From NCBI GenBank assembly GCA_016200545.1, contig JACQEO010000070.1:12663-76662 (forward strand): a stretch of 64,000 bases of DNA. The letters run 5' to 3'. Shown here one piece after another: positions 1-64,000 of this stretch. The notes beneath the pieces were generated by a model. The model was not told the origin of the DNA, searched no databases, and saw nothing but the letters and a program-made list of their open reading frames with translations. Position numbers and translations under genes: made by a program. The DNA is from Deltaproteobacteria bacterium (GTDB lineage Bacteria > Desulfobacterota > Binatia > UTPRO1). The stretch's first letter is position 1; every line of letters starts with the position of its first letter.

Positions 1-232
1 CGTCGGCGGCGGGGCTTCCAGGAAGGACGTTCGCGACGACGAGCGGACCACGCTGCGACTCGCCCTCACGGGCGAGCGAGATCCCGATCATACCGACCCG
101 ACTCTCAGCGGCGCTCGCGCGCGCGCGCGCGCAGCAGGGGTGACGGGCGGGATAGCCCTCGTGCACGTAAACGGCGCACGACGGCAGACTCAGGGCGGTG
201 ACGATGACGACGAGGCTCCTCAACTTGGACAT
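1..232 (-). CDS. Lipoprotein with PDZ-like domain, N-terminal part only (runs off the left edge)
   Basis: Absent from the ORF track because it is edge-truncated. Reverse-strand ATG at 232-230 is preceded by GGAGGAG. Translation MSKLRSLVVIVTALSLPSCAV has a lipobox (L-P-S-C). It continues GMIGISLAREGE..PLVVANVLPGSPAAD, a typical PDZ domain opening. Confidence 0.5.
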   Translation of the reverse strand, partial: MSKLRSLVVIVTALSLPSCAVYVHEGYPARHPCCARARASAAESRVGMIGISLAREGESQRGPLVVANVLPGSPAAD

Positions 233-268
233 CGTTCTCCTCCTCGACCGGGGGCGACGTTCCCCGTC

Positions 269-1495
269 TTATACGAAGATCCCCTGCCGTCTGGCGAGTA
301 GGTCCGCGATTCCGGTTGCCAGCGCTTCGCGCAGATGTGCCGTCGTTTCGGCGACAAGCTCCTCTTCGGAGCGGCCGTCGGCAACCGGCGCGGCGATCGG
401 CGGGCAGAACTGGATGTGCCATTTGCTCGGGAGCGGAAGCGCTCCGGCGATGCCACACAGCGGAAAGATCGGTGTCAGCGGGATCCACGGGATACCGACG
501 AGCTGACCGACGCGATAGAGCCGGGCGACGACCGGATAGGCCTCCTCGGCGCCGACGATCGCGACCGGGACGATCGGCGCGCCGGTCCGCACGGAAAGCC
601 GGGCCGTGCCGGTCTTGAAGGGGCGCAAGCGGTAGCGCTCGGTGCAGAGCTTTTCGACGCCGGCAATGCCCTCCGGAAAGAGAGCGATGATCCCACCACG
701 CCGGAGCAAGAGCTCGGCGTTGGCAAGCGACGCCGGAACGCCGCCGAGGCGTCGATACAGCGGCCCGACGAGCGGCAGGGCGTCGACGAAGCGATCGTAG
801 AGGACGCGCAGGCAGCGCGACGGCTGCCGCAGCTCGAGCGCGACCGCCAGCATGAACGCGTCCGCCGGTACCGCGCCGGAATGGTTGGCGGCGATGATCG
901 CCGGCGCGTCGTCGGGTACGTGCTCGAGGCCGGAGACCTCGATGCGCCAGTAGTGATCGAAAAGGAACCGCAGCGGTCGTAGCCAAGCGCGGCGGAGCGC
1001 GAGGTCGAGGTCGAAGGGATCGGGCGACCGTTCCACCGGCGCCGCCTCCACCGATGCCCCGGTCTCGACGACCGGCGGCGACGCCGGGGGTGCTACCGTC
1101 GGCGCGGGCAACTCGATCTCCGAGGTGACGGGGGAGGGCAGCACGGGCGGCGGCACATGGACGGGGCCGCCACGCGGCGCGATCGCGGCGAGCACGACGT
1201 GGATGTCGTGTGCGACCAGATCGTCGAGGTTCGCGAGGAGCGCCCGGGCCTTCGGAGTGTCGACGAAGCGGGCTTCGACGGTGATGCGCTTCCCATGCCG
1301 CGCCCGCATGGTCAGGGCGTCCTGGCGGACCCGACGCAGCGTCGCGCTGTCGAGCGCACCGACGACGATGGCGCTCACCGCGCCGGCGGTCTCGCAGCGC
1401 ACGGTCGCGGCGAGGAGGCCGGTCGGCGGCGGGATCGATTTGCCTTCGAGGACGGGCGAAGGTATCGCGGCCTCTGGCTCGGAGCGCGTGGGCAT
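269..1495 (-). CDS. Lysophospholipid (1-acyl-glycerol-3-phosphate type) acyltransferase family protein with about 160-aa N-terminal extension
   Basis: 408-aa ORF with the HX4D motif (NHSGAVPAD) and FPEG block (ALFPEGIAG) of PlsC-like acyltransferases. No clear SD at the first ATG, so the true start may be internal. Confidence 0.7.
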   Translation of the reverse strand: MPTRSEPEAAIPSPVLEGKSIPPPTGLLAATVRCETAGAVSAIVVGALDSATLRRVRQDALTMRARHGKRITVEARFVDTPKARALLANLDDLVAHDIHVVLAAIAPRGGPVHVPPPVLPSPVTSEIELPAPTVAPPASPPVVETGASVEAAPVERSPDPFDLDLALRRAWLRPLRFLFDHYWRIEVSGLEHVPDDAPAIIAANHSGAVPADAFMLAVALELRQPSRCLRVLYDRFVDALPLVGPLYRRLGGVPASLANAELLLRRGGIIALFPEGIAGVEKLCTERYRLRPFKTGTARLSVRTGAPIVPVAIVGAEEAYPVVARLYRVGQLVGIPWIPLTPIFPLCGIAGALPLPSKWHIQFCPPIAAPVADGRSEEELVAETTAHLREALATGIADLLARRQGIFV

Positions 1496-1659
1496 AGGTA
1501 AACGGGGGAGAATTCGTGGGATCCCAAGTAATGTCTCCCGCGGCCGACCGCGTTGTCAACGTGGGTTTTCGCGTCCCGGCCGGCTTGCGTCGTCGAGCGC
1601 GCGTCGCTATGGCGAACAACAGCGTCGCGCGCGCGGCGGCGTGATTCGTCCATGCGATC

Positions 1660-2769
1660 GTGAGCCCAGCCAGCCGTTCCCGCGTTTTGTTCGCGCTCCC
1701 GAGCCTGCGGGGCGGCGGCGCCGAGCGCGTCATCGTGACGCTGCTCCACCACCTCGATCGTGATCGCTTCGAGCCGCACCTGGTGCTCGTCGAGGGTACG
1801 GGGCCCTACTTCGCGCACCTCCCGCGCGACGTGCCGGTGCACGTCCTCGCAGCGCCCCGTCTGCGTCGCGCCATGCTCGACATGGTCCGCGTCATCCGCC
1901 GCGTACGGCCGACGATCGTCGTCTCGACGCAGGGCTACATGAATCTCGCGCTGCTGGGGCTGCGGCCGTTTTTTCCGCGCGCGCGCCTCATCGTGCGCGA
2001 GGTCATCGGCGAGCGCTACCTCGAGAACAGCCGGTTTCGGGCGCTCTTCTACCGCGTGTATCTCCGCCTCGTGCGACGTGCCGATCGCATCGTCGTGCAA
2101 TCCGACGCGGTCCGCTGCGAGATGGAGGCACGGCTCGCGGTCGCGCCCGGACGCGTGGTGCGCGTCTACAACCCGGTTGATACCGCGCGCATCGACACCG
2201 CCGCGCGTGTCGCACCGCCGCTGCACGACAGTGGGCGTCCGCACGTCGTCGCGGCCGGGCGCCTCGACCATCAGAAGGGCTTCGATCTGTTGCTCGAGGC
2301 GTTCCAGGGCGTGGTGCGCATCCTCGGCCGAGGGACGCTCACGATTCTCGGGGACGGACCCGATCGGGCGACTCTCGAGGCACGTGCCGCGGAGCTCGGG
2401 ATCGCCTCCGCGGTCCGCTTCGCCGGGTTTCAGGAGAACCCGTTCGCATACTTCGCTGCCGCGGATCTCTTCGTCCTCTCCTCGCGCTACGAGGGTTTGC
2501 CGAACGTCGTGCTCGAGGCGCTCGCTTGCGGATGTCCCGCAGTGGCCTTCGATTGCCCCCACGGCGTGCGTGAGATCGTGCGCGACGGGATGAACGGCGT
2601 GCTCGTGCCGCCCGAGGACGTGCCGTCGTTGCGTGCTGCGATGCTGCGGGTGTTGCAGGATTCCGACGAGCGTCTGCGGCTTGCGGCGAACGCGCGCGCC
2701 AGCCTCGAGCCGTTCCTCGTCGCGACGATCGTGCGCCAGTGGGAGGCATTGCTCGATCAGGTGCGTTGA
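1660..2769 (+). CDS. Glycosyltransferase family 4 (GT-B)
   Basis: 369-aa ORF. N-terminus RVLFALPSLRGGGAERV and C-terminal EX7E-type motif SRYEGLPNVVLEALACGCPAVA. Confidence 0.85.
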   Translation: MSPASRSRVLFALPSLRGGGAERVIVTLLHHLDRDRFEPHLVLVEGTGPYFAHLPRDVPVHVLAAPRLRRAMLDMVRVIRRVRPTIVVSTQGYMNLALLGLRPFFPRARLIVREVIGERYLENSRFRALFYRVYLRLVRRADRIVVQSDAVRCEMEARLAVAPGRVVRVYNPVDTARIDTAARVAPPLHDSGRPHVVAAGRLDHQKGFDLLLEAFQGVVRILGRGTLTILGDGPDRATLEARAAELGIASAVRFAGFQENPFAYFAAADLFVLSSRYEGLPNVVLEALACGCPAVAFDCPHGVREIVRDGMNGVLVPPEDVPSLRAAMLRVLQDSDERLRLAANARASLEPFLVATIVRQWEALLDQVR

Positions 2770-2829
2770 GGCGTGCCGCCGCGTGCGAAATGGCGCCGCG
2801 CGTCGCCGCAACGGCGCGCGCGCCGCCGA

Positions 2830-4032
2830 TCAGTCGGGGTGCAAGCGTAACGGCGTCTCGACGCCGACGTCCCAGCCCGTTCGCAGCGCGATGTATTGCG
2901 TGTCCGCGGCGTCGCGGGGCAGGCAGCCGGCACGCGCACGCACCTGCGCTTCCATGCGCTCGACCGGCTCGGTCGTCACCGCGGGTGCCGGGAACGGGTG
3001 TCTAGCGCTGCCGAACTGCGGCGGATGTGCGTACTCGCGATAGGCGTTGCCGGTGGCATAGACGGATGCGCCGTGGGTCGCGCGCAGCGCGCTGTCGGGC
3101 TTGCCGCCGCGGCGTCGCGCGTAGCCCGAGAGGACGAAGAGGGACTCGACGACGTTGCCGGTCGCGCCATCCTCGAAGCGCGCGCCCCATTCCCCCCAGT
3201 CCTCGACGATGACGTTCCGTATGTCGGCGCGCGCCGGTCCCGAAACGATCGGGTTACGGATCCATCCCTTTTGCAGCCAGCTGTGGTGCAGCGAGATGTT
3301 GGTGCCGCCCTCCTTGCAGAAGACGGAGCGCGTATTCCCCGCGAGGAAGAGATATTGCGCCGTCACGTCGTGTGCGCCATAGCCGATCGAGAGGCCGTCG
3401 TCGTGCGAGCCCGTCGACGAGATGTGGCTGAAGACGATGTCGTGGGCGTCCGGGCTCTGGGCACGAAGATTGTCGTAGCCGTTCCGCAGGCGCAGATCGC
3501 GGACGATCACGTCGTGCGCACGGACGTCGAGGAGCGCGACCTCGTTGCGGAGATCGCTGCCGTCGAGCGTGGCGCCGCGGCCGTCGACCGTGACGTGCGG
3601 TGCGGTGAGATACGGCAGCGGCCGCGTGATCATGATCGGCTCGTGGACGTCGAAACGGAGAATGGCGTTGCCGGTCCCGTTGACGTCGAGGAGCGCGGCG
3701 CGCAGGCTCTCGACCGTCGGCTCCGTGACCCAGACCTCGCGGCCGCCGGCGCCGCCGGTCGTGCCGCTACCGAAGCCCTCGAGGGGTTCGTCCTGCGCGC
3801 CCGCCGCCGGCGCCGTGGACTTGGTGCGGGCGCCGCGCCGCGCGGCGGACGTCGGCGACGACGCCGGCGTGGCCTGGGGCGCGGGCGAGCGCCGCGCGCG
3901 TGCAGGCGCCTTCCGCCGAGCGGACGGAGCGCCGGCCGTCGAGCCGTTCTCGCCGCGTGCCGCGAGCGTGCAGGCCGCGGCGCCGACTACCATGAGCGTC
4001 GCCGCGAGCAGGGCGCTCCGCACCCCGAGCAT
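2830..4032 (-). CDS. Secreted right-handed beta-helix protein, pectate-lyase-like polysaccharide lyase
   Basis: ORF 2830..4203. An internal Met at 4032 gives a signal/anchor peptide MLGVRSALLAATLMVVGAAAC. Next comes an Ala/Pro/Arg-rich linker, then a beta-helix region (VTVDGRGATLDGS..VIVRDLRLRNG..HDDGLSIGYGAHDVT..ISLHHSWL..IRNP). Confidence 0.65.
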   Translation of the reverse strand: MLGVRSALLAATLMVVGAAACTLAARGENGSTAGAPSARRKAPARARRSPAPQATPASSPTSAARRGARTKSTAPAAGAQDEPLEGFGSGTTGGAGGREVWVTEPTVESLRAALLDVNGTGNAILRFDVHEPIMITRPLPYLTAPHVTVDGRGATLDGSDLRNEVALLDVRAHDVIVRDLRLRNGYDNLRAQSPDAHDIVFSHISSTGSHDDGLSIGYGAHDVTAQYLFLAGNTRSVFCKEGGTNISLHHSWLQKGWIRNPIVSGPARADIRNVIVEDWGEWGARFEDGATGNVVESLFVLSGYARRRGGKPDSALRATHGASVYATGNAYREYAHPPQFGSARHPFPAPAVTTEPVERMEAQVRARAGCLPRDAADTQYIALRTGWDVGVETPLRLHPD

Positions 4033-4329
4033 CGCGCGTCGCGACCGCGGCGCACGATGTCGCCCGGGTACCTCGCGGCGCGTCCCGACCGTCGGCTCAC
4101 GAGCGAGCGCAACGTAGGAGGATCCACGTGGAAACATCGGCCGGGAAACGCTACCACGGCGATTCGTCGTTGTCGCCGGCGGTGGCGTGTGCGGTGCGCG
4201 CAAAGAACGCTACTTGGCGCGGTGTGTGTTCCATCGTATATCAGAATGCGCGTATCCGCGGAGCTCGCCGCATCACCTCCACCTCGACGAGCCGACACGT
4301 TTTCGCAGAACGGGAAGCCCACGCAAGCC

Positions 4330-5295
4330 ATGGTGACGAAGGTCGATCGCCGTCGTACAACCAGCATCCTGGTGTGCCCGAGCTGTGGAGGCGATGTCGA
4401 ATCCGCCTCCGGTGGGCTCGAGTGCGTCGCCTGTCGCTCGCTGTACGCCGACGACGGTGTGCTCCGCTTCGTGAATCGCGAGGCGTACGCCGAGTCGTTC
4501 GGGCTGCAGTGGAAGACGTTCTCGCGCGTGCAGCTCGATTCCGGCCGGCTCGCCGATTCCGAGCGGCGATTTCGCTCGGAGACCGCGCTGCAGCCGAGCG
4601 ACGTCCGCGGCAAGGTGGTGCTCGAGGCTGGCTGCGGCATGGGCCGGTTTCTCGACATCGTGTCGCGCGACGGTGCCGCGCTCGCGGTCGGGATCGACCT
4701 CTCGAGCGCGGTGGACGCCGCCGCGGAGAATCTCGGTCGTCGTGACAACGTCCTCATTGGGCAGGCGGACATCTTCAAGCTCCCCTTCAAGCCGGGATCG
4801 TTCGACGTCGTCTACTCGATCGGTGTGTTGCATCACACGCCGTCGGCTGAGCGCGCCTTCAAGGCGTTGGTGCCGCTCGTCGCGCCGGGTGGCACGATCG
4901 CGATCAGCGTCTACGCCGCCACCGTCAAGCCCGGAGTGGGCTGGGCGTTGAACATCTTTCGCCGGCAGGCGTTTCGCGTGGTCACGCGACGTCTGCCACG
5001 GCGACTCCTCTTGTGGTGGTCGCAGTACGCAGTCCCGCTCTTCTGGGCGATCGACAAGATTCCCGTGGTCCGCTACGTGCGCTATCTGTTCCCGGTTCTG
5101 ATCTACAAGGACTATCCGCTCGATTGGTCCGTCCTCGACACCTTCGACACCTACGCCACGCAGCTCGAGTCGCGGCATCGACCGAAAGAAGTGTTCCGCT
5201 GGTTCCGCGAGATGCGGCTCGCCGACATCGACCTGCTCGACAGCGACGACGGATGGGTGAGCGTGCGCGGTCGTGTACCGCTGCGGCTCGCCTGA
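4330..5295 (+). CDS. Class I SAM-dependent methyltransferase with N-terminal Trm112-like zinc ribbon
   Basis: Only the 3' third of the 799-aa ORF 2896..5295 is credible. In-frame ATG at 4330 (MVTKVDRR). CPSCGG..CVAC zinc ribbon. SAM motif I VLEAGCGMGRF. Confidence 0.8.
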   Translation: MVTKVDRRRTTSILVCPSCGGDVESASGGLECVACRSLYADDGVLRFVNREAYAESFGLQWKTFSRVQLDSGRLADSERRFRSETALQPSDVRGKVVLEAGCGMGRFLDIVSRDGAALAVGIDLSSAVDAAAENLGRRDNVLIGQADIFKLPFKPGSFDVVYSIGVLHHTPSAERAFKALVPLVAPGGTIAISVYAATVKPGVGWALNIFRRQAFRVVTRRLPRRLLLWWSQYAVPLFWAIDKIPVVRYVRYLFPVLIYKDYPLDWSVLDTFDTYATQLESRHRPKEVFRWFREMRLADIDLLDSDDGWVSVRGRVPLRLA

Positions 5296-5310
5296 GGGCG
5301 CGCTCGCGCC

Positions 5311-7188
5311 ATGTGCGGCATCGCGGGGATCTTCAACTTCGATCCATATCGGCCCATCGACGTCCCGCTGCTGCGGGCGATGAACGCCGCAATCACGCAT
5401 CGCGGCCCCGATGAGGACGGCTTCTACGTCAACGGTCCCGTCGGCCTCGCGAATCGACGCCTCAGCATCATCGGGCTCGCCGACGGACGCCAGCCGATCG
5501 CCAACGAGGACGAGACCGTGTGGACCGTCTTCAACGGCGAGATCTACAACTATCCGGATCTTCGCCGCGAGCTCACCGACCGCGGCCACCGATTCCGCAC
5601 CAGCACCGACACCGAGGTGCTGGTCCATCTCTACGAAGAGGAAGGCGAGGACTTCGTCCACCGTCTGAACGGGATGTTCGCGATCGCCCTCTGGGACGTT
5701 CGCCGCCGGCGCCTGTTGCTCTACCGTGACCGTCTGGGAGAGAAGCCGCTCTACTACGTGCAGGCCGGCGGACGGCTGCTCTTCGCCTCCGAGATCAAGG
5801 CGATCTTGCGCGATCCCTCCGTCGAACGCGCCGTCGATCTCGAGGCGCTCTACGACTACCTGAGCTTTCAGTACAATCCGCGACGCGAGACCATCTTTCG
5901 CGGGATCGCGCGCTTGAAGCCGGGCACGATGCTTGCCGTGACGGCGGACGGCATCGCCGAGCGCACGTATTGGGAGATCCCCGCCGCGGTGGACGCGCCG
6001 CGCTTGGAGGACGAGTACCTCGAGGCGCTCGGCGACCTCCTGCGCGACTCGGTCCGGCGACGCCTGCTGAGCGAGGTACCGCTCGGCGCCTTCCTCAGCG
6101 GCGGCATCGATTCGAGCGTCGTCGTCGGGCTCATGACCGAAGCCCTCGCCCGTCCGGTGCAGACGTTCTCGGTCGGCTTCAAGGTGGCGGGCGGCTACGA
6201 CGAGAGCGAACACGCGGCGCGTGTCGCACGCCATTTCAGCGCCGATCATCACACGTTGGTCGTCGAGTCGATGGACGTCGAACGGCTCCTGCCGCGCACG
6301 GTGTACTCACTCGACGAGCCGATCGCGGACTTCGCGGCGATTCCGACCTTCCTGGTGTCCGAGTTCGCGCGCCAGCACGTGAAGGTCGTGCTGACGGGCG
6401 AGGGCGCCGACGAGCTCTTCGCCGGCTACGATCACTATCGCCTGCCGGCGATACTCGGGCGCTACCAGCGCTTGCCGGGTGGAGTGCGCCGGATGTTGTC
6501 GGCGCTCGGCGCCGCCGCGCCGCCACGCGTCGCCAAGGCGCTCGCCGCCGGCGCGCTCGACCCGCTCGCAGGGTTCCGGCTCGTCAAATCGGTCTTTCGA
6601 CCCGACGACCTCGACCGCCTCCTTTCCGGCGACGTCCTCGGGCGACTGAACGGCGTGGCCATCCAGCCCGACTTCGCGCGCGTCTTCGCACGTGCTCGTG
6701 ACCTCGATCCGCTGAATCGCTATCTACTCGCCGACCTCGCCACCTGGTTGCCCGAAGACCTCCTCATGAAGGTCGACAAGATGAGCATGAGTGTCAGTCT
6801 CGAGGCGCGCGTGCCCTTTCTCGATCATCGCGTGGTCGAGCTGGCGGCGGGGATGCCGTCGACGCTCAAGTGGCGGCACGGAGGCAAGTACATCTTGAAG
6901 CGCCTCGCCACCGGTCTCGTCCCGCAGGAGATCATCGACCGGCCGAAGCACGGTTTTCGTCTACCGCTCGACCGCTGGTTTCGCGCCGAGTTGCGACCGA
7001 TGGCCGAAGACCTGTTGCTCGGACGCCACGCACGCGAACGAGGCTTCTTCGACCCGGCGGCTGTCGCCGGGCTGTGGGCACGCTACCTCGCCGGGCGCGA
7101 CGACTGCTTCATGCAGATCTGGACGCTCGTCAATTTCGAGATCTGGTGCCGCGGCTTCCTCGACGGCTGCAACGCCGAGGCGGCGTGA
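5311..7188 (+). CDS. asnB: Asparagine synthetase (glutamine-hydrolysing) family amidotransferase, copy 1
   Basis: 625 aa. N-terminal MCGIAG (Ntn Cys). Also SGGIDSS PP-loop and LPEDLLMKVDKMSMSVSLEARVPFLD. Confidence 0.9.
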   Translation: MCGIAGIFNFDPYRPIDVPLLRAMNAAITHRGPDEDGFYVNGPVGLANRRLSIIGLADGRQPIANEDETVWTVFNGEIYNYPDLRRELTDRGHRFRTSTDTEVLVHLYEEEGEDFVHRLNGMFAIALWDVRRRRLLLYRDRLGEKPLYYVQAGGRLLFASEIKAILRDPSVERAVDLEALYDYLSFQYNPRRETIFRGIARLKPGTMLAVTADGIAERTYWEIPAAVDAPRLEDEYLEALGDLLRDSVRRRLLSEVPLGAFLSGGIDSSVVVGLMTEALARPVQTFSVGFKVAGGYDESEHAARVARHFSADHHTLVVESMDVERLLPRTVYSLDEPIADFAAIPTFLVSEFARQHVKVVLTGEGADELFAGYDHYRLPAILGRYQRLPGGVRRMLSALGAAAPPRVAKALAAGALDPLAGFRLVKSVFRPDDLDRLLSGDVLGRLNGVAIQPDFARVFARARDLDPLNRYLLADLATWLPEDLLMKVDKMSMSVSLEARVPFLDHRVVELAAGMPSTLKWRHGGKYILKRLATGLVPQEIIDRPKHGFRLPLDRWFRAELRPMAEDLLLGRHARERGFFDPAAVAGLWARYLAGRDDCFMQIWTLVNFEIWCRGFLDGCNAEAA

Positions 7189-8480
7189 GCGGCGTCGCCG
7201 GTACCGTTCCCGGCGTCCGCCTCGCGTACGTCACCGCCGGGTTTCCGGACCTCACGCAATCCTTCGTGCGGCGCGAAGTCGAAACGCTGCGCGCGCTCGG
7301 GGTGCCGCTCACGGTCTTCTCGGTGCGCCCTGCGCCGCGTCGATTTCCCGACCCGACCCTGGCACGTTACGTCGAGGAGACGATCTACGGCGGGCGGCGT
7401 TTGTCCTTCGCCTTGCTGGCGGCGCACGGGTATTTCCTGGGGCGCGCGCCGCGGCGCTACCTCGCCGCGCTCGCGCGCGTGCTGGCGCTGGCCTTCCGGC
7501 AGCGCCGCTGCGGCACGCTTCCCCTTCGGACCTGCGTCGTGTTTCCGATGAGCGTCTACTTCGCGCGCGTGATGCAGCAGCGCGGGGTGACGCATGTGCA
7601 CGCGCATTTCGCGAATCATCCGACGACCGCGGCGCGGATCGCCGCGAGCTTGCTTGGCGTGCCGTTCACGTTCACCGGCCACGCGTGGGACATCTTCGTG
7701 CCCGCGAATCAGATCGGACTCGCGGAGAAGATTGCGGACGCTGCGGCGGTCGTCACCTGCACGGAGTTCAATCGCAGGTTGCTCTGTGACTTCGTGCCGC
7801 GTGCGCAGCACGCGAAGATCGCGCTTTGCTATCACGGCATCAGCGTCCCCGCGGTGACGCCTGTGGAGCGCGCGGACGATCTGATCGTCGCGGTTGGGCG
7901 GCTGACGCCGAAGAAGGGCTTTCGGCATCTCGTCGCCGCCTGTGCGCAGCTGGCGCGCGACGGCACCGGCTTCCGGTGCGTGATCATCGGCGAAGGTGAT
8001 GAGCGATCGGCGCTCGAGGAAGCGATCGCTCACGCCGGTCTCCGCGCGCGGATCACGCTCGTCGGTGCGCGGTCGCATCGTGAGGTGATGGAGTGGATCG
8101 CGCGCGCGGCGGTGTTCGCGCTACCGAGCATGGTGGCCAAGGATGGGTCGATGGACGGCATTCCGAACGTCATTCTGGAGGCGTTCGCGGTCGGCACGCC
8201 GGTCGTCTCGACCCGCCTCTCCGGGATTCCCGAGGTCGTGCGTGACGGAGAGACGGGCGTCCTCGTGCCGGCGGACGACCCGGTCGCGCTCGCGGCGGCG
8301 TTACGCGACGTGCTCGCGCACCCGGAGGTGCATCGCGCGCGTGCGCGCCGCGGGTACGAGCTCGTCGCCGCGGCGTTCGATCTCGACCGTAACGTGCGGA
8401 GCTTCCTCGCGTGGATCACCGCGTCACATGGCGATGCGCGCGCCGCGCCGACGGACCGGGTGCAACGCGCCGTTTCTTGA
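7185..8480 (+). CDS. Glycosyltransferase family 4
   Basis: GTG at 7185 overlaps the asnB stop (GTGA). RLAYVTAGFPDLTQSFVRREV start. C-terminal GIPNVILEAFAVGTPVVSTRLSGIPEVV. The 5' part of track ORF 6870..8480 overlaps asnB and is rejected. Confidence 0.8.
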   Translation: MSGVAGTVPGVRLAYVTAGFPDLTQSFVRREVETLRALGVPLTVFSVRPAPRRFPDPTLARYVEETIYGGRRLSFALLAAHGYFLGRAPRRYLAALARVLALAFRQRRCGTLPLRTCVVFPMSVYFARVMQQRGVTHVHAHFANHPTTAARIAASLLGVPFTFTGHAWDIFVPANQIGLAEKIADAAAVVTCTEFNRRLLCDFVPRAQHAKIALCYHGISVPAVTPVERADDLIVAVGRLTPKKGFRHLVAACAQLARDGTGFRCVIIGEGDERSALEEAIAHAGLRARITLVGARSHREVMEWIARAAVFALPSMVAKDGSMDGIPNVILEAFAVGTPVVSTRLSGIPEVVRDGETGVLVPADDPVALAAALRDVLAHPEVHRARARRGYELVAAAFDLDRNVRSFLAWITASHGDARAAPTDRVQRAVS

Positions 8481-8514
8481 CACCCCCCAGCCATCCGATG
8501 GTACTGAGGTGAGC

Positions 8515-8817
8515 ATGCTCGAGCAGATGCGACGCCATACCGAGGACATCATCCGCTACTACGGCGAGATCAGCCGACGCATCGCCGGTAGCGGTGTGGA
8601 AGGCATTCCGCACGTGCTCGAGCTCGCGAAACAGATCGAGACGGCAATGACGGACGTCGGCGCCGAAGAGCTCGCGTGGATCGGGGCCGAGATCAAGCAG
8701 CTCCTCGACCAGCTCGTTCGTATGGACGCCCAGCTGCAGCAACTGCGCGAGCTGAAGGTTATTCTCGCGCAGCAGCCGGAATCCGAGCAAAGTCGCCGCC
8801 GCTCGTCGTCGCTCTGA
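8515..8817 (+). CDS. Small helical protein P1 (about 100 aa), unknown function, paralog of P2
   Basis: In-frame ATG at 8515 with GAGGTGAG upstream. Predicted all-helical. Collinear similarity to the ORF at 9078..9353. Confidence 0.55.
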   Translation: MLEQMRRHTEDIIRYYGEISRRIAGSGVEGIPHVLELAKQIETAMTDVGAEELAWIGAEIKQLLDQLVRMDAQLQQLRELKVILAQQPESEQSRRRSSSL

Positions 8818-8916
8818 TCGCGAAGGGCGATCGACCCTGAAGCCCGCCTCTGCGCGCCGCCTCGGTGCCGACGATGACGGGCCGATTGCACCGCAGCGTC
8901 ACGATGGGCGGTGCTG

Positions 8917-8936
8917 GTCGTGCAGATTTGCATGAC
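8917..8936. promoter_or_regulatory. Inverted repeat GTCGTGCA-GATT-TGCATGAC, candidate enhancer (UAS) for the sigma-54 promoter at 9005
   Basis: 7/8 complementary arms with a 4-nt spacer, centred about 80 nt upstream of the -24 element. Function is inferred from position only. Confidence 0.3.
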
Positions 8937-9004
8937 GGAGTCGGCGGCGTTCTAGCGCTACTCACTGAAAAGACAGGTTTTTTCGGCTACGTATGGCCGT
9001 CGAG

Positions 9005-9020
9005 TGGCACCGGAATTGCT
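9005..9020 (+). promoter_or_regulatory. Sigma-54 (RpoN) promoter, -24/-12 elements
   Basis: TGGCAC-CGGAA-TTGCT is an exact match to TGGCAY-N5-TTGCW. It is intergenic, about 58 nt upstream of the P2 start (9078), which has GAAGGAG at 9062-9068. A sigma-54 activator is encoded 1.3 kb downstream. Confidence 0.7.
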
Positions 9021-9077
9021 CTCTTGAGGATCATCCTACTCGAACCATCAGCCAGCAGCGCGAAGGAGACCCCCGCC

Positions 9078-9353
9078 GTGACCCAGGAGATCCGCGAACT
9101 CATCGACCGCATCCTTGCCTCGTACGACGAGATGGACCGCCGATTCACGGCGGCCGGCGGACTTGGCAGTCTCCTCAGCCTGTACGAGCAGGTCCGCCGC
9201 GAGCTCGAGCGTGTCTCGTTTCAGGAGCTCGATCGCATGACGGGGGAGATCAAGAACGTTATCGAGGCCCTGCTCACGATCGACTACGAGCTGCGGAAGG
9301 TCCAGAATCTCAAACTCGTCTTCGATTCCCGCGGGGGCATGGGCGGTCAGTAG
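9078..9353 (+). CDS. Small helical protein P2 (about 91 aa), paralog of P1
   Basis: GTG at 9078, 9 nt after AGGAG. Collinear with P1 (shared Y-x-E-x-x-RR, G-x-x-G, EL, EIK, LK positions). Confidence 0.55.
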   Translation: MTQEIRELIDRILASYDEMDRRFTAAGGLGSLLSLYEQVRRELERVSFQELDRMTGEIKNVIEALLTIDYELRKVQNLKLVFDSRGGMGGQ

Positions 9354-9440
9354 CGCGCCGGCGCGCGATAGCGTGCAGCGGCGGGGACGTGCAGTGCTGC
9401 AGGGTTATGACGTCGGTGTTGGCCCGGTCGAGTCCGAGAA

Positions 9441-9540
9441 TTCTGCAAGACGGCGTCGTTAATCACCCGAAATTGTGGGTTGAAGGCGCAGGAGGGCACG
9501 AGTACAATTTCCTCGTTTCGCCCCAGAGTTCTGCAAGACG
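9441..9540 (+). repeat. Two copies of CC-AGA-TTCTGCAAGACG, 88 bp apart, in the P2 to kinase intergenic region
   Basis: The 12-mer TTCTGCAAGACG occurs at 9441-9452 and 9529-9540, with further flank identity. The copies lie in different reading frames, so this is a DNA/RNA-level repeat. Confidence 0.5.
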
Positions 9541-9584
9541 TGGGCAGAGCTGCGAAGTCGGTCCAGACTGGCGCAACGACGATC

Positions 9585-10316
9585 ATGACCGCCCACCGCG
9601 AACGACCCCCGATGCGTGCCGAGCAGGCTTCCGGTCAAAGCGTCCCGACCGAGGAGTCATCCGAGCATGGCAGCCTGGTCGTGGTGCAGGAGCGCGTGCT
9701 CGCCGAGATCTCACACGAGCTCGGTAACTTCTTTCACAAGCTCTATTACTGGTCGGATTACATCAAGAGCGACAGCGAGGGTGCGCGGAAAGCCGACTCG
9801 ACCGCCGGACACATGCTCGAGCGGACGATCAGCAATCTCGAGGACTTCCTCAAGGTCGCGCTCGAGTACTTCTATCCGATCCGGCTGAACTTCACGAAGA
9901 CGGGGGTCGGCGAGCTGCTCGACGGCTTCATGACGCATCTGAGTGCGCACCTGAATGGCAACGAGGTCCGCGTCTTCCGCGACGAGATCGGCGAACCCTC
10001 GACGATCCTGATCGATCCCTCCCGCATCTCGCAGGCATTCCGTATTGCGCTCCACCAGGTGCACGAAGACCTGAAGTCGGGCGGCGCCTTGACGGTCACT
10101 CTCGGCAAAGGCAGCCGACGCGACTTCCCGGGACTCGAAATGCGCCTCGAGGTCGAGCCCAAAGTGCCGCCCTCCCCGCTCTTCCGGACGGCGGAGGCAG
10201 GCGTCGAGTGGGCGGTCGCCCACAAGCTGATCGAGATGCACGGCGGCGAGATCGTCGAGCGCTGTGATGCGAATGGGAGGAAGACGGTGCTGATCTTCCT
10301 TCCGCTGTACGTCTAG
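9585..10316 (+). CDS. Soluble histidine-kinase-like protein (DHp plus degenerate catalytic domain)
   Basis: H-box LAEISHELGNFFHKL. C-terminal ...HKLIEMHGGEIV resembles the G2 region, but N and G1 boxes are not recognisable. No TM segments. ATG 9585 is chosen; 9612 or the track start 9480 are alternatives. Confidence 0.6.
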   Translation: MTAHRERPPMRAEQASGQSVPTEESSEHGSLVVVQERVLAEISHELGNFFHKLYYWSDYIKSDSEGARKADSTAGHMLERTISNLEDFLKVALEYFYPIRLNFTKTGVGELLDGFMTHLSAHLNGNEVRVFRDEIGEPSTILIDPSRISQAFRIALHQVHEDLKSGGALTVTLGKGSRRDFPGLEMRLEVEPKVPPSPLFRTAEAGVEWAVAHKLIEMHGGEIVERCDANGRKTVLIFLPLYV

Positions 10317-10324
10317 GAGAGGAC

Positions 10325-11740
10325 ATGGACACGAGGATTTTGATTGTCGATGACGACCCGTTGATCTGCCGTCAGCTCGAAGATCTCTACACCTCACAAC
10401 AGTATCTCGTGAGCAGCGCGGGGAATGCCTCGGAAGCGCTGCGCCTGCTCGGCGAGTACGATTTTTCCTTGGCGGTGGTGGATCTTCGCATTCCAGGGAC
10501 GGACGGCATCGGTCTGACGCGCGAGATCCGCGAGCACTGGCCCGACCTCGACGTGATCATGATCACCGGCTACGCCAGCATCAAAGGCGCCGTCGAGGCG
10601 ATCAAGCAGGGTGCCAGCGACTACATCACCAAGCCGTTCCAGAAGGAGGAGATCCTCCTCGCCACCGAGAAGGTCCTCGAGAAGCGTCGCCTGCTCGACG
10701 AGATCAACTATCTGCGGAACCAGCTCTCCAACCGCTACTCGTTCGCGAATATCGTCAGCCGCAACCGCGTCATGCACGATATCTTCGAGACCATCGAGGT
10801 CCTCGCGCAAAACGATGCGACGGTGCTGATCACGGGCGAGTCCGGTACCGGCAAGGAGCTGGTCGCGCGTGCGATTCACTACCAGGGGAAGCGCAAGTCG
10901 GGCCGGTTCGTCGCGATCAACTGCGCGGCGTTTCCCGATACGCTCCTCGAGAGCGAGCTCTTCGGATACGAACGCGGCGCGTTCACGGGAGCGGTGCACG
11001 ATCGCGTCGGCAAGATCGAGCTCTCGACCGGCGGTACGCTCTTCCTCGACGAAATCGAGAGCATCACGCTGAACATGCAGCTCAAGCTGCTGCGCGTGCT
11101 CGAGGAGCGCGAGGTCGAACGGCTGGGCGGCAATCGCAAGGTGAAGGTCAACATGCGCGTCATCGCGGCGACCAACGTCGAGCTCACCGAACTCGTCGCC
11201 GACGGGCGCATGCGCGAGGACTTCTTCTATCGGATCAACGTCGTGCCGGTGAAGATTCCCCCGCTCCGCGACCGCATCGAGGATATTCCGCTCCTGGTTT
11301 GCGAGTTTCTGCGCAACAGCGAGATGGCTCGCGAGCGTGGCATCACGCGAGTCTCCAACAAAGCGCTCTCCGAGCTCATGGGGTTCAGCTGGCCCGGCAA
11401 CGTGCGCGAGCTCGGCAACGTCCTCGAGCGGGCGATTCTGCGTACGACGGGTCCGGTGATTCGCGAGGTCGATCTTCCCGGCGCCGGCAAGCGCAAGGAC
11501 CTCGAGTCGCTCCGGCGCACCTACGATTACGAGGTGCCCCTCAAGGAGTACTTGCGCCGAGCGGAGAAAGACTATTTGAATCACGTCCTCAGGAAGAACC
11601 GTGGCAGCATCAATCTCAGCGCCAAGCATGCGCTGGTCGACGCGGCGACGCTGCATCGCAAGATGAAGCTGCACGGTCTCGCGCGTGAAGACTTCCGAGG
11701 CCGGGGTCGGAGCGAGCCGGATCAAGCGCTGGTCGGCTGA
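10325..11740 (+). CDS. Sigma-54-dependent response regulator (REC, AAA+ and Fis-type HTH), PrsR/NtrC-like
   Basis: REC domain (ILIVDDD..VVDLRIPGTDG), Walker A GESGTGKE, GAFTGA motif (ESELFGYERGAFTGA), and a C-terminal HTH. Confidence 0.92.
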   Translation: MDTRILIVDDDPLICRQLEDLYTSQQYLVSSAGNASEALRLLGEYDFSLAVVDLRIPGTDGIGLTREIREHWPDLDVIMITGYASIKGAVEAIKQGASDYITKPFQKEEILLATEKVLEKRRLLDEINYLRNQLSNRYSFANIVSRNRVMHDIFETIEVLAQNDATVLITGESGTGKELVARAIHYQGKRKSGRFVAINCAAFPDTLLESELFGYERGAFTGAVHDRVGKIELSTGGTLFLDEIESITLNMQLKLLRVLEEREVERLGGNRKVKVNMRVIAATNVELTELVADGRMREDFFYRINVVPVKIPPLRDRIEDIPLLVCEFLRNSEMARERGITRVSNKALSELMGFSWPGNVRELGNVLERAILRTTGPVIREVDLPGAGKRKDLESLRRTYDYEVPLKEYLRRAEKDYLNHVLRKNRGSINLSAKHALVDAATLHRKMKLHGLAREDFRGRGRSEPDQALVG

Positions 11741-11785
11741 GCCGTCCTCTGCCGCGACGCGGGCTCGCACGCTGGCGGAGGATCG

Positions 11786-13285
11786 ATGTATCTGACGTTC
11801 TTCGGCTTTCGTGAGAAGCCCTTCAATCTCACGCCCGATCCGAAGTTTCTCTACCTGAACGCGAGCTACCGCGAGGCGCTCGCGGCCCTCCGCTACGGCG
11901 TCAACGAACGCAAGGGATTCGTGTCCCTGATCGGCGACGCCGGGACCGGGAAGACGACGCTGCTCCGCCAATTGCTCGGCGAGCTCGGATCGGACGTCCG
12001 CAGCGTCCTGGTCCTCAATCCCGCGATCGGCTTCGACGAACTCCTGGTCTTCATCCTGACCGACCTCGGTCGCGCGCCGGCGCCGGGCACACCGAAGCTA
12101 CGGTTGCTCCAGGCGCTCAACGCCGAGCTGCTGGATACCCTTGCGCGCGGTGGCAACGTCGTCGTGCTGATGGACGAAGCGCAGGATCTCTCCATCCCCG
12201 TTCTGGAGGAGCTGCGGCTGCTCTCGAACCTCGAGACGGCGAAGGAGAAAATTCTACAGTTCGTTCTCGCCGGCCAGCCCGAACTCGACGCGATGCTGGC
12301 GCGCCCCGAGCTCCGCCAGCTCCGTCAGCGTGTCGCGGTGCCGGCGCGCCTGCGGCCGTTGGCGCGCGGCGAGGTCGCGGCGTACGTCGCCGCGCGCGTC
12401 GCGGCCGCCGGCGGCGACGCGCGCGGGCTCTTCACGGGGTCGGCGCTCCGGCAGCTCTATGGGTTCTCGCGCGGCGTTCCGCGTCTGGTGAACGTGGCGT
12501 GCGACAGCGCACTCGTTACCGCATATGCCGCCGGCAGACGGCTTGTCGATCGCAAGATCATGCGGGAGGCCATGAAGGATCTACGCCACGGTCGGTACCA
12601 GCGGCCCATGGCAGCGGTCTGGCGGACGCGGGTGGCGACGGTCGCGATCGCAGGGACGGTCGGCGCGTTGGTGGGCCTCATGGTGTCGCGACGTGCCGTT
12701 GGACCGCTCGTTCTGGGGCGCGTGCCGGCGGCGCCGAGTCCATCGGCCACACGCGCGCTGCTAGCGGCGGCGCCCGCTCCGCGCCCCACAGCGGAGGCCA
12801 CGCCGCCCGGCGAGCTCGCCGACGAAGATCACGGCGCCGCACCCGTGCTGGTGGCACCCCCGTTTCCGGTGCCGGGTACGCTCGTAGTCTCGCTGCCCGT
12901 GATGCCCACTTCCGTGGTTGCCGCCCCCACGGTGGACCGAACGGCGGTGGTCGAACCGCCGCGGCCTCGAGCGCTGGCGTCGCCACGCGTGCCACCTTCC
13001 GAGGGCACCGCCGGCGTCGTCGATGCCGCGGGACCCGCGCCCACGGGCGGCAGCGGCGACGAGCGATGGATCTTCGTGCAAGCGGGAGACGACCTCTCAC
13101 ACATCGCGCGGCGCAACTACGGCCACGTCACGCTGCCGCTGCTGGAGGCCATTCAGCGGGCGAACCCCGCGCTCGTCGATCGCGATCGGTTGAGCATAGG
13201 GCAGGCGATTCTCTTGCCCCCGGATCCACACCCCGCGAGCGCGCCGATGCCGGGCGGAGATGCTACCACCGGCGCCGCCCCGTGA
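11786..13285 (+). CDS. ExeA-like AAA ATPase with TM segment, Pro/Ala-rich linker and C-terminal LysM-like domain (PEP-CTERM-locus secretion ATPase type)
   Basis: MYLTFFGFREKPFNLTPDPKFLY, Walker A GDAGTGKTTLL, Walker B VVLMDEAQ. C-terminus FVQAGDDLSHIARRNYG..IGQAILLP is LysM-like. Confidence 0.85.
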   Translation: MYLTFFGFREKPFNLTPDPKFLYLNASYREALAALRYGVNERKGFVSLIGDAGTGKTTLLRQLLGELGSDVRSVLVLNPAIGFDELLVFILTDLGRAPAPGTPKLRLLQALNAELLDTLARGGNVVVLMDEAQDLSIPVLEELRLLSNLETAKEKILQFVLAGQPELDAMLARPELRQLRQRVAVPARLRPLARGEVAAYVAARVAAAGGDARGLFTGSALRQLYGFSRGVPRLVNVACDSALVTAYAAGRRLVDRKIMREAMKDLRHGRYQRPMAAVWRTRVATVAIAGTVGALVGLMVSRRAVGPLVLGRVPAAPSPSATRALLAAAPAPRPTAEATPPGELADEDHGAAPVLVAPPFPVPGTLVVSLPVMPTSVVAAPTVDRTAVVEPPRPRALASPRVPPSEGTAGVVDAAGPAPTGGSGDERWIFVQAGDDLSHIARRNYGHVTLPLLEAIQRANPALVDRDRLSIGQAILLPPDPHPASAPMPGGDATTGAAP

Positions 13286-13449
13286 GCCCATGACGCCCGC
13301 GCGGGCGAATAGAGCGGTTGCCATGGCATTGCGCGCTGCGGCCGTGCGTCGCTAAGCGCCGAGCGACGCCGCGCTTCCGCATCACCTGCGGACATGGTCG
13401 GGTGACCCGCCTGCACGATGCCGCACAAACGCAAGTACGGCGTGAGGGT

Positions 13450-13461
13450 GGCGGTAGCGAA
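13450..13461 (+). promoter_or_regulatory. ops/JUMPStart-like element GGCGGTAGCGAA
   Basis: The first 10 nt equal the E. coli RfaH ops core GGCGGTAGCG; the final TG is AA. It lies in the 330-nt gap just upstream of the NusG-paralog gene that heads the EPS operon. Relevance outside enterobacteria is unproven. Confidence 0.3.
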
Positions 13462-13584
13462 ATGGGGCGGTGCTAACGCCATGCGATCACGAACGCGGCG
13501 CCTAGGTCCTTGAGTCGCGAGGGGAAACTAAGCCCCAGACGAAGCTGAAAAAGCTGAGAGGTTTCGCGACCCTCCGATCTCCTA

Positions 13585-13600
13585 TGGCATTGAACTTGCT
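13585..13600 (+). promoter_or_regulatory. Sigma-54 (RpoN) promoter, -24/-12 elements
   Basis: TGGCAT-TGAAC-TTGCT is an exact TGGCAY-N5-TTGCW match on the coding strand, directly ahead of the NusG-paralog ORF. The predicted TSS (about 13610) leaves only a very short leader before ATG 13617. Confidence 0.6.
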
Positions 13601-13616
13601 GCCATCCACTGTGCCG

Positions 13617-14126
13617 ATGCCTCCCGTGACCGCCAGTCAGAAAGAATGGTTCGTCCTCCGCAGTAAGCCCCGTAAGGAGGATTGCGCGGTCCGCCATCTC
13701 CTCCGTCGCGGCATCGAGGTGTTCTTTCCTCGCATCCTCGAGCCGGTAGGTATCGGCAGCGGGTGGGCGACCGTCCCACTCTTTCCGGGGTATCTGTTCG
13801 TCGAGATCACGCTGCACCAGGATTTCCATCAGATCATCTGGACGCCGGGTGTGAAGGGGTTCGTCGCCTTCGGAGATATTCCGACGGCGATTCAACCCGG
13901 GGTCGTGCACTTCTTGCGGCAAGAGGGTGGTTCCGACGGCGTAATCCGCCCGACCCGGCGCTTTCATATCGGCGACCGGGTGCAGATCAAGCGCGGTCCG
14001 TTCGCAGGATTGATCGGCATCATCGAAAAGCCGTGTCCCGAACACGGGCGGATTCGGGTCCTGATGGACTTCCTGCGGCACGGTACGGCAGTCGAGGTTC
14101 CAGTCACGGCCATCGGTTTGATGTAG
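13617..14126 (+). CDS. Specialised NusG paralog (NGN plus KOW; RfaH/UpxY/LoaP-like antiterminator)
   Basis: KEWFVLRSKPRKE...PLFPGYLFVE (NGN) and GDRVQIKRGPFAGLIGIIEK (KOW). The track start 13584 lies inside the sigma-54 element, so ATG 13617 (or GTG 13626) is preferred. Confidence 0.8.
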   Translation: MPPVTASQKEWFVLRSKPRKEDCAVRHLLRRGIEVFFPRILEPVGIGSGWATVPLFPGYLFVEITLHQDFHQIIWTPGVKGFVAFGDIPTAIQPGVVHFLRQEGGSDGVIRPTRRFHIGDRVQIKRGPFAGLIGIIEKPCPEHGRIRVLMDFLRHGTAVEVPVTAIGLM

Positions 14127-14264
14127 CGGCAGCCGATGGTTCCGGTTGCACGGTCGCACGCCGACAGCCCCGGAAGATTGGTTGTTGATGAAAGAATACG
14201 AGAGCTTGAGCGGAAACGAACGGCGGAGCTTTATGGAGAGTTCCGCCGCGACGGAGAACACGCG

Positions 14265-14996
14265 ATGACACAGTACCCAAACCCGAGACGCTGGGCGGCC
14301 GACTGCATGGTGGCCATCCTCCTGCTCAGTTTCGCCGGATGCAGCGAAGTCGGCCGCAATCTTCCGCCACCAGGGGAGACGTACGCGCTCACGCAGGCCG
14401 CGGTCACGCGCAGCGACTACCGACTGCAGGCGGGTGATCGACTCAACATCAAGTTTCCCTACCACACCAAGCACAACCAAGAGCTTCCAATCCGACCCGA
14501 CGGCAAGATCACTCTCGAGCCCACCGGCGAGATCATCGCCGAGGGGTTGACCCCGCTCGAGCTCGAGGACCTCATCAAGCAGCGGTCGTCACGCGTGCTC
14601 AAGAATCCCGAGGTCGTCGTCATCGTGACGCAGATCGGCGATCGCCGTGCCTTCGTCGGTGGTGAGGTCGGGCGTCCAGGCTTCGTTGCCGTTCAGGAGG
14701 GCATGACGCCGCTGCAGGCGGTGCTCGCGGCGGGCGGTTTCAAAGATACTGCGCGCAAGGACAGTGTTCTCTACATCGCGCGCGGCGCGACCGGCGCCTA
14801 TCAGGCGAGCCGCGTCGACCTCGACGCCGTCGTCCGCAACGGCGTCGCGGAAACGGTGCGCTTGACCGGAAGCGACGTCGTCTACGTTCCGGCGACACGC
14901 ATCGCCAACCTGGACACGTTCGTCGACCAGTACATCCGCAAGGTAATGCCCGTCGACTCGCGCGCCGGCGCGACAGCACCCATTCCGATTCCCTAA
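14265..14996 (+). CDS. wza: Polysaccharide export outer-membrane lipoprotein (Wza/EpsE-like; Poly_export plus SLBB)
   Basis: In-frame ATG 14265. Lipobox LLLSFAGCS. PDGKITLEPTGEIIAEGLTPLELEDLI and FVGGEVGRPG motifs. Confidence 0.85.
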   Translation: MTQYPNPRRWAADCMVAILLLSFAGCSEVGRNLPPPGETYALTQAAVTRSDYRLQAGDRLNIKFPYHTKHNQELPIRPDGKITLEPTGEIIAEGLTPLELEDLIKQRSSRVLKNPEVVVIVTQIGDRRAFVGGEVGRPGFVAVQEGMTPLQAVLAAGGFKDTARKDSVLYIARGATGAYQASRVDLDAVVRNGVAETVRLTGSDVVYVPATRIANLDTFVDQYIRKVMPVDSRAGATAPIPIP

Positions 14997-15018
14997 CGCC
15001 CGAGTGCCAGGAGGATCC

Positions 15019-16569
15019 GTGAACCCAGAGATCGTCAGGCCGGGCAACGGCAGCGGAAACGGCGCGCCGATCCCATACTACGTGGATCCCGCTCCACAGT
15101 CCGACAGTGCGATCAGCGCCAAGCTGATGTTGTACGCGATCTTCAAGCGTAAGTGGCAAGTGCTGGGCGTTCTCTGCGTAGTCGTGCTCTCGGTCCTCAT
15201 TTCCGCGCTGGTCCGGCCGAAGATTTTCAAGACGGTTGCGAAGCTGATGCTGCGCCCGAGCCGAGCCCAGGTTCAGGTGAGCGCGGGCGACCAACGCGAG
15301 ATCACACTTCCGGTCGCGGCCAGCACGGAGATGATCAACTCCGAGATGGAGATTCTGCGCAGCCAGGAGCTCATGCGGCGCGTGATGGCGCACATGAACG
15401 ACGCCGGCACGCCTATCTTCGGCGCCGACACCACGTTGAGCAAGGGGGAGCAGATCGCCGCGTTGCAGGGGATGGTCACCGTCGCTCCGGCGCCGCAGTC
15501 GAACGTCATCGAGGTCGATCTCTTCTCGCGCAGTGCGGAGAAGGGGCGGGTTCTCCTCAATGCGATCGCGGATGCGTATCTGGCACGGCACGCCGAGCTC
15601 CACGGCAACACCGGCGCCGTCGATTTCTTCGAGAGTCAGAAGGGGACGCTTCGCAACCGCGTCTCGGACGCGGAGGCGCGGCTCGCGGCCTTCGTCGACC
15701 GCGAAGGGCTCGTCCTGCCGGAGGATCAGATCCGGTACGTGCTGAAGGACGCCCGCAGCGGTGGCGATGCGCTCGGCGTGCAGAACTCGAAAATCCGTGG
15801 CCTCGAACAGCGTATCCAGACGTTGCACGAGCAGATGGCGAGCACACCGACCGTCATCGAGAGCCAGGTCGAGCACTTGAACCCGATGACGCAGAGTCTC
15901 GGGCTCGAGCTCTCGAGGAAGGAGGTGGAGCGCACCGCGTTGCTGCAGAACTACACCGAAGAGGATCGGTCGGTCGCGAACCTCACCGCGGAGATAGCTG
16001 CGTTGAGAACGCAGATGGCCACCGAGCGGGACAACACGATTCAGGGGACGTCGCGTACCATCCTCAACCCCATCCGCCAGGATCTCGAGCGGCGCCTCCT
16101 GAGCTCACAGATGAGCCTCGAGGATCTACGCGCGCGCGTTGCGGGCATGTCGGAGAAGATCGATGCGGCGACGATCGAGTCGACGAAGAAGGCGATCGAC
16201 ATGCGGCAGAAGACGATCGAGCTCAGCCGCTTGCAGCAAGAGGTTTCATCCGCGCGCGACGCCTATCAACTCTACGAGAAGAAGCAGGAAGAAGCGCGCA
16301 TCTCGGATGCCCTCGACAGCGATCGATTCTTGAACGTCAGCGTGCTCGAGAGCGCGACGTTGCCGATCGAGCCCTACAACAAGCTGAACCCGCTCGTACT
16401 CTTGGCGGCGTTGATTGCGGGCACCGGTCTCGGGGTGGGTGCGGCGGTCGGACTCGAGTTCCTCGGCCGCAACTTCAAGTTCGAGGAGCAGATCGAGCAG
16501 TACCTCGAGCTGCCCGTCTTCGCCGTGATTCCGGACATGACCGAGGTAGCCGAGACGCAGCACAGCTGA
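15019..16569 (+). CDS. Chain-length determinant protein (Wzz/GumC/EpsF-like polysaccharide co-polymerase)
   Basis: GTG 15019 follows AGGAGG by 4 nt. N-terminal TM (VLGVLCVVVLSVLISALV), a long coiled-coil periplasmic region, and a C-terminal TM (LVLLAALIAGTGLGVGAAVGL). Confidence 0.85.
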   Translation: MNPEIVRPGNGSGNGAPIPYYVDPAPQSDSAISAKLMLYAIFKRKWQVLGVLCVVVLSVLISALVRPKIFKTVAKLMLRPSRAQVQVSAGDQREITLPVAASTEMINSEMEILRSQELMRRVMAHMNDAGTPIFGADTTLSKGEQIAALQGMVTVAPAPQSNVIEVDLFSRSAEKGRVLLNAIADAYLARHAELHGNTGAVDFFESQKGTLRNRVSDAEARLAAFVDREGLVLPEDQIRYVLKDARSGGDALGVQNSKIRGLEQRIQTLHEQMASTPTVIESQVEHLNPMTQSLGLELSRKEVERTALLQNYTEEDRSVANLTAEIAALRTQMATERDNTIQGTSRTILNPIRQDLERRLLSSQMSLEDLRARVAGMSEKIDAATIESTKKAIDMRQKTIELSRLQQEVSSARDAYQLYEKKQEEARISDALDSDRFLNVSVLESATLPIEPYNKLNPLVLLAALIAGTGLGVGAAVGLEFLGRNFKFEEQIEQYLELPVFAVIPDMTEVAETQHS

Positions 16570-16598
16570 GCACGTCGGCAGGCGGAGCGAGAGCATCC

Positions 16599-17396
16599 AT
16601 GAGCAAGATCTATGAGGCGCTGCAAAAAGCGCAGGAGGAGCGTGAGGGCGTCCCTCCGCTCGAATCGGAGCGGGTGCGCCGCCGCGCGTGGTTTCGCTCG
16701 CGCCGATCGCGCGCGACCAACGGCCACCGCACGCACGGATCGTTGCGAATCGATTTCGATCTCGCGCCGGACGTAGAAGAGGCGTATCAGCGACTGGGGA
16801 CGAATCTCCTCGCGCCTTCCAAAGATCCTTCCGTACTCCGCGACCTCATGGTGGTCGCATCCGTTCACGGCGAGGGAACGACGACGACCGCCGCGCTCTA
16901 CGCGTCGACGCTTGCGAAGCGCAAGAAGCTCGACGTCCTCCTGATCGAGGCGAACTTTCGCACGCCCGCGCTCGAACAAGTGTTTCCCATCCAGCGCAAC
17001 GGAGGGTTCGCGGAGCTGATCGCCGGGACGCAGGAGCTCGACCGCGTCGTCCAGGCAACGCCGCAGCCGAATCTCTTCGTGATCACCAGCGGTCACTACG
17101 AGACATCGCCGTCGAACGTTCTCGAAGCGCCGGCCATGTCGGAAGTCCTCGCCCGCCTCCACGAGCGATTCCAGTTCGTCGTTTTCGACTCGGCGCCGGT
17201 GAACGTCTACACCGACGCGCAAATTCTCGGGCCCCGCGTCGACGCGACCGTCTTTGTCATCGAGGCCGATCGCACGCGCATCGACGAGGTCCAACGCGCC
17301 AAGCGGCAGTTGGAGCGCGCGGGCGCCAAGATGATCGGCGTCTTGCTCAACCGGCGCAAGAACTATCTGCCTGGCTTCATGGAAGGCTTGATCTGA
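16599..17396 (+). CDS. BY-kinase-like (CpsD/EpsG-type) P-loop ATPase with degenerate Walker motifs
   Basis: In-frame ATG 16599 (MSKIYEALQKAQ). Walker A region reads SVHGEGTTTTAA (no Lys). Walker A' region reads LLIEANFRTP. Walker B is FVVFDSAP. No C-terminal Tyr cluster. Confidence 0.75.
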   Translation: MSKIYEALQKAQEEREGVPPLESERVRRRAWFRSRRSRATNGHRTHGSLRIDFDLAPDVEEAYQRLGTNLLAPSKDPSVLRDLMVVASVHGEGTTTTAALYASTLAKRKKLDVLLIEANFRTPALEQVFPIQRNGGFAELIAGTQELDRVVQATPQPNLFVITSGHYETSPSNVLEAPAMSEVLARLHERFQFVVFDSAPVNVYTDAQILGPRVDATVFVIEADRTRIDEVQRAKRQLERAGAKMIGVLLNRRKNYLPGFMEGLI

Positions 17397-17403
17397 TCTT
17401 CCG

Positions 17404-18858
17404 ATGAGCGTCGCGGCTTCTCCGACTCTCTCGGGCGGGCGCGTGCTGCGGCCCGCGACGAGTGCGGGCGCGCTTTGGTCGCTCGTTGCGCTGGTGGCGC
17501 TCGGCGCGCTACTCGGCTTCGCGACCGTGCTCGGCTACGAGGCTACGGCGCTCGGCCTGATCGTCGTGGGCGCCGTCCTCGCTACCGTGGTCGTCCACCC
17601 CGCCATCGGCGTGCTCATGCTGATCGCGAACTTCCTGGTCGCGAGCTACCCGAGCCCGATTCGCGGCGAGGGACTGCTGACCATCAACAACATCCTCGGT
17701 ATCATCCTCGTGGTCTTGATGGTCGCGGAGCTCGCGCAACGACCGAATCTCTGGTTCTTGCGCGTTCGACAATTGCACGTGTTCCTGGCGATCGGCGTCG
17801 TCTTCATCATCTCGACGGTGGTCTCCGCCCACAACTTTCCGAACCTGCGGGTCACTTCGGGCAAGTGGCGTTTGCTCGATCAGACGATCCCGATGGCGCA
17901 GGATTTCATCACGCGTCTCGCCTTCTTCATCCTCACGTTGCAATTCCTCGCGCGGAAGCGTGATCTGAAACGCGCGATCACGGTCATGATGATGTGTCTG
18001 ATCATGGTCGTGCCCTCGGCGCTTCTAGGGTACGCCTCCGGCGGCGGTGAGTCGGGGGGCTATCGCGCCGCCGCGGAGTTTTCGGTAGGCACCAACTCGA
18101 ACCGGCTCGCGTTCCTGTGTCTGATCCAGATCGCGTTCTGGTGGTACTTCATGCGCACCGATCGCTCGCTGGGACGGACGGCGCTCGCTGCCGGCGTCAT
18201 CGCCAGCCTGATCTTCACCATCTTCTTGACCGCATCGCGTAGCGGCGTCATCGGCCTCGGAATTCTCTTCTACATGCTGACGAAGACGCGCGGTCGGGTG
18301 CGCGGCGGGCGATTGCAGGTGGTCGCGGTCGCGCTCGTCGCGATCGGGGTGCTGCTCACGGTGATCCCAGAGGAGAACCTCGAGCGCATCGAGAACATCA
18401 ATCCGTTCGCGACCGGGACGCACGACCAAGGCAGTCACTCGACCGAGCGTCGCATCGACACGATCGAGCTCGGCTGGCGCATCTTCCAAGACTACCCGTC
18501 GTTCGGGATCGGCCTCGGCAACTTCCGTGAAATCGCGCAGCAGGTCTATTTCGACCCCTTCTTGCGACCCCCGCACAACTCGTACGTGTGGTCGCTTTCG
18601 GAGGGCGGGATTTTCTGCCTGCTGTTCTACCTCTTGCTCTTTTGGTACACGTGGCGCGACGTCCAATGGTTGCAGGCGTCGCCGGCGGTGCCAAAGGATC
18701 TCGGCTGGATCGTCGCCGCGCTCCCGCCCTGTCTGGTCATGCTGCTCTTTTTCAGCGCGTTCGCGGACATCTGGCTGAGCCCGATCACCTACATCTTGAT
18801 CGGTCTGGTCGTGGCGCTGCGCCGCTACGTGAGCTGCCGTCGTGTCGTCCTCGTCTAA
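17404..18858 (+). CDS. O-antigen ligase / Wzy-like polytopic membrane protein
   Basis: 484 aa with about 10-12 TM segments. Wzy_C-like segment IFLTASRSGVIGLGILFYML and a periplasmic loop. Confidence 0.75.
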   Translation: MSVAASPTLSGGRVLRPATSAGALWSLVALVALGALLGFATVLGYEATALGLIVVGAVLATVVVHPAIGVLMLIANFLVASYPSPIRGEGLLTINNILGIILVVLMVAELAQRPNLWFLRVRQLHVFLAIGVVFIISTVVSAHNFPNLRVTSGKWRLLDQTIPMAQDFITRLAFFILTLQFLARKRDLKRAITVMMMCLIMVVPSALLGYASGGGESGGYRAAAEFSVGTNSNRLAFLCLIQIAFWWYFMRTDRSLGRTALAAGVIASLIFTIFLTASRSGVIGLGILFYMLTKTRGRVRGGRLQVVAVALVAIGVLLTVIPEENLERIENINPFATGTHDQGSHSTERRIDTIELGWRIFQDYPSFGIGLGNFREIAQQVYFDPFLRPPHNSYVWSLSEGGIFCLLFYLLLFWYTWRDVQWLQASPAVPKDLGWIVAALPPCLVMLLFFSAFADIWLSPITYILIGLVVALRRYVSCRRVVLV

Positions 18859-20020
18859 GGAGACGCCGCGGACGGTCGCGTTTTTCCCACCGCGGCTCGT
18901 CTCCGGAGGAACGCAGCGACACCTCCTCGAGGTACTGAAGTTCCTGGATCGTCGTCGCTTTCGACCGATCGTCATCAGCGCCAAGCGAGGTGGCGAGCTC
19001 CGACGGGCGATCGAGGCGTCCGGAGTCGAGTTGGTACGCCTCGATCTCGGTGAGCGAGTGGTGAGCGCCGACATGATCCGCTGCGTGCGCCAGACGGCAG
19101 CGCTCTTCCGGACGCGCAACGTCGAGGTGGTGCAGTGCTTTCAATGGAGACCGGCGCTGATCGGGATCGCCGCCGCCCGGCTCGCGCGCCGCGGCCGCGT
19201 CGTCGCCGGCCGCCGCAGCGCGCCGGTAGAGCGCGGCGTACGTGCGCTCCTCGAGGATTTAGTGGTGCGGCTCGCGGATCGCGTCGTGGTGAACGCGGAG
19301 ACGCTGCGGCCGCGCGGAGCGGCCGCGGCGCGCACGGAGGTGATTCCGAGCGGCGTCGACACGGAGCTGTTTCGTCCCCATCCCGAGATACGTGCGGAGG
19401 CGCGCGCACGTCTCGGTCTTTCGGCAGCGGATCGTGTCGTTGGAACCGTCGGGCGTCTCGAGACGCGCAAAGGGACGGCGGTGCTGCTCGAGGCGGCGGC
19501 GCGATTGCTGAAAAAAGGGCTTCCCGATCTGCAGGTTCTGGTGGTAGGAGATGGACCGCTCCGCGACGAGCTTCCCGCGCTCGCCGCACGGCTTGGCATC
19601 ATCGATCACGTCACCATGCTCGGCGACCGTTCGGACGTTCCACAGGTGTTGGCGGCGCTCGACGTCTTCGTACTCCCCTCGCGCACCGAGGGGATGTCGA
19701 ACGCGCTGTTGGAAGCGATGGCAACCGCGCTTCCCGTCGTCGCCACGGCGGTGGGCGGGAATCCCGAAGTAGTGTCCGCGGAGATGACCGGCGTGCTCGT
19801 GCCCCCCGACGACGTGATGGCAATGGCCGATGCGGTGATGCGTCTGGCGACGAGCCCGATTCTCGCCGCGCAGCTCGGCGCGGCGGCGCGTCGCACCGTC
19901 GAGGAGCGATACGGCGCGCGCGCGATGGTGCGCCGCCTGGAGGCGGTCTACGCCGCGGTCGCTGACGCGGCGCCGCTGGCCGTCGGATGCGCGGCCGCCG
20001 CGGCGGACGGCCGGGTATGA
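18842..20020 (+). CDS. Glycosyltransferase family 4
   Basis: VAFFPPRLVSGGTQRHLLE start. SRTEGMSNALLEAMATALPVVATAVGGNPEVV. Overlaps the previous gene by 17 nt. Confidence 0.85.
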   Translation: MSSSSKETPRTVAFFPPRLVSGGTQRHLLEVLKFLDRRRFRPIVISAKRGGELRRAIEASGVELVRLDLGERVVSADMIRCVRQTAALFRTRNVEVVQCFQWRPALIGIAAARLARRGRVVAGRRSAPVERGVRALLEDLVVRLADRVVVNAETLRPRGAAAARTEVIPSGVDTELFRPHPEIRAEARARLGLSAADRVVGTVGRLETRKGTAVLLEAAARLLKKGLPDLQVLVVGDGPLRDELPALAARLGIIDHVTMLGDRSDVPQVLAALDVFVLPSRTEGMSNALLEAMATALPVVATAVGGNPEVVSAEMTGVLVPPDDVMAMADAVMRLATSPILAAQLGAAARRTVEERYGARAMVRRLEAVYAAVADAAPLAVGCAAAAADGRV

Positions 20021-20054
20021 GGAGCCTGATGAGGAACCCGGAGTCGTGTCACTG

Positions 20055-21725
20055 ATGGCGTCGAATGCTCGCATGGTGGTGGTCGGCCTCGACGGCGCGA
20101 CCTTCCAACTCATCAAGCCGTGGGTCGAGGCGGGACAGCTGCCGACGTTCGCGCGCCTCCTCGCGCAGGGGGCACACGCCGATCTGCGCAGCACGCTGCC
20201 CGCGCTCACGCCCCCGGCTTGGACGTCTGCCGCCACCGGGAAGAACCCGGGCAAGCACAACATCTACAACTTCTACAAGGTGAGCGACGGCGGCACGGGC
20301 AAGTTGCCACTCACGCCCGCGGACCTGCGCAGCCGTCGCCTCTGGAACATCGCGAACGCATACGGCAAGCGTGCCGGCGTCGTGCACCTGCCGCTCACGT
20401 ATCCCTGTGAGCGCCTCGACGGCTTCGTCGTCTCCGGCATCATGACGCCGAAGGGCGTCGAAGACTACACGTTCCCGCTCGAGCTGCGCGACGAGTTGCG
20501 CGCGCACGTCGACGGCTACCGCTTCGACGTCGACGCCGACGCGCTCAAGATCGGCGATCTGCGCGCGTTCGCCGCCGACGCGTTCGAGCTGCAGCGCATC
20601 CAGACGGCGGAGACGCTCTACCTGCTCGAGCACAAGGAGTGGGATCTCCTCTGGGTGATGTTTCACACGCTCGACAAGGTGCAGCATTTCTTCTGGCATC
20701 TCATGGATCCGGCGCACCCGGCGTACCCAGGGGCGAGCGACCTCGGCGACACCATCCTGCGATTCCACCAGCTGCTCGACCAGACGCTCGCCGACATCCT
20801 CGCCAGGCTCGACGACGACACCGGCCTCTTGGTGATGTCCGATCACGGCTCGTGTCCCCTCGAGTCGTACTTCCTGGTCATGAACTGGCTCGAGGACACC
20901 GGGTTTCTCCGCATGAAGGGCGGGTCGCGTTCGCCGCTCCAACGGGCGCTCGGGGGAATGGGCCTGGAAGCGCGTGGCGTCGTGCAGACGCTGCGCCGTG
21001 CCGGACTCGGGTGGGTGCCGCGGCTCGTGCCGTCGCGCCTCAAGGCGCAGGTGCCGCTCGCGCGCGCCTCGTTCGCCCGCATCGCGCCGCACATCGACTG
21101 GGCGGGGACGCGCGTCTACTGCCCGTCGGCACCGGGCAGCGGCCTGCGCGTCAATCTGCGCGGACGCGAGGTGCAGGGCACGGTCGCGCCCGAGGAGTAC
21201 GACCGCGTCTGCGAGGAGGTGCGCATACGGCTGCTCGCGATCGTCGACCCGAAGACCGGCGGCCGCGTCGTGCGCGCCGTGCACCGTCGTGAAGAGATCT
21301 ACGCCGGTCCGCACGTCGACAACGCCCCCGACCTCCTCGTCGAGACGGCGGATCCGTACTGCCTCATTGAAGGCATGGGTCCGGCGGCGATCGTGCAAGC
21401 CGGACAGAACGACGGCGAGCGTACCGGCAATCACTTGCGCGAAGGGATTTTCCTGCTCGCGGGCGCCGGCGTCCGGCGCGGCGTCGCGCTTCCAACGCTC
21501 GACATCTGCGACGTCGCGCCGACACTGCTTCACCTGCTCGACCTCCCCGTTCAAGAGGACATGGACGGCGCCGTCGCGCAGGCGGCGCTGACGCCGCGGT
21601 TCCTCGCCTCGCGTCCCGTGCGCACCGACCAGCTACCGCCGCCGCCGCAGATCGCGGCCGTCGAGATGAGTGACCACGACCGCCAGGCGATCGAGGGTAT
21701 GCTCGAGGGACTCGGCTACCTGTGA
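20055..21725 (+). CDS. Alkaline-phosphatase-superfamily enzyme A1 (type I phosphodiesterase/nucleotide pyrophosphatase-like), LGYL tail
   Basis: MVVVGLDGATFQLI...LPALTPPAWTSAATGKNPGKHNIY and MSDHGS motifs. No signal peptide. Ends ...AIEGMLEGLGYL. Alternative starts are 20046 and 20073. Confidence 0.8.
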   Translation: MASNARMVVVGLDGATFQLIKPWVEAGQLPTFARLLAQGAHADLRSTLPALTPPAWTSAATGKNPGKHNIYNFYKVSDGGTGKLPLTPADLRSRRLWNIANAYGKRAGVVHLPLTYPCERLDGFVVSGIMTPKGVEDYTFPLELRDELRAHVDGYRFDVDADALKIGDLRAFAADAFELQRIQTAETLYLLEHKEWDLLWVMFHTLDKVQHFFWHLMDPAHPAYPGASDLGDTILRFHQLLDQTLADILARLDDDTGLLVMSDHGSCPLESYFLVMNWLEDTGFLRMKGGSRSPLQRALGGMGLEARGVVQTLRRAGLGWVPRLVPSRLKAQVPLARASFARIAPHIDWAGTRVYCPSAPGSGLRVNLRGREVQGTVAPEEYDRVCEEVRIRLLAIVDPKTGGRVVRAVHRREEIYAGPHVDNAPDLLVETADPYCLIEGMGPAAIVQAGQNDGERTGNHLREGIFLLAGAGVRRGVALPTLDICDVAPTLLHLLDLPVQEDMDGAVAQAALTPRFLASRPVRTDQLPPPPQIAAVEMSDHDRQAIEGMLEGLGYL

Positions 21726-22531
21726 GCGGCGCGCCCATCTTCGTGTACCACGACGTCGTCGCCGGTGCGGACGCGCTGGCGGCGGTTGCGCCGGTGCACC
21801 GACCCTACGTGCTGACGCGGGCGCAGTTCGTTTCGCACCTCGAGGCGCTCGCCGCTGCGGATCTCGGCGCCGCGGCGCCGTGCGCGAGCACCGTCAGCGA
21901 GTTGCTGGATGCGCCCGCCTCGGGACGCTTCGTGCTCTCGTTCGACGACGGACACGAGAGCAACTATTCCGAGGTCTTCCCGCTGCTCGCGGCGCGACGC
22001 TGGCCGGCGACGTTCTTCGTGGTCGCGAGCTGGGTCGGGACGCGCGCCGCACTCTCCTGGTCGCAGCTGCGCACCATGGCGGACGCCGGGATGGAGATCG
22101 GCAGCCACTCGCTGACGCACGCGTCGATTCAAGGATGCTCGCGTGCGGAGATCCGGCGCGAGTTCGGCGACTCGAAGCGTATCCTCGAGGACGGCCTCGG
22201 ACGCCCGGTCACCATCGCGTCGCTTCCCCGCGGCAGCACCGAGCCGAGTGCCGCGGCGGTCATCGCCGAGTTGGGCTATCGCGCGTTCTGTACGAGCGAG
22301 CCCGGCTTGGTCTCGACGACGACCAATCCGTTCGACGCACCGCGTATTGCCATAAGGTGGCGCACACCGGCAGCCTTCGTCACCCGCGTCCTTGGCGGTC
22401 ATCGTCTCACGCTCGCCAGACTCCGTTCGTCCTACGCCGTGAAGCAAGTGGGAAAGCGTATCGTCGGCGCCGAGCGTTGGCGGCGTGTGCGTGGGGCGAT
22501 GGTCGCGGGAACGGCGCGGACGGGACTGTGA
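21722..22531 (+). CDS. Polysaccharide deacetylase (NodB homology) D1
   Basis: GTG overlaps the upstream stop (GTGA). FVLSFDDGHESNY...ATFFVV...EIGSHSLTH. Confidence 0.85.
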   Translation: MSGAPIFVYHDVVAGADALAAVAPVHRPYVLTRAQFVSHLEALAAADLGAAAPCASTVSELLDAPASGRFVLSFDDGHESNYSEVFPLLAARRWPATFFVVASWVGTRAALSWSQLRTMADAGMEIGSHSLTHASIQGCSRAEIRREFGDSKRILEDGLGRPVTIASLPRGSTEPSAAAVIAELGYRAFCTSEPGLVSTTTNPFDAPRIAIRWRTPAAFVTRVLGGHRLTLARLRSSYAVKQVGKRIVGAERWRRVRGAMVAGTARTGL

Positions 22532-22559
22532 GCATGGACGTCGCACGGGAGAAGGCCCG

Positions 22560-24215
22560 ATGAAGGTCTTGGTGATCGGTCTCGACGGCATGACCTTCGA
22601 CGTCGCCCGCCCCCTGATGGACGCCGGCGAGATGGCGACGCTCGCCTCGCTCAAGCGTCGCGGCGTGAGCGCGACGTTGCAGTCGACGTATCCGCCGATC
22701 TCGGCGCCCGCATGGGTCACCTTCCTGACCGGCAACAACCCGGGCCGCCACGGGATCTACAACTTTCAGAACCTCGATCTGTCGCGCTACTCGAGCTTCA
22801 GCGAGAACCTCGTCAACTCGACGTATTTCCGCGGCAAGACGCTCCTCGATCATGCCGGCGCCGAAGGGAAGCGCATCCTCGCGTACCGTATCCCGCTCAC
22901 GTATCCCGCGTGGGCGATCAACGGGCTCCTCGTCTCCGGCCCGCCGACGCCCGACCGCAAGCGCGCCTACACCATGCCGGCCGATCATGCGAACGAGCTG
23001 CCGCCGATGACGTTGCTGTCACACGACGAGTTGGCGCGCGCCAAGCGGGCAGGGGACATCGCGGCGATCGATGCCTGCAACGCCTACGAGCTGAAGGTCA
23101 TGGATCAAATCACCCGGTGCGCGATCGACGACGGCACCGACGTGATCGTCACCTTCACCGGCATTCCCGACGGCCTGCATCACTCGTTCTGGCACCTCCA
23201 CGATCCCGCGTCGCCGTTCCATGATCCGGCGGCGTCGGCGCACGACAAGAACGTGATCCGGCGCTGGTACGTCGAGATCGACCGCATGATTGCCGGGTGG
23301 CTCGCGGGTCTCGGCGAGGAGTGGGCGGTGGTCGTCCTCTCCGATCACGGCGGCGGCCCGGCCCCGACGCGGTATCTGAACGTCAACCACGTGCTCGCCG
23401 AGCGAGGATACTTGAAGCCTACGAGCGCTTCACGCGCCCAGCTCGCGCGGCTGGTGAGCCGTCAGGTGAACGCGCTGCGACGCCGCATACCCGGCAAGGT
23501 GTGGCTGAAAAACCATCTGCCGGCGGTTCTCAGATCGCAGGTGCGCCAGCTGCGCAATGGCACAGGCCGGATCGAATGGGGTGCGACCCGCGCCTATGCG
23601 GTGCCGATCTTCTTTCCGGTGACGGGCATCAACCTGAACGTGCGCGGCCGTCAGCCACAGGGCATCGTCGAGCCAGGCGCGGAGTACGAGCGCGTGCGGG
23701 ACGAGATCATGACCATAGTCGCGGCGCTGCGTGATCCGACGACCGGCGCGGCACTCTGCCGTCGCGTGCTCCGCAAGGAAGAGGTGCTCGCGGGTCCCCA
23801 CCTCGACAACGTCCCCGACATCTTGCTCGTCACCCTCGAGGGCGTCGACGGCGGTCACGACGTCGACCGGCTGCTCGCCGCCGTGCCCGAGGCGACATTG
23901 CGCAACGTCAGCGGCTCGCACACGATGGAGGGCGTCTTCTTCGCGGCCGGCGCGCCGTTCCAGGTGGGACGGTGCCTCGAGGCCGTCGACCTGGGCGACA
24001 TCCTGCCGACGGTGCTCCATCTCGCGGGGGTCGCCATTCCCGACGACATCGACGGCGGCGTCCTCACCGAGGCGCTGGCGCCGGAGTACCTCGCCGCCCA
24101 CCCGGTGGCGACGACCAGCGCGCGCGCCGGTGGCGGTGGCGATGGCGACGCACTCTCGGCGGGCGAAGAGCACGAGATGCGGAAATTCCTCCAAGACCTT
24201 GGCTACATCGAGTAA
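22560..24215 (+). CDS. Alkaline-phosphatase-superfamily enzyme A2, LGYIE tail
   Basis: In-frame ATG 22560 (MKVLVIGLDGMTFDV). YPPISAPAWVTFLTGNNPGRHGIY and LSDHGG motifs. Ends ...EMRKFLQDLGYIE. Confidence 0.8.
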   Translation: MKVLVIGLDGMTFDVARPLMDAGEMATLASLKRRGVSATLQSTYPPISAPAWVTFLTGNNPGRHGIYNFQNLDLSRYSSFSENLVNSTYFRGKTLLDHAGAEGKRILAYRIPLTYPAWAINGLLVSGPPTPDRKRAYTMPADHANELPPMTLLSHDELARAKRAGDIAAIDACNAYELKVMDQITRCAIDDGTDVIVTFTGIPDGLHHSFWHLHDPASPFHDPAASAHDKNVIRRWYVEIDRMIAGWLAGLGEEWAVVVLSDHGGGPAPTRYLNVNHVLAERGYLKPTSASRAQLARLVSRQVNALRRRIPGKVWLKNHLPAVLRSQVRQLRNGTGRIEWGATRAYAVPIFFPVTGINLNVRGRQPQGIVEPGAEYERVRDEIMTIVAALRDPTTGAALCRRVLRKEEVLAGPHLDNVPDILLVTLEGVDGGHDVDRLLAAVPEATLRNVSGSHTMEGVFFAAGAPFQVGRCLEAVDLGDILPTVLHLAGVAIPDDIDGGVLTEALAPEYLAAHPVATTSARAGGGGDGDALSAGEEHEMRKFLQDLGYIE

Positions 24216-24218
24216 CGA

Positions 24219-25265
24219 ATGTCGTCCCGCGCCTTGAACCGTCTACGCGACGCCAGCAAAATCGCGGCGCACCATCTCGGAGTGCTCGCCGTCCTGCGAC
24301 GGCTGCGCCGCCGCGAGCGCAGTATCATCTTGCGCTACCACGCGGTCGCGTCCGACGAGACGCCGGTACCGACGTACGCGGGTCCCGAGATCACGATTCC
24401 GCGTGCGCTGTTCGCGGCCCAGATGCGCTTCCTTCGCCGCGCCTACACCCCGGTGCCGCTGGCGACGATCGCCGACGCGGTCGGCCGTGGCGAGGCGCCG
24501 CCGGCGGGCACGGTCGCGATCACGCTCGACGACGGCTACGCCGACAATTATCACCAGGCGTTCCCGGTTTTGCGGGCGCTCGGACTTCCGGCGACGGTCT
24601 ACGTCGTGACCGAGACGCTCGACGGCGGCGCGGCGTTGTGGATGGCCGAGCTGCGCGCCGTCATGATGGCGAGCCACGCAGCGATCTTGCGCGTCGAAAT
24701 CGGCGGCGGCTACGAGTTCCCGCTCGGCGACGACATGGAACGGCAACGGTCGCTCAAGGAGCTCACCAACGTGCTGGTGCCGGTCGACGCCGCCCTGCGC
24801 CGCCGCATCCTGGCGACGATCCGAAACGAGCTCGCAGCGAACGGCAACGCCGACGTATCGAACACCATGCTCAGCTCGATCCAGATCCGCGAGATGCATG
24901 CGGCCGGGATCACGATCGGGGCGCACACGCAGACCCACAGCAACATGACGCTCGTCTCCGCCGAACAGGCGCGGACCGAGATCGGCGGCTCGCGGGAGCG
25001 ACTCGAGGCGCTCCTCGGCGTTCCGGTGCGCGACTTCGCCTATCCCAACACTGGCGGGAGCTATCCACATTGCAACGAATCCGTCGCGGCGATCATCCGG
25101 CAGCTCGGTTTCCGCTCGGCGGTGACGTCGCGTCCCGGCATCATCGCCGCGACCAGCAATCCGTATCTCTTGCCGCGGATCGGCGTCGCCCCGCGTCTCT
25201 ATCGGGAAGCGGCGCTCGCGGTCGTCCTGGAGCGCTACCGGCTGTTCGGCGAGGCGTCCGCATGA
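24219..25265 (+). CDS. Polysaccharide deacetylase (NodB homology) D2
   Basis: VAITLDDGYADNY..ATVYVV..IGAHTQTHSNM. Starts 3 nt after the A2 stop. Confidence 0.85.
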   Translation: MSSRALNRLRDASKIAAHHLGVLAVLRRLRRRERSIILRYHAVASDETPVPTYAGPEITIPRALFAAQMRFLRRAYTPVPLATIADAVGRGEAPPAGTVAITLDDGYADNYHQAFPVLRALGLPATVYVVTETLDGGAALWMAELRAVMMASHAAILRVEIGGGYEFPLGDDMERQRSLKELTNVLVPVDAALRRRILATIRNELAANGNADVSNTMLSSIQIREMHAAGITIGAHTQTHSNMTLVSAEQARTEIGGSRERLEALLGVPVRDFAYPNTGGSYPHCNESVAAIIRQLGFRSAVTSRPGIIAATSNPYLLPRIGVAPRLYREAALAVVLERYRLFGEASA

Positions 25266-25290
25266 AGCGCGGGCCCGGGAGCGTCGGCTG

Positions 25291-27252
25291 ATGTGCGGCA
25301 TCGTCGGCGTATGGCGTGGCGCAGGCGGCGCCCCGGTTGCGGAGCAGACGCTGCGGCGGATGTGTGCCGCGATCGTGCACCGCGGGCCGGACGATGAAGG
25401 CGTGGTCGTCGACGGCGCGTTCGGGATGGGGATCCGGCGACTCAGCATCAACGACCTCGCCGGCGGCCACCAACCACTCGGCAACGAGGACGGCTCCGTA
25501 TTGGTGGTGTGCAACGGCGAGATCTACAACTCGCCCGCCCTGCGACGCGATCTCGAGGCGCGCGGCCATCACCTGCCCTCGCACTCCGACGTCGCGGTGA
25601 TCCCGCACCTCTACGAGGAGTGCGGCGAGGACTTCGTGGCGGAGCTCGACGGCATGTTCGCGCTCGCGCTCTGGGATCGCCGCCGACGTCGCCTCGTGCT
25701 GGCGCGTGATCGCCTCGGTATCAAGCCGCTCTACGTCGGCGAGCGCGGCGGCGCGGTCGGCTTTGCGTCGGAGGTGACGGCGCTGGTCGCGGACGGCTGG
25801 TGCGATGCGCTCGACTTCGCGAGCCTGCACCACTACCTGGCGCTCGGCTACGTCCCCGCACCCGGCAGCATCTTCGCCGGCGTCCGCAAGCTCGAGCCGG
25901 GTACGCAGCTCACGCTCGAGGAGGAACGCTCGCCGGTCACGCGCCGCTACTGGGAACTGCGGTTCGCGCCCGTCGCGGCGACCCGCAGCGACGACGACTA
26001 CGCTGACGAGGTGCTCACGACCCTGCGTGGGGCGGTGAAGAGCCACCTCCTCTCGGACGTGCCGGTCGGCGTGTTCCTCTCCGGGGGCGTCGACTCGAGC
26101 GGCCTCGTGGCACTCATGAGTGAGGTTGCCGGGCAGCGGATCCAAACCTTCTCGGTCGGCTTCGAGGAGAAGAGCTTCGACGAGCTCGACCTGGCGCGAG
26201 CAGTGGCGCGCCGATACGGGACCGATCATCACGAGATTGTCGTCCGCCCGGATGCGCTGCGGATCTTACCGGCGCTCGTGCATCACTTCGGCGAGCCATT
26301 TGCGGACTCATCGGCCGTGCCCGTCTACTACGTCTCCGAGCTTGCGCGTCGATCCGTGAAGGTCGTGCTCTCGGGCGAGGGGGGCGACGAGGTGTTCGGC
26401 GGCTACGAGACCTACCTCGCGGGGAAGTACGCGGCGCTGTATCGGCGTCTGCCGGACGTGATCGGCCACACCCTCATTCCGGCGCTGGTCGATCGCCTGC
26501 CGGTTTCACACGCACGCGTCAGCCTCGACTACAAGGCGAAACGCTTCGTACACGGTGCGCATCTGCCGCTTGCAGACGGGCACTTCTGGTGGAAGGTCGT
26601 GCTCTCGGAAGCGGTGCAATCCGACCTGTGCGTCGGCCCGGCGCGCAACGGCGCCCTCGAGACGCCGGGGCTCTTCCGTGCCGCCGCCGAGCGCGCCGGC
26701 AGCAACGACTGGCTCGCCCGCCTGCAGGCGATCGATACGCACGTGTACCTTCCGGACAACATTCTCACCAAAGCGGACCGCATGAGCATGGCGCATTCGC
26801 TCGAGGCGCGCGTACCGTATCTCGACCGCGCGCTGGTGGAGCTGGCCGCTCGCCTCCCGAGCAGTCTCAAGCTTCGCGGCTTCACGAAAAAGTACGTCTT
26901 AAAGCACGCGCTCCGCCGTCACGTGCCCGCCGAGATCCTGCGCGCCAAGAAGCGCGGCTTCAACGTTCCGGTGGCGTCGTGGCTGCGCGGCGAGCTGCGC
27001 GACATGCTTCACGACGTGCTCGCACCCGCGGCCCTGCGGCGGATGGGGCTCTTCGAGCCGGGGTACGTTCAACGATTGATCGAGGAGCACGTCGGCATGC
27101 GGTCGGATCACAGCCGGCCCCTCTGGACCTTGCTCGTGTTCACGATTTGGCACGAGGAGTGGCGGCAGAGGCGCGCGACGGTCGAGCGCACTCCGTCCCC
27201 CTCACTTGCCCCGACTTGCTCGCCGTCGTCATCGGCGGGCCTTCGCACTTGA
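25291..27252 (+). CDS. asnB: Asparagine synthetase family amidotransferase, copy 2
   Basis: MCGIVGVW N-terminus, SGGVDSS PP-loop, LPDNILTKADRMSMAHSLEARVPYLD. Confidence 0.9.
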   Translation: MCGIVGVWRGAGGAPVAEQTLRRMCAAIVHRGPDDEGVVVDGAFGMGIRRLSINDLAGGHQPLGNEDGSVLVVCNGEIYNSPALRRDLEARGHHLPSHSDVAVIPHLYEECGEDFVAELDGMFALALWDRRRRRLVLARDRLGIKPLYVGERGGAVGFASEVTALVADGWCDALDFASLHHYLALGYVPAPGSIFAGVRKLEPGTQLTLEEERSPVTRRYWELRFAPVAATRSDDDYADEVLTTLRGAVKSHLLSDVPVGVFLSGGVDSSGLVALMSEVAGQRIQTFSVGFEEKSFDELDLARAVARRYGTDHHEIVVRPDALRILPALVHHFGEPFADSSAVPVYYVSELARRSVKVVLSGEGGDEVFGGYETYLAGKYAALYRRLPDVIGHTLIPALVDRLPVSHARVSLDYKAKRFVHGAHLPLADGHFWWKVVLSEAVQSDLCVGPARNGALETPGLFRAAAERAGSNDWLARLQAIDTHVYLPDNILTKADRMSMAHSLEARVPYLDRALVELAARLPSSLKLRGFTKKYVLKHALRRHVPAEILRAKKRGFNVPVASWLRGELRDMLHDVLAPAALRRMGLFEPGYVQRLIEEHVGMRSDHSRPLWTLLVFTIWHEEWRQRRATVERTPSPSLAPTCSPSSSAGLRT

Positions 27253-27264
27253 CCTGAGGCCACC

Positions 27265-29157
27265 ATGAGCTTGCAGAGCCACGTCAGCGTCCCCATGGAC
27301 CGACAATCGCTAGCGACCGTGAAGGGCGTTCACGCGCCCGTGCTCGACTGGCACCTCGTCGCTGTCGGCCCCGCGACGCCGCTCTGGCAGCGGATCGTTG
27401 CCGTCATCGGGCTCGTGTTGCTGTCGCCGGTGATTCTCTTGGTCGGTCTCGCCACGAAATCGACGAGTCCGGGGACCATCCTCTACCGCGGGCAGCGCGT
27501 CGGCCGCGGCGGCGAGACGTTTACGATCTTCAAGTTTCGCACGCTCGAAGTGGGGGCGGAGCAGAAGATCGGCGCCCGGCTCCTCGAGCACGGCGACGGC
27601 CTTTACACGCGCATCGGACGCTATCTGAAACGCGCGAAGCTCGACGAGATCCCACAACTCTTCAACGTCGTGCGCGGCGAGATGAATCTCGTCGGGCCGC
27701 GTCCCGTGCGGCCGGTCTTTCTGGAGACGTTCTGCCGTGAGATCCCCGGCTACATGCGACGGTTCGCGGTGAACCCGGGCATGACCGGCCTCGCCCAGCT
27801 ACGAGGCGGCTACTTCACGCATCCGCGCGACAAGCTGCGCTACGACCTGATCTACATTCGCAACCACCGCTGGTTCTTGGACGTGCGGTTGGTGACGCTC
27901 ACGTTCATCAAGGTGCTGAACCGGTGGGCGACCCTGGGCGTCGTCTTGACCCTCCTCTTCCTCTCAGCGGCGTTGCTGCCCGGCCTCTTTCACTATCCGT
28001 TCCAGCTCGATCTCGGCAGCTTCAAGTTGAGTCCTTTCGAGATGCTGGTGGCGATCACGGCGGCGTGGCTGATCGTGCAGCGCTCACCGCGCCACGAGCT
28101 CTGCCTCTACACGACGCCGGTGAACCGGCCGATGGGGGTGTTCGTCTCCTTCGCCGTCCTCGCGGCGTTCTTCTCGACTGAGCCCGTCCCGGCGCTGCAA
28201 GGAGTCGCGTACTACGTCGCGACCGGGTTCTGTTTGACCTTCCTCATCGTCAATACACGGCTCACGCAGCGCGAAGCGAACCTGATCGCGACCGTCGTCG
28301 GGCTTTCGGCCGTGTCGGTTTCGCTCATCGGTCTGGTGCAGATCGGGCTCGAGAACCAGCTCGGCGCGCAGGGCGCGCCCCGCATGTCGTCGACGCTCGG
28401 CAACCCGGTGCTGCTCGCCACCTATCTCGTGCTCGGGCTCCCGTTCCTGGTGACGCAGTTGCTGCACAGCCGCACGCGCGAGCAGCGCGATCTCTGGGTC
28501 GCCTGCACGACGATCGCGCTGATCGGCGTCTTCCTGACGCACACCCGCATGGGTCTGGTCGCGTTGGTCGTGACCGCCAGCGTGTTTCTATGGAAGACCT
28601 CGCATCGCTACATCGGCATCCTCGCCCTCGCGGTCCCGATGGTCCTCGGCGTCATGCTCGTCGGCCGGGGGCTGCGCATGTCGGTGCCGGAGGTCACGGC
28701 CGAGGTGGCACGCCGCGGCGTGACCGCCGAGCACGTCTTCTCGGCACCGCCGCTCGAGCTGCTGCTCGGTGTCGGCAGCACGCGCCGGCTGGCGATGTCG
28801 CCGATCCCCGAGCAGGACGCACGCTGGATCTCGACCAGCATGCACTTGACGCTCATTCGGCAGAACGGTCTCATCGGCTGGGTGCTGATGCTGTGGGTGT
28901 TCGGCGCGGCGCTCGCGGCCCTCTATCGCGGCTACGAGGGCATCCACGATCCACACATGCGGCGGATCGTGTGGGCGATCTTCAGCTCGCTCGTGGGATT
29001 CGTCATCTCGATGACCGACGCCAACGTGTTTTTCAACGTCACCATCCAGATCTACGTCTGGGGCATGATCGGCGTCGGCATGGGCATCATCACGCACTTG
29101 AACGGCAAGCGTCCGACGTTCCATGTCCTCTGGCGTTTCGGTGAGCACGGAGACTGA
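27265..29157 (+). CDS. Fusion protein: priming phosphoglycosyl transferase (bacterial sugar transferase) plus O-antigen-ligase/Wzy-like membrane domain
   Basis: N-terminal about 220 aa carry ILYRGQRVGRGGETFTIFKFRTL, LDEIPQLFNVVRGEMNLVGPRP and PGMTGLAQL. The C-terminal about 400 aa are polytopic, with LTHTRMGLVALVVTASVFLW (Wzy_C-like). Confidence 0.8.
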   Translation: MSLQSHVSVPMDRQSLATVKGVHAPVLDWHLVAVGPATPLWQRIVAVIGLVLLSPVILLVGLATKSTSPGTILYRGQRVGRGGETFTIFKFRTLEVGAEQKIGARLLEHGDGLYTRIGRYLKRAKLDEIPQLFNVVRGEMNLVGPRPVRPVFLETFCREIPGYMRRFAVNPGMTGLAQLRGGYFTHPRDKLRYDLIYIRNHRWFLDVRLVTLTFIKVLNRWATLGVVLTLLFLSAALLPGLFHYPFQLDLGSFKLSPFEMLVAITAAWLIVQRSPRHELCLYTTPVNRPMGVFVSFAVLAAFFSTEPVPALQGVAYYVATGFCLTFLIVNTRLTQREANLIATVVGLSAVSVSLIGLVQIGLENQLGAQGAPRMSSTLGNPVLLATYLVLGLPFLVTQLLHSRTREQRDLWVACTTIALIGVFLTHTRMGLVALVVTASVFLWKTSHRYIGILALAVPMVLGVMLVGRGLRMSVPEVTAEVARRGVTAEHVFSAPPLELLLGVGSTRRLAMSPIPEQDARWISTSMHLTLIRQNGLIGWVLMLWVFGAALAALYRGYEGIHDPHMRRIVWAIFSSLVGFVISMTDANVFFNVTIQIYVWGMIGVGMGIITHLNGKRPTFHVLWRFGEHGD

Positions 29158-29245
29158 TCGTGATCGACGACGAGAACGAGAAGCGCTCCATGGACACTGC
29201 ACGAACGGACGCGACCGAGGCCGCCGCTGCCCCGGAGTGGTCACG

Positions 29246-30286
29246 ATGAGCATGCCGGAGCGTCGCGACGCGGGCGGCCGTCCACAGGCCGCGCTGCGCA
29301 TCTCCGTGGTCATGCCGGTCTACAACGCGGAGCGCCTCCTCGGGGAGTGTCTGGCGGCGTTGCGTGCCAGCGAGGGCGCGGACTACGAGATCCTGATCGT
29401 CGACGATAGCTCGACCGATCGCTCGCGTGAGATTGCCGCCGCAGCCGGCTGCCGCGTGGTGCCGAGTGGCGGTCGGCTCGGGCCGGCGGGCGCGCGCAAT
29501 CGCGGCGCCAACGAGGCGAGCGGCGACATCGTCTTCTTCGTCGACTCCGATGTCATCGTGCGGCCGGATACGCTCCATAGGGTCGGCGCGGCGTTCGCCG
29601 CCGACGTGACGCTCGACGGCGTCATCGCGGTGCAGGCGCCGGCGATGCGTTTTCGGAACGCGTGCAGCCGCTACAAGAACATGTGGATGTACTATACGCA
29701 CGTGCGGAAGGCGGGCGAGGACGTCTCGCTCTTCTACACCACCGCTGCGGCGATCCGGCGCCAAGTGTTCTTCGACTCGGGCGGATTCGACGTCAACTAT
29801 ACGAACCCGAACATCGAGGACACCGACTTCGGGCAGAAGCTCGCCCGGCTCGGGTACCGTGTTCGGATACTTCCGGACCTCGAGGTCGAGCACGTGAAGG
29901 GCTATGACCTTCCCGGTCTCCTGCGCACCGACTTCTTGCGCGCCATGTCCCTCGCCCGTCTGAAGCTTCGCAAGCGCGCCGACACCATCGGGACCAACGA
30001 CACCTCCGTGCCGACCGGCTACATCGTCAGCATGCCCCTCGCCTGGCTCGCCGCCGCGCTCCTCCTGGCCGCGCTGGCTACAGGCAGCAAGGCAGCGCTC
30101 ATCGGAACATTTCTCGTGCTCGCGGTCGTTTTCGTGCTAAACGTACCATTCCTGCGCCTCCTGCGGATTCACGGCGGCCCCGCCAGCTGGGCGCTGGGGA
30201 CGGGTATTCTTCTCGTCGAGTTGCTGACCGCCGGAGTCGGCGGCGCGTACGGTATCGCGACTTTCATCGCCGGAAAGAAGTACTAG
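29246..30286 (+). CDS. Glycosyltransferase family 2 with C-terminal TM segments
   Basis: In-frame ATG 29246. ISVVMPVYNAERLL, IVDDSSTDRS, FFVDSDV (DXD). Confidence 0.85.
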   Translation: MSMPERRDAGGRPQAALRISVVMPVYNAERLLGECLAALRASEGADYEILIVDDSSTDRSREIAAAAGCRVVPSGGRLGPAGARNRGANEASGDIVFFVDSDVIVRPDTLHRVGAAFAADVTLDGVIAVQAPAMRFRNACSRYKNMWMYYTHVRKAGEDVSLFYTTAAAIRRQVFFDSGGFDVNYTNPNIEDTDFGQKLARLGYRVRILPDLEVEHVKGYDLPGLLRTDFLRAMSLARLKLRKRADTIGTNDTSVPTGYIVSMPLAWLAAALLLAALATGSKAALIGTFLVLAVVFVLNVPFLRLLRIHGGPASWALGTGILLVELLTAGVGGAYGIATFIAGKKY

Positions 30287-30299
30287 GAGGATTTCCCAG

Positions 30300-31598
30300 A
30301 TGGGTTACCTGGACTACCTGCGTCACGGGAAGAACATGTTTTCGAAGAAGGGCGCCATGCCGGTCTACATGGTGTACTTCATCACCGACGCCTGCAACGC
30401 CAAGTGCAAGCATTGCCTCCTCGCCGACGGCGCGCATCCCGGCTGGGAGACGCCGACGATGGAGTTCAAGCGCAAGGAGCTCACGCTCGAAGAGGTCGAC
30501 AAGGTCACTGCGAGCATGGGCAAGAGCCTCATGTTCCTTCTGCCGACTGGCGGCGAGCCGTTCCTGCGCAAGGACATCGGTGAGATCGTCAAGATCTTCT
30601 ACAAGAACACCGGCGTGCGGAACGTCGGCATCCCAACCAACGGCAGCACCACCTCACGGACGCTGAAGATCGTCGAGGACGTGCTCAAGTCGTGCCCCGA
30701 TCTCGACTTCGGCATCGACGTGTCGCTCGACGGCATCGGCGCGCTGCACGACGAGATCCGCGTCTTCCCGGGCCTCTTCGAGCGCTCGATCCAGACCTAT
30801 CGCGAGCTGAAGAAGCTCTCGAAGCACTACCCGAAGCTCAACGTCAACGTCGAGACGACGGTCTCGTCGCACAACGACAAGCATCTCTTCGAGAACTACG
30901 AGTACTTCCGCCGTGAGCTCCAAGTCGACAATGTCTTCACCTTGCTCACGCGCGGCAGCCCCAAAGAGTCGATCGCGAAGTTCTTCGACGTGAAGCGATA
31001 CGAAGAGTACGCCGACGTCATCGAGAAGGACATGAAGAGCGGCGCGCTCTCCGGGTACAACACGTTCCCCTTCGCCGATTTCATCAACGCCAAGCGGATC
31101 GTGCGGCATCGGCTGATCGCCGAGATCGCGAAGACGAACACCTACCAGATCCCGTGCTATGCCGGCAGCCTCGGCTCCTGCATGTTCGCCAACGGCGACA
31201 TCTATCCCTGCGAGCTCCTCATCGATCGCAAGCTCGGGAACGTCCGCGAGAGCGGCTACGACTTCAAGAAGATCTGGTACGGTAAGAAGGCCGACGAAGC
31301 GCGGACGTTCATTCGTGACACCAAGTGCTTCTGCACCTACGAGTGCTTCCTCACCGTCAATATCCTCTTCAATCCGCGCATGATGCCGAAGATCCTGCGG
31401 GAGTGGGGCAGCCTGAAGATGCGCAAAGCGCTCCGTAAGCTGACCGGGACGAAGGTGACCGAGTCGGCCGTCGGCGCCCACGGCGGCAAGGGCCACGCCT
31501 GCATCAACGGCGCCATTCAGCAGCACAACGCCACGTTGCTTAACGGCGCCGCGCAGCCGAACGGTGCGATCAAGCCGGAGGAAGAGGCGCGGCTGTAG
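30300..31598 (+). CDS. Radical SAM enzyme with SPASM/twitch-like C-terminal Cys cluster
   Basis: CX3CX2C = ITDACNAKCKHC. Downstream Cys cluster is CYAGSLGSCMFANGDIYPCE...CFCTYEC. Lys-rich and visibly lower GC (about 55% in sampled 60-nt stretches versus about 68% next door). Confidence 0.85.
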   Translation: MGYLDYLRHGKNMFSKKGAMPVYMVYFITDACNAKCKHCLLADGAHPGWETPTMEFKRKELTLEEVDKVTASMGKSLMFLLPTGGEPFLRKDIGEIVKIFYKNTGVRNVGIPTNGSTTSRTLKIVEDVLKSCPDLDFGIDVSLDGIGALHDEIRVFPGLFERSIQTYRELKKLSKHYPKLNVNVETTVSSHNDKHLFENYEYFRRELQVDNVFTLLTRGSPKESIAKFFDVKRYEEYADVIEKDMKSGALSGYNTFPFADFINAKRIVRHRLIAEIAKTNTYQIPCYAGSLGSCMFANGDIYPCELLIDRKLGNVRESGYDFKKIWYGKKADEARTFIRDTKCFCTYECFLTVNILFNPRMMPKILREWGSLKMRKALRKLTGTKVTESAVGAHGGKGHACINGAIQQHNATLLNGAAQPNGAIKPEEEARL

Positions 31599-31715
31599 TC
31601 GCAAGTCTATGCAACGTTTCCGTGAACGGTTTTTGGTAGCGTCCACGTAGCCGCGGCGCAACGCCGCCATTCCCTGACCCGGCGGCCGGCAATTCGCCGG
31701 CCCATTGGAGGCCCC

Positions 31716-32477
31716 ATGTACCGAGGTAAGCGCATCTCCGTGGTCATCCCGTGCCACAATGAGGAGGAGGGGATCGTCGCCGTGCTCGACCAGATGCCGG
31801 CGATCGTCGACGAGGTGGTGGTGGTGGACAACTGCTCGACTGACGGCACCGCCAAAGTGGCGACCGAGCACGGCGCGTGCGTCGTGCGCGAGAACCGCAA
31901 GGGCTACGGCTACGCGCACAAGGCCGGTTACGCGGCGGCGCGCGGCGACATCATCATCACGATGGACGGCGACAGGACGTATCCGCCCGACAGTGTGCCG
32001 CTCCTTCTCTACGTAATGTTCGAGGAGAAGGTCGACTTCATCACGGCGCGGCGCTGGTACTCGAAGGCCGGTGACACGAAAAGCCCCATCCGGCTGCTCG
32101 GCAACGCCATTCTCTCCGGCACGATGATGGCGCTCTACTTTAGATTTATCATCGACTCACAGTCCGGCATGTGGCTCTTCAGGAAGGAGATCCTCGCCGA
32201 CCTCGACCTGACGAGCAACGGCATGGCGCTCTCCGAGGAGATCAAAATCGAGGCGTTCACGCACCCCTCAGTCCGCGCCATCGAAATCCCGATCTACTAT
32301 GGCCAGCGCGTCGGCACATCGAAGCTCAACATCTGGCGCGACGGCTTCTATAATTTCTTCTTCCTGGTGAAGAAGCGGTTCACGTTGCGCAAGAAGCAGC
32401 CGCGTCTGCGCACGCTCGCGCCGGTGCGAACCGCGGAACTCGAGCAGCCGGAGCGTCGCGCGGGCGGGCTCGGCTGA
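31716..32477 (+). CDS. GT2 polyprenyl-phosphate glycosyltransferase (DPM1/ArnC/GtrB-like)
   Basis: ISVVIPCHNEEEGI, VVVDNCSTDGT, IITMDGDRTYP. GGAGG lies 5 nt upstream. Confidence 0.8.
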   Translation: MYRGKRISVVIPCHNEEEGIVAVLDQMPAIVDEVVVVDNCSTDGTAKVATEHGACVVRENRKGYGYAHKAGYAAARGDIIITMDGDRTYPPDSVPLLLYVMFEEKVDFITARRWYSKAGDTKSPIRLLGNAILSGTMMALYFRFIIDSQSGMWLFRKEILADLDLTSNGMALSEEIKIEAFTHPSVRAIEIPIYYGQRVGTSKLNIWRDGFYNFFFLVKKRFTLRKKQPRLRTLAPVRTAELEQPERRAGGLG

Positions 32478-32521
32478 TCGGGTGAGGAGGGCGACGCTCC
32501 GATCCTCGCCCTCGGGTGGAT

Positions 32522-33124
32522 ATGGCGTTTCCGATCGCACACGCGACCGCGGGGTATCTGGTGTACCGCCTGGACCCGAGGCGCGCCCGCGGCACGTGGC
32601 CGCGGGCGCTGGCGTTCATGGCGATCGCCAACGTGCCCGACGTCGACTTCCTCGTCGGATTTCTGTTCGGACGTCCCGGGGCGTTCCACCGCGGTATCAG
32701 CCATACCGTTCTCGCGGCGCTGGTCTTCGGTGCGCTCGCCGGGACGTTCACGTGGTGGCGACGGAAGGACCGCTGGTGGCCCGCGACGCTGCTGTGTGCG
32801 GCCGCGTACGGGTCGCACCTGCTCGTCGACGCTTTCACCAGCGATCTTCGCGACGCGGCCGGCGCGCAGTTCTTCTGGCCGCTCTCGGACGCGTACTACA
32901 TCTCCCCGGTGACGATCTTCAACGGGATGTTCCTCGACGGTGACTCGCGGAGCAGCTTCATCTCGAGCATCGTGGCGTGGCCGACCGTTTGGCTTCTCGC
33001 CTACGAGGTGCTCGTCGCGGGCGTCGTGGTAGTGTTGCTGCGCGTGCTCGACGTGGTGCAAGCACGCGAACCGGCATGCGAACCGATGGTCGCGGAATTC
33101 GGTCGTGAAGAGGAGCTCACCTGA
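32522..33124 (+). CDS. Membrane-bound metal-dependent hydrolase (DUF457/YdjM-like)
   Basis: MAFPIAHATAGYL..NVPDVDFLVG..HRGISHTVLAAL, with several TM segments. Confidence 0.6.
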   Translation: MAFPIAHATAGYLVYRLDPRRARGTWPRALAFMAIANVPDVDFLVGFLFGRPGAFHRGISHTVLAALVFGALAGTFTWWRRKDRWWPATLLCAAAYGSHLLVDAFTSDLRDAAGAQFFWPLSDAYYISPVTIFNGMFLDGDSRSSFISSIVAWPTVWLLAYEVLVAGVVVVLLRVLDVVQAREPACEPMVAEFGREEELT

Positions 33125-33129
33125 TTCGG

Positions 33130-33681
33130 ATGTGGCCGCTCGTGGTCTACGTCGGGCTCGTGCTCGCGCTCTTCGTTCGCTTCCACGAGGCCGCCCGGAC
33201 ACGTCGCGCCGCGCCCATGGTCGCCAGCGCGGCCGACGTGCGCCTGGTGCGACACCAGCATCGAGTCTTCTACGCGCTGCTGCTCGCGGCGCCGCTCGAA
33301 TGGTGGTGGCGTGGGCGACCGTCTGGGTGGTCGCAGGTCGCAGGTGCGGCACTGTTTCTTGCCGGTGTGCTCGGCTATCGCGCAGCGGGCGGTGCGCTCG
33401 GGGAACAGCTTTCGCCGCTGCTCGCGCCGCGTGAGCCGGCGCGATTGATCGATCGTGGCCTCTACGGCCGGCTCCGTCACCCAATGTATCTCGCCGAATT
33501 GACGATGGCCGTCGGTGCGCCATGGACGCTCGCGGCGTCAGCGACGGCGGTCCTCGCGCTGGCATTCGCCGCCGTCCTCGTGCGGCGGATGGCGCTCGAG
33601 GAGCGCGTCCTGCGTGCCCGCTTGCCGGAGTACGTTGCCTACGCGGCGCGAACGTATCGGTTGATTCCCTATGTCTACTGA
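33130..33681 (+). CDS. Isoprenylcysteine carboxyl methyltransferase (ICMT/PEMT) family membrane methyltransferase
   Basis: Polytopic. C-terminal signature LIDRGLYGRLRHPMYLAELTMAVG. Confidence 0.7.
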   Translation: MWPLVVYVGLVLALFVRFHEAARTRRAAPMVASAADVRLVRHQHRVFYALLLAAPLEWWWRGRPSGWSQVAGAALFLAGVLGYRAAGGALGEQLSPLLAPREPARLIDRGLYGRLRHPMYLAELTMAVGAPWTLAASATAVLALAFAAVLVRRMALEERVLRARLPEYVAYAARTYRLIPYVY

Positions 33682-33802
33682 TGCGCGCGGCAGCGAGAAA
33701 CCTGCCGCGCCCGTCGATCGTCCGCCGCTCGCGGCGGTGCTCGTCGTTGTCGGTTGGGCGGCTGTCGTATACGGCTGCTACCTCGTCGGGTATCTCCGCT
33801 AG
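33671..33802 (+). CDS. Candidate 43-aa single-TM peptide (not in ORF track)
   Basis: ATG 33671 overlaps the end of the ICMT gene. Its TAG (33800-33802) abuts the ATG of the next gene at 33803. Translation is MSTDARGSEKPAAPVDRPPLAAVLVVVGWAAVVYGCYLVGYLR. Third-position GC is fairly high. Confidence 0.4.
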   Translation: MSTDARGSEKPAAPVDRPPLAAVLVVVGWAAVVYGCYLVGYLR

Positions 33803-35725
33803 ATGGCCGATCTCGGTACGCTCGCGGTACTGCTCCTCATCGCGCTCGGCGTCGGCCGGCGCTTGCTCAAGGCGGTGCCATTCGAGTGGGCGCTCGAGGA
33901 AGCGCTCTTCGCGATCGCGCTCGGGCTAGCCCTTCTCGGCTACGCGACGCTCGCCCTCGGCGAGGCGGGGCTGCTCGGCCGGCCGGCGCTGATCGGCCTG
34001 CTCGCGGTCGGCGCGATGTTCGGCTGGCGCGAGATCGTCGCCGGCGGTGCGCAAGGCGCGCGCGGGCTCCGCCGCTGGTGGACTGCGTCGCGGAGCCATA
34101 GCGAGCACGCGGCGATCGTCCTCGGCGCGCTCGTCATCGCCGGCGAGCTGGTGATGGCGTTCGCGCCACCCGTCGGTGGCGATCAGACGAAGTACCAGCT
34201 CGTGTATCCGCGCCTCTGGGCGGAAGCACATCGGGTGGTGGCAACGCCGTGGAGCTTCTGGGGCTACTTCCAGTACCTGATGAACCTGATCTTCGCGGCG
34301 GCATTCGTGCTCCGCGGCGACGTGCTGGCGCGCCTCCTGAACGACGCCTACGGCATCCTATTGACGCTCGCGGTATTCGCCCTCGGGCGGCGCGCGTTCT
34401 CGCGCCAGACGGGGGTGTGGGCGGCGCTGCTCTTCCTCACCATGCCGCTCACCGCGACCCTCATGATCCGGGCGTGGGTCGAGTTCGCGGTCACCCTCTA
34501 CGTCGTTCTCGCGTTCGTGGCGGTGATGGCGTGGCGGCAATCGGAATCGGGTTCGTGGCTCGCGCTCGCGGCCGTGATGGGGGGATTGGCGGGGGCGACG
34601 AAGTTCATCGGGCTGCTCCAGCCGCTGATTCTCGGCTTGGTGATTGCGGCGCACCTGCTCCGTCGCGGCGGCCTTCGAGCGCTGCGGTCGGCGGTCGTCA
34701 CGACGATCGGCTTCGGGCTCGTGGCGGGCCTCGTCGCATCGCCGTGCTATCTCCGGAACGCGGTCGAGACCGGCAACCCGATCTACCCGAACGGCTACGG
34801 TGTCTTCGGCGGCCGCAACTGGAGCGCCGACGCGACGCACGGGCTCGACGTGTACTACGCCACGTATCGCGAGACGCAGGCGGCGAAGCGCGGTACACAC
34901 GCCTACCATACCTGGTGGGAGAAGCTACGATTCCCGTGGGATCTGACGATGGCGCCGCAGTCGTTCGAGGAGTCGGGTCGGTCGGCGTACGACGTCGGGC
35001 CGTTCCTGCTGGCGTTCGTTCCGGGTCTCCTCCTCGTGCGGCGCGCGCCGCAGACGTGGCTGCTGGTCGGCGTGGCGGTCGCCTACGCGCTCATCGTCAT
35101 GTTCGGAATATGGCCGCATCCGCGCTACGTGCATCCGACACTCCCGCTGCTCCTGGTCGTCGCCGTCGAGGCGACGGCATCGCTGCGGGCGTTCGGACCG
35201 TGGGCGGCACGCGCGGTGACGGCGCTCCTCGCAGTCACCGTGCTCATGCAGACGGTGCTCACGGCGCGCGTCGTGGCGCCGCTCTGGTCCGACAGTGCAC
35301 GGGTTGCATTCGGACAAATGACGCCGGACGCGTTCCTGCGGCGCAACGAGCGCCACTACGCGCTCGCCTCGCTGGTGCAGGCGCAGGTGCCGCCCGACGG
35401 AAACGTGCTCGTCCTCGGGATGGTGCTCCATCCGTACTACTATGTCGGTCGCCCGTTCACGCTCGGGAGTCCACTCGATCAGGAGGCCATCGACTACCGG
35501 CGCATGCAGACCTTCGACGACTTTCTCACCGTCGTTCAACGCCTCGGAATCACCCACGTAGTGCGCGAAACCGAGCCGGACAAGCCCGCGACGAATCCCG
35601 TTGGTGATCGGGTGCTGCGGTTCTGGGACACGCTCGTCGCGCGATCCGAAAAGCTCGGCGAGAACGAAGGCGGGGCACTCTATCGGCTCACGCCGGCGGT
35701 CGCGCGCGCCGAGGGTGGGGTATGA
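33803..35725 (+). CDS. GT-C fold membrane glycosyltransferase (ArnT/PMT_2, GT39/GT83-like) with C-terminal soluble domain
   Basis: 640 aa. About 11 TM segments in the N-terminal 450 aa, with the typical early loop (GGDQTKYQLVYPRLW) and PMT_2-like spacing. Confidence 0.6.
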   Translation: MADLGTLAVLLLIALGVGRRLLKAVPFEWALEEALFAIALGLALLGYATLALGEAGLLGRPALIGLLAVGAMFGWREIVAGGAQGARGLRRWWTASRSHSEHAAIVLGALVIAGELVMAFAPPVGGDQTKYQLVYPRLWAEAHRVVATPWSFWGYFQYLMNLIFAAAFVLRGDVLARLLNDAYGILLTLAVFALGRRAFSRQTGVWAALLFLTMPLTATLMIRAWVEFAVTLYVVLAFVAVMAWRQSESGSWLALAAVMGGLAGATKFIGLLQPLILGLVIAAHLLRRGGLRALRSAVVTTIGFGLVAGLVASPCYLRNAVETGNPIYPNGYGVFGGRNWSADATHGLDVYYATYRETQAAKRGTHAYHTWWEKLRFPWDLTMAPQSFEESGRSAYDVGPFLLAFVPGLLLVRRAPQTWLLVGVAVAYALIVMFGIWPHPRYVHPTLPLLLVVAVEATASLRAFGPWAARAVTALLAVTVLMQTVLTARVVAPLWSDSARVAFGQMTPDAFLRRNERHYALASLVQAQVPPDGNVLVLGMVLHPYYYVGRPFTLGSPLDQEAIDYRRMQTFDDFLTVVQRLGITHVVRETEPDKPATNPVGDRVLRFWDTLVARSEKLGENEGGALYRLTPAVARAEGGV

Positions 35726-37071
35726 AGCAGAAGACGAGCACGCACATGCTGCTCGACATCCTCGGCCTCATCGGCTCGCGGGTGATGCTGGTGATCTTCG
35801 GCCTCGCGACCGGCGTCATCACCGCCCGTCTGCTCGGGCCCTACGATCGCGGCATCTTCACCGTACTGCTGCTGCTGCCACAGACGCTCGTCAACTTTGC
35901 GAAGATGGGCGTGGCGCAAGCGAACGTCTACTACATCCGCCGCCGCGGCGCCTCGGTATCGACGATCGCGTCGAACTCGCTCGTGCTGTCGATCGCGGTG
36001 AGCATCATTCTCGTCGCGGTCTGTTACTTCGGCCGGCCGTGGGTGCTCGATCCCTTCACCAAGGGCGCGCGCACGACCTTGGTCCTGCTCGCCCTGACGG
36101 CGATTCCGTTCACGATGATCGAGAGCTATTTCCTCTCGATCTTGCAGGCGATCGAGGACTTCCGCGCCTACAACCTGCAGTCGATCTACAAGGCGGTGTT
36201 CGGGTTCCTCACCATCGCCGTGGCGCTCTTGGCGCTGCACGGACGGCTGTGGGCGGCGCTCTTCTCGCAGGTCCTCGTCACCGCCGGCGCGAACGTCTGG
36301 CTCCTCTATCGGGTGCGGAAGATCGCTCCCTTCGGGATACGGTGGGACGGCGGTCTCGGGCGCGGCATGCTCGCGTTCGGTGCCAAGTCGTACCTTCAGA
36401 CGCTCGCCGCTCACCTCCACTACCGGATCGACGTCTACTTGATCGCGTTCTTCCTGGATCCGGCGCAGGTGGCTTTCTATTCCATCGCGGTGAACATCAC
36501 GAACCCAATTCTCCAGATTCCGGACGCGATCGGCACGGTGATCTTTCCGAAGCTCGCCGCCTCCTCCGAGGCCGACGCGCACACGCGCACCGCGATGACG
36601 TGCCGCCACACGCTGTTCGCGACCATTCTGGCCGCGGTCTTCTATGCCGGCGTCGGCAGCCAGGCGCTCACGATCTTCTATGGAGACCGCTACGCGCCCG
36701 CGATCCGACCGATGCTGCTCATGCTGCCCGGCATCATCATGATCTCGCTCTACCAAATCCTCACGCGCAACTTCACGAGCCGCAACCGCCAGCAGGTGAA
36801 CATCGTCGCCGCCGGCATCGCGCTCGGCGTGAACTTCGCCTTGAATCTGATTCTGATCCCGCGCTTTGGTATCTCGGGCGCCGCCGTGTCGACGGCGATC
36901 TCCTACACGCTCGCGGCGCTGCTGCTGCTGTTCATCTTCGTGCGCGAGTCGGGCGGCAGCCTGCGCGGCACGATCATGATCCGCGGCGCCGACCTCGCGA
37001 CGTATCCACGCATGCTCGCCGCCGCCGGCGACCACCTACGCGGGCGGGAAGCACGGCACAACGCCGCGTGA
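35722..37071 (+). CDS. wzx: Polysaccharide flippase (Wzx, MOP superfamily)
   Basis: ATGA overlap with the upstream gene. 449 aa with about 12-14 TM segments, and typical polysaccharide-biosynthesis-protein organisation. Confidence 0.8.
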   Translation: MKQKTSTHMLLDILGLIGSRVMLVIFGLATGVITARLLGPYDRGIFTVLLLLPQTLVNFAKMGVAQANVYYIRRRGASVSTIASNSLVLSIAVSIILVAVCYFGRPWVLDPFTKGARTTLVLLALTAIPFTMIESYFLSILQAIEDFRAYNLQSIYKAVFGFLTIAVALLALHGRLWAALFSQVLVTAGANVWLLYRVRKIAPFGIRWDGGLGRGMLAFGAKSYLQTLAAHLHYRIDVYLIAFFLDPAQVAFYSIAVNITNPILQIPDAIGTVIFPKLAASSEADAHTRTAMTCRHTLFATILAAVFYAGVGSQALTIFYGDRYAPAIRPMLLMLPGIIMISLYQILTRNFTSRNRQQVNIVAAGIALGVNFALNLILIPRFGISGAAVSTAISYTLAALLLLFIFVRESGGSLRGTIMIRGADLATYPRMLAAAGDHLRGREARHNAA

Positions 37072-37210
37072 AGGCGCGGGTCGCCGCCGTGGACGATCGT
37101 ACGTTGCGGGCGCTGCCGAATGCGTTTATGGTTTGGAGGTTTCGCAGTCTCATCCGCCGTCACCACCTTACCGGGCGGCCTCGTACCGACATGATGGAGG
37201 AGCGATCGCG

Positions 37211-38602
37211 TTGACGCAGAAAGTTGTCGTCATCGGTCTCGATTCGGCGCCGCCGCGCCTGATGTTCGACGTCTTTCGCAACGAGATGCCGACCCTCGCC
37301 GGGCTCGTCGAGCGCGGCGCCCACGGCCGTCTCGAAAGCACGAATCCGCCGATCACCGTTCCGGCCTGGACCTCGATGATGTCGAGCAAGGATCCGGGAC
37401 AGCTCGGGTTCTACGGCTTTCGAAACCGCAAGGATCATTCATACGACGGCTACGCGTTCGCCAACTCCGCGCTCGTGCGTGAGCCACGGCTCTGGGATCT
37501 TCTCGGCGAGGCGGGCAAACGCTCGATCATCCTCGGCGTTCCGCAGACGTACCCGCCGCGCCCGCTGAACGGTGAGATGGTGACCTGTTTCCTCACTCCC
37601 TCGACCAAGGCGCAGTACACGTATCCGGAGAGCCTGAAGGCGGAGGTGGAGCGTGTTGCCGACGGCTACGTGCTCGACGTCGACGACTTCCGCACGCCCC
37701 ACAAGGAGGCGCTGCTCGAGCGCGTGTACACGAAGACCCGCAAGCACTGGGCGGTCGCCAGGCACATGATCGCGACCCGCGAGTGGGACTACTTCATGAT
37801 GGTCGAGATGGGGCTCGACCGCATTCACCACGGCTTCTGGAGCTACATGGATGCGGAGCACCGGAAGTACGAGCCCGGCAACAAGTTCGAGCAGGCGATC
37901 CGCGACTACTACCGCTACCTCGACGGCGAGCTCGCGAGTCTGCTCGCGCTCGCGCCCGCCGACGCGCTGGTGCTGCTCGTCTCCGACCACGGCTCGAAGC
38001 GGATGGAGGGCGGCATCTGCTTCAACGAGTGGCTGATCCGCGAGGGCTACCTGACACTCAAGGATCCGCCGCGCACGCCGACGCCGATCGGCAAGGTCGC
38101 CATCGACTGGTCGCGGACGAAGGCATGGGGCGACGGGGGCTACTACGGTCGCTGTTTCATGAACGTGAAGGGCCGAGAGCCTGAAGGTATCGTCGATCCG
38201 AAAGACTACGAGCGCGTACGCAGCGACCTCGTCGCCGGCATCGAGGCGATCGTCGACGACCAGGGACGCCCGATCGGCTCACGCGCCCATCGACCGGAGG
38301 ACATCTACCGCGCCGTGAACGGCGTCGCACCCGATCTCATCGTGTACTTCGGCGATCTCAACTGGCGCTCGGTCGGCGCCGTCGGCATGGACTCGATCTA
38401 CACCTTCGAGAACGACACCGGCCCCGACGAGGCGAACCACGATTGGTACGGCATCTTCGTGCTGTCGTCGCCGGCGGGGCCGGTGCCGCTCACCGGAGAC
38501 GTCGGCGACGTTTCGATCTACGATATCGCGCCGACCGTGCTCCAGCACTTCGGTTGTCCGGTGCCGGCCGACATGATCGGCCGCTCGCTGCTTCCGAGCT
38601 GA
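37211..38602 (+). CDS. Alkaline-phosphatase-superfamily enzyme A3 (divergent; no LGY tail)
   Basis: TTG 37211 lies 8 nt after GGAGGAG (the track start 37133 has no SD). KVVVIGLDSAPPRLMF..NPPITVPAWTSMMSSKDPGQLGFYGF and VSDHGS motifs. Ends ...GRSLLPS. Confidence 0.75.
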   Translation: MTQKVVVIGLDSAPPRLMFDVFRNEMPTLAGLVERGAHGRLESTNPPITVPAWTSMMSSKDPGQLGFYGFRNRKDHSYDGYAFANSALVREPRLWDLLGEAGKRSIILGVPQTYPPRPLNGEMVTCFLTPSTKAQYTYPESLKAEVERVADGYVLDVDDFRTPHKEALLERVYTKTRKHWAVARHMIATREWDYFMMVEMGLDRIHHGFWSYMDAEHRKYEPGNKFEQAIRDYYRYLDGELASLLALAPADALVLLVSDHGSKRMEGGICFNEWLIREGYLTLKDPPRTPTPIGKVAIDWSRTKAWGDGGYYGRCFMNVKGREPEGIVDPKDYERVRSDLVAGIEAIVDDQGRPIGSRAHRPEDIYRAVNGVAPDLIVYFGDLNWRSVGAVGMDSIYTFENDTGPDEANHDWYGIFVLSSPAGPVPLTGDVGDVSIYDIAPTVLQHFGCPVPADMIGRSLLPS

Positions 38603-38619
38603 GAGGATCCGGGCGCGCC

Positions 38620-39579
38620 GTGCGGCACGTCGCCGTCGACATCGTCACCGGCTTTCTCGGGAGCGGCAAGACGACGCTCCTTCGCCACGTCCTCGAGCAC
38701 GGCCTCAAGGGCAAGCCGGTCGCCCTCGTCGTGAACGAGATCGGCGAGGTTGGCATCGATGGCCAGGTCGTGACTGGCCTCAACTACGTCGAGAAGATGG
38801 TCGAGCTCTCGAGCGGCTGCATCTGCTGCTCGATCGACGAGTACCGCTTCGACCTCGCAATCCAAGAGATCATCGAGACCGTCCACCCGCACCTCATCAT
38901 CATCGAGTCGACGGGCCTCGCCGATCCCGAGCCGCTCGCCTACCGGGTGAAGGCCGCGGGCCTGAACCTCGATGCGGTCATCACCGTCGTGGATGCCGGC
39001 AACGTCGAGCGCTTCCTCGGGGAGACGGAGGTTGCGACGGCGCAGATCGGCGCCGCCGACTTTCTCGTGGTGAACAAGATCGACCTCGTCGGCGCCGACG
39101 CCTTGACGCGCGTCGAGCGACGGCTCCGCAAGCTCAACGCGCGTGCCGTCCAGTTTCGCAGCGTGCGCGGCGCGATCGATTCCGAGGTGCTCTTCGCGAC
39201 CGGCGTTGCGAGCTATCGCGACCGCGCCCGCGAGCCCAGGGCCGCCTCCGACCATCTGCATCGGGATGCATTCGGCTCGTTTCTCTACCGCAGCGCGGTC
39301 GAGCTCGATCAACCGGCCTTCGAGCGCGTGCTCGAGCGGCTGCCGGACGACGTCATCCGCGCCAAAGGGATCGTGCGGCTCCTCGGGCGTGACTGGCACT
39401 GCCTGTTCAACGTCACCTGCGGCCGGACGGAGCTCGGCTGGCTGAAACTTCCGGATGATCACCTGGAGAACCAAGCGGTCTTCATCGGTCGCAACCTCGA
39501 CCGGCACCGCGCCGGTATTCTCGAGGCGCTTCGCCGCTGCGAGCGCCATCCCGAGCATCGACAGGGAGAGTCGCGATGA
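38620..39579 (+). CDS. COG0523 (CobW/YjiA/ZigA-like) G3E GTPase, putative metallochaperone
   Basis: GTG 38620. P-loop TGFLGSGKTTLL. CXCC metal motif SSGCICCS. C-terminal CobW_C-like domain. Confidence 0.85.
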   Translation: MRHVAVDIVTGFLGSGKTTLLRHVLEHGLKGKPVALVVNEIGEVGIDGQVVTGLNYVEKMVELSSGCICCSIDEYRFDLAIQEIIETVHPHLIIIESTGLADPEPLAYRVKAAGLNLDAVITVVDAGNVERFLGETEVATAQIGAADFLVVNKIDLVGADALTRVERRLRKLNARAVQFRSVRGAIDSEVLFATGVASYRDRAREPRAASDHLHRDAFGSFLYRSAVELDQPAFERVLERLPDDVIRAKGIVRLLGRDWHCLFNVTCGRTELGWLKLPDDHLENQAVFIGRNLDRHRAGILEALRRCERHPEHRQGESR

Positions 39580-39704
39580 ACGCCACCCCGAAACGGCCGG
39601 ACGAGCCGGCCGAGCAGCCCCCCGCCTCCGAGCCGACCGAGGGCTACTCGCCCGAGGAAGAAGAGGAAGTGCAGAAGCGCCTGGAGGATTTGGGCTACAT
39701 CTGA
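39576..39704 (+). CDS. 42-aa ORF encoding only an acidic linker plus LGYI tail (not in ORF track)
   Basis: ATG overlaps the COG0523 stop (ATGA), with GGGAGAG 6 nt upstream. Translation is MNATPKRPDEPAEQPPASEPTEGYSPEEEEEVQKRLEDLGYI. It matches the C-terminal tails of A1, A2, A4 and the sulfatase-fold enzyme. Confidence 0.55.
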   Translation: MNATPKRPDEPAEQPPASEPTEGYSPEEEEEVQKRLEDLGYI

Positions 39705-39838
39705 GCACCCGGCTCGCATATGCTCGTGGCGGGAGTTCAGTCTCGCCGATGAGACCGCTCTGGCCTCGTCGGGCGCTACCAGTATTCGTATCCGCCCGCT
39801 GATGCGCGGGCGGCACGTTCCGTTTTCGGAGGACGTCC

Positions 39839-41134
39839 GTGGAAATCTTGGACAAGATTCGTGAACGCAAGGCCCGCACCGGCGTGATCGGGCTCGGGTA
39901 CGTCGGGCTACCGCTCGCCATCGAGTTCGCCCATGCGGGATTCCACGCCGTGGGGATCGACGTCGATCAGCGCAAGGTCGACGCGATCAACGCCGGGCAG
40001 TCGTACATCGTCGACACCACCTCGGAGGAGGTGGCGTCGCTGGTCGCCACTGGCCGCCTGCGGGCGACGACCGACTTCGCCGTCATCGAGGAGCTCGACA
40101 CCATCAACATCTGCGTGCCGACGCCGCTCCGCAAGACGAAGGATCCCGACATGACCTTCGTCGTCGCGGCGGTCAGCCAGATCAAGAAGCATCTCCGGGC
40201 GGGGCAGTTGATCATCCTCGAGTCGACGACCTACCCGGGCACGACCGAAGAACTGGTGCTGCCGCAGCTCGAGGAGTCGGGCTTGAAGGTCGGCCGCGAC
40301 TTCTTCCTCGCGTTCTCCCCGGAGCGGATCGACCCCGGCAACAAGCAGTTCAACACCCGCAACATTCCGAAGGTGGTGGGCGGCGTCACCGCGCGCTGCA
40401 CGCAGGCGGCGAAGACCCTCTATGAGCAAAGCATCGACAACGTCGTGCCGGTGTCCTCGACGCGCGTCGCCGAGATGGTGAAGCTGCTCGAGAACACGTT
40501 CCGCGCCGTGAACATCGGCCTGGTGAACGAGCTCGCCCTCATGTCGGCGAAGCTCAACATCAACGTCTGGGAGGTCATCGACGCGGCGGCCACGAAGCCG
40601 TTCGGCTTCATGCCGTTCTATCCGGGCCCGGGCCTCGGCGGCCACTGCATCCCGATCGACCCGTTCTATCTCGGCTGGAAAGCGCGCATGAACGGCTTCG
40701 AGCCGCGCTTCATCGAGCTCGCGGGGCAGGTGAACGAGTCAATGCCGAAGTTCGTCGTCGACAAGGTGACCGACGCCTTGAACGATGACGGTAAGGCGGT
40801 GCGCAACGCGCACATCCACATCCTCGGCGTCGCCTACAAGCGGGACGTCAACGACATCCGCGAGAGCCCGTCGCTCCACGTCATGAAGATGCTGATAGAC
40901 CGCGGGGCGCGGCTCAGCTACAGCGATCCCTTCGTTCCCGAGATCCACGAGGACGGCATCAATCTGACAGGTGTTGCGGTGCGCGAGACGCTCGAAGCGG
41001 GTACCGATTGCGTGGTGTTGTTGACGGATCACAGCGATTTCAACTACTCGGAGATCGTCCACCTGGCGCCGTTGATCGTCGACACGCGGAACGCGCTGCG
41101 CGACTTCATCGGAGGCAACATCGTCCGGTTGTAA
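39839..41134 (+). CDS. Nucleotide-sugar 6-dehydrogenase (UDP-GlcNAc/UDP-ManNAc dehydrogenase type; TviB/WbpA/WecC-like)
   Basis: GVIGLGYVGLP Rossmann motif, catalytic GGHCIPIDP, 431 aa. Confidence 0.85.
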   Translation: MEILDKIRERKARTGVIGLGYVGLPLAIEFAHAGFHAVGIDVDQRKVDAINAGQSYIVDTTSEEVASLVATGRLRATTDFAVIEELDTINICVPTPLRKTKDPDMTFVVAAVSQIKKHLRAGQLIILESTTYPGTTEELVLPQLEESGLKVGRDFFLAFSPERIDPGNKQFNTRNIPKVVGGVTARCTQAAKTLYEQSIDNVVPVSSTRVAEMVKLLENTFRAVNIGLVNELALMSAKLNINVWEVIDAAATKPFGFMPFYPGPGLGGHCIPIDPFYLGWKARMNGFEPRFIELAGQVNESMPKFVVDKVTDALNDDGKAVRNAHIHILGVAYKRDVNDIRESPSLHVMKMLIDRGARLSYSDPFVPEIHEDGINLTGVAVRETLEAGTDCVVLLTDHSDFNYSEIVHLAPLIVDTRNALRDFIGGNIVRL

Positions 41135-41151
41135 GGCCGGGAGGAGCGGGA

Positions 41152-41418
41152 ATGAGTGCAGAAAACGCGTTGCGACGACGAATCTTGAGCGAGTACCGGA
41201 AGGCGTACGACGCGAACAAAGAGGTGCCGTTTCTCCACACCCGCCAGCATCTGACGGAGCGCCTGAGCGAAAGCTACGACGTACTCGCCCCGCAGGTGCA
41301 GTTCCTCGAGCAGAACCGCTATCTGCACTGGAAGGCCGCCGACGTCTTCAAGATCTCGCCGAAGGGCATGCGTGCGACGCACAGCGAGCAGGACCTTGCA
41401 GGCGAGTTTCCCGACTGA
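41152..41418 (+). CDS. Small hypothetical protein (88 aa), possibly winged-helix
   Basis: In-frame ATG 41152, preceded by GGAGGAG. No recognisable motif. Confidence 0.45.
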   Translation: MSAENALRRRILSEYRKAYDANKEVPFLHTRQHLTERLSESYDVLAPQVQFLEQNRYLHWKAADVFKISPKGMRATHSEQDLAGEFPD

Positions 41419-41449
41419 CGTGGACACGGTGCGGTCGAAACGCCTCTGA

Positions 41450-43333
41450 ATGCGTGTGGGCGGGCGGACGCCGTTCGCGGGCGCGGTCGCGGGCGCGACG
41501 CTCGCGGCGCTGGTGGTGGGAATTGGTGAGGCGCTCGTCGTCAGCGTCGAGCGCCACCTCGGTATCGATACGGGCCTGCTGTTCTTCGCCATCCTGTTCT
41601 ATGGACTCACGGGCGTCGTGGCCGGGATCGCGTTCGGCGTCGCGCTCCCTCTGATCGGCGCGCGGCGCGGTGGCAGCGCGTACGCGCTCGCCGGCGCCCT
41701 CACGTTCAGCGCCCTGGTCACCGTGATCGGGCGGTTCCGCGTCTTCCGCGACGTGCTGCACGAGACGTTCGACGGGCAGGCGATCTCGCCGCTCGCCTTC
41801 CAACTCGGCTCGCTGGTGGTGGCTCTCGTGCTCGCCGCGCTTGCCTTCGCGGTTCTGCGCGCCGTCGGGCGGCGCGAGGGCGCGGCGACGTCGCTCGTCA
41901 CCGCGCTCGGCATTCTCGTCGTCGGTGTCGGCGTGAGCGGCGGCACAATGCTCGTCCGCGGCGCGCCGCCGTCGGTCGCGCACTCGCCGCTGGCGAGCCG
42001 CGGCACCGCGCACGGACCGAGCGTCATCCTCGTCATGGTCGACACGCTGCGTGCCGATCACCTCTCGTGCTACGGCTACGACGCCATCCGCACGCCGGCG
42101 ATCGACGCCCTCGCCGCCGACGGCACGCGCTTCGCGCACGCGTACGCGCAGGCTTCCTGGACCCGACCGTCGGTGGCGACGATCCTGACGTCGCTCTATC
42201 CGTCGTCGCACAAGGCGATTCACAAGTCGGACATCCTTCCGGACGCGGTCACGACCTTGCCCGAGGTGCTGCAGGCGGCCGGTTACCGTACGATCGGATT
42301 CGCCAACAACATCAACGTCGCGCCGCTGTTCAACTTTCAACAAGGCTTCGACGAGTACTACTTCCTCGAGCCGGCGTTCTTCTTCGGCGCCACGGAGTCG
42401 GCGGCGCAGCTCACGCTCTACAACCAGCTGCGCCTGATCCGCGAACGCTATCTCTCGCGGGTGAAGCACGTCGAGAACTACTATCAACCCGCCGAGATCG
42501 TGACCGAGCGAGGATCGCGCTGGATCGCCGATCGGCCAGCCGACGGTCCCTTCTTCATGTTCCTGCACTACATGGACGCCCACGACCCGTACTTCACGCA
42601 CCCGTGGAACGGCGAGGCATTGGCGCGGGTGGCGAACCCCAATCCGAGCTGCGCGCTCGCGGAGCGCTACCGCGCCGCGTACGACGGCGCGATCGTCTAT
42701 CTCGACGAACAGATCGGCCGTCTCGTCGCCGGGCTGAAGGCGCGCGGTATGTACGACGATACGATGATCGTGCTCACCGCCGACCACGGGGAGGAGTTCT
42801 GCGAGCATGGCGGCTGGTGGCACGGCCAGACACTCTACGACGAGCAACTCGCGGTGCCGCTGATCGTGAAAGCGCCGCGCGGGGGACCGGCCGGCGTCGT
42901 CAACGACGCCATGGTGGCGAGCCTCGATATTGCGCCGACGATCATCGCCGCCGCGGGCGCACAGGCTCCCGCGGCCATGGTCGGGCGGCCCTTGTCGCTC
43001 GCGGCCGGCGCGCCGGCGCCGCGCGATCACGCATTCGCGGAGTCGGACCTCGAAGGCAACGTGCTGCAGGCATATCGCGGCGAGGGTTGGAAGTTCATTC
43101 AAGCAAATCCCGGCAATCCGCGTGGTCTGCCGATCCGCCAGCTCTTCGAGGTGGCGGGGGATCCAGGCGAACATCACGACCTCGCGGCATCCCGGCAGGA
43201 CGAGGTCGCAACCCTCGCGACCCGTCTCGCGACCGTGCAGAGCCGTGCGCTGGCGCGTGCCGTCGACGGCAGCGAGACGGCGATCGACAGCGCCACCGAA
43301 GAGCGCCTACGGGCGCTCGGCTACGTCAACTGA
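41450..43333 (+). CDS. Membrane-anchored sulfatase-fold (PF00884-like) enzyme with LtaS/EptA/OpgB-type architecture, LGYVN tail
   Basis: About 5 N-terminal TM segments, then VILVMVDTLRADHLSCYGY. The nucleophile region reads QASWTRPSVATILTSLYP (T-x-P-S, not C/S-x-P-x-R). TADHGEEF motif. Ends ...EERLRALGYVN. Confidence 0.8.
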   Translation: MRVGGRTPFAGAVAGATLAALVVGIGEALVVSVERHLGIDTGLLFFAILFYGLTGVVAGIAFGVALPLIGARRGGSAYALAGALTFSALVTVIGRFRVFRDVLHETFDGQAISPLAFQLGSLVVALVLAALAFAVLRAVGRREGAATSLVTALGILVVGVGVSGGTMLVRGAPPSVAHSPLASRGTAHGPSVILVMVDTLRADHLSCYGYDAIRTPAIDALAADGTRFAHAYAQASWTRPSVATILTSLYPSSHKAIHKSDILPDAVTTLPEVLQAAGYRTIGFANNINVAPLFNFQQGFDEYYFLEPAFFFGATESAAQLTLYNQLRLIRERYLSRVKHVENYYQPAEIVTERGSRWIADRPADGPFFMFLHYMDAHDPYFTHPWNGEALARVANPNPSCALAERYRAAYDGAIVYLDEQIGRLVAGLKARGMYDDTMIVLTADHGEEFCEHGGWWHGQTLYDEQLAVPLIVKAPRGGPAGVVNDAMVASLDIAPTIIAAAGAQAPAAMVGRPLSLAAGAPAPRDHAFAESDLEGNVLQAYRGEGWKFIQANPGNPRGLPIRQLFEVAGDPGEHHDLAASRQDEVATLATRLATVQSRALARAVDGSETAIDSATEERLRALGYVN

Positions 43334-43343
43334 GCGCGGGCGC

Positions 43344-45032
43344 GTGATCGCAATCGTCGGACTCGACGGAGCCACCTGGGATCTCGCCGAGCCCTTCATG
43401 GATGCCGGCGACATGCCGGCGCTGCGCCGTCTCGTGACGGCAGGTGCGGCCGGAATCCTGCGGTCGACGACACCGCCCGTGACGTTTCCCGCGTGGTCCT
43501 CCTTCATGACCGGGGCGAATCCGGGGAAACACGGCATCTTCGATTTCAGCCGGCGCCTGCCGGGCACCTACGAGATCGCGTTCGTCGGCAGCCGTGACCG
43601 GCGGCTGCCGACGATGTGGCGCCTACTCTCGGCGGCCGGCCGCCGCGTCGCCGTGCTCGGCGTGCCGACGACATACCCACCCGAGCCGGTGAACGGCATC
43701 ATGGTCGGGGGTTTCGACAGCCCGGTCACGACCGGCATCGACGGCTCCTTCGTCCACCCGCGCGCCTTCTACGACGAGATGCGGGCGGCGGTCGGTCCGT
43801 ACACGATCACCGACTTCCAGGAACTGCGCATCGGGCCCGGATGGCACGACGCGGCGTTGCCGAAGATTCTCACCGCCGTCGACCGCAAGCGCGATCTCGC
43901 GCGCTACGTCCTCGCGCGCGAGCCCTGGGACGTTTTCATGGTGCTTTTCGGCGAGGCCGACACCACGAGCCACCATTTCTGGATGTTCGCCGATCCGCGA
44001 TCGCCGCGCTTCGACGCGTCACGCGCCGCGCGGCACCGGGGGGCGTTGCGTGACGTGTACCGTCGCCTCGACGGCGCGCTCGACGCGATCGTCGCCGCGT
44101 TGCCTGCCGACGCGACTCTGCTGGTCGCCTCCGACCACGGCTTCGGGGGCGCCGGTACGACGGTGCTGCATCTGAATCGGTGGCTCGCCGAGGCCGGCTT
44201 CCTGCGCTTCCACGCCGGCGCGCGCGCGCTTCCGGCGCGCCTGGCGCGGCAGGTACGGCGGCTCGCGCTTCTCGGCTTGCCCCGCGGCGTGCAAGAGCGG
44301 GTGGTGCGCCGCAGCGGCCGCCGGCTCGCCCGCCGACTGGAGGGCTGGTCACGGTTCGCCGCGGTCGACATGGCCCGAACGGTTGCGTTCTCGGAGGAGC
44401 TGAACTACGCGCCGAGCATCTGGCTGAACGTCCGCGGGCGCGACCCGCTCGGTGCCGTCGCGCCGGGGCGCGCGTACGACGAGCTCGTCGCGACGCTGCG
44501 CGAACGTCTCCTCGCCTGGCGTCACCCGGCGACCGGCGCGCGCATCGTACGCGCGGTGCACCGGCGCGAGGAGATCTATCGAGGTCCGTGCGTCGGCGAC
44601 GCTCCCGACCTCGTCCTCGAGCTCGCCTGCGAGGACGGCTACTCGTACGTCTGCCTCCCCAGCACCGGCGAGGAGTCGGCGGTCGTGCGCTCGCTCGCAC
44701 CTGACGAGTACGTCGCCGGCAAAGGTGGCGGCATGAACGGCAGCCACCGCGCGGCGGGCCTCTGGGCGCTCGCGGGTCCCGCGATCTCGGCCGACGTGCA
44801 CGCCGAGGCGGCGATCACCGACGTCGCGCCGACCGTGCTCCACCTCGCCGGGCTTCCCGTACCGTCGTGGATGGACGGCGCACTTCTGCCGGGCGTCCGC
44901 GGAACGTTGACCGTCGATGCCGCGCCGCCTCCTCCACCGCGGGTCGGTGGCCAGGAGGACGACGGCGCAGGCGAGACCGAGCTCTGGCGCCGGCTGGCCG
45001 CGCTCGGCTATCTCGGCGCGGAACGGCCGTGA
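43344..45032 (+). CDS. Alkaline-phosphatase-superfamily enzyme A4, LGYL tail
   Basis: GTG 43344 (VIAIVGLDGATWDL). TPPVTFPAWSSFMTGANPGKHGIF and ASDHGF motifs. Ends ...ELWRRLAALGYLGAERP. Confidence 0.8.
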   Translation: MIAIVGLDGATWDLAEPFMDAGDMPALRRLVTAGAAGILRSTTPPVTFPAWSSFMTGANPGKHGIFDFSRRLPGTYEIAFVGSRDRRLPTMWRLLSAAGRRVAVLGVPTTYPPEPVNGIMVGGFDSPVTTGIDGSFVHPRAFYDEMRAAVGPYTITDFQELRIGPGWHDAALPKILTAVDRKRDLARYVLAREPWDVFMVLFGEADTTSHHFWMFADPRSPRFDASRAARHRGALRDVYRRLDGALDAIVAALPADATLLVASDHGFGGAGTTVLHLNRWLAEAGFLRFHAGARALPARLARQVRRLALLGLPRGVQERVVRRSGRRLARRLEGWSRFAAVDMARTVAFSEELNYAPSIWLNVRGRDPLGAVAPGRAYDELVATLRERLLAWRHPATGARIVRAVHRREEIYRGPCVGDAPDLVLELACEDGYSYVCLPSTGEESAVVRSLAPDEYVAGKGGGMNGSHRAAGLWALAGPAISADVHAEAAITDVAPTVLHLAGLPVPSWMDGALLPGVRGTLTVDAAPPPPPRVGGQEDDGAGETELWRRLAALGYLGAERP

Positions 45033-45063
45033 TCGCGTGCTCGCGACGCGTCCAAGGGACGGC

Positions 45064-46311
45064 ATGATGGCCGGCGCACCGCTGCGGCGGGTGGCGATCG
45101 TCGCCGCGTGCCCGTTTCCGAGCTTGCAGGGATCGCAGCTCCTGATCCGGCGGTTGGCGCAGGGGCTGCGGTCGCGCGGCCACGCCGTCGTCGTCGTCGC
45201 CTACGCGGAGGGGCTGGAGGACGCGCTCGCGGGGATTCCCGTGCGTCGCATCCGACCGATTCCGGGCTGTCGCGCCCTCGGCTCGGGGCCGCGGCCGGCG
45301 AAGCTGCTGCTCGACGCGGCACTCTTCGCGACCTTGCGCAAGGTGTTACGCGAGGAACGCGTCGAGATCGTGCACGCCCACAATTACGAAGCGGCGCTCG
45401 TCGGTCTCGCGGCGGGGCGGCTCGCCGGCGTGCCGGTCATCTACCACAGTCACAACGCGCTGGCTGAGGAGCTGCCGACATATTTCCGCGGCCGGCTCGC
45501 CCGCCGTGTGGCGCGCGCGCTGGGCGCGCTCGCCGACCGCGAGGTGCCGCGGCGAGCCGACCACTGCATCGCCATCTGTCGCGAGCTCGTCGGCTTTCTG
45601 CGCGCGCGTGGCGTCGACGCCGTCGACCTGGTCTCTCCCGGCGGCTCGCCCGAGGAGTTTCCCGCACGCTCGTCGCACGAGATCGGTGCGATCCGGGCGC
45701 GCTTCGAGTTCGGTGCCCGTCCGTTACTGCTCTACACCGGCAACCTCGACGGCTATCAGAACCTCGAGGTCCTGCTGCAGAGCATCGGTCGAGTGCGGGA
45801 AGTGGTGCCGGACGCGCTGCTGGTGCTCGCGACGCACGCCACGCCGCCGGCGTTGCCGCCGGCGCTCGTGGCGGCGTCGCCCGGTGTGCGCGTGGTGGCG
45901 GCCGACGATTTCGCCACCGTGCGCGATCTGTTGCAAGTCGCTGACGTCGCGCTCTGCCCACGGCGGGAGTGGTCCGGATTTCCCATGAAGCTGCTCAACT
46001 ACATGGCCGCGGGGAAGGCGATCGTCGTCTCCGCCGGTTCGGCGAAGGCGGTGCGCCATGGCACGAACGGCTGGGTGGTCGCCGACGGCAGCGCCCGCTG
46101 CTATGCCGATGCGATCGTGCACCTGCTCGCGTCGCCACGGCTGCGCGCTGCCCTCGGGCGTGCCGCTCGCCGTACGGTCGAGGACGAGTACGGCTGGGAT
46201 CGCGTCCTCGATAAGATCGAGGCGATCTATGCGACGGTATTGACGGGGCGCGTGCCGGCCGAGCTGCCGGATACGCCCGTCGGGGTCCTGCGCGCCGCGG
46301 GACTCGACTGA
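45064..46311 (+). CDS. Glycosyltransferase family 4
   Basis: In-frame ATG 45064. RVAIVAACPFPSLQGSQ start. C-terminal FPMKLLNYMAAGKAIVVS. Confidence 0.8.
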   Translation: MMAGAPLRRVAIVAACPFPSLQGSQLLIRRLAQGLRSRGHAVVVVAYAEGLEDALAGIPVRRIRPIPGCRALGSGPRPAKLLLDAALFATLRKVLREERVEIVHAHNYEAALVGLAAGRLAGVPVIYHSHNALAEELPTYFRGRLARRVARALGALADREVPRRADHCIAICRELVGFLRARGVDAVDLVSPGGSPEEFPARSSHEIGAIRARFEFGARPLLLYTGNLDGYQNLEVLLQSIGRVREVVPDALLVLATHATPPALPPALVAASPGVRVVAADDFATVRDLLQVADVALCPRREWSGFPMKLLNYMAAGKAIVVSAGSAKAVRHGTNGWVVADGSARCYADAIVHLLASPRLRAALGRAARRTVEDEYGWDRVLDKIEAIYATVLTGRVPAELPDTPVGVLRAAGLD

Positions 46312-46337
46312 GACGCTGCACGAACGAGGAGGCGTTG

Positions 46338-47348
46338 ATGCAGAAGCCGACGATAGCGATCACGATGGGCGACGCCGCGGGTATCGGGCCCGAGATCGTC
46401 GTCAAGTCGCTCGCCGACCCGCAGGTGCGCGACTGGTGCAAGCCCATCGTTCTCGGCGATCTCGGGGTCCTGCGCGCCGCAGCCGAGCGGGCACACGTCG
46501 CGCTGCGGCTCGAGTCGGTCGATCGGCCGGCAGACGCGCGCGGCGGCGCCGGAACGGCCTGTGTCATCGACTATCGCAACGTCGACGCCGGCACGCTGCG
46601 CATGGGCGTCATCGAGCCGGCGCTCGGCGATGCGGCGGTACACTACACCCGTGAAGCGGCGCGCCTCGCGCTCGCCGGCGAGATCGACGGCATCGTCTCG
46701 GCGCCGCTCAACAAAGAGGCGATGCGCGCCGCCGGCCACCACTACGAGGGCGCGACCGAGATCTTCGCGGAGATGGCCGGGACGAAGCGCTACGCGATGG
46801 TCCTCATCCTCGGTGAGATGCGGCTCATGCTACTCACCAACCACATGTCGCTGCGCGAGGCCTGCGACAAGGTGACCGAGGCGCGCGTCTACGAGAAGGT
46901 GATGCTCGGTCACGAGGCGCTGGTCGCGCAAGGTATCGCGGCACCGCGGATCGCCGTCTCCGCCTTGAACCCCCATGCGGGAGAGGGCGGGCTCTTCGGG
47001 CGCGAGGAGATCGACGAGATTCAGCCGGCGATCGCGCGCGCGCGCGCTGCGGGTGTGAACGCGATCGGGCCGGTACCGGCGGACACCGTGTTCTTCAAGG
47101 CGAAGCAAGGACTCTACGATATGACGATTGCGCTCTACCACGATCAGGGGCTGGGGGCGGTGAAGCTCCTCGGTTTCGGCACCGTCGTGACCCTGCTGGT
47201 GGGTCTGCCGTTCATCCGCACCTCGACGGGGCATGGGACCGCCTTCGACATCGCCGGTACCGGCAAAGCGGACCACGCGAACCTCCTCGAGGCCATCCGC
47301 GTCGCCGCCGAGCTCGGTGGTCGGCGCACCAGGGAGCGCGCCGCTTGA
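46338..47348 (+). CDS. pdxA: PdxA-family NAD-dependent dehydrogenase (PdxA / PdxA2, 4-phospho-hydroxy-acid dehydrogenase)
   Basis: KPTIAITMGDAAGIGPEI and ALNPHAGEGGLFG signatures. ATG lies 5 nt after GAGGAGG. Confidence 0.85.
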   Translation: MQKPTIAITMGDAAGIGPEIVVKSLADPQVRDWCKPIVLGDLGVLRAAAERAHVALRLESVDRPADARGGAGTACVIDYRNVDAGTLRMGVIEPALGDAAVHYTREAARLALAGEIDGIVSAPLNKEAMRAAGHHYEGATEIFAEMAGTKRYAMVLILGEMRLMLLTNHMSLREACDKVTEARVYEKVMLGHEALVAQGIAAPRIAVSALNPHAGEGGLFGREEIDEIQPAIARARAAGVNAIGPVPADTVFFKAKQGLYDMTIALYHDQGLGAVKLLGFGTVVTLLVGLPFIRTSTGHGTAFDIAGTGKADHANLLEAIRVAAELGGRRTRERAA

Positions 47349-48577
47349 TGACACCGCCGAGCGAGGCGCAGCTCCGCGAGGAGCTGACACACTACTGCCG
47401 GGTCGCCTATGAGCGGCAGCTGGTGTCGGGAACCGGCGGCAACCTGAGCGCGCGCGTGCCCGGGCGGGAGTACATCCTCATCACCCCGAGCGCGGTCTCG
47501 CTTCGGGAATGCACGCCCGAGGACTTCATCCTGGTCGATCTCGAGGGTCGCAATGTGGAAAGGCGCGACGATCTGGTGGCGTCGAAGGAAGTGTTCCTGC
47601 ACACCGCCGTGTACGCCGCCCGACCCGACGTCCACGCCATCTCGCATCTGCACCCGCCGTATTGCATCCTCTTCGCCATCCGCAATCGCCAGATCCCGCT
47701 GGTGACGATCACCGCCGAGGTTCGCCTGGGCGCGACGCCGGTCGTACCCGAGGCGCCGTCCGGATCGCGGCGACTCGCCGAGCTGGTACGCGACACCGTC
47801 CTCGCGTGGCCGGACGCGCGGCTCGTCCTCCTCGAGCGTCACGGTGTGCTGGCGATCGGGGAGACGCTACGCGACACCATCGATGTCGCCGATCTCGGTG
47901 AGGACACGGCACGCGTCGCCCACATGCTCTCGCTCTCGAGCGGCGACGAGACGAAGCGAATCTGGGATGTCTCCGTGAGGGACGAGCCGGGCATGCACGT
48001 GTACCCGGGCGACCCGCCAATCGAGATGCGACGCGTGCGCGCGATCGCCGACGGCGATCTCGCCAACCTGACCTACCTCGCGCTCGGCGTGCACACGGGG
48101 ACGCACGTCGACGCGCCGGCGCATTTCATCGAGGGCGCGCCGACGCTCGAGCAGATCGCCCTCGACCGGTTCGTGGGTCCCGCGACGGTTCTCGACCTGC
48201 GGGGCCGGGCGGTCGTCGACGCCGCGGCGTTGCGTGCGCACGACGTCCCCGCGGGCGGCATCGTGCTCTGCAAGACCGACAACTCCGCGCTCTGGGAGCA
48301 ACCGGGGTTTCAAGAGGGGTTCACGTATCTCACGCGGGACGCGGCCGAGCATCTGATCGCGTGCGGCGTGAAGACGATCGGGATGGACTACCTGTCGATC
48401 GAACGCTTCGGCAGCACGACGTTCGAAGTGCACAAGCTCCTCCTCGGCCGCGGTATCCCCATCATCGAAGGCCTCGATCTGCGGGCGGTGACCCCCGGGA
48501 CCTACACGCTCGTCTGCCTGCCGCTCAACCTCCAGGGTGTCGACGGTGCGCCGGCACGCGCGATCTTGACGCGATGA
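47348..48577 (+). CDS. Fusion: class II aldolase/adducin-family domain plus putative cyclase (kynurenine-formamidase-like) domain
   Basis: N-terminal half has SGTGGNLSAR and HLHPPY. C-terminal half has GVHTGTHVDAPAHF. The start overlaps the pdxA stop (TGATG). Confidence 0.8.
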   Translation: MTPPSEAQLREELTHYCRVAYERQLVSGTGGNLSARVPGREYILITPSAVSLRECTPEDFILVDLEGRNVERRDDLVASKEVFLHTAVYAARPDVHAISHLHPPYCILFAIRNRQIPLVTITAEVRLGATPVVPEAPSGSRRLAELVRDTVLAWPDARLVLLERHGVLAIGETLRDTIDVADLGEDTARVAHMLSLSSGDETKRIWDVSVRDEPGMHVYPGDPPIEMRRVRAIADGDLANLTYLALGVHTGTHVDAPAHFIEGAPTLEQIALDRFVGPATVLDLRGRAVVDAAALRAHDVPAGGIVLCKTDNSALWEQPGFQEGFTYLTRDAAEHLIACGVKTIGMDYLSIERFGSTTFEVHKLLLGRGIPIIEGLDLRAVTPGTYTLVCLPLNLQGVDGAPARAILTR

Positions 48578-49821
48578 CCGCGCTCGAAGTCATCGCCGAC
48601 GACTTGACTGGCGCATGCGACGTCGGTGCCGAGCTCGCCGCCGCGGGATTCGCGGTGCGTGTCGCCGTCGACGGGGCCTCCCTCGACGAGGTGGAGGGGG
48701 GGGTGTGCGTCGTCAATACCCAAAGCCGCGCGGTTCGCGCCGGCGAGGCCTACGCGCGGGTACAGAGAGTCGCGCGCCGCCGTCCGGTCGACCTGTTGCT
48801 GAAAAAGATCGATACCGCGCTCCGCGGCCACCTCGGCGCCGAGCTCGACGCGGCGATCGACGGTCTCGGCGCCTCGGCCGCCTTCGTGGTGCCGGCGATT
48901 CCGACGGCCGGACGCGTCACCCGCGGCGGATGCCAATGGTTCAGCGGCCGGCGCCTCTCGGAGACCGAGTTCGCTTCCGACCCGGAAGGTGGCGGGGCGG
49001 AGTCGTCGGTGGCTGCGGTGATCGGCAGGGAGAGCCGCCGGCGTACTGAGCTCATCGGCCTCGAGATCTTGCGGACCGGCGGGCTGCGCAACCGGACGCG
49101 AACGCTAATGGGCGCCGGTGTCGACGTCTTCATCGTCGACGCCGAGTCCGAAGACGACCTCGCAACCGCGACCTGCGACATCCTCGAGCTGCCTAGGCCG
49201 CTCTGTATCGTCGGCTCGATCGGCGTGGCGGCTGCGCTGGCGGCCCACCTCGGGACCGCCGACGCCACGTCCCGGATCGGGCTCGCGCCGCTGCCGGGTC
49301 CGGCGTTGATTCTCTGCGGCAGTATGCATTCGACGGCGCGCGCGCAGTTGGAAGGGGCGTGCGCGGCCGAGTTCGCGGCGCGCGTCACCATGCCGCAACG
49401 GATCGCGGAGGGGATCGCGGCGACGGACCGGGCCACGATCGCCGCGCAGGCACACGCGCTTCTCGTTTCCGGGCAGAGCGCCGTCGTCGCCGCGCCGCCG
49501 GCCGAAGCGAGTCCCGACGTCGGGCGGCGGCGTGCCATCGAACGGACGCTCGGTGAGATCGCACGCGACGTGCTCCGCGGCGGCGCCGCCGCGGCGCTGG
49601 TATTGATCGGTGGCGAGACGAGCTACGCGGTCCTGCGCGCCATCGGCGCCACGGAGCTCGTCGTGCACGGCCGTATCGCCCCACTCGTTGCCGCCGGGAC
49701 GGTCGCGCGTGGTGAGGCGGTGGGCTTGCCGCTGATCGTCAAGGGAGGGTCGGGTGGTGGTCCCGACACCTTACGCGCGCTCCTCGATCGGACCGCGCCG
49801 GCGCACCAGGCCGCGGGCTGA
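48574..49821 (+). CDS. Four-carbon acid-sugar kinase (DUF1537; OtnK/DtnK family)
   Basis: ATGA overlap. N-terminal VIADDLTGACDVG motif. Two-domain length (415 aa). Confidence 0.75.
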   Translation: MTALEVIADDLTGACDVGAELAAAGFAVRVAVDGASLDEVEGGVCVVNTQSRAVRAGEAYARVQRVARRRPVDLLLKKIDTALRGHLGAELDAAIDGLGASAAFVVPAIPTAGRVTRGGCQWFSGRRLSETEFASDPEGGGAESSVAAVIGRESRRRTELIGLEILRTGGLRNRTRTLMGAGVDVFIVDAESEDDLATATCDILELPRPLCIVGSIGVAAALAAHLGTADATSRIGLAPLPGPALILCGSMHSTARAQLEGACAAEFAARVTMPQRIAEGIAATDRATIAAQAHALLVSGQSAVVAAPPAEASPDVGRRRAIERTLGEIARDVLRGGAAAALVLIGGETSYAVLRAIGATELVVHGRIAPLVAAGTVARGEAVGLPLIVKGGSGGGPDTLRALLDRTAPAHQAAG

Positions 49822-49831
49822 AGGAGCGGGT

Positions 49832-50296
49832 GTGCGAGTCGCGGCCGACACCGTCGTCACCATCGAGTACGTTGCGCGCCTGGATGACGGCACCGTCGTC
49901 GACTCCACCGAGCGCTGCGGAGCGATCAGCTACCTGCACGGCAACGAGCAGGTCTTTCCGGCGCTTGAACGCGTCGTCGACGGGCTCGAGCCGGGCGACG
50001 CGCGCGACGTCCAGCTACCGGCGGAAGAGGCCTACGGACTGCGCCGTGAGGAGCTCATCCGGCGTGTGCCGCGCGCGCAACTTCCGCCGGACATCGCGCT
50101 CGTGCCCGGCGAGCGCTACGAGCTGCGGGCCCCGAATGCGACGCGGCTCGTCTTCACGCTCGTCGGCGTGGAGGGCGACGAGGTGGTCGCCGACTTCAAT
50201 ACCCGCGGTGCGGGGCAGGGGCTGCGGATCACCGCCACGGTACTCGGGGTGCGCGCCGCGACGGCGGATGAGATTCGCCGCGGCACGCTGCGCTGA
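49832..50296 (+). CDS. slyD: FKBP-type peptidyl-prolyl isomerase (SlyD-like, no His-rich tail)
   Basis: GTG 49832 after AGGAG. VVTIEYVARLDDGTVVDST...GNEQVFPALE..GLEPGD, with an insert-in-flap-like middle segment. Confidence 0.8.
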   Translation: MRVAADTVVTIEYVARLDDGTVVDSTERCGAISYLHGNEQVFPALERVVDGLEPGDARDVQLPAEEAYGLRREELIRRVPRAQLPPDIALVPGERYELRAPNATRLVFTLVGVEGDEVVADFNTRGAGQGLRITATVLGVRAATADEIRRGTLR

Positions 50297-50419
50297 GCGA
50301 CTGCCACCGCCCGTCCGTCCTCTCACATTACTCGTAGGCTTCCGGGGCCTTCGGCTCCGGTGGAAATGTCCACATCGGCAACGCGTCGCCGGGGGGCCGC
50401 GCGAACAAGGAGCAACGTC

Positions 50420-50683
50420 ATGAGGAAACGCGAGAAACTCACGCCCGAGGAACGCTTCGCCCTCGCGCTAGCGTTGGTCAAGCGGGAGCAATCGTTGGGA
50501 GAGATTTGCCTTTACTACCAGGTCAGCCACACGACCGCCTACAAGCTCCGGAACGCGTTTCTCGACGGGGCGCGCAAGGCGCTTGCGACGATCGGACGCT
50601 CGGCCGACGTGCGCGAGGACGCAGGCGCGCCTCGCGACGGCGGCATCGCAAGCGGGCCGGGCGGAAAGCACGCGATCGGATGA
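50420..50683 (+). CDS. Orphan transposase-type N-terminal HTH protein (87 aa)
   Basis: ATG 50420 after AAGGAG. KLTPEERFALALALVKREQSLGEICLYYQVSHTTAYKLRNAF resembles IS3/IS481/IS630-type transposase HTH modules. No catalytic ORF or inverted repeats nearby. Confidence 0.5.
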   Translation: MRKREKLTPEERFALALALVKREQSLGEICLYYQVSHTTAYKLRNAFLDGARKALATIGRSADVREDAGAPRDGGIASGPGGKHAIG

Positions 50684-50771
50684 TCCGGCCGCGGAACGCG
50701 CGCTTCGTTTGTGCGTTGCCGCCCGGCCCGGCGCCGGTTATTCTTACCGATCACGGCTCGAAGGAGGCGCA

Positions 50772-51725
50772 ATGTACCTGGTAACCGGAGGCGCAGGCTT
50801 CATCGGCTCGAACGTTGCCGAGACGCTCGTGCGTCGTGGCGAGAAGGTGCGGATCTTCGACGATTTCTCCAACGGCAAGTGGGAAAACCTGAAAACCTTC
50901 GCCGGTGATGTCGAGGTGATCGAGGGCAATCTCCGCGACCTCGACGCCGTCCGCCGCGCCGTCGACGGTGTCATCGGCGTCTACCACCAGGCCGCCCTGC
51001 GCTCGGTGCCGCGCTCTGTCGACAACCCGCTTGCTACCAACGACGTCAATATCACCGGGACGTTGCAGCTGCTGATGGCGTCGCGCGACGCGGGCGTGAA
51101 GCGCGTGGTCGCGGCCTCGTCGTCGTCGGTCTACGGCGCCAACGAGGACTTGCCGAAGCGCGAGGATCAGATGCTGCTGCCGGTCTCACCCTACGCCGCC
51201 TCGAAGCTCGCGGGTGAGCACTACTGCCGGATCTTCACCCGCCTCTACGGGCTCGAGACCGTGAGCCTCCGCTACTTCAACGTCTTCGGGCCGCGCCAGG
51301 ATCCCGACTCGCAGTATGCCGCGGTGGTGCCGCTGTTCATCCAAGCCGGCCTCGACGGCGTGCCGCTCACCGTGCACGGCGACGGCATGCAGTCGCGCGA
51401 TTTCACCTACATCGAGAACGTCGTGCAGGCGAACCTGCGTGCGATGGAGGCGCCGGAGGCGGCGGGCGAGGCCTTCAACATCGCCTGCGGTTCTCGCTAC
51501 ACGTTGATGGACATCGTGCACGCGATCGAGCGCGAGCTCGGCCGCGCGCTCACGTGCCGTCACACTCCATCGCGCGCCGGCGACGTGCGACATACGCTCG
51601 CCGACATCAGCAAGGCGGAGCGTATGCTCGGTTTCAAGCCGACCGTCGACTTCGACGACGGCATGGCGCGTACGGTCGCGTACATCTCGTCGCGAAACTT
51701 CAGCGGTCGCGCCGCCTCCGCCTGA
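50772..51725 (+). CDS. Extended SDR NAD-dependent sugar-nucleotide 4-epimerase (WbpP/TviC-like)
   Basis: MYLVTGGAGFIGSN, catalytic SPYAASK (YxxxK). AAGGAGG upstream. Confidence 0.85.
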   Translation: MYLVTGGAGFIGSNVAETLVRRGEKVRIFDDFSNGKWENLKTFAGDVEVIEGNLRDLDAVRRAVDGVIGVYHQAALRSVPRSVDNPLATNDVNITGTLQLLMASRDAGVKRVVAASSSSVYGANEDLPKREDQMLLPVSPYAASKLAGEHYCRIFTRLYGLETVSLRYFNVFGPRQDPDSQYAAVVPLFIQAGLDGVPLTVHGDGMQSRDFTYIENVVQANLRAMEAPEAAGEAFNIACGSRYTLMDIVHAIERELGRALTCRHTPSRAGDVRHTLADISKAERMLGFKPTVDFDDGMARTVAYISSRNFSGRAASA

Positions 51726-51908
51726 CATCCCGCGACGGCCGCGCCCGGCGCGCACCCCGGGGTTCTCCCCCGGCGCGGCGTGCGCTCGCGCTGGCGTGCA
51801 TAGGGAACGGGTCGATCGCGGCTGTGGCACGCGCATGCCCGCGAGCATTCCTCGAGCCCTCGCGATGCGCGCACCCTGCATGTTTCCGCGAGAAGGAGAA
51901 CAAGTCCG

Positions 51909-53585
51909 GTGAACAGTTTCCGCCCGACAATTGCGACGGTCGTTGCGCTGCTCCTCGTCTGGGGAGTCGGCGCGGAGTCCGCCGCAGCTGGCGACCACTA
52001 CCTGTGTTATCGCGCGAAGCCGGCGCGCGCCGACCCCGGTGGAGCACCGTTCCCGACTTTCGCGCCGCGATCGGGAGACGCCGTGATCGACGCGCTCGGG
52101 TCGTTTGCGGCCGGCGACCAGCACCTCCGCGACATCAAGCGGGCGATCGGCTTGTGCACCCCCGCCGAGGTCGACGGGCAAGCCGCGCTCGACGATGCGA
52201 CGCACCTCGACGTCTACGCCGTGACACGCACGCGCACCGTGCCACCGCAGGCGCTGCCTCTCCCCGCCGCGCACGAGATGGTCGACGAGTTCGGCACGCT
52301 TCGGCTCGGTGTGCGGGCGGCCGATCGCGTCTTCGTGCCGGCAGGGACGGCGGGTGGGACGGGCGGGGCGCCACCGCCGGCGCCCGGCGGCGTCGACACG
52401 TTCGCGTGCTACCCGGCGAAGGCTGCGCGCACGTCCGCCGATACCCCGGCGTTCAGTCCACGCAGCGTCGTCGTCCAGGACGCGCTCGGGGCGCGGACGC
52501 TCCAGCTCACCCAGCCAACGCGTGTCTGCGCGCCGGCCGACCTGAACGGCGCGGATGCGAGCGCGCCCGCCCATGCCGGGCACCTCGTGTGTTACCGCGC
52601 TCGGCTGGCGCGGATGCCCGTGCCGCAACCGCGATTCGAAAACACGGTGGTCTCGACGTACGACACGTTCGGACCCGAAGTTCTCGCGATGACGGCGATC
52701 GAGGAGCTCTGCGTCCCGAGCCTGAAAGACCCGCCGCATCCGACGACGACGCCGCTCGTGGTGCCGAGCGGAGTGCGACGTACGGCGACGCCGCGCATGC
52801 CGACCTTCACGCCGGCGCGGACGCCGACACCGTCGCGCACGCGGACGCCGCCGCCGTCGCGTACGGCGACCGTCGTTGCGACGCCGACGCTGTCGCCGAC
52901 ACCGACCCTCAGCGCGACGCCGACGGCGACGCGGACGCCGCCGCCGACGCGCAGCGCGACGCCGCGGCCGACGCGCAGCCCGACACCCACGGTGTCGCCC
53001 ACTCCGGTCGGGGCACCAACGCGGCTGTTCGTCATTCCCGCGACTCGTGCAATCTCCGAAGACGCGAGCACCAACTTCACGGCGATCGCAGAGTTCCGCA
53101 ACGGCGCGACGCAGAACTACACCCAGAAAGTGACCTGGAGCTCGAGCAAGGACACCATCGCGACGGTATCGAACGACACCGGCACGCGCGGGCGCGCGAC
53201 GGGGCATCGGCCGGGGACGGTGACCATCAGCGTGCGTGACCCGGTCAGCGGGCGCGCGTCGGCGGACGACGACAGCGCGACCCTCACCGTGCTCGGCCAG
53301 TTGATGAGCATCACGCTGGCCCCCAGCGAGACGACGTTGCATGTCGGGGATCACGTTGGGTTTGCCGCGACCGGCCACTACGCCGGTGGATCGACACAAA
53401 ACCTGACGCAGAAGGTGACGTACTCGTCGAGCGATTCCGCGGTCGTCCTGGCGACCAACGCGGACGGCAATCGCAGTGACGTCCAGGCGGTCGGGGAGGG
53501 ATCCGCCGTGATCTCGGCAACGGACCCGAATACCGGCGTCAGCTCGTCGCCGGCTGGCGATGCTGCGGTGACCGTCGCGCCGTGA
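51909..53585 (+). CDS. Secreted protein: signal peptide, four tandem about 50-60-aa Cys modules, Pro/Thr/Arg/Ser-rich linker, two Big_2-like Ig domains
   Basis: GTG after AGGAGAA. Signal peptide TIATVVALLLVWGVGAESAAA. Modules begin HYLCYRAKPA, THLDVYAVTR, DTFACYPAKA and GHLVCYRARL. Ig-like repeats contain FTAIAEF..TQNYTQKVTWSSS and FAATGHY..TQNLTQKVTYSSS. Confidence 0.75.
   Translation: MNSFRPTIATVVALLLVWGVGAESAAAGDHYLCYRAKPARADPGGAPFPTFAPRSGDAVIDALGSFAAGDQHLRDIKRAIGLCTPAEVDGQAALDDATHLDVYAVTRTRTVPPQALPLPAAHEMVDEFGTLRLGVRAADRVFVPAGTAGGTGGAPPPAPGGVDTFACYPAKAARTSADTPAFSPRSVVVQDALGARTLQLTQPTRVCAPADLNGADASAPAHAGHLVCYRARLARMPVPQPRFENTVVSTYDTFGPEVLAMTAIEELCVPSLKDPPHPTTTPLVVPSGVRRTATPRMPTFTPARTPTPSRTRTPPPSRTATVVATPTLSPTPTLSATPTATRTPPPTRSATPRPTRSPTPTVSPTPVGAPTRLFVIPATRAISEDASTNFTAIAEFRNGATQNYTQKVTWSSSKDTIATVSNDTGTRGRATGHRPGTVTISVRDPVSGRASADDDSATLTVLGQLMSITLAPSETTLHVGDHVGFAATGHYAGGSTQNLTQKVTYSSSDSAVVLATNADGNRSDVQAVGEGSAVISATDPNTGVSSSPAGDAAVTVAP
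52731..53021 (+). repeat. Low-complexity coding repeat (Pro/Thr/Arg/Ser linker)
   Basis: Reiterated ACGCCG/CCGACG/CGCACG units encoding TPTPSRTRTPPPSRT..TPTLSPTPTLSATPTATRTPPPTRSATPRPTRSPTPTVSPTP. Confidence 0.8.
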
Positions 53586-53594
53586 GCGCCGGCG

Positions 53595-54812
53595 TCAGCG
53601 CGCGAGCGGGAGGTCGATCGTGAAGCAGGTGCCGTCGTCGGCGGTGCTGCGCACGGCGACGCGACCACCGAGACTCTCGCTGTAGCGCTTGACGAGGTGC
53701 AAGCCGCATCCCGTGCCGGCGCCGCGGGCGGTTCCGCCTCCCCCCGGACGAAAGAGCTCGAAGAGGTACGGGAGATCACGCGGATCGATGCCCGGTCCGC
53801 TGTCGGTCACCGTCAGACGGACGCCACCCTCCGCACACGCGGCGGCGATACGGACGCTGCCGCGTTCGGTGAAGCGCAGGGCGTTGTCGACGAGATTCTG
53901 AAGAATCTGGCGGATGCGAAAGCGGTCGCTGCGGATGGGCGGCAACTCGGGGTCGATCTGCCAGATGAGCTCGACGCCCTCCGCGGCGCCACGGCCGAGG
54001 GAGCCCTCGTTGAGCTCGTCGAAGAGCTCGGCGAGCGTGAACTCGTCACGGCGCAGCTCGTGTCCGAAGTCGAGGCGCGCCAGATCGAGGACGCCGCTCA
54101 GGATCGACTGGAGCTCGAGGGCGTAGCGCTCGATGCTGCCGAGTACCTTACGTTGCTCGGGTGAGCATGGACCGAACTCTTCTTCGCTGAGAAGCCGGGT
54201 GTAGCCGAGCACGACGTTCAGCGGCGAGCGCAGGTCGTGCGACATCGCCACCAGCACCTCCGATTTGGCTGTGCTCGCGTGCTCCAAGTGCTCGTGTTGC
54301 GCCGCGTGCCGCAGCGCGATCGCCGCCAGGGCGCCGGCGTAGCGCGCGAGCGCTACCTGTTCGGGCCCGATGAGATGATCGGGCGCGGCGACGACCTGCA
54401 ACAGAACCGGGACCTCGCCGCTTTGCAGCAGGACGGTCAACGTCAGGCGACCCTGGTACGAGCCGGTGACCGTCGGGCGCCGTTCAGCGATCGCGTCGCG
54501 GATCGCCTGCGCGTCGATCGGGGGAAACCCGGTTACTCCGTACGCTGCGACGATCTCGATGCGCTCGCCGTCGAGGAGCGCGAGCCGCACCGCCGTTGCC
54601 CGCAGCACGATGGCGACGTTCTGACAGATACGCGCGCCGAGGCTCGCCGGCGTGACGTCCCCGAGGAGCAGCGACTCCTGGAGTCGCAGTGCCTGCTCGA
54701 GCAGCCCCACGTCCGGGGTGGCGCCCGGATCGCCGAGGGCGATCACACGGTGGGCGTTGATCGTCACGATCGCGTTCGTCGCGGATGAGTTCAACCGCGA
54801 CTCATCTGCCAA
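53595..54812 (-). CDS. GAF-domain sensor histidine kinase
   Basis: N-terminal GAF-like region, H-box AMSHDLRSPLN, and a complete HATPase region (NLVDNALRF, DSGPGI, GTGCGLHLV). Confidence 0.88.
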   Translation of the reverse strand: MADESRLNSSATNAIVTINAHRVIALGDPGATPDVGLLEQALRLQESLLLGDVTPASLGARICQNVAIVLRATAVRLALLDGERIEIVAAYGVTGFPPIDAQAIRDAIAERRPTVTGSYQGRLTLTVLLQSGEVPVLLQVVAAPDHLIGPEQVALARYAGALAAIALRHAAQHEHLEHASTAKSEVLVAMSHDLRSPLNVVLGYTRLLSEEEFGPCSPEQRKVLGSIERYALELQSILSGVLDLARLDFGHELRRDEFTLAELFDELNEGSLGRGAAEGVELIWQIDPELPPIRSDRFRIRQILQNLVDNALRFTERGSVRIAAACAEGGVRLTVTDSGPGIDPRDLPYLFELFRPGGGGTARGAGTGCGLHLVKRYSESLGGRVAVRSTADDGTCFTIDLPLAR

Positions 54813-55090
54813 ACCTACAAGCGAGCTTCCACACCGTCAAGGTGTTCGCTTCCGCCTTCCCCTTCTCCGTCCCCGCGTCGCACTTCCCCACGCCGCGCTC
54901 CCGCTGCGGTCCTCCTCGACCCACGCTGTTCCCCCCGCCTTCCTTCGCATCTCACTCCGATTCATTTCGCGTCTGTCATTGCACCTCCGATCGTTCCACC
55001 ACGGGTCGTTCGTCGGCTGGCACTCGCGTGCCGCTGCGCTTCGCTGGCCCGCCTGTATCCGCTGTGGCAGGATACGGCGACCTCGCCCGC

Positions 55091-55468
55091 ATGGATACGA
55101 ACCGAATCACCGCTGTGCTGCGCCGTGGACTCCGTCTCCGTTGCCCACGGTGCGGGAGTGGAGCGCTTTTCCGCGGGGCATTCACCATGCACGACCACTG
55201 CCCGGCGTGCGAGCTCTTGTTCGAGCGCGAGCAGGGCTACTTCGTCGGTGCGATCTACGTGAACTACGCTGCCACCGTCGGCATCACGATCGTGGGATTC
55301 CTCCTGCTCGACCACTACACCGCGCTCTCGGTCACGACCCAGATCTCGCTCTGGAGCGTCTTCGGCGTCGCGTTTCCGCTGTTCTTCTTCCGGTACTCGA
55401 GGAGCCTGTGGCTGAGCGTCGAGTACCTCTTCAATCCCGAGGCGCCCGGGTTGCCGAGCGTGCGATGA
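55091..55468 (+). CDS. DUF983 family membrane protein
   Basis: In-frame ATG 55091. CPRCGSGALFRG..CPACELLFEREQGYFVGAIYVNY plus two TM segments. The upstream 102 codons of the track ORF are Pro-rich and rejected. Confidence 0.75.
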   Translation: MDTNRITAVLRRGLRLRCPRCGSGALFRGAFTMHDHCPACELLFEREQGYFVGAIYVNYAATVGITIVGFLLLDHYTALSVTTQISLWSVFGVAFPLFFFRYSRSLWLSVEYLFNPEAPGLPSVR

Positions 55469-56445
55469 TCGCGCCGACGCCGAGCGCAGAGGACGCCGCA
55501 CCCGCGGCGGTCGTCATTCGGGGTCTGTCGCATCGCTACGGCGACCGGCGGGCGCTGGTCAACGTCGAGCTCGACATCCGCCGCGGCGAGATCTTCGGAA
55601 TCCTCGGGCCGAACGGCGGCGGGAAGACGACGCTCTTCAAGGTGCTCGCGACGTTGACACCCGCCCAGGAAGGCCGCGTCGAGATCTTCGGCGAGGACGT
55701 GGCGCGCGCGCCGCTCGCCATCCGGCGGCGACTCGGGGTCGTCTTCCAGCATCCAGGACTCGATCCCAAGCTCACCGTCGAGGAAAATCTCCGCTGTCAC
55801 GCGGCGTTGTACGGCCTCGGCGGCGCTACCTTCCGCGTGCGCAGCGCGACGATGCTGGAGCGCCTTGGACTCGTGGAGCGTGCGCGCGATCTCGTCGAGA
55901 CCTTGTCCGGCGGCCTCGCCCGTCGCGTCGAGCTCGCGAAGGGCCTGCTGCACGGTCCCGAGCTCCTGCTGCTCGACGAGCCGAGCACCGGTCTCGATCC
56001 CGGGGCGCGCCGCGATTTCATCGAATATCTCGTGCACCTGCGTGCCACGGAGGGCGTGACGGTCGTGCTCACCACGCACGGGATGGAAGAGGCGGAGCGC
56101 TGCGACCGGGTCGGCTTCGTGCACCGCGGCGCGCTCGTTGCGGTCGGGACGCCGGACGCGCTCAAGGCGGAGATCGGCGGCGATGTCGTCGTCGTGCACG
56201 CCGGTGATCCGGAGCGCCTGCGGGCACGCATCCGCCAGCGCTTCGGGTGCGAGCCGCGGCTCGTCGATGGGGCGCTGCGCGTCGAGCTGCCGCGTGGTCA
56301 CGAGTTCGTGCGCGAGGTGGTCGACGCGTTTCCGGGCGAGATCCGCTCCGCCACGTTCGGTAAGCCGACGCTCGAGGACGTCTTCGTCCACCTCACCGGA
56401 CATCGCTTCTGGGCGCAGGAGCCGGGACGGGAGGAGTCAGCCTGA
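55465..56445 (+). CDS. ABC transporter ATP-binding protein (ABC-2/DrrA-type exporter)
   Basis: ATGA overlap with DUF983. Walker A GPNGGGKTT, signature LSGGLARRVELA, Walker B LLLLDEP. Confidence 0.9.
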   Translation: MIAPTPSAEDAAPAAVVIRGLSHRYGDRRALVNVELDIRRGEIFGILGPNGGGKTTLFKVLATLTPAQEGRVEIFGEDVARAPLAIRRRLGVVFQHPGLDPKLTVEENLRCHAALYGLGGATFRVRSATMLERLGLVERARDLVETLSGGLARRVELAKGLLHGPELLLLDEPSTGLDPGARRDFIEYLVHLRATEGVTVVLTTHGMEEAERCDRVGFVHRGALVAVGTPDALKAEIGGDVVVVHAGDPERLRARIRQRFGCEPRLVDGALRVELPRGHEFVREVVDAFPGEIRSATFGKPTLEDVFVHLTGHRFWAQEPGREESA

Positions 56446-56465
56446 CGCGCGCGGCCTTCACCTCG

Positions 56466-57224
56466 GTGCGTGCGCTCTGGTGGCGCGAGATCATCCGCTT
56501 CGTGCGGCAGCGGAGTAGGGTCATCGGCGCGTTTGCGCAGCCGCTCCTCTTCTGGATCCTCCTCGGCGGCGGATTCAGCGCCTCGTTTCGGCCGCCCGGG
56601 ACTCCCGGTGACGTCGGTGCCCTGCAGTACTTCTACCCGGGCATCATCGCACTCGTGCTGCTGTTCACCGCCATTTTCGCGACCATCGCCGTGGTCGAGG
56701 ATCGGAAGTCGGGGTTTCTCCAAGGCGTACTCGTCGCCCCGATCCCGCGCGGCAGCATCGTGCTTGGGCAGGCGCTCGGCGGGACGACGCTCGCCGTCCT
56801 CCAGGGCGTGCTCTTCCTCGCGCTCGCGCCGCTCGCCGGCATATCGCTCTCGCTCCTGTCGATCGTCGCCGTGACGCTCGTCCTCGTCGGCGTGTCGTTC
56901 GCCCTCACGAACCTCGGCCTGGTGATTGCGTGGCGCATGGAGTCGACGCAGGGCTTCCACGCGATCATGAACCTGATCCTGATGCCGATCTGGCTCCTGT
57001 CGGGCGCGTTTTTTCCTGCGGCCGGTGCACCCGGATGGCTCGGGTGGGTCATGCGTCTCAACCCGCTCACCTACGGCATGGCCGCGCTTCGGCGCGCCCT
57101 CTACCTCTCCGTGCCCGCCGCGAGTGGTGCCGTTCCTCCCTTCGCGCTCTCGATCTTCGTAACGGCGGTCTTCTCCCTGGTGGCGTTTGCCGGCGCCACC
57201 ACCGTGGCACGCCGCGCACGCTAG
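56466..57224 (+). CDS. ABC-2 type transporter permease
   Basis: 252 aa with 6 TM segments. N-terminal ALWWREIIRFVRQRSR is typical of ABC-2 permeases. Confidence 0.85.
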   Translation: MRALWWREIIRFVRQRSRVIGAFAQPLLFWILLGGGFSASFRPPGTPGDVGALQYFYPGIIALVLLFTAIFATIAVVEDRKSGFLQGVLVAPIPRGSIVLGQALGGTTLAVLQGVLFLALAPLAGISLSLLSIVAVTLVLVGVSFALTNLGLVIAWRMESTQGFHAIMNLILMPIWLLSGAFFPAAGAPGWLGWVMRLNPLTYGMAALRRALYLSVPAASGAVPPFALSIFVTAVFSLVAFAGATTVARRAR

Positions 57225-57580
57225 GGGCGTGATCCCAGGCCCGCCGTCCCGCACGGGAGGCGCGATCCGTCGGCGGAGCGGTCCTGCATGAGCGACGGTG
57301 CAATTGCAGCGCCCTGGCTCATTTCTGAACACTCTTGTCGAGCGTTCGCTGTCACGCTTTTGTCTCGAATCGTCATCGCTCGCGAGCTCGGGAGTCATCC
57401 GCGGGGCGGGTGATCTGATCTCCAAGGCCAGCGACGTTTTCCGCCCGCCCGAGAACGGGTCAACGCCTGCACAATACTTGGGCAACCGGGCATCCGCAGA
57501 CGGCTGGTAGCGCCGTGTCGGGCCCGAACCCGGGTTCGAGTTGGGTACGCCGCTTGCTCGGGCTGCGGTCGTACCCGGTC

Positions 57581-59011
57581 ATGACAGACACGCGACCAAT
57601 CGATCCCCACCAAAAGGCACTCGCGATCAACCTCGATCGCCGCCGCTACGGAACCTTCGCCGAGATCGGCGCCGGGCAGGAGGTGGTGCGCTGGTTCTTC
57701 CGCGCCGGTGGCGCCGCGGGGACGATCGCCAAGAGCATCTCCGCCTACGACATGACCGTGAGCGACGCCATCTACGGAAGGGGCGAGCGCTACGTCTGCC
57801 GGCAGCGCCTCGAGCGCATGCTCGAATACGAGCACGGCCTGAACCTCGAGCGGCTCCGAGAACGGCGCGGCAACACCACGGCGTTCTTCGTGTTCGCCGA
57901 TACCGTCAAGGCGGCAAGCTATGGCGGCTCGAGCGAATGCCACGGCTGGATGGGTGTCCGCTTCCAGTCGCATCCGCGCGATGACGACAGTCAGATCATC
58001 ATTCACGTCAACATGCTCGACCGGGAGAAGGAGGCCCAGCAAGAGGCGCTCGGTATCGTCGGGGTGAACTTGATCTACGGGGCGTCCTTCCTCTTTCACG
58101 AGCCCGAGCAACTCGTCGAATCGCTCCTCGACAGCTTGACGACCGCTCGCATCGAGATCGACATGATCGAATTCTCGGGCATCGAGTTCCGCCACGTCGA
58201 CAACCGCCTGATGAGCTTGAAGCTCGTCCAGCTCGGGCTTACCGGCGCGGCGATGTTCGCGGCCGACGGCGCCGTCCTTCAGCCCTCGGAAGTGCTCTAC
58301 AAGAAGGCCGTGCTGGTCGAGCGCGGGAGCTTCCGGCCGGTGACCCACGTGAACGTCGACATGCTCGAGAGCGCGCGCGAGAAGTTTTCGCGGGAGCCCG
58401 GCGTCGATGGGGGCCCGGTGGTTGCGCTGATGGAGATCACCATGCGCAACCTGATCACGACGATGGGCTCCGGGACGGTCGACGTGCACGACTTCCTCGC
58501 CCGCGCCGACGTCCTCGCGGCCTGCGGCATGACCGTGCTGATCTCCGACTACTTCGAGTACTATCGGCTCGCGGCCTATCTCGCGCGTCACACCAAGGGG
58601 AAGATCGGCGTCGTCATGGGTGCCGCCAGCCTGGCCGAGCTGTTCGATGAGCAGTTCTACGCCGCTCTCGCCGGCGGAATTCTCGAGTCGTTTGGTCGCC
58701 TCTTCAAGAACGACTTGAAGCTCTTCATCTATCCGTTCCTCGACCAAGCAACCGGTGCGCTGACGACGGTGCAGAACCTCGCGATCGCGCCAGGCCTGCG
58801 CAAGCTCTATGACTACCTCGTCGATCGTGGCTGTATCGAGCAGCTCGAGAGTTACCATCCGGAGTATCTGACGATCTTCTCTCGTGAGGTACTGCGGCGG
58901 ATCAAGGCGTGCGATCCGTCGTGGGAAGCGATGGTTCCCGGCGGCGTCGCCGAGGTCATCAAGCACAGCGCCTTCTTCGACTACCGGCCGCCGGTCGCCG
59001 CGTCGGCATAG
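57581..59011 (+). CDS. Conserved hypothetical soluble protein (family not recognised)
   Basis: Long ORF with non-biased composition (IDPHQKALAINLDRRRYGTFAEIGAGQEVVRWFFRAGGAAGTIAKSISAYDM...). Start is uncertain: ATG 57581 or track start 57515. Confidence 0.6.
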   Translation: MTDTRPIDPHQKALAINLDRRRYGTFAEIGAGQEVVRWFFRAGGAAGTIAKSISAYDMTVSDAIYGRGERYVCRQRLERMLEYEHGLNLERLRERRGNTTAFFVFADTVKAASYGGSSECHGWMGVRFQSHPRDDDSQIIIHVNMLDREKEAQQEALGIVGVNLIYGASFLFHEPEQLVESLLDSLTTARIEIDMIEFSGIEFRHVDNRLMSLKLVQLGLTGAAMFAADGAVLQPSEVLYKKAVLVERGSFRPVTHVNVDMLESAREKFSREPGVDGGPVVALMEITMRNLITTMGSGTVDVHDFLARADVLAACGMTVLISDYFEYYRLAAYLARHTKGKIGVVMGAASLAELFDEQFYAALAGGILESFGRLFKNDLKLFIYPFLDQATGALTTVQNLAIAPGLRKLYDYLVDRGCIEQLESYHPEYLTIFSREVLRRIKACDPSWEAMVPGGVAEVIKHSAFFDYRPPVAASA

Positions 59012-59094
59012 GCGGGCTCCAAGCTCAGGTCGCGAACGCGAACCAGCGCCGATCGATCAATCGTCATGCCGTCGTCGCACCGTGATCGCGAGGC

Positions 59095-60087
59095 TCAGAA
59101 CTGCGGTGCCCGACGGCCGAGCGTCCATCGCGCCGCACCCCAGCCGACGGCGACCGCGCTGAGCACGAGAGCGGCTGCACACGCGACGAGCCGCGGGGCG
59201 CTCAGGTCGAGATATCTGCGGTGCTGGACGAGTCGGCGGATGTCGAGCAGCGCCTTGGCTGGGGCGAGCGCCAGCGGCGCGAGCGGACCGATGCGTTGGA
59301 AGAACCACGCGTGTGGCACCGAGGCGGGAGCGTCGCGGCGTAGCTCGAGGAAGCAATAGCCCCAGTACACGCTGCGCGTCAGAAAATACCGCAGCGTCGC
59401 GGGATCGAAACGGTGGCGGCAGCTCGCTCCCGGTAGGAGGAGCACGTAGCGACCTTGCTGCGTCAGGCGCGCGACTTTCCGCACCTCGGCGCCGTGGAAG
59501 TACGAGATCGTCGCGAAGGGCTCGTCAAGGAGGTCGGTACGACGCATCGCGCAGTTGCAGACGGCGAGGCCCGGAATGCGGCGTTCGCTGCCGCCCTGCT
59601 GATGGCTGAAGTTTCGAATGCGGAAGGCCGTCGCGAGCACCCCGCGCTCCATCGTCAACGGTCCCTGTACCGCCGCCATCGATTCACCGTTGCGTGCGAA
59701 GGCGTCGAGCACCGACGACGCCCAGTGCGGTCCCGGCGTGACGTCGGAGTCGACGAAGCCGACGATGTCGGCGCGGGCGTGCTGCGCGCCGACGTTCTTC
59801 TGCGGAAAATAGGCCGATCCGTGCACCTCGATGACCCGGACATGCGGTGCCGCCGCCGCGACGTCCGCGGCCAGCGTCGGGTGCACGTCGGGATTGACGA
59901 TGACGAGGATCTCGAAGGCGTCGCGGGGGAGCGACTGTGCCGTCAGCGCCTCGAGCGTGGCGAACACGTCGCGGTACGCGCCGGGGCGCGTGTTTGCGGT
60001 CTCGACGACGAGCGAGATGGCCGGTGCCGGACCCGGCGTCTGCGTTGGCATCGGTGTCACGTCTGGTGCGGCTTTTTGTTGCGCCAC
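59095..60087 (-). CDS. Glycosyltransferase family 2-like protein with C-terminal TM segment
   Basis: ISLVVETAN..ILVIVNPD..GFVDSDVTP (DXD). Hydrophobic C-terminus LVACAAALVLSAVAVGW. Confidence 0.7.
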   Translation of the reverse strand: MAQQKAAPDVTPMPTQTPGPAPAISLVVETANTRPGAYRDVFATLEALTAQSLPRDAFEILVIVNPDVHPTLAADVAAAAPHVRVIEVHGSAYFPQKNVGAQHARADIVGFVDSDVTPGPHWASSVLDAFARNGESMAAVQGPLTMERGVLATAFRIRNFSHQQGGSERRIPGLAVCNCAMRRTDLLDEPFATISYFHGAEVRKVARLTQQGRYVLLLPGASCRHRFDPATLRYFLTRSVYWGYCFLELRRDAPASVPHAWFFQRIGPLAPLALAPAKALLDIRRLVQHRRYLDLSAPRLVACAAALVLSAVAVGWGAARWTLGRRAPQF

Positions 60088-60160
60088 GAGCCCGAGTATG
60101 GTCCGCGTCGCACGGCTACAAGGATGTCGGACGTCTCGATGCCAATATAGAGGATCGTCT

Positions 60161-61387
60161 GTGGCTTCAAATCCGCGGCTCAGGGTCCTGATGGCGTGCC
60201 AGCGCTTCTTCCCCTACACCGCCGGGGCGGAGCTGCAAGCACTGGGGCTCGCCCGTGCGCTGACGGTGCTTGGCGCCGACGTGCAGGTCGTGACGACCCG
60301 GTTCACGAACCAGCTGGCCGCGCGCGAGACGCTCGAGGGCATTCCCGTACGCCGACTTTCGACCGTTCGGCTCCCCACCGGGAGTACCACGGCCGCGGGT
60401 GCCGTCGCCGCCGCGCTCGCGCAGGCGTCGTGCCTCGGCGCGATGATGCTGTACATCGCCCGCCGTGCCCGCCCGTTCGACGTCGTCCATGCCCACTGCC
60501 TCTCGTCGACGGCGCTGGGCGCCGCCGTCGGGGCGCATCTTGCCGGCGTGCCGGTGATCGTCAAGCCGAGCCTCGGGGGCGTGGAAGGCGAGCTGCAGAG
60601 AATGGTGACGAGCCGCGCCGCCCGGCAGCTGCTCGCGCTCGTCCGTCGCATCGACCGGTTCGCGGTGACGAACGCCGCGATTGCCGATGAGCTCTATGCC
60701 GTCGGCGTTGCTCCCGAGAAGCTCGCGCGCGTGCAAAACGGCGTCGATCTCGAGCGCTTCCGGCCGCTCGCGGCGGCCGCGCGCGCGCACGAGCGCGGGC
60801 GGCTCGGACTCCCCGGTGGTCCGCTCGCGATCTTCGTCGGGCAGCTCGTGCCGCGTAAGGGCGTCGTCCCGCTCCTCGAGGCGTGGCGCGGCGTGCGCAG
60901 CGGACTCCCCGGCGCGACACTCGTCTTCGTCGGGCATGGTGAGCTGAGCGCGCGTGTCGAGCGCGAGGCCGCGACCTCCGACTCGGGCGTCATCGCGCTC
61001 GGGCTCCGCCGCGACGTGGCGGGTCTCATGCGTGTCGCCGACCTGCTCGTCCTGCCCTCGCGCAACGAGAGCTTCGGAAATGTCATCGCGGAGGCCCTCG
61101 CGTCCGGCATCCCCGTCGTGTGCGGGCGGACCGGTCTGGCGGAAATGGTGGCGCTCGACGGCCTCGCGGGTCGCTTCGTCGACCCACACGATCCACGCAG
61201 CATCGGGCGCGCCCTCGTCGAGATCCTCGGCTCGCCGGATCGCGGCGCCGCGCTCGGGGCGCGTGGGCCCGCACTCGTGCAGCGCTTCGACTTCCATGCC
61301 ATTGCCCGGGAGTACCTCGGAATCTACGACCTGATGTGCAACGCCGCTCGCGTGGGGTCTGGCGCGGTGTCAGTCGCCGGTGGGTGA
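60161..61387 (+). CDS. Glycosyltransferase family 4
   Basis: GTG 60161 after GAGGA. LRVLMACQRFFPYTAGAELQ start. SRNESFGNVIAEALASGIPVVCG. Confidence 0.8.
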   Translation: MASNPRLRVLMACQRFFPYTAGAELQALGLARALTVLGADVQVVTTRFTNQLAARETLEGIPVRRLSTVRLPTGSTTAAGAVAAALAQASCLGAMMLYIARRARPFDVVHAHCLSSTALGAAVGAHLAGVPVIVKPSLGGVEGELQRMVTSRAARQLLALVRRIDRFAVTNAAIADELYAVGVAPEKLARVQNGVDLERFRPLAAAARAHERGRLGLPGGPLAIFVGQLVPRKGVVPLLEAWRGVRSGLPGATLVFVGHGELSARVEREAATSDSGVIALGLRRDVAGLMRVADLLVLPSRNESFGNVIAEALASGIPVVCGRTGLAEMVALDGLAGRFVDPHDPRSIGRALVEILGSPDRGAALGARGPALVQRFDFHAIAREYLGIYDLMCNAARVGSGAVSVAGG

Positions 61388-61785
61388 GATCCGAGACTCG
61401 ACGACCAGCGGAAGCGGATTCAGCGCGCGAGTTGCCGCGGGCGCGGCGCACCGAGGAGTAGCGAGCGACGCGGTGAGAATGCGGAGGGCGATCGGCAGCT
61501 TGCCCTTCGGACGCGCGGCGAACGCGCGCAGCTGCGGCGTGTCGCCCATCTCGACGAGCGGCAACGATCGAACCCGCGAATGACGATGCGGGGCTCGCAA
61601 TGCGGTTTCGTTCGTGCGATGATGCGCAAACGAGATACCTGATTCTGTCACGAAGCTCTCATCGCTCGACGCGACGGTCCGCCGCGTCTCGGGGCGCGTA
61701 AGCCCGCCACCGATCCCCATCTACCTCGCGGAGTGCCTCCCCCCGGCGTACGGCACTCCCCTTTACCCGAAAGGACTCTTTCTCC

Positions 61786-63126
61786 GTGAACGCTGCAGCA
61801 CCCATGGACAAGGATTCTACACTCGACGACTCCGCAGCACCGTCGTTCGAACAATTTCAGCTCTCCCCGGCGATGCGCGCGGCACTGCGCGCCGCCGACT
61901 ACCGTGTGCCGACGCCGATTCAGTTGGCGACCATCGCGCCCACGCTCGCCGGCCGTGACGTCATCGGCGCCGCGCAGACCGGCACCGGCAAGACGGCGGC
62001 GTTCGTGGTGCCGATCGTCGAGCGCCTGCGCGGCGGTCAGTGCGGCACCGGTCACGCAAGCGCCGTGATCCTCGCGCCGACGCGCGAGCTCGCCGAGCAA
62101 ATCTACGGCTGGACGCAGCGCCTCGGCTGCGGCCTGCGCACCGCGCTCGTCGTCGGCGGCGTCGCCTACGGCCCGCAGATGAGCGCGCTCCGCGGCCGGC
62201 CGTCGATCATCGTCGCCACGCCGGGGCGTTTGCTCGATCACCTCGATCGGCGCACGCTCACCTTGCAGGACGTCCGCATCTTCGTCCTCGACGAGGCCGA
62301 TCGCATGCTCGACATGGGATTCACGCCGCAGCTCGATCGCATCATGGGAGGGTTGCCGGCGCGGCGCCAGACGCTCCTCTTCTCGGCGACGATGCCGCCG
62401 CATCTCGGCGCGCTCGCGCGCATGCATTTGCACGATCCCGTCCGTGCCGCCGTCGGCCGGCAGGCACTGCCGCCTTCGCGCGCCACGCAGGACGTCTACC
62501 TCGTCGACTCCGGCAACAAGACGCCGCTCCTGCTCTCGATGATCGCTGCAAACGTCGGCAACGTCCTGGTGTTCGCGCGTACCAAGCACCGCACGGACCG
62601 CGTGACGCGCTCGCTGTGCGACGCCGGTCATGCCGCGCAGCGCCTGCATTCGAACCGGTCGCAGTCGCAGAGGCGCGAGGCGCTCGAAGGCTTCCGCCGC
62701 GGGCGCTACCGCATCCTGGTCGCGACCGACATCGCCGCGCGCGGCATCGACGTCGCCGGCATCGGCCGCGTCATCAACTACGACCTGCCGCAGACGGCGG
62801 AGGACTATGTCCACCGCGTCGGCCGGACGGCGCGCGCCGAGTCCGACGGACATGCGTCGAGCTTCGCGGCGCCCGAAGAGCGCGCGCAGCTGCACGCGAT
62901 CGAGCGCCACATCGGCTGCGCGTTGCCGCGACAGACGCATGCGGCGCACGGCGGCACGCCGCGCGCGTCGGGCCCGGGAGCGCGTCACTCGGCCGCGGCG
63001 CCGCGCGCCGGGGCCGCGATAGCGGTGGCGGGGGGGCGATACACGCCGCGGAATCATCCGGGCGCGCGCCGGCCGCGTCCGTTCGGGGGTCACGCAGGGC
63101 GCTCGCGCCGGGAGCGTCACGGCTGA
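61786..63126 (+). CDS. rhlE: DEAD-box ATP-dependent RNA helicase (RhlE-like) with Arg-rich C-terminal tail
   Basis: Q-motif region, AQTGTGKTAAF, VLDEADRML, SAT, HRVGRTARA. Confidence 0.92.
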   Translation: MNAAAPMDKDSTLDDSAAPSFEQFQLSPAMRAALRAADYRVPTPIQLATIAPTLAGRDVIGAAQTGTGKTAAFVVPIVERLRGGQCGTGHASAVILAPTRELAEQIYGWTQRLGCGLRTALVVGGVAYGPQMSALRGRPSIIVATPGRLLDHLDRRTLTLQDVRIFVLDEADRMLDMGFTPQLDRIMGGLPARRQTLLFSATMPPHLGALARMHLHDPVRAAVGRQALPPSRATQDVYLVDSGNKTPLLLSMIAANVGNVLVFARTKHRTDRVTRSLCDAGHAAQRLHSNRSQSQRREALEGFRRGRYRILVATDIAARGIDVAGIGRVINYDLPQTAEDYVHRVGRTARAESDGHASSFAAPEERAQLHAIERHIGCALPRQTHAAHGGTPRASGPGARHSAAAPRAGAAIAVAGGRYTPRNHPGARRPRPFGGHAGRSRRERHG

Positions 63127-63182
63127 GGAGAAGAGGGCGCGCGATCGCCGTTTGCGGGCGGCGTCGCGCTGCGGGTGAGGGC

Positions 63183-64000
63183 ATGCGCGTCTTTCTCGTT
63201 CACATTCGGGATCCACAGTTCTACGCCTTGCCGGCGGCGACGCGTGCCGCCAACGGCAATCTGCGCATCATGGGATTCCCGCCGATCGGCATCATGTCGC
63301 TCTCGGCCGTCCTCAAGCGCGCCGGCCACGAGTGCGTGATGTTCGACCAGGCGAACCCGGAGACGCCGAACGAGACGATCATCGAGGCGATCCGGACGCA
63401 GCGGCCCGACCTCGTCGGCCTGAGTTTCCTCAGCACCACCAGCTATCCCTACGCGAAGCTGCTCGCGCGCCAGATCCGCGCCGCGGATGCAAGCGTGCGC
63501 CTGGCGTTCGGCGGCGTCTTCGCCACCCTGAACGCGGAGCTCGTGAAGCGACAGTGCCCTGAGGTCGACTTCGTCTGCCGCGGTGACGGCGAGCAGCTGA
63601 TCCTCGATCTGCTCGAGCGCCTCGATGATCCCACCGAGGTCGCGGGACTCACCTGGGCGAAGGACGACAAGCTCGTCCATAACCCGAATCGCATGCTCGA
63701 CCGCAATCTCGACCAGTGGCCGTTCCCCGATCGCGACAGCTTGCCCTTGGATTTCGTCGAGTCGATGCCGCTCGACGTGCCGGCGGTGCTGTCGATGGAG
63801 CGCTTCACGACCATGCAGACGTCGCGCGGCTGCCCGTGGCCGTGCGTCTTCTGCGACATCCCCGTCTTCAACGAAGGGAAGTGGCGCTCGCGGAGCCCGC
63901 GGCACGTCGTCGACGAATTCAATCACCTGCAAGCGCTCGGCTATGGCTCGGTCTACTTCGTCGACGATCACTTCCTCTTGCAGCCGAAGCGCATCGAGGC
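63183..64000 (+). CDS. B12-binding radical SAM protein, N-terminal part (runs off the right edge)
   Basis: Absent from the track because it is edge-truncated. The listed antisense ORF 63117..63971 is an artefact. MRVFLVHIRDPQF..PPIGIMSLSAVLKRAGHECVMFD (B12-binding fold) followed by TSRGCPWPCVFCD (CX3CX2C). Confidence 0.8.
   Translation, partial: MRVFLVHIRDPQFYALPAATRAANGNLRIMGFPPIGIMSLSAVLKRAGHECVMFDQANPETPNETIIEAIRTQRPDLVGLSFLSTTSYPYAKLLARQIRAADASVRLAFGGVFATLNAELVKRQCPEVDFVCRGDGEQLILDLLERLDDPTEVAGLTWAKDDKLVHNPNRMLDRNLDQWPFPDRDSLPLDFVESMPLDVPAVLSMERFTTMQTSRGCPWPCVFCDIPVFNEGKWRSRSPRHVVDEFNHLQALGYGSVYFVDDHFLLQPKRIE

Follow-up and report, generated by a model that had tools for sequence, protein, structure and literature searches.

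The window analysed here, a stretch of 64,000 nucleotides, contains a gene for an AlkP-superfamily enzyme, A3, followed on the + strand by a gene for a COG0523-family GTPase, G, and then by a 42-codon ORF overlapping the stop codon of G, which we term the mini-ORF. Four paralogues of A3 in the same window end in a short C-terminal peptide, the LGY tail, which A3 lacks and the mini-ORF encodes. The first-pass annotation had described A3, G, the mini-ORF, the ATGA overlap, its GGGAGAG Shine-Dalgarno (SD) sequence and the four tailed paralogues, and all of these were confirmed in the sequence.

A3 (37211..38602, + strand) encodes an NPP-type enzyme of 463 aa. Its TTG start codon at 37211 is preceded by a GGAGGAG SD sequence (37196..37202, + strand) 8 nt upstream, and the protein ends ...MIGRSLLPS before the stop codon, with the tail absent, all as read from the sequence. 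PF01663 covers A3 over its full length in the Pfam search (profile positions 1-342 of 342; E=3.7e-41). Comparison of 57-64 orthologues shows D11, T49, D203, H207, D259, H260 and H410 to be invariant, and we take them to be the two-metal site and Thr nucleophile of NPP enzymes, an assignment made from knowledge of the family rather than by superposition on a solved NPP. As far as sequence can tell, the corresponding pattern D...T...D-x3-H...D-H...H is present in A3. Its orthologues are mostly 462 aa long and without the tail. Foldseek, given a model of the A3 orthologue P0237, returned ENPP6, Xac NPP and ENPP1 as best matches (probability 1.0; TM about 0.55). These solved structures are just 12-16% identical and NCBIfam gave no match for A3, so that no characterised close homologue was found by either route.

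G (38620..39579, + strand; 319 aa, GTG start codon) is a bona fide COG0523 member. It matches PF02492 (cobW, E=2.2e-44) and, over residues 218-307, PF07683 (CobW_C, E=1.4e-13); a Walker A sequence, GFLGSGKTT, is present, and the CxCC metal-binding motif reads GCICC in the translation. None of the characterised subfamilies (CobW, ZigA, YjiA/YeiR) accommodates G, whose NCBIfam bit scores fall far under the cut-offs (137 vs 361, 136 vs 332 and 117 vs 600). The chief difficulty with the COG0523 family lies in identifying its clients, and the two-metal hydrolase A3 next door is a plausible one. The last ~9 codons of G (PEHRQGESR) hold the ribosome-binding site of the mini-ORF. Past a conserved ...CER, G continues for 7-15 residues in loci with a mini-ORF and for 0-7 in loci without one.

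The mini-ORF (39576-39704, + strand) encodes MNATPKRPDEPAEQPPASEPTEGYSPEEEEEVQKRLEDLGYI. Its ATG overlaps the TGA of G (ATGA at 39576), and its SD sequence, GGGAGAG (39564..39570, + strand), lies inside the coding end of G. The overlap is kept in seven of the nine genome loci compared, and GGGAG or GGAGG lies 6-10 nt 5' of the ATG in all nine. The mini-ORF looks translationally coupled to G, as had been proposed at first pass. The N-terminal half of the product (residues 1-23; 39576..39644, + strand) is Pro/Glu-rich and variable, M1, P8 and P15 alone being conserved in the mini-family alignment. The 19-residue LGY tail, YSPEEEEEVQKRLEDLGYI, which together with the stop codon occupies 39645..39704 (+ strand), is invariant or nearly so in 46 family members. 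The G-coupled mini-proteins also have a loose basic-Pro motif in common near their N-termini.

The first-pass annotation had called for a check of the conservation and Ka/Ks of the mini-ORF, and both proved clear. It was found in 9 of 14 related Binatia-type genome loci and, in a scan with the mini-family alignment, in 59 of 80 metagenome loci; G lies directly 5' of it in 59/59 G-bearing metagenome loci, and the mini-peptide as query matched 45 clusters. The pN/pS ratio is 0.13 in frame vs 1.5 and 3.1 in the shifted frames, and across nine loci the 19 codons of the tail specify nearly the same residues throughout, with third positions free to vary. A reading of the mini-ORF as a non-functional relic of an A3 tail, or as a chance ORF in GC-rich DNA, might appeal to the long stop-free stretches common in the GC-rich DNA of the window and to one clade without the gene, but it is scarcely credible. 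The low pN/pS confined to the mini-ORF frame, the conserved start codon and SD sequence, the 53 distinct G-coupled sequences and hundreds of clusters, and the retention of the gene in lineages whose G is just 57-70% identical all speak against it, and these conservation data effectively refute it. By the same conservation, the 42-codon ORF is a genuine microprotein gene. The clade in question, in Binatia, has lost the mini-ORF while keeping A3|G and the tailed paralogues, so the free tail is dispensable there. Conversely, G|mini occurs without A3 directly 5' of G in at least five loci (L012, L047, L055, L067 and L086). An RNA element or terminator was also considered for the region and rejected, as Rfam gave no match and terminators were no more frequent than expected by chance.

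Collected tails align without gaps to a 19-mer consensus, Y-[ST]-x-E-E-E-x-x-[VI]-x-x-R-L-x-x-L-G-Y-[ILVM], which in 127 of 129 proteins is followed by no more than one residue. A profile of the peptide matched 87 proteins at E<=1e-3 among 1.84 billion cluster representatives, 85 of them at the C-terminus; with the near-invariant codons in nine loci, this places the mini-ORF tail far beyond chance. A further search, with the tail profile at E<=1, gave 728 clusters, the best 120 of which are all 39-70 aa long and all annotated as "hypothetical proteins". When fused, the tail is carried by NPP-type and sulfatase-type AlkP-superfamily enzymes, by APS kinases (a firm identification, with a PF01583 match at 6e-62) and by small RHH proteins; the fused tails sit behind flexible linkers, mostly in glycan/EPS loci, with 4-5 tails per locus. 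These comparisons show the LGY tail as a portable C-terminal module that may be free-standing or fused.

We rate the tail and its microprotein family as apparently undescribed. The window mini-peptide matched no family in Pfam or NCBIfam, and Pfam across 46 mini-proteins gave sub-threshold chance matches alone (Skp1 at 0.098). A PDB search with a profile of 70 tails found no chain with the motif, its sole match, to the Skp1 C-terminus FTPEEEEEVRR, being attributed to chance. The literature searched gave no relevant description of an LGY-tail motif, a single and unrelated match for COG3379, and nothing relevant on APS kinases with a C-terminal extension. A docking motif of the HbYX proteasome-activator type, which requires a penultimate Tyr, was rejected: the residue before the Tyr of the LGY tail is an invariant Gly, and in a large subfamily that ends ...LGYVE the Tyr is antepenultimate.

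Single-chain AF2 modelling of an A3+mini chimera shows the N-terminal half of the mini-protein to be disordered (pLDDT <50 for the linker formed by this half). A helix is predicted over PEEEEEVQKRLED of the tail, with pLDDT 85 for the helix block; in the natural fusion P0237 the tail reached only pLDDT 66-78. The hydrophobic moment of the tail helix is 0.35, a value reached by 27% of shuffles and thus not significant, and we do not call the tail amphipathic.

The tails of the four in-window paralogues, all on the + strand, were read from the sequence. The AlkP paralogue at 20046-21725 (PF01663, 2.4e-38) carries MSDHDRQAIEGMLEGLGYL at 21666..21725, ending ...IEGMLEGLGYL before the stop codon, and that at 22560-24215 (PF01663, 3.1e-33) carries LSAGEEHEMRKFLQDLGYIE at 24153..24215, ending ...MRKFLQDLGYIE. 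In the paralogue at 43344-45032 (PF01663, 1.2e-40) the tail core is ELWRRLAALGYLGAERP at 44979..45032, with the end ...LWRRLAALGYLGAERP, and it is conserved in orthologues. The membrane sulfatase-type enzyme at 41450-43333 (PF00884, 3.6e-54) has a short core, EERLRALGYVN (43298..43333), conserved in its L002-L014 orthologues; sulfatase-type hosts keep the RLxxLGY half of the tail alone. This enzyme has transmembrane segments, and its five N-terminal hydrophobic segments suggest that its tail may be periplasmic and the others cytoplasmic.

The relation of the mini-ORF to A3 is clearest in other loci. The LGY tail is fused to the A3 orthologues P0237 and P0245 (65-67% identical to A3), which end ...YSSEDEEEVRRRLEDLGYI and whose loci contain no COG0523 gene. 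In L083 and L111 a tail-less A3 orthologue is coupled straight to a free tail gene (A3|mini), in L111 with a 4-nt overlap. By hand count, the mini-ORF tail shares 15 of 19 residues with the tail of the A3 orthologues and 6-9 of 19 with those of the paralogues in the window. The earlier suggestion that the mini-ORF is the missing tail of A3 expressed as a separate peptide is supported to this extent: A3 orthologues elsewhere do carry this tail, either fused or in a neighbouring ORF. Twelve loci have an APS kinase bearing the tail; an A3 orthologue lies on the same contig in 10 of them, directly upstream where read. No APS kinase was found in the window or in its relatives L001-L017. A mini|AlkP order with a TGATG overlap occurs in L107 and L108, the L107 enzyme being a tail-less PF01663 protein, and an RHH protein with the tail precedes a tail-less sulfatase with zero spacing in L105 and L109. 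A3-type genes are found fused to the tail, next to a tail gene, next to the gene of an APS kinase that bears the tail, separated from the tail gene by G (the window), or without any tail. Some A3 orthologues end instead in a MinD-like basic sequence, KKGLFGKLFGRG or WRRLWKRFSG, a replacement suggesting that the C-terminal appendage may be a localisation device. Some free tails (L020, L112) adjoin no AlkP gene on their short contigs.

The explanation that we favour, and hold tentatively, is that the tail is a docking peptide that binds the AlkP-superfamily catalytic domain non-covalently. The window would then represent a split-tail state produced by gene fission, as suggested by the occurrence of A3 orthologues in all of the tail arrangements. 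G would stand interposed between enzyme gene and tail gene and would provide the latter with its ribosome-binding site. In the tail, a helix would lead into a terminal LGY-hydrophobic hook; fused tails would bind in cis or between paralogues, and tails that are free or borne by a small partner would bind in trans. In the window the free tail would bind A3 and might connect this enzyme with G or with the tailed paralogues on the EPS assembly line. G itself would most likely act as the metal-insertion GTPase for A3, independently of the tail. We propose that fission is tolerated, and that small tailed genes are coupled to tail-less AlkP genes, because the tail docks on AlkP domains. The fusion and fission series, the 15 of 19 residues shared with the A3-orthologue tail and the confidently predicted tail helix of the chimera speak for this explanation. 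The tail in general can be accounted for without docking to COG0523, although the persistence of G|mini without A3 in at least five loci counts against our reading. So do the modest pLDDT of the P0237 tail, the free tails of L020 and L112, the clade without a mini-ORF and the unremarkable hydrophobic moment. The MinD-like ends of some A3 orthologues fit a third-party partner equally well. With slightly more reserve, we suggest that the LGY tail may be an undescribed and widespread portable docking peptide that wires AlkP/sulfatase-type enzymes, APS kinase, RHH regulators and, in Binatia, COG0523 into glycan-modification complexes, with free microproteins of 40-50 aa acting as trans-acting subunits or adaptors for tail-less enzymes such as A3.

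Such a third party could be a hub, a shared scaffold to which the tail brings AlkP paralogues, APS kinase and the RHH regulator; an EPS membrane component such as a flippase, a PMT_2-type transferase or a co-polymerase could fill this role, and the free microprotein, by occupying that site or competing for it, would tune recruitment. At least four unrelated host families bear the tail, each locus has 4-5 of them, flippase or PMT_2 genes recur as neighbours (in the window, L018, L105 and L109), and the MinD-like ends that replace the tail would fit a role in localisation. We nevertheless regard a hub as doubtful. It leaves unexplained both the coupling of small tailed genes specifically to tail-less AlkP/sulfatase genes and the strong purifying selection on the detached tail after fission; no candidate hub protein was identified, and the tail of the sulfatase-type host may lie on the periplasmic side, away from the cytoplasmic tails. 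The first-pass annotation had itself raised a shared partner or a split subunit for A3, and the evidence favours that part of its hypothesis.

Its other suggestion, that the COG0523 chaperone recognises the tail as a docking tag, is not supported as a general rule. Extended to a client or docking tag for COG0523 or other P-loop NTPases, with the free peptide as adaptor, regulator or competitor of G, it is unlikely. The coupling of the two genes speaks for it, in the ATGA overlap, the SD sequence within the 3' end of G, the extension of G only where a mini-ORF exists, the unbroken G-mini order in the metagenome loci and the persistence of G|mini where A3 is not directly upstream. The APS kinase that carries the tail at the same position after A3 elsewhere is another P-loop enzyme, and the N-terminal basic-Pro motif of the G-coupled proteins can be added. 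Against this, most tail loci outside the lineage have no COG0523 gene (L018, L019, L071, L105 and L107, within the 10-21 kb read per locus), neither the APS kinase hosts nor the RHH hosts are zinc enzymes, and the mini-ORF has disappeared from a clade that retains G together with tailed paralogues. The sole G-to-tail fusion seen, P0056, is a truncated protein that seems to reflect a deletion or an assembly artefact. Still more improbable is a role as a modification acceptor, in which the invariant Tyr-Ser/Thr ahead of the Glu run would be the target of sulfation or phosphorylation, serviced by nearby APS kinase (as PAPS supply) and AlkP/sulfatase-type enzymes, and the microprotein a modified regulatory or carrier peptide. 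The invariant Y-[ST]-x-EEE does resemble acidic Tyr-sulfation or CK2-type contexts, and APS kinase and sulfatase-family genes are found together with tails. The argument is nonetheless one of pure sequence resemblance: the neighbours of the tails include no sulfotransferase or protein kinase, the half that bears the putative site is absent from the sulfatase-type hosts, and APS kinase is absent from the window and L001-L017.

Several known systems resemble the LGY tail in part. SHOCT (PF09851) is likewise very short, occurs for the most part at the C-termini of many unrelated proteins and has no function assigned; oligomerisation or nucleic-acid binding was proposed for it (Eberhardt et al. 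2013, PMC3581485). The LGY tail differs in being an ungapped 19-mer at the extreme C-terminus, tied to the AlkP superfamily and glycan loci. There is no sequence relationship, and a SHOCT reading was rejected, as no Pfam model, SHOCT included, matched the 46 mini-proteins at E<=10. The cargo-targeting peptides of encapsulins and the encapsulation peptides of microcompartments are short, portable terminal peptides behind flexible linkers on several enzymes of one locus, and the LGY tail is like them in each of these respects. Unlike them it is strongly acidic, and we know of no free-standing peptide genes in those systems; no shell or encapsulin gene was present among the window genes scanned, and this reading too was rejected. 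As in the COG0523-client pairs (ZNG1-METAP1, ZigA, the YeiR/YjiA family), G adjoins a plausible client, a two-metal hydrolase; the LGY tail departs from these pairs in occurring mostly without COG0523. To our knowledge no COG0523 system includes a microprotein translationally coupled to the GTPase or a tail that tags the client, and the literature searched on COG0523 together with alkaline phosphatase described no such arrangement. A gene fused in some genomes and split in others (a 'Rosetta stone') is the classic signature of physically interacting parts, and the LGY peptide behaves in this way towards A3, although it has only ~20 ordered residues, is also found on unrelated hosts and has a third gene, G, interposed. 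Membrane-targeting ends of the MinD/FtsA type are, like the tail, short C-terminal extensions that follow a linker and determine the site of action of a soluble enzyme. With a net charge of -5 the LGY tail is not expected to bind anionic membranes, and a membrane-targeting function was rejected for that reason.

If these proposals are correct, the microproteins would form a large conserved bacterial family that is now annotated as "hypothetical protein" or left uncalled, and the tail would be a portable C-terminal peptide module new to Pfam, NCBIfam and the PDB, pointing to a peptide tag used in sugar-polymer pathways. EPS loci are crowded with cytoplasmic NPP-like and sulfatase-like enzymes without known function, and the tail would mark AlkP paralogues, APS kinase, RHH proteins and COG0523 as proteins that work together there. 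A3 would be a concrete candidate client, and the mini-protein a possible adaptor, of an orphan COG0523 GTPase. The predicted mini-protein includes the tryptic peptide RPDEPAEQPPASEPTEGYSPEEEEEVQK, and the 21-mer spanning its tail is TEGYSPEEEEEVQKRLEDLGYI.

A Wzx/Wzy-type exopolysaccharide (EPS) locus spans approximately 10 kb to 46 kb of the window (GC ~0.67). Its genes include, in successive blocks, a sigma-54 response regulator, AAA_22 ATPase and NusG-like protein (10325-14126, upstream of the EPS genes); Wza, Wzz/GNVR, Wzy_C and GT4; two AlkP genes, a deacetylase and an asparagine synthase; Bac_transf, GT2, radical-SAM/SPASM, GT2, YdjM and ICMT; PMT_2, a flippase, A3, G, the mini-ORF and UDP-glucose dehydrogenase (UGDH); and a membrane sulfatase-type enzyme, a further AlkP and GT4. 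The asparagine synthases, of which the window has two paralogues (5311-7188 and 25291-27252), together with the sigma-54 regulator, AAA_22 and NusG-like genes form a set typical of exosortase/PEP-CTERM-type EPS loci.

A3 (37211-38602, + strand) is a tail-less NPP-type enzyme of the AlkP superfamily with a TTG start, a GGAGGAG Shine-Dalgarno (SD) sequence, a match to PF01663 (3.7e-41) and the C-terminus ...GRSLLPS. No characterised protein is closely related to it; among solved folds the best are NPP/ENPP enzymes at 12-16% identity. G (38620-39579, + strand) is a COG0523-family GTPase in which Walker A and GCICC motifs accompany the cobW and CobW_C domains. It is a generic member of its family, and all NCBIfam subfamily scores fall far under their cut-offs. 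The ATG of the 42-codon mini-ORF (39576-39704, + strand) overlaps the TGA of G, with GGGAGAG at 39564-39570. Four window paralogues end in the core ...L-x-x-LGY[ILV]. The elements that the first-pass annotation described are all found in the window as it described them.

The mini-ORF is a real gene with a clear coding signal. The nearest relatives are MAGs labelled, for example, Candidatus Binatia or "delta proteobacterium", with locus L013 97% identical, and the gene order PMT_2, flippase, A3, G, [mini-ORF], UGDH, ..., sulfatase-type, AlkP is common to 15 related genome loci. Nine of the 14 loci that reach past G carry the mini-ORF; it is missing from L007-L010 and L014. Since these five form one group nested among mini-bearing loci (clustering on G), and the more distant L011 and L012 carry the mini-ORF, one single loss would be the simplest history. 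Across the nine loci the protein encoded by the last 20 codons is nearly invariant and third positions vary freely (GTG/GTC/GTT/GTA, TTG/CTG/CTC, TCG/AGC/TCC); pooled pN/pS is 0.13 in frame versus 1.5 and 3.1 in the shifted frames. The ATG and an SD sequence (GGGAG or GGAGG) 6-10 nt upstream are kept in 9/9, and the ATGA overlap with G in 7/9. A metagenome scan gave 80 loci, with G directly upstream of the mini-ORF in 59 (53 distinct peptides) and UGDH directly downstream in 44 of those 59. The earlier proposal that this short ORF is a gene of its own is supported by its conservation and by the selection acting on it. A protein search with the 42-mer found 45 clusters, all of 39-51 aa and either "hypothetical protein" or unnamed. 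An Rfam search of the region matched no family, and a terminator search found none in or near the mini-ORF; the one terminator-like site detected is within chance expectation. In L015 (8001-9086) the mini-ORF is frameshifted between its start and its tail. In the same MAG the genes for PMT_2, flippase, A3, G and UGDH are in pieces as well, so that sequencing error is most likely, rather than decay.

The LGY tail encoded by the mini-ORF is a portable module restricted to the C-terminus. A profile of the mini-protein family, run against 1.84 billion cluster representatives, gave 87 matches at E<=1e-3, and 85 of them end at, or 1-2 residues from, the C-terminus. The consensus is an ungapped 19-mer, Y-[ST]-x-E-E-E-x-x-[VI]-x-x-R-L-x-x-L-G-Y-[ILVM](x)-COOH. 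Hosts include PF01663 AlkP enzymes (homologues P0068, P0095, P0122, P0124), a truncated AlkP-like family (P0060, P0104, P0107), bona fide APS kinases of ~205 aa (L071:5461-6078; PF01583, E=6e-62), shorter APS-kinase-like proteins (P0118, P0089) and small ribbon-helix-helix-like (RHH) proteins (P0070, P0121, P0319, P0261); sulfatase-type hosts mostly lack the first half of the motif and retain (R/Q)-x-L-x-x-LGY-x. Many tails are free-standing proteins of 31-70 aa. A further search used a profile of 70 tails and returned 728 clusters at E<=1, and the best 120 of the 728 are all unannotated proteins of 39-70 aa. A loose basic-Pro motif (PKRP[DE], ERRP[DE], EKKP) occurs near the N-terminus in 84/138 collected free tail proteins of <=56 aa; the free tails from contexts other than G are among those that lack it, and in G-coupled mini-proteins it could reflect lineage or serve as a second site of binding. 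Free tail microproteins of 44 and 68 aa from another lineage (L020:2692-2826 and the contig of P0111) adjoin an AAA_26+DRTGG protein and a pair made up of an ADP-forming acyl-CoA synthetase and a GNAT; these contigs are short and carry no AlkP gene.

No Pfam or NCBIfam model matched the tail, no PDB chain carries the motif, and a literature search for the motif strings found no paper containing them; in these searches the family is undescribed. The general kind, portable terminal docking peptides and split-gene microproteins, is known. Near concepts to the tail are SHOCT, a short C-terminal domain without assigned function on many unrelated proteins (PMC3581485), cargo-targeting peptides and C-terminal membrane-targeting sequences; Rosetta-stone gene fissions are near the A3/tail split, and COG0523-client pairs near A3/G. 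All of them lack the LGY motif.

The tail shows a fusion/fission series with A3. Most A3 orthologues are tail-less (~462 aa). In P0237 (67% identity) and P0245 (65%) the tail is fused via a 5-residue linker (...DGSRAYSSEDEEEVRRRLEDLGYI), and the DNA fetched around them (loci L018 and L019) has no COG0523. A free tail gene directly follows A3 in L083 (a 67% orthologue, with a 51-aa tail gene 7 nt past the stop) and L111 (an overlap of 4 nt; another AlkP gene comes next), and a 49-aa tail gene precedes a tail-less PF01663 enzyme, with TGATG overlap, in L107 and L108. In a further state a tailed APS kinase comes after A3: of the 12 APS kinase-tail loci, 10 have an A3 orthologue (48-62% identity) on their contig, directly upstream in those read. 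In L105 and L109 an RHH-tail gene directly after the flippase abuts a tail-less sulfatase. The tail appears to be coupled in translation to AlkP or sulfatase genes that lack a tail, or else to G. By manual count, the mini-protein tail is identical to the A3-orthologue tail at 15/19 positions, versus 6-9/19 for the window's own paralogue tails. With A3 found in every fusion/fission state and this likeness of the tails, we infer that in the window an A3-type enzyme is in a split-tail state, G lying between enzyme and tail.

The RHH-like tailed proteins of L105 (8001-9632) and L109 (2663-3337) are 70 aa long and are placed between flippase gene and sulfatase with zero spacing; in L110 (1661-1867) such an RHH-tail gene comes after a free tail gene. 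A module of tail-less A3-type NPP-like enzyme, bona fide LGY-tailed APS kinase and short-tailed sulfatase-type enzyme is seen at L071:3967-7613. The A3-type and APS kinase pair is also present in L054, L059, L062, L069, L076, L084, L087, L091 and L104, and the sulfatase-type enzyme completes the module in L071 and L091. Recurrence of this module suggests that A3-type enzymes are active in sulfation-related chemistry (PAPS, APS or PAP).

Among L001-L014, G runs on for 7-15 codons after the conserved ...CER where a mini-ORF overlaps it, and only there; in mini-less loci it ends 0-7 residues past CER. The extension (window 39550-39579, e.g. ...HRQGESR) encodes the mini-ORF's SD sequence. In the 19 G-mini metagenome loci that extend 1.5 kb or more upstream of G, the gene directly before G is always A3 (18 by automatic test, L030 by inspection). 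All pairwise combinations exist: A3 and G without mini-ORF in five loci of one clade, A3 and mini-ORF without G in L083 and L111, and G and mini-ORF without A3 upstream in L012, L047, L055, L067 and L086. The first-pass annotation had suggested that the tail is a docking tag for the COG0523 chaperone or another shared partner. Tails are abundant in loci whose fetched DNA holds no COG0523, and neither the APS kinase hosts nor the RHH hosts are zinc enzymes, which argues against a COG0523 client tag as its primary role; G and the mini-protein may still be linked in particular lineages. In P0056 (263 aa) a COG0523 N-terminal GTPase domain, without CobW_C, runs in frame into mini-protein sequence (...KEKPSMAEHRPE...LGYVE), which would be the product of a natural deletion and fusion, or else an artefact of assembly.

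We favour a docking peptide that would bind AlkP-superfamily catalytic domains, in cis if fused and in trans if free or on a small partner, because fission has been tolerated repeatedly, the detached tail is under strong purifying selection, and tail donors (free peptide, APS kinase-tail, RHH-tail) adjoin AlkP genes without a tail of their own. AF2 predicts a helix over PEEEEEVQKRLED, then non-helical LGYI. The linker of an A3-mini chimera has pLDDT <50 and its tail block 85, and the tail of the natural short-linker fusion has 66-78, values that are suggestive of docking but not conclusive. The main rival is that the tail recruits its hosts to a third-party hub on the EPS machinery, a reading backed by how diverse the hosts are and by the MinD-like basic C-termini that some A3 orthologues bear in place of the tail.

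These short basic aromatic/hydrophobic ends (P0218, P0219, P0230, P0236, P0239-P0244) read KKGLFGKLFGRG, PGFWKRILPFGDS, WRRLWKRFSG and GARVKQWWRG. Their resemblance to MinD/FtsA membrane-targeting sequences is a hint that A3-type enzymes act on the inner side of the membrane. The N-terminus of the window's sulfatase-type enzyme (41450-42020) has five hydrophobic segments ahead of the catalytic domain, as in LtaS/EptA-type enzymes, and its catalytic domain and short LGY tail may therefore be periplasmic; the remaining tailed enzymes are without signal peptides. The radical-SAM/SPASM protein inside the EPS locus (30300-31598) has an Asn/Gly/Ala-rich C-terminal extension, and its gene is kept beside an ICMT-like gene and G in L012.
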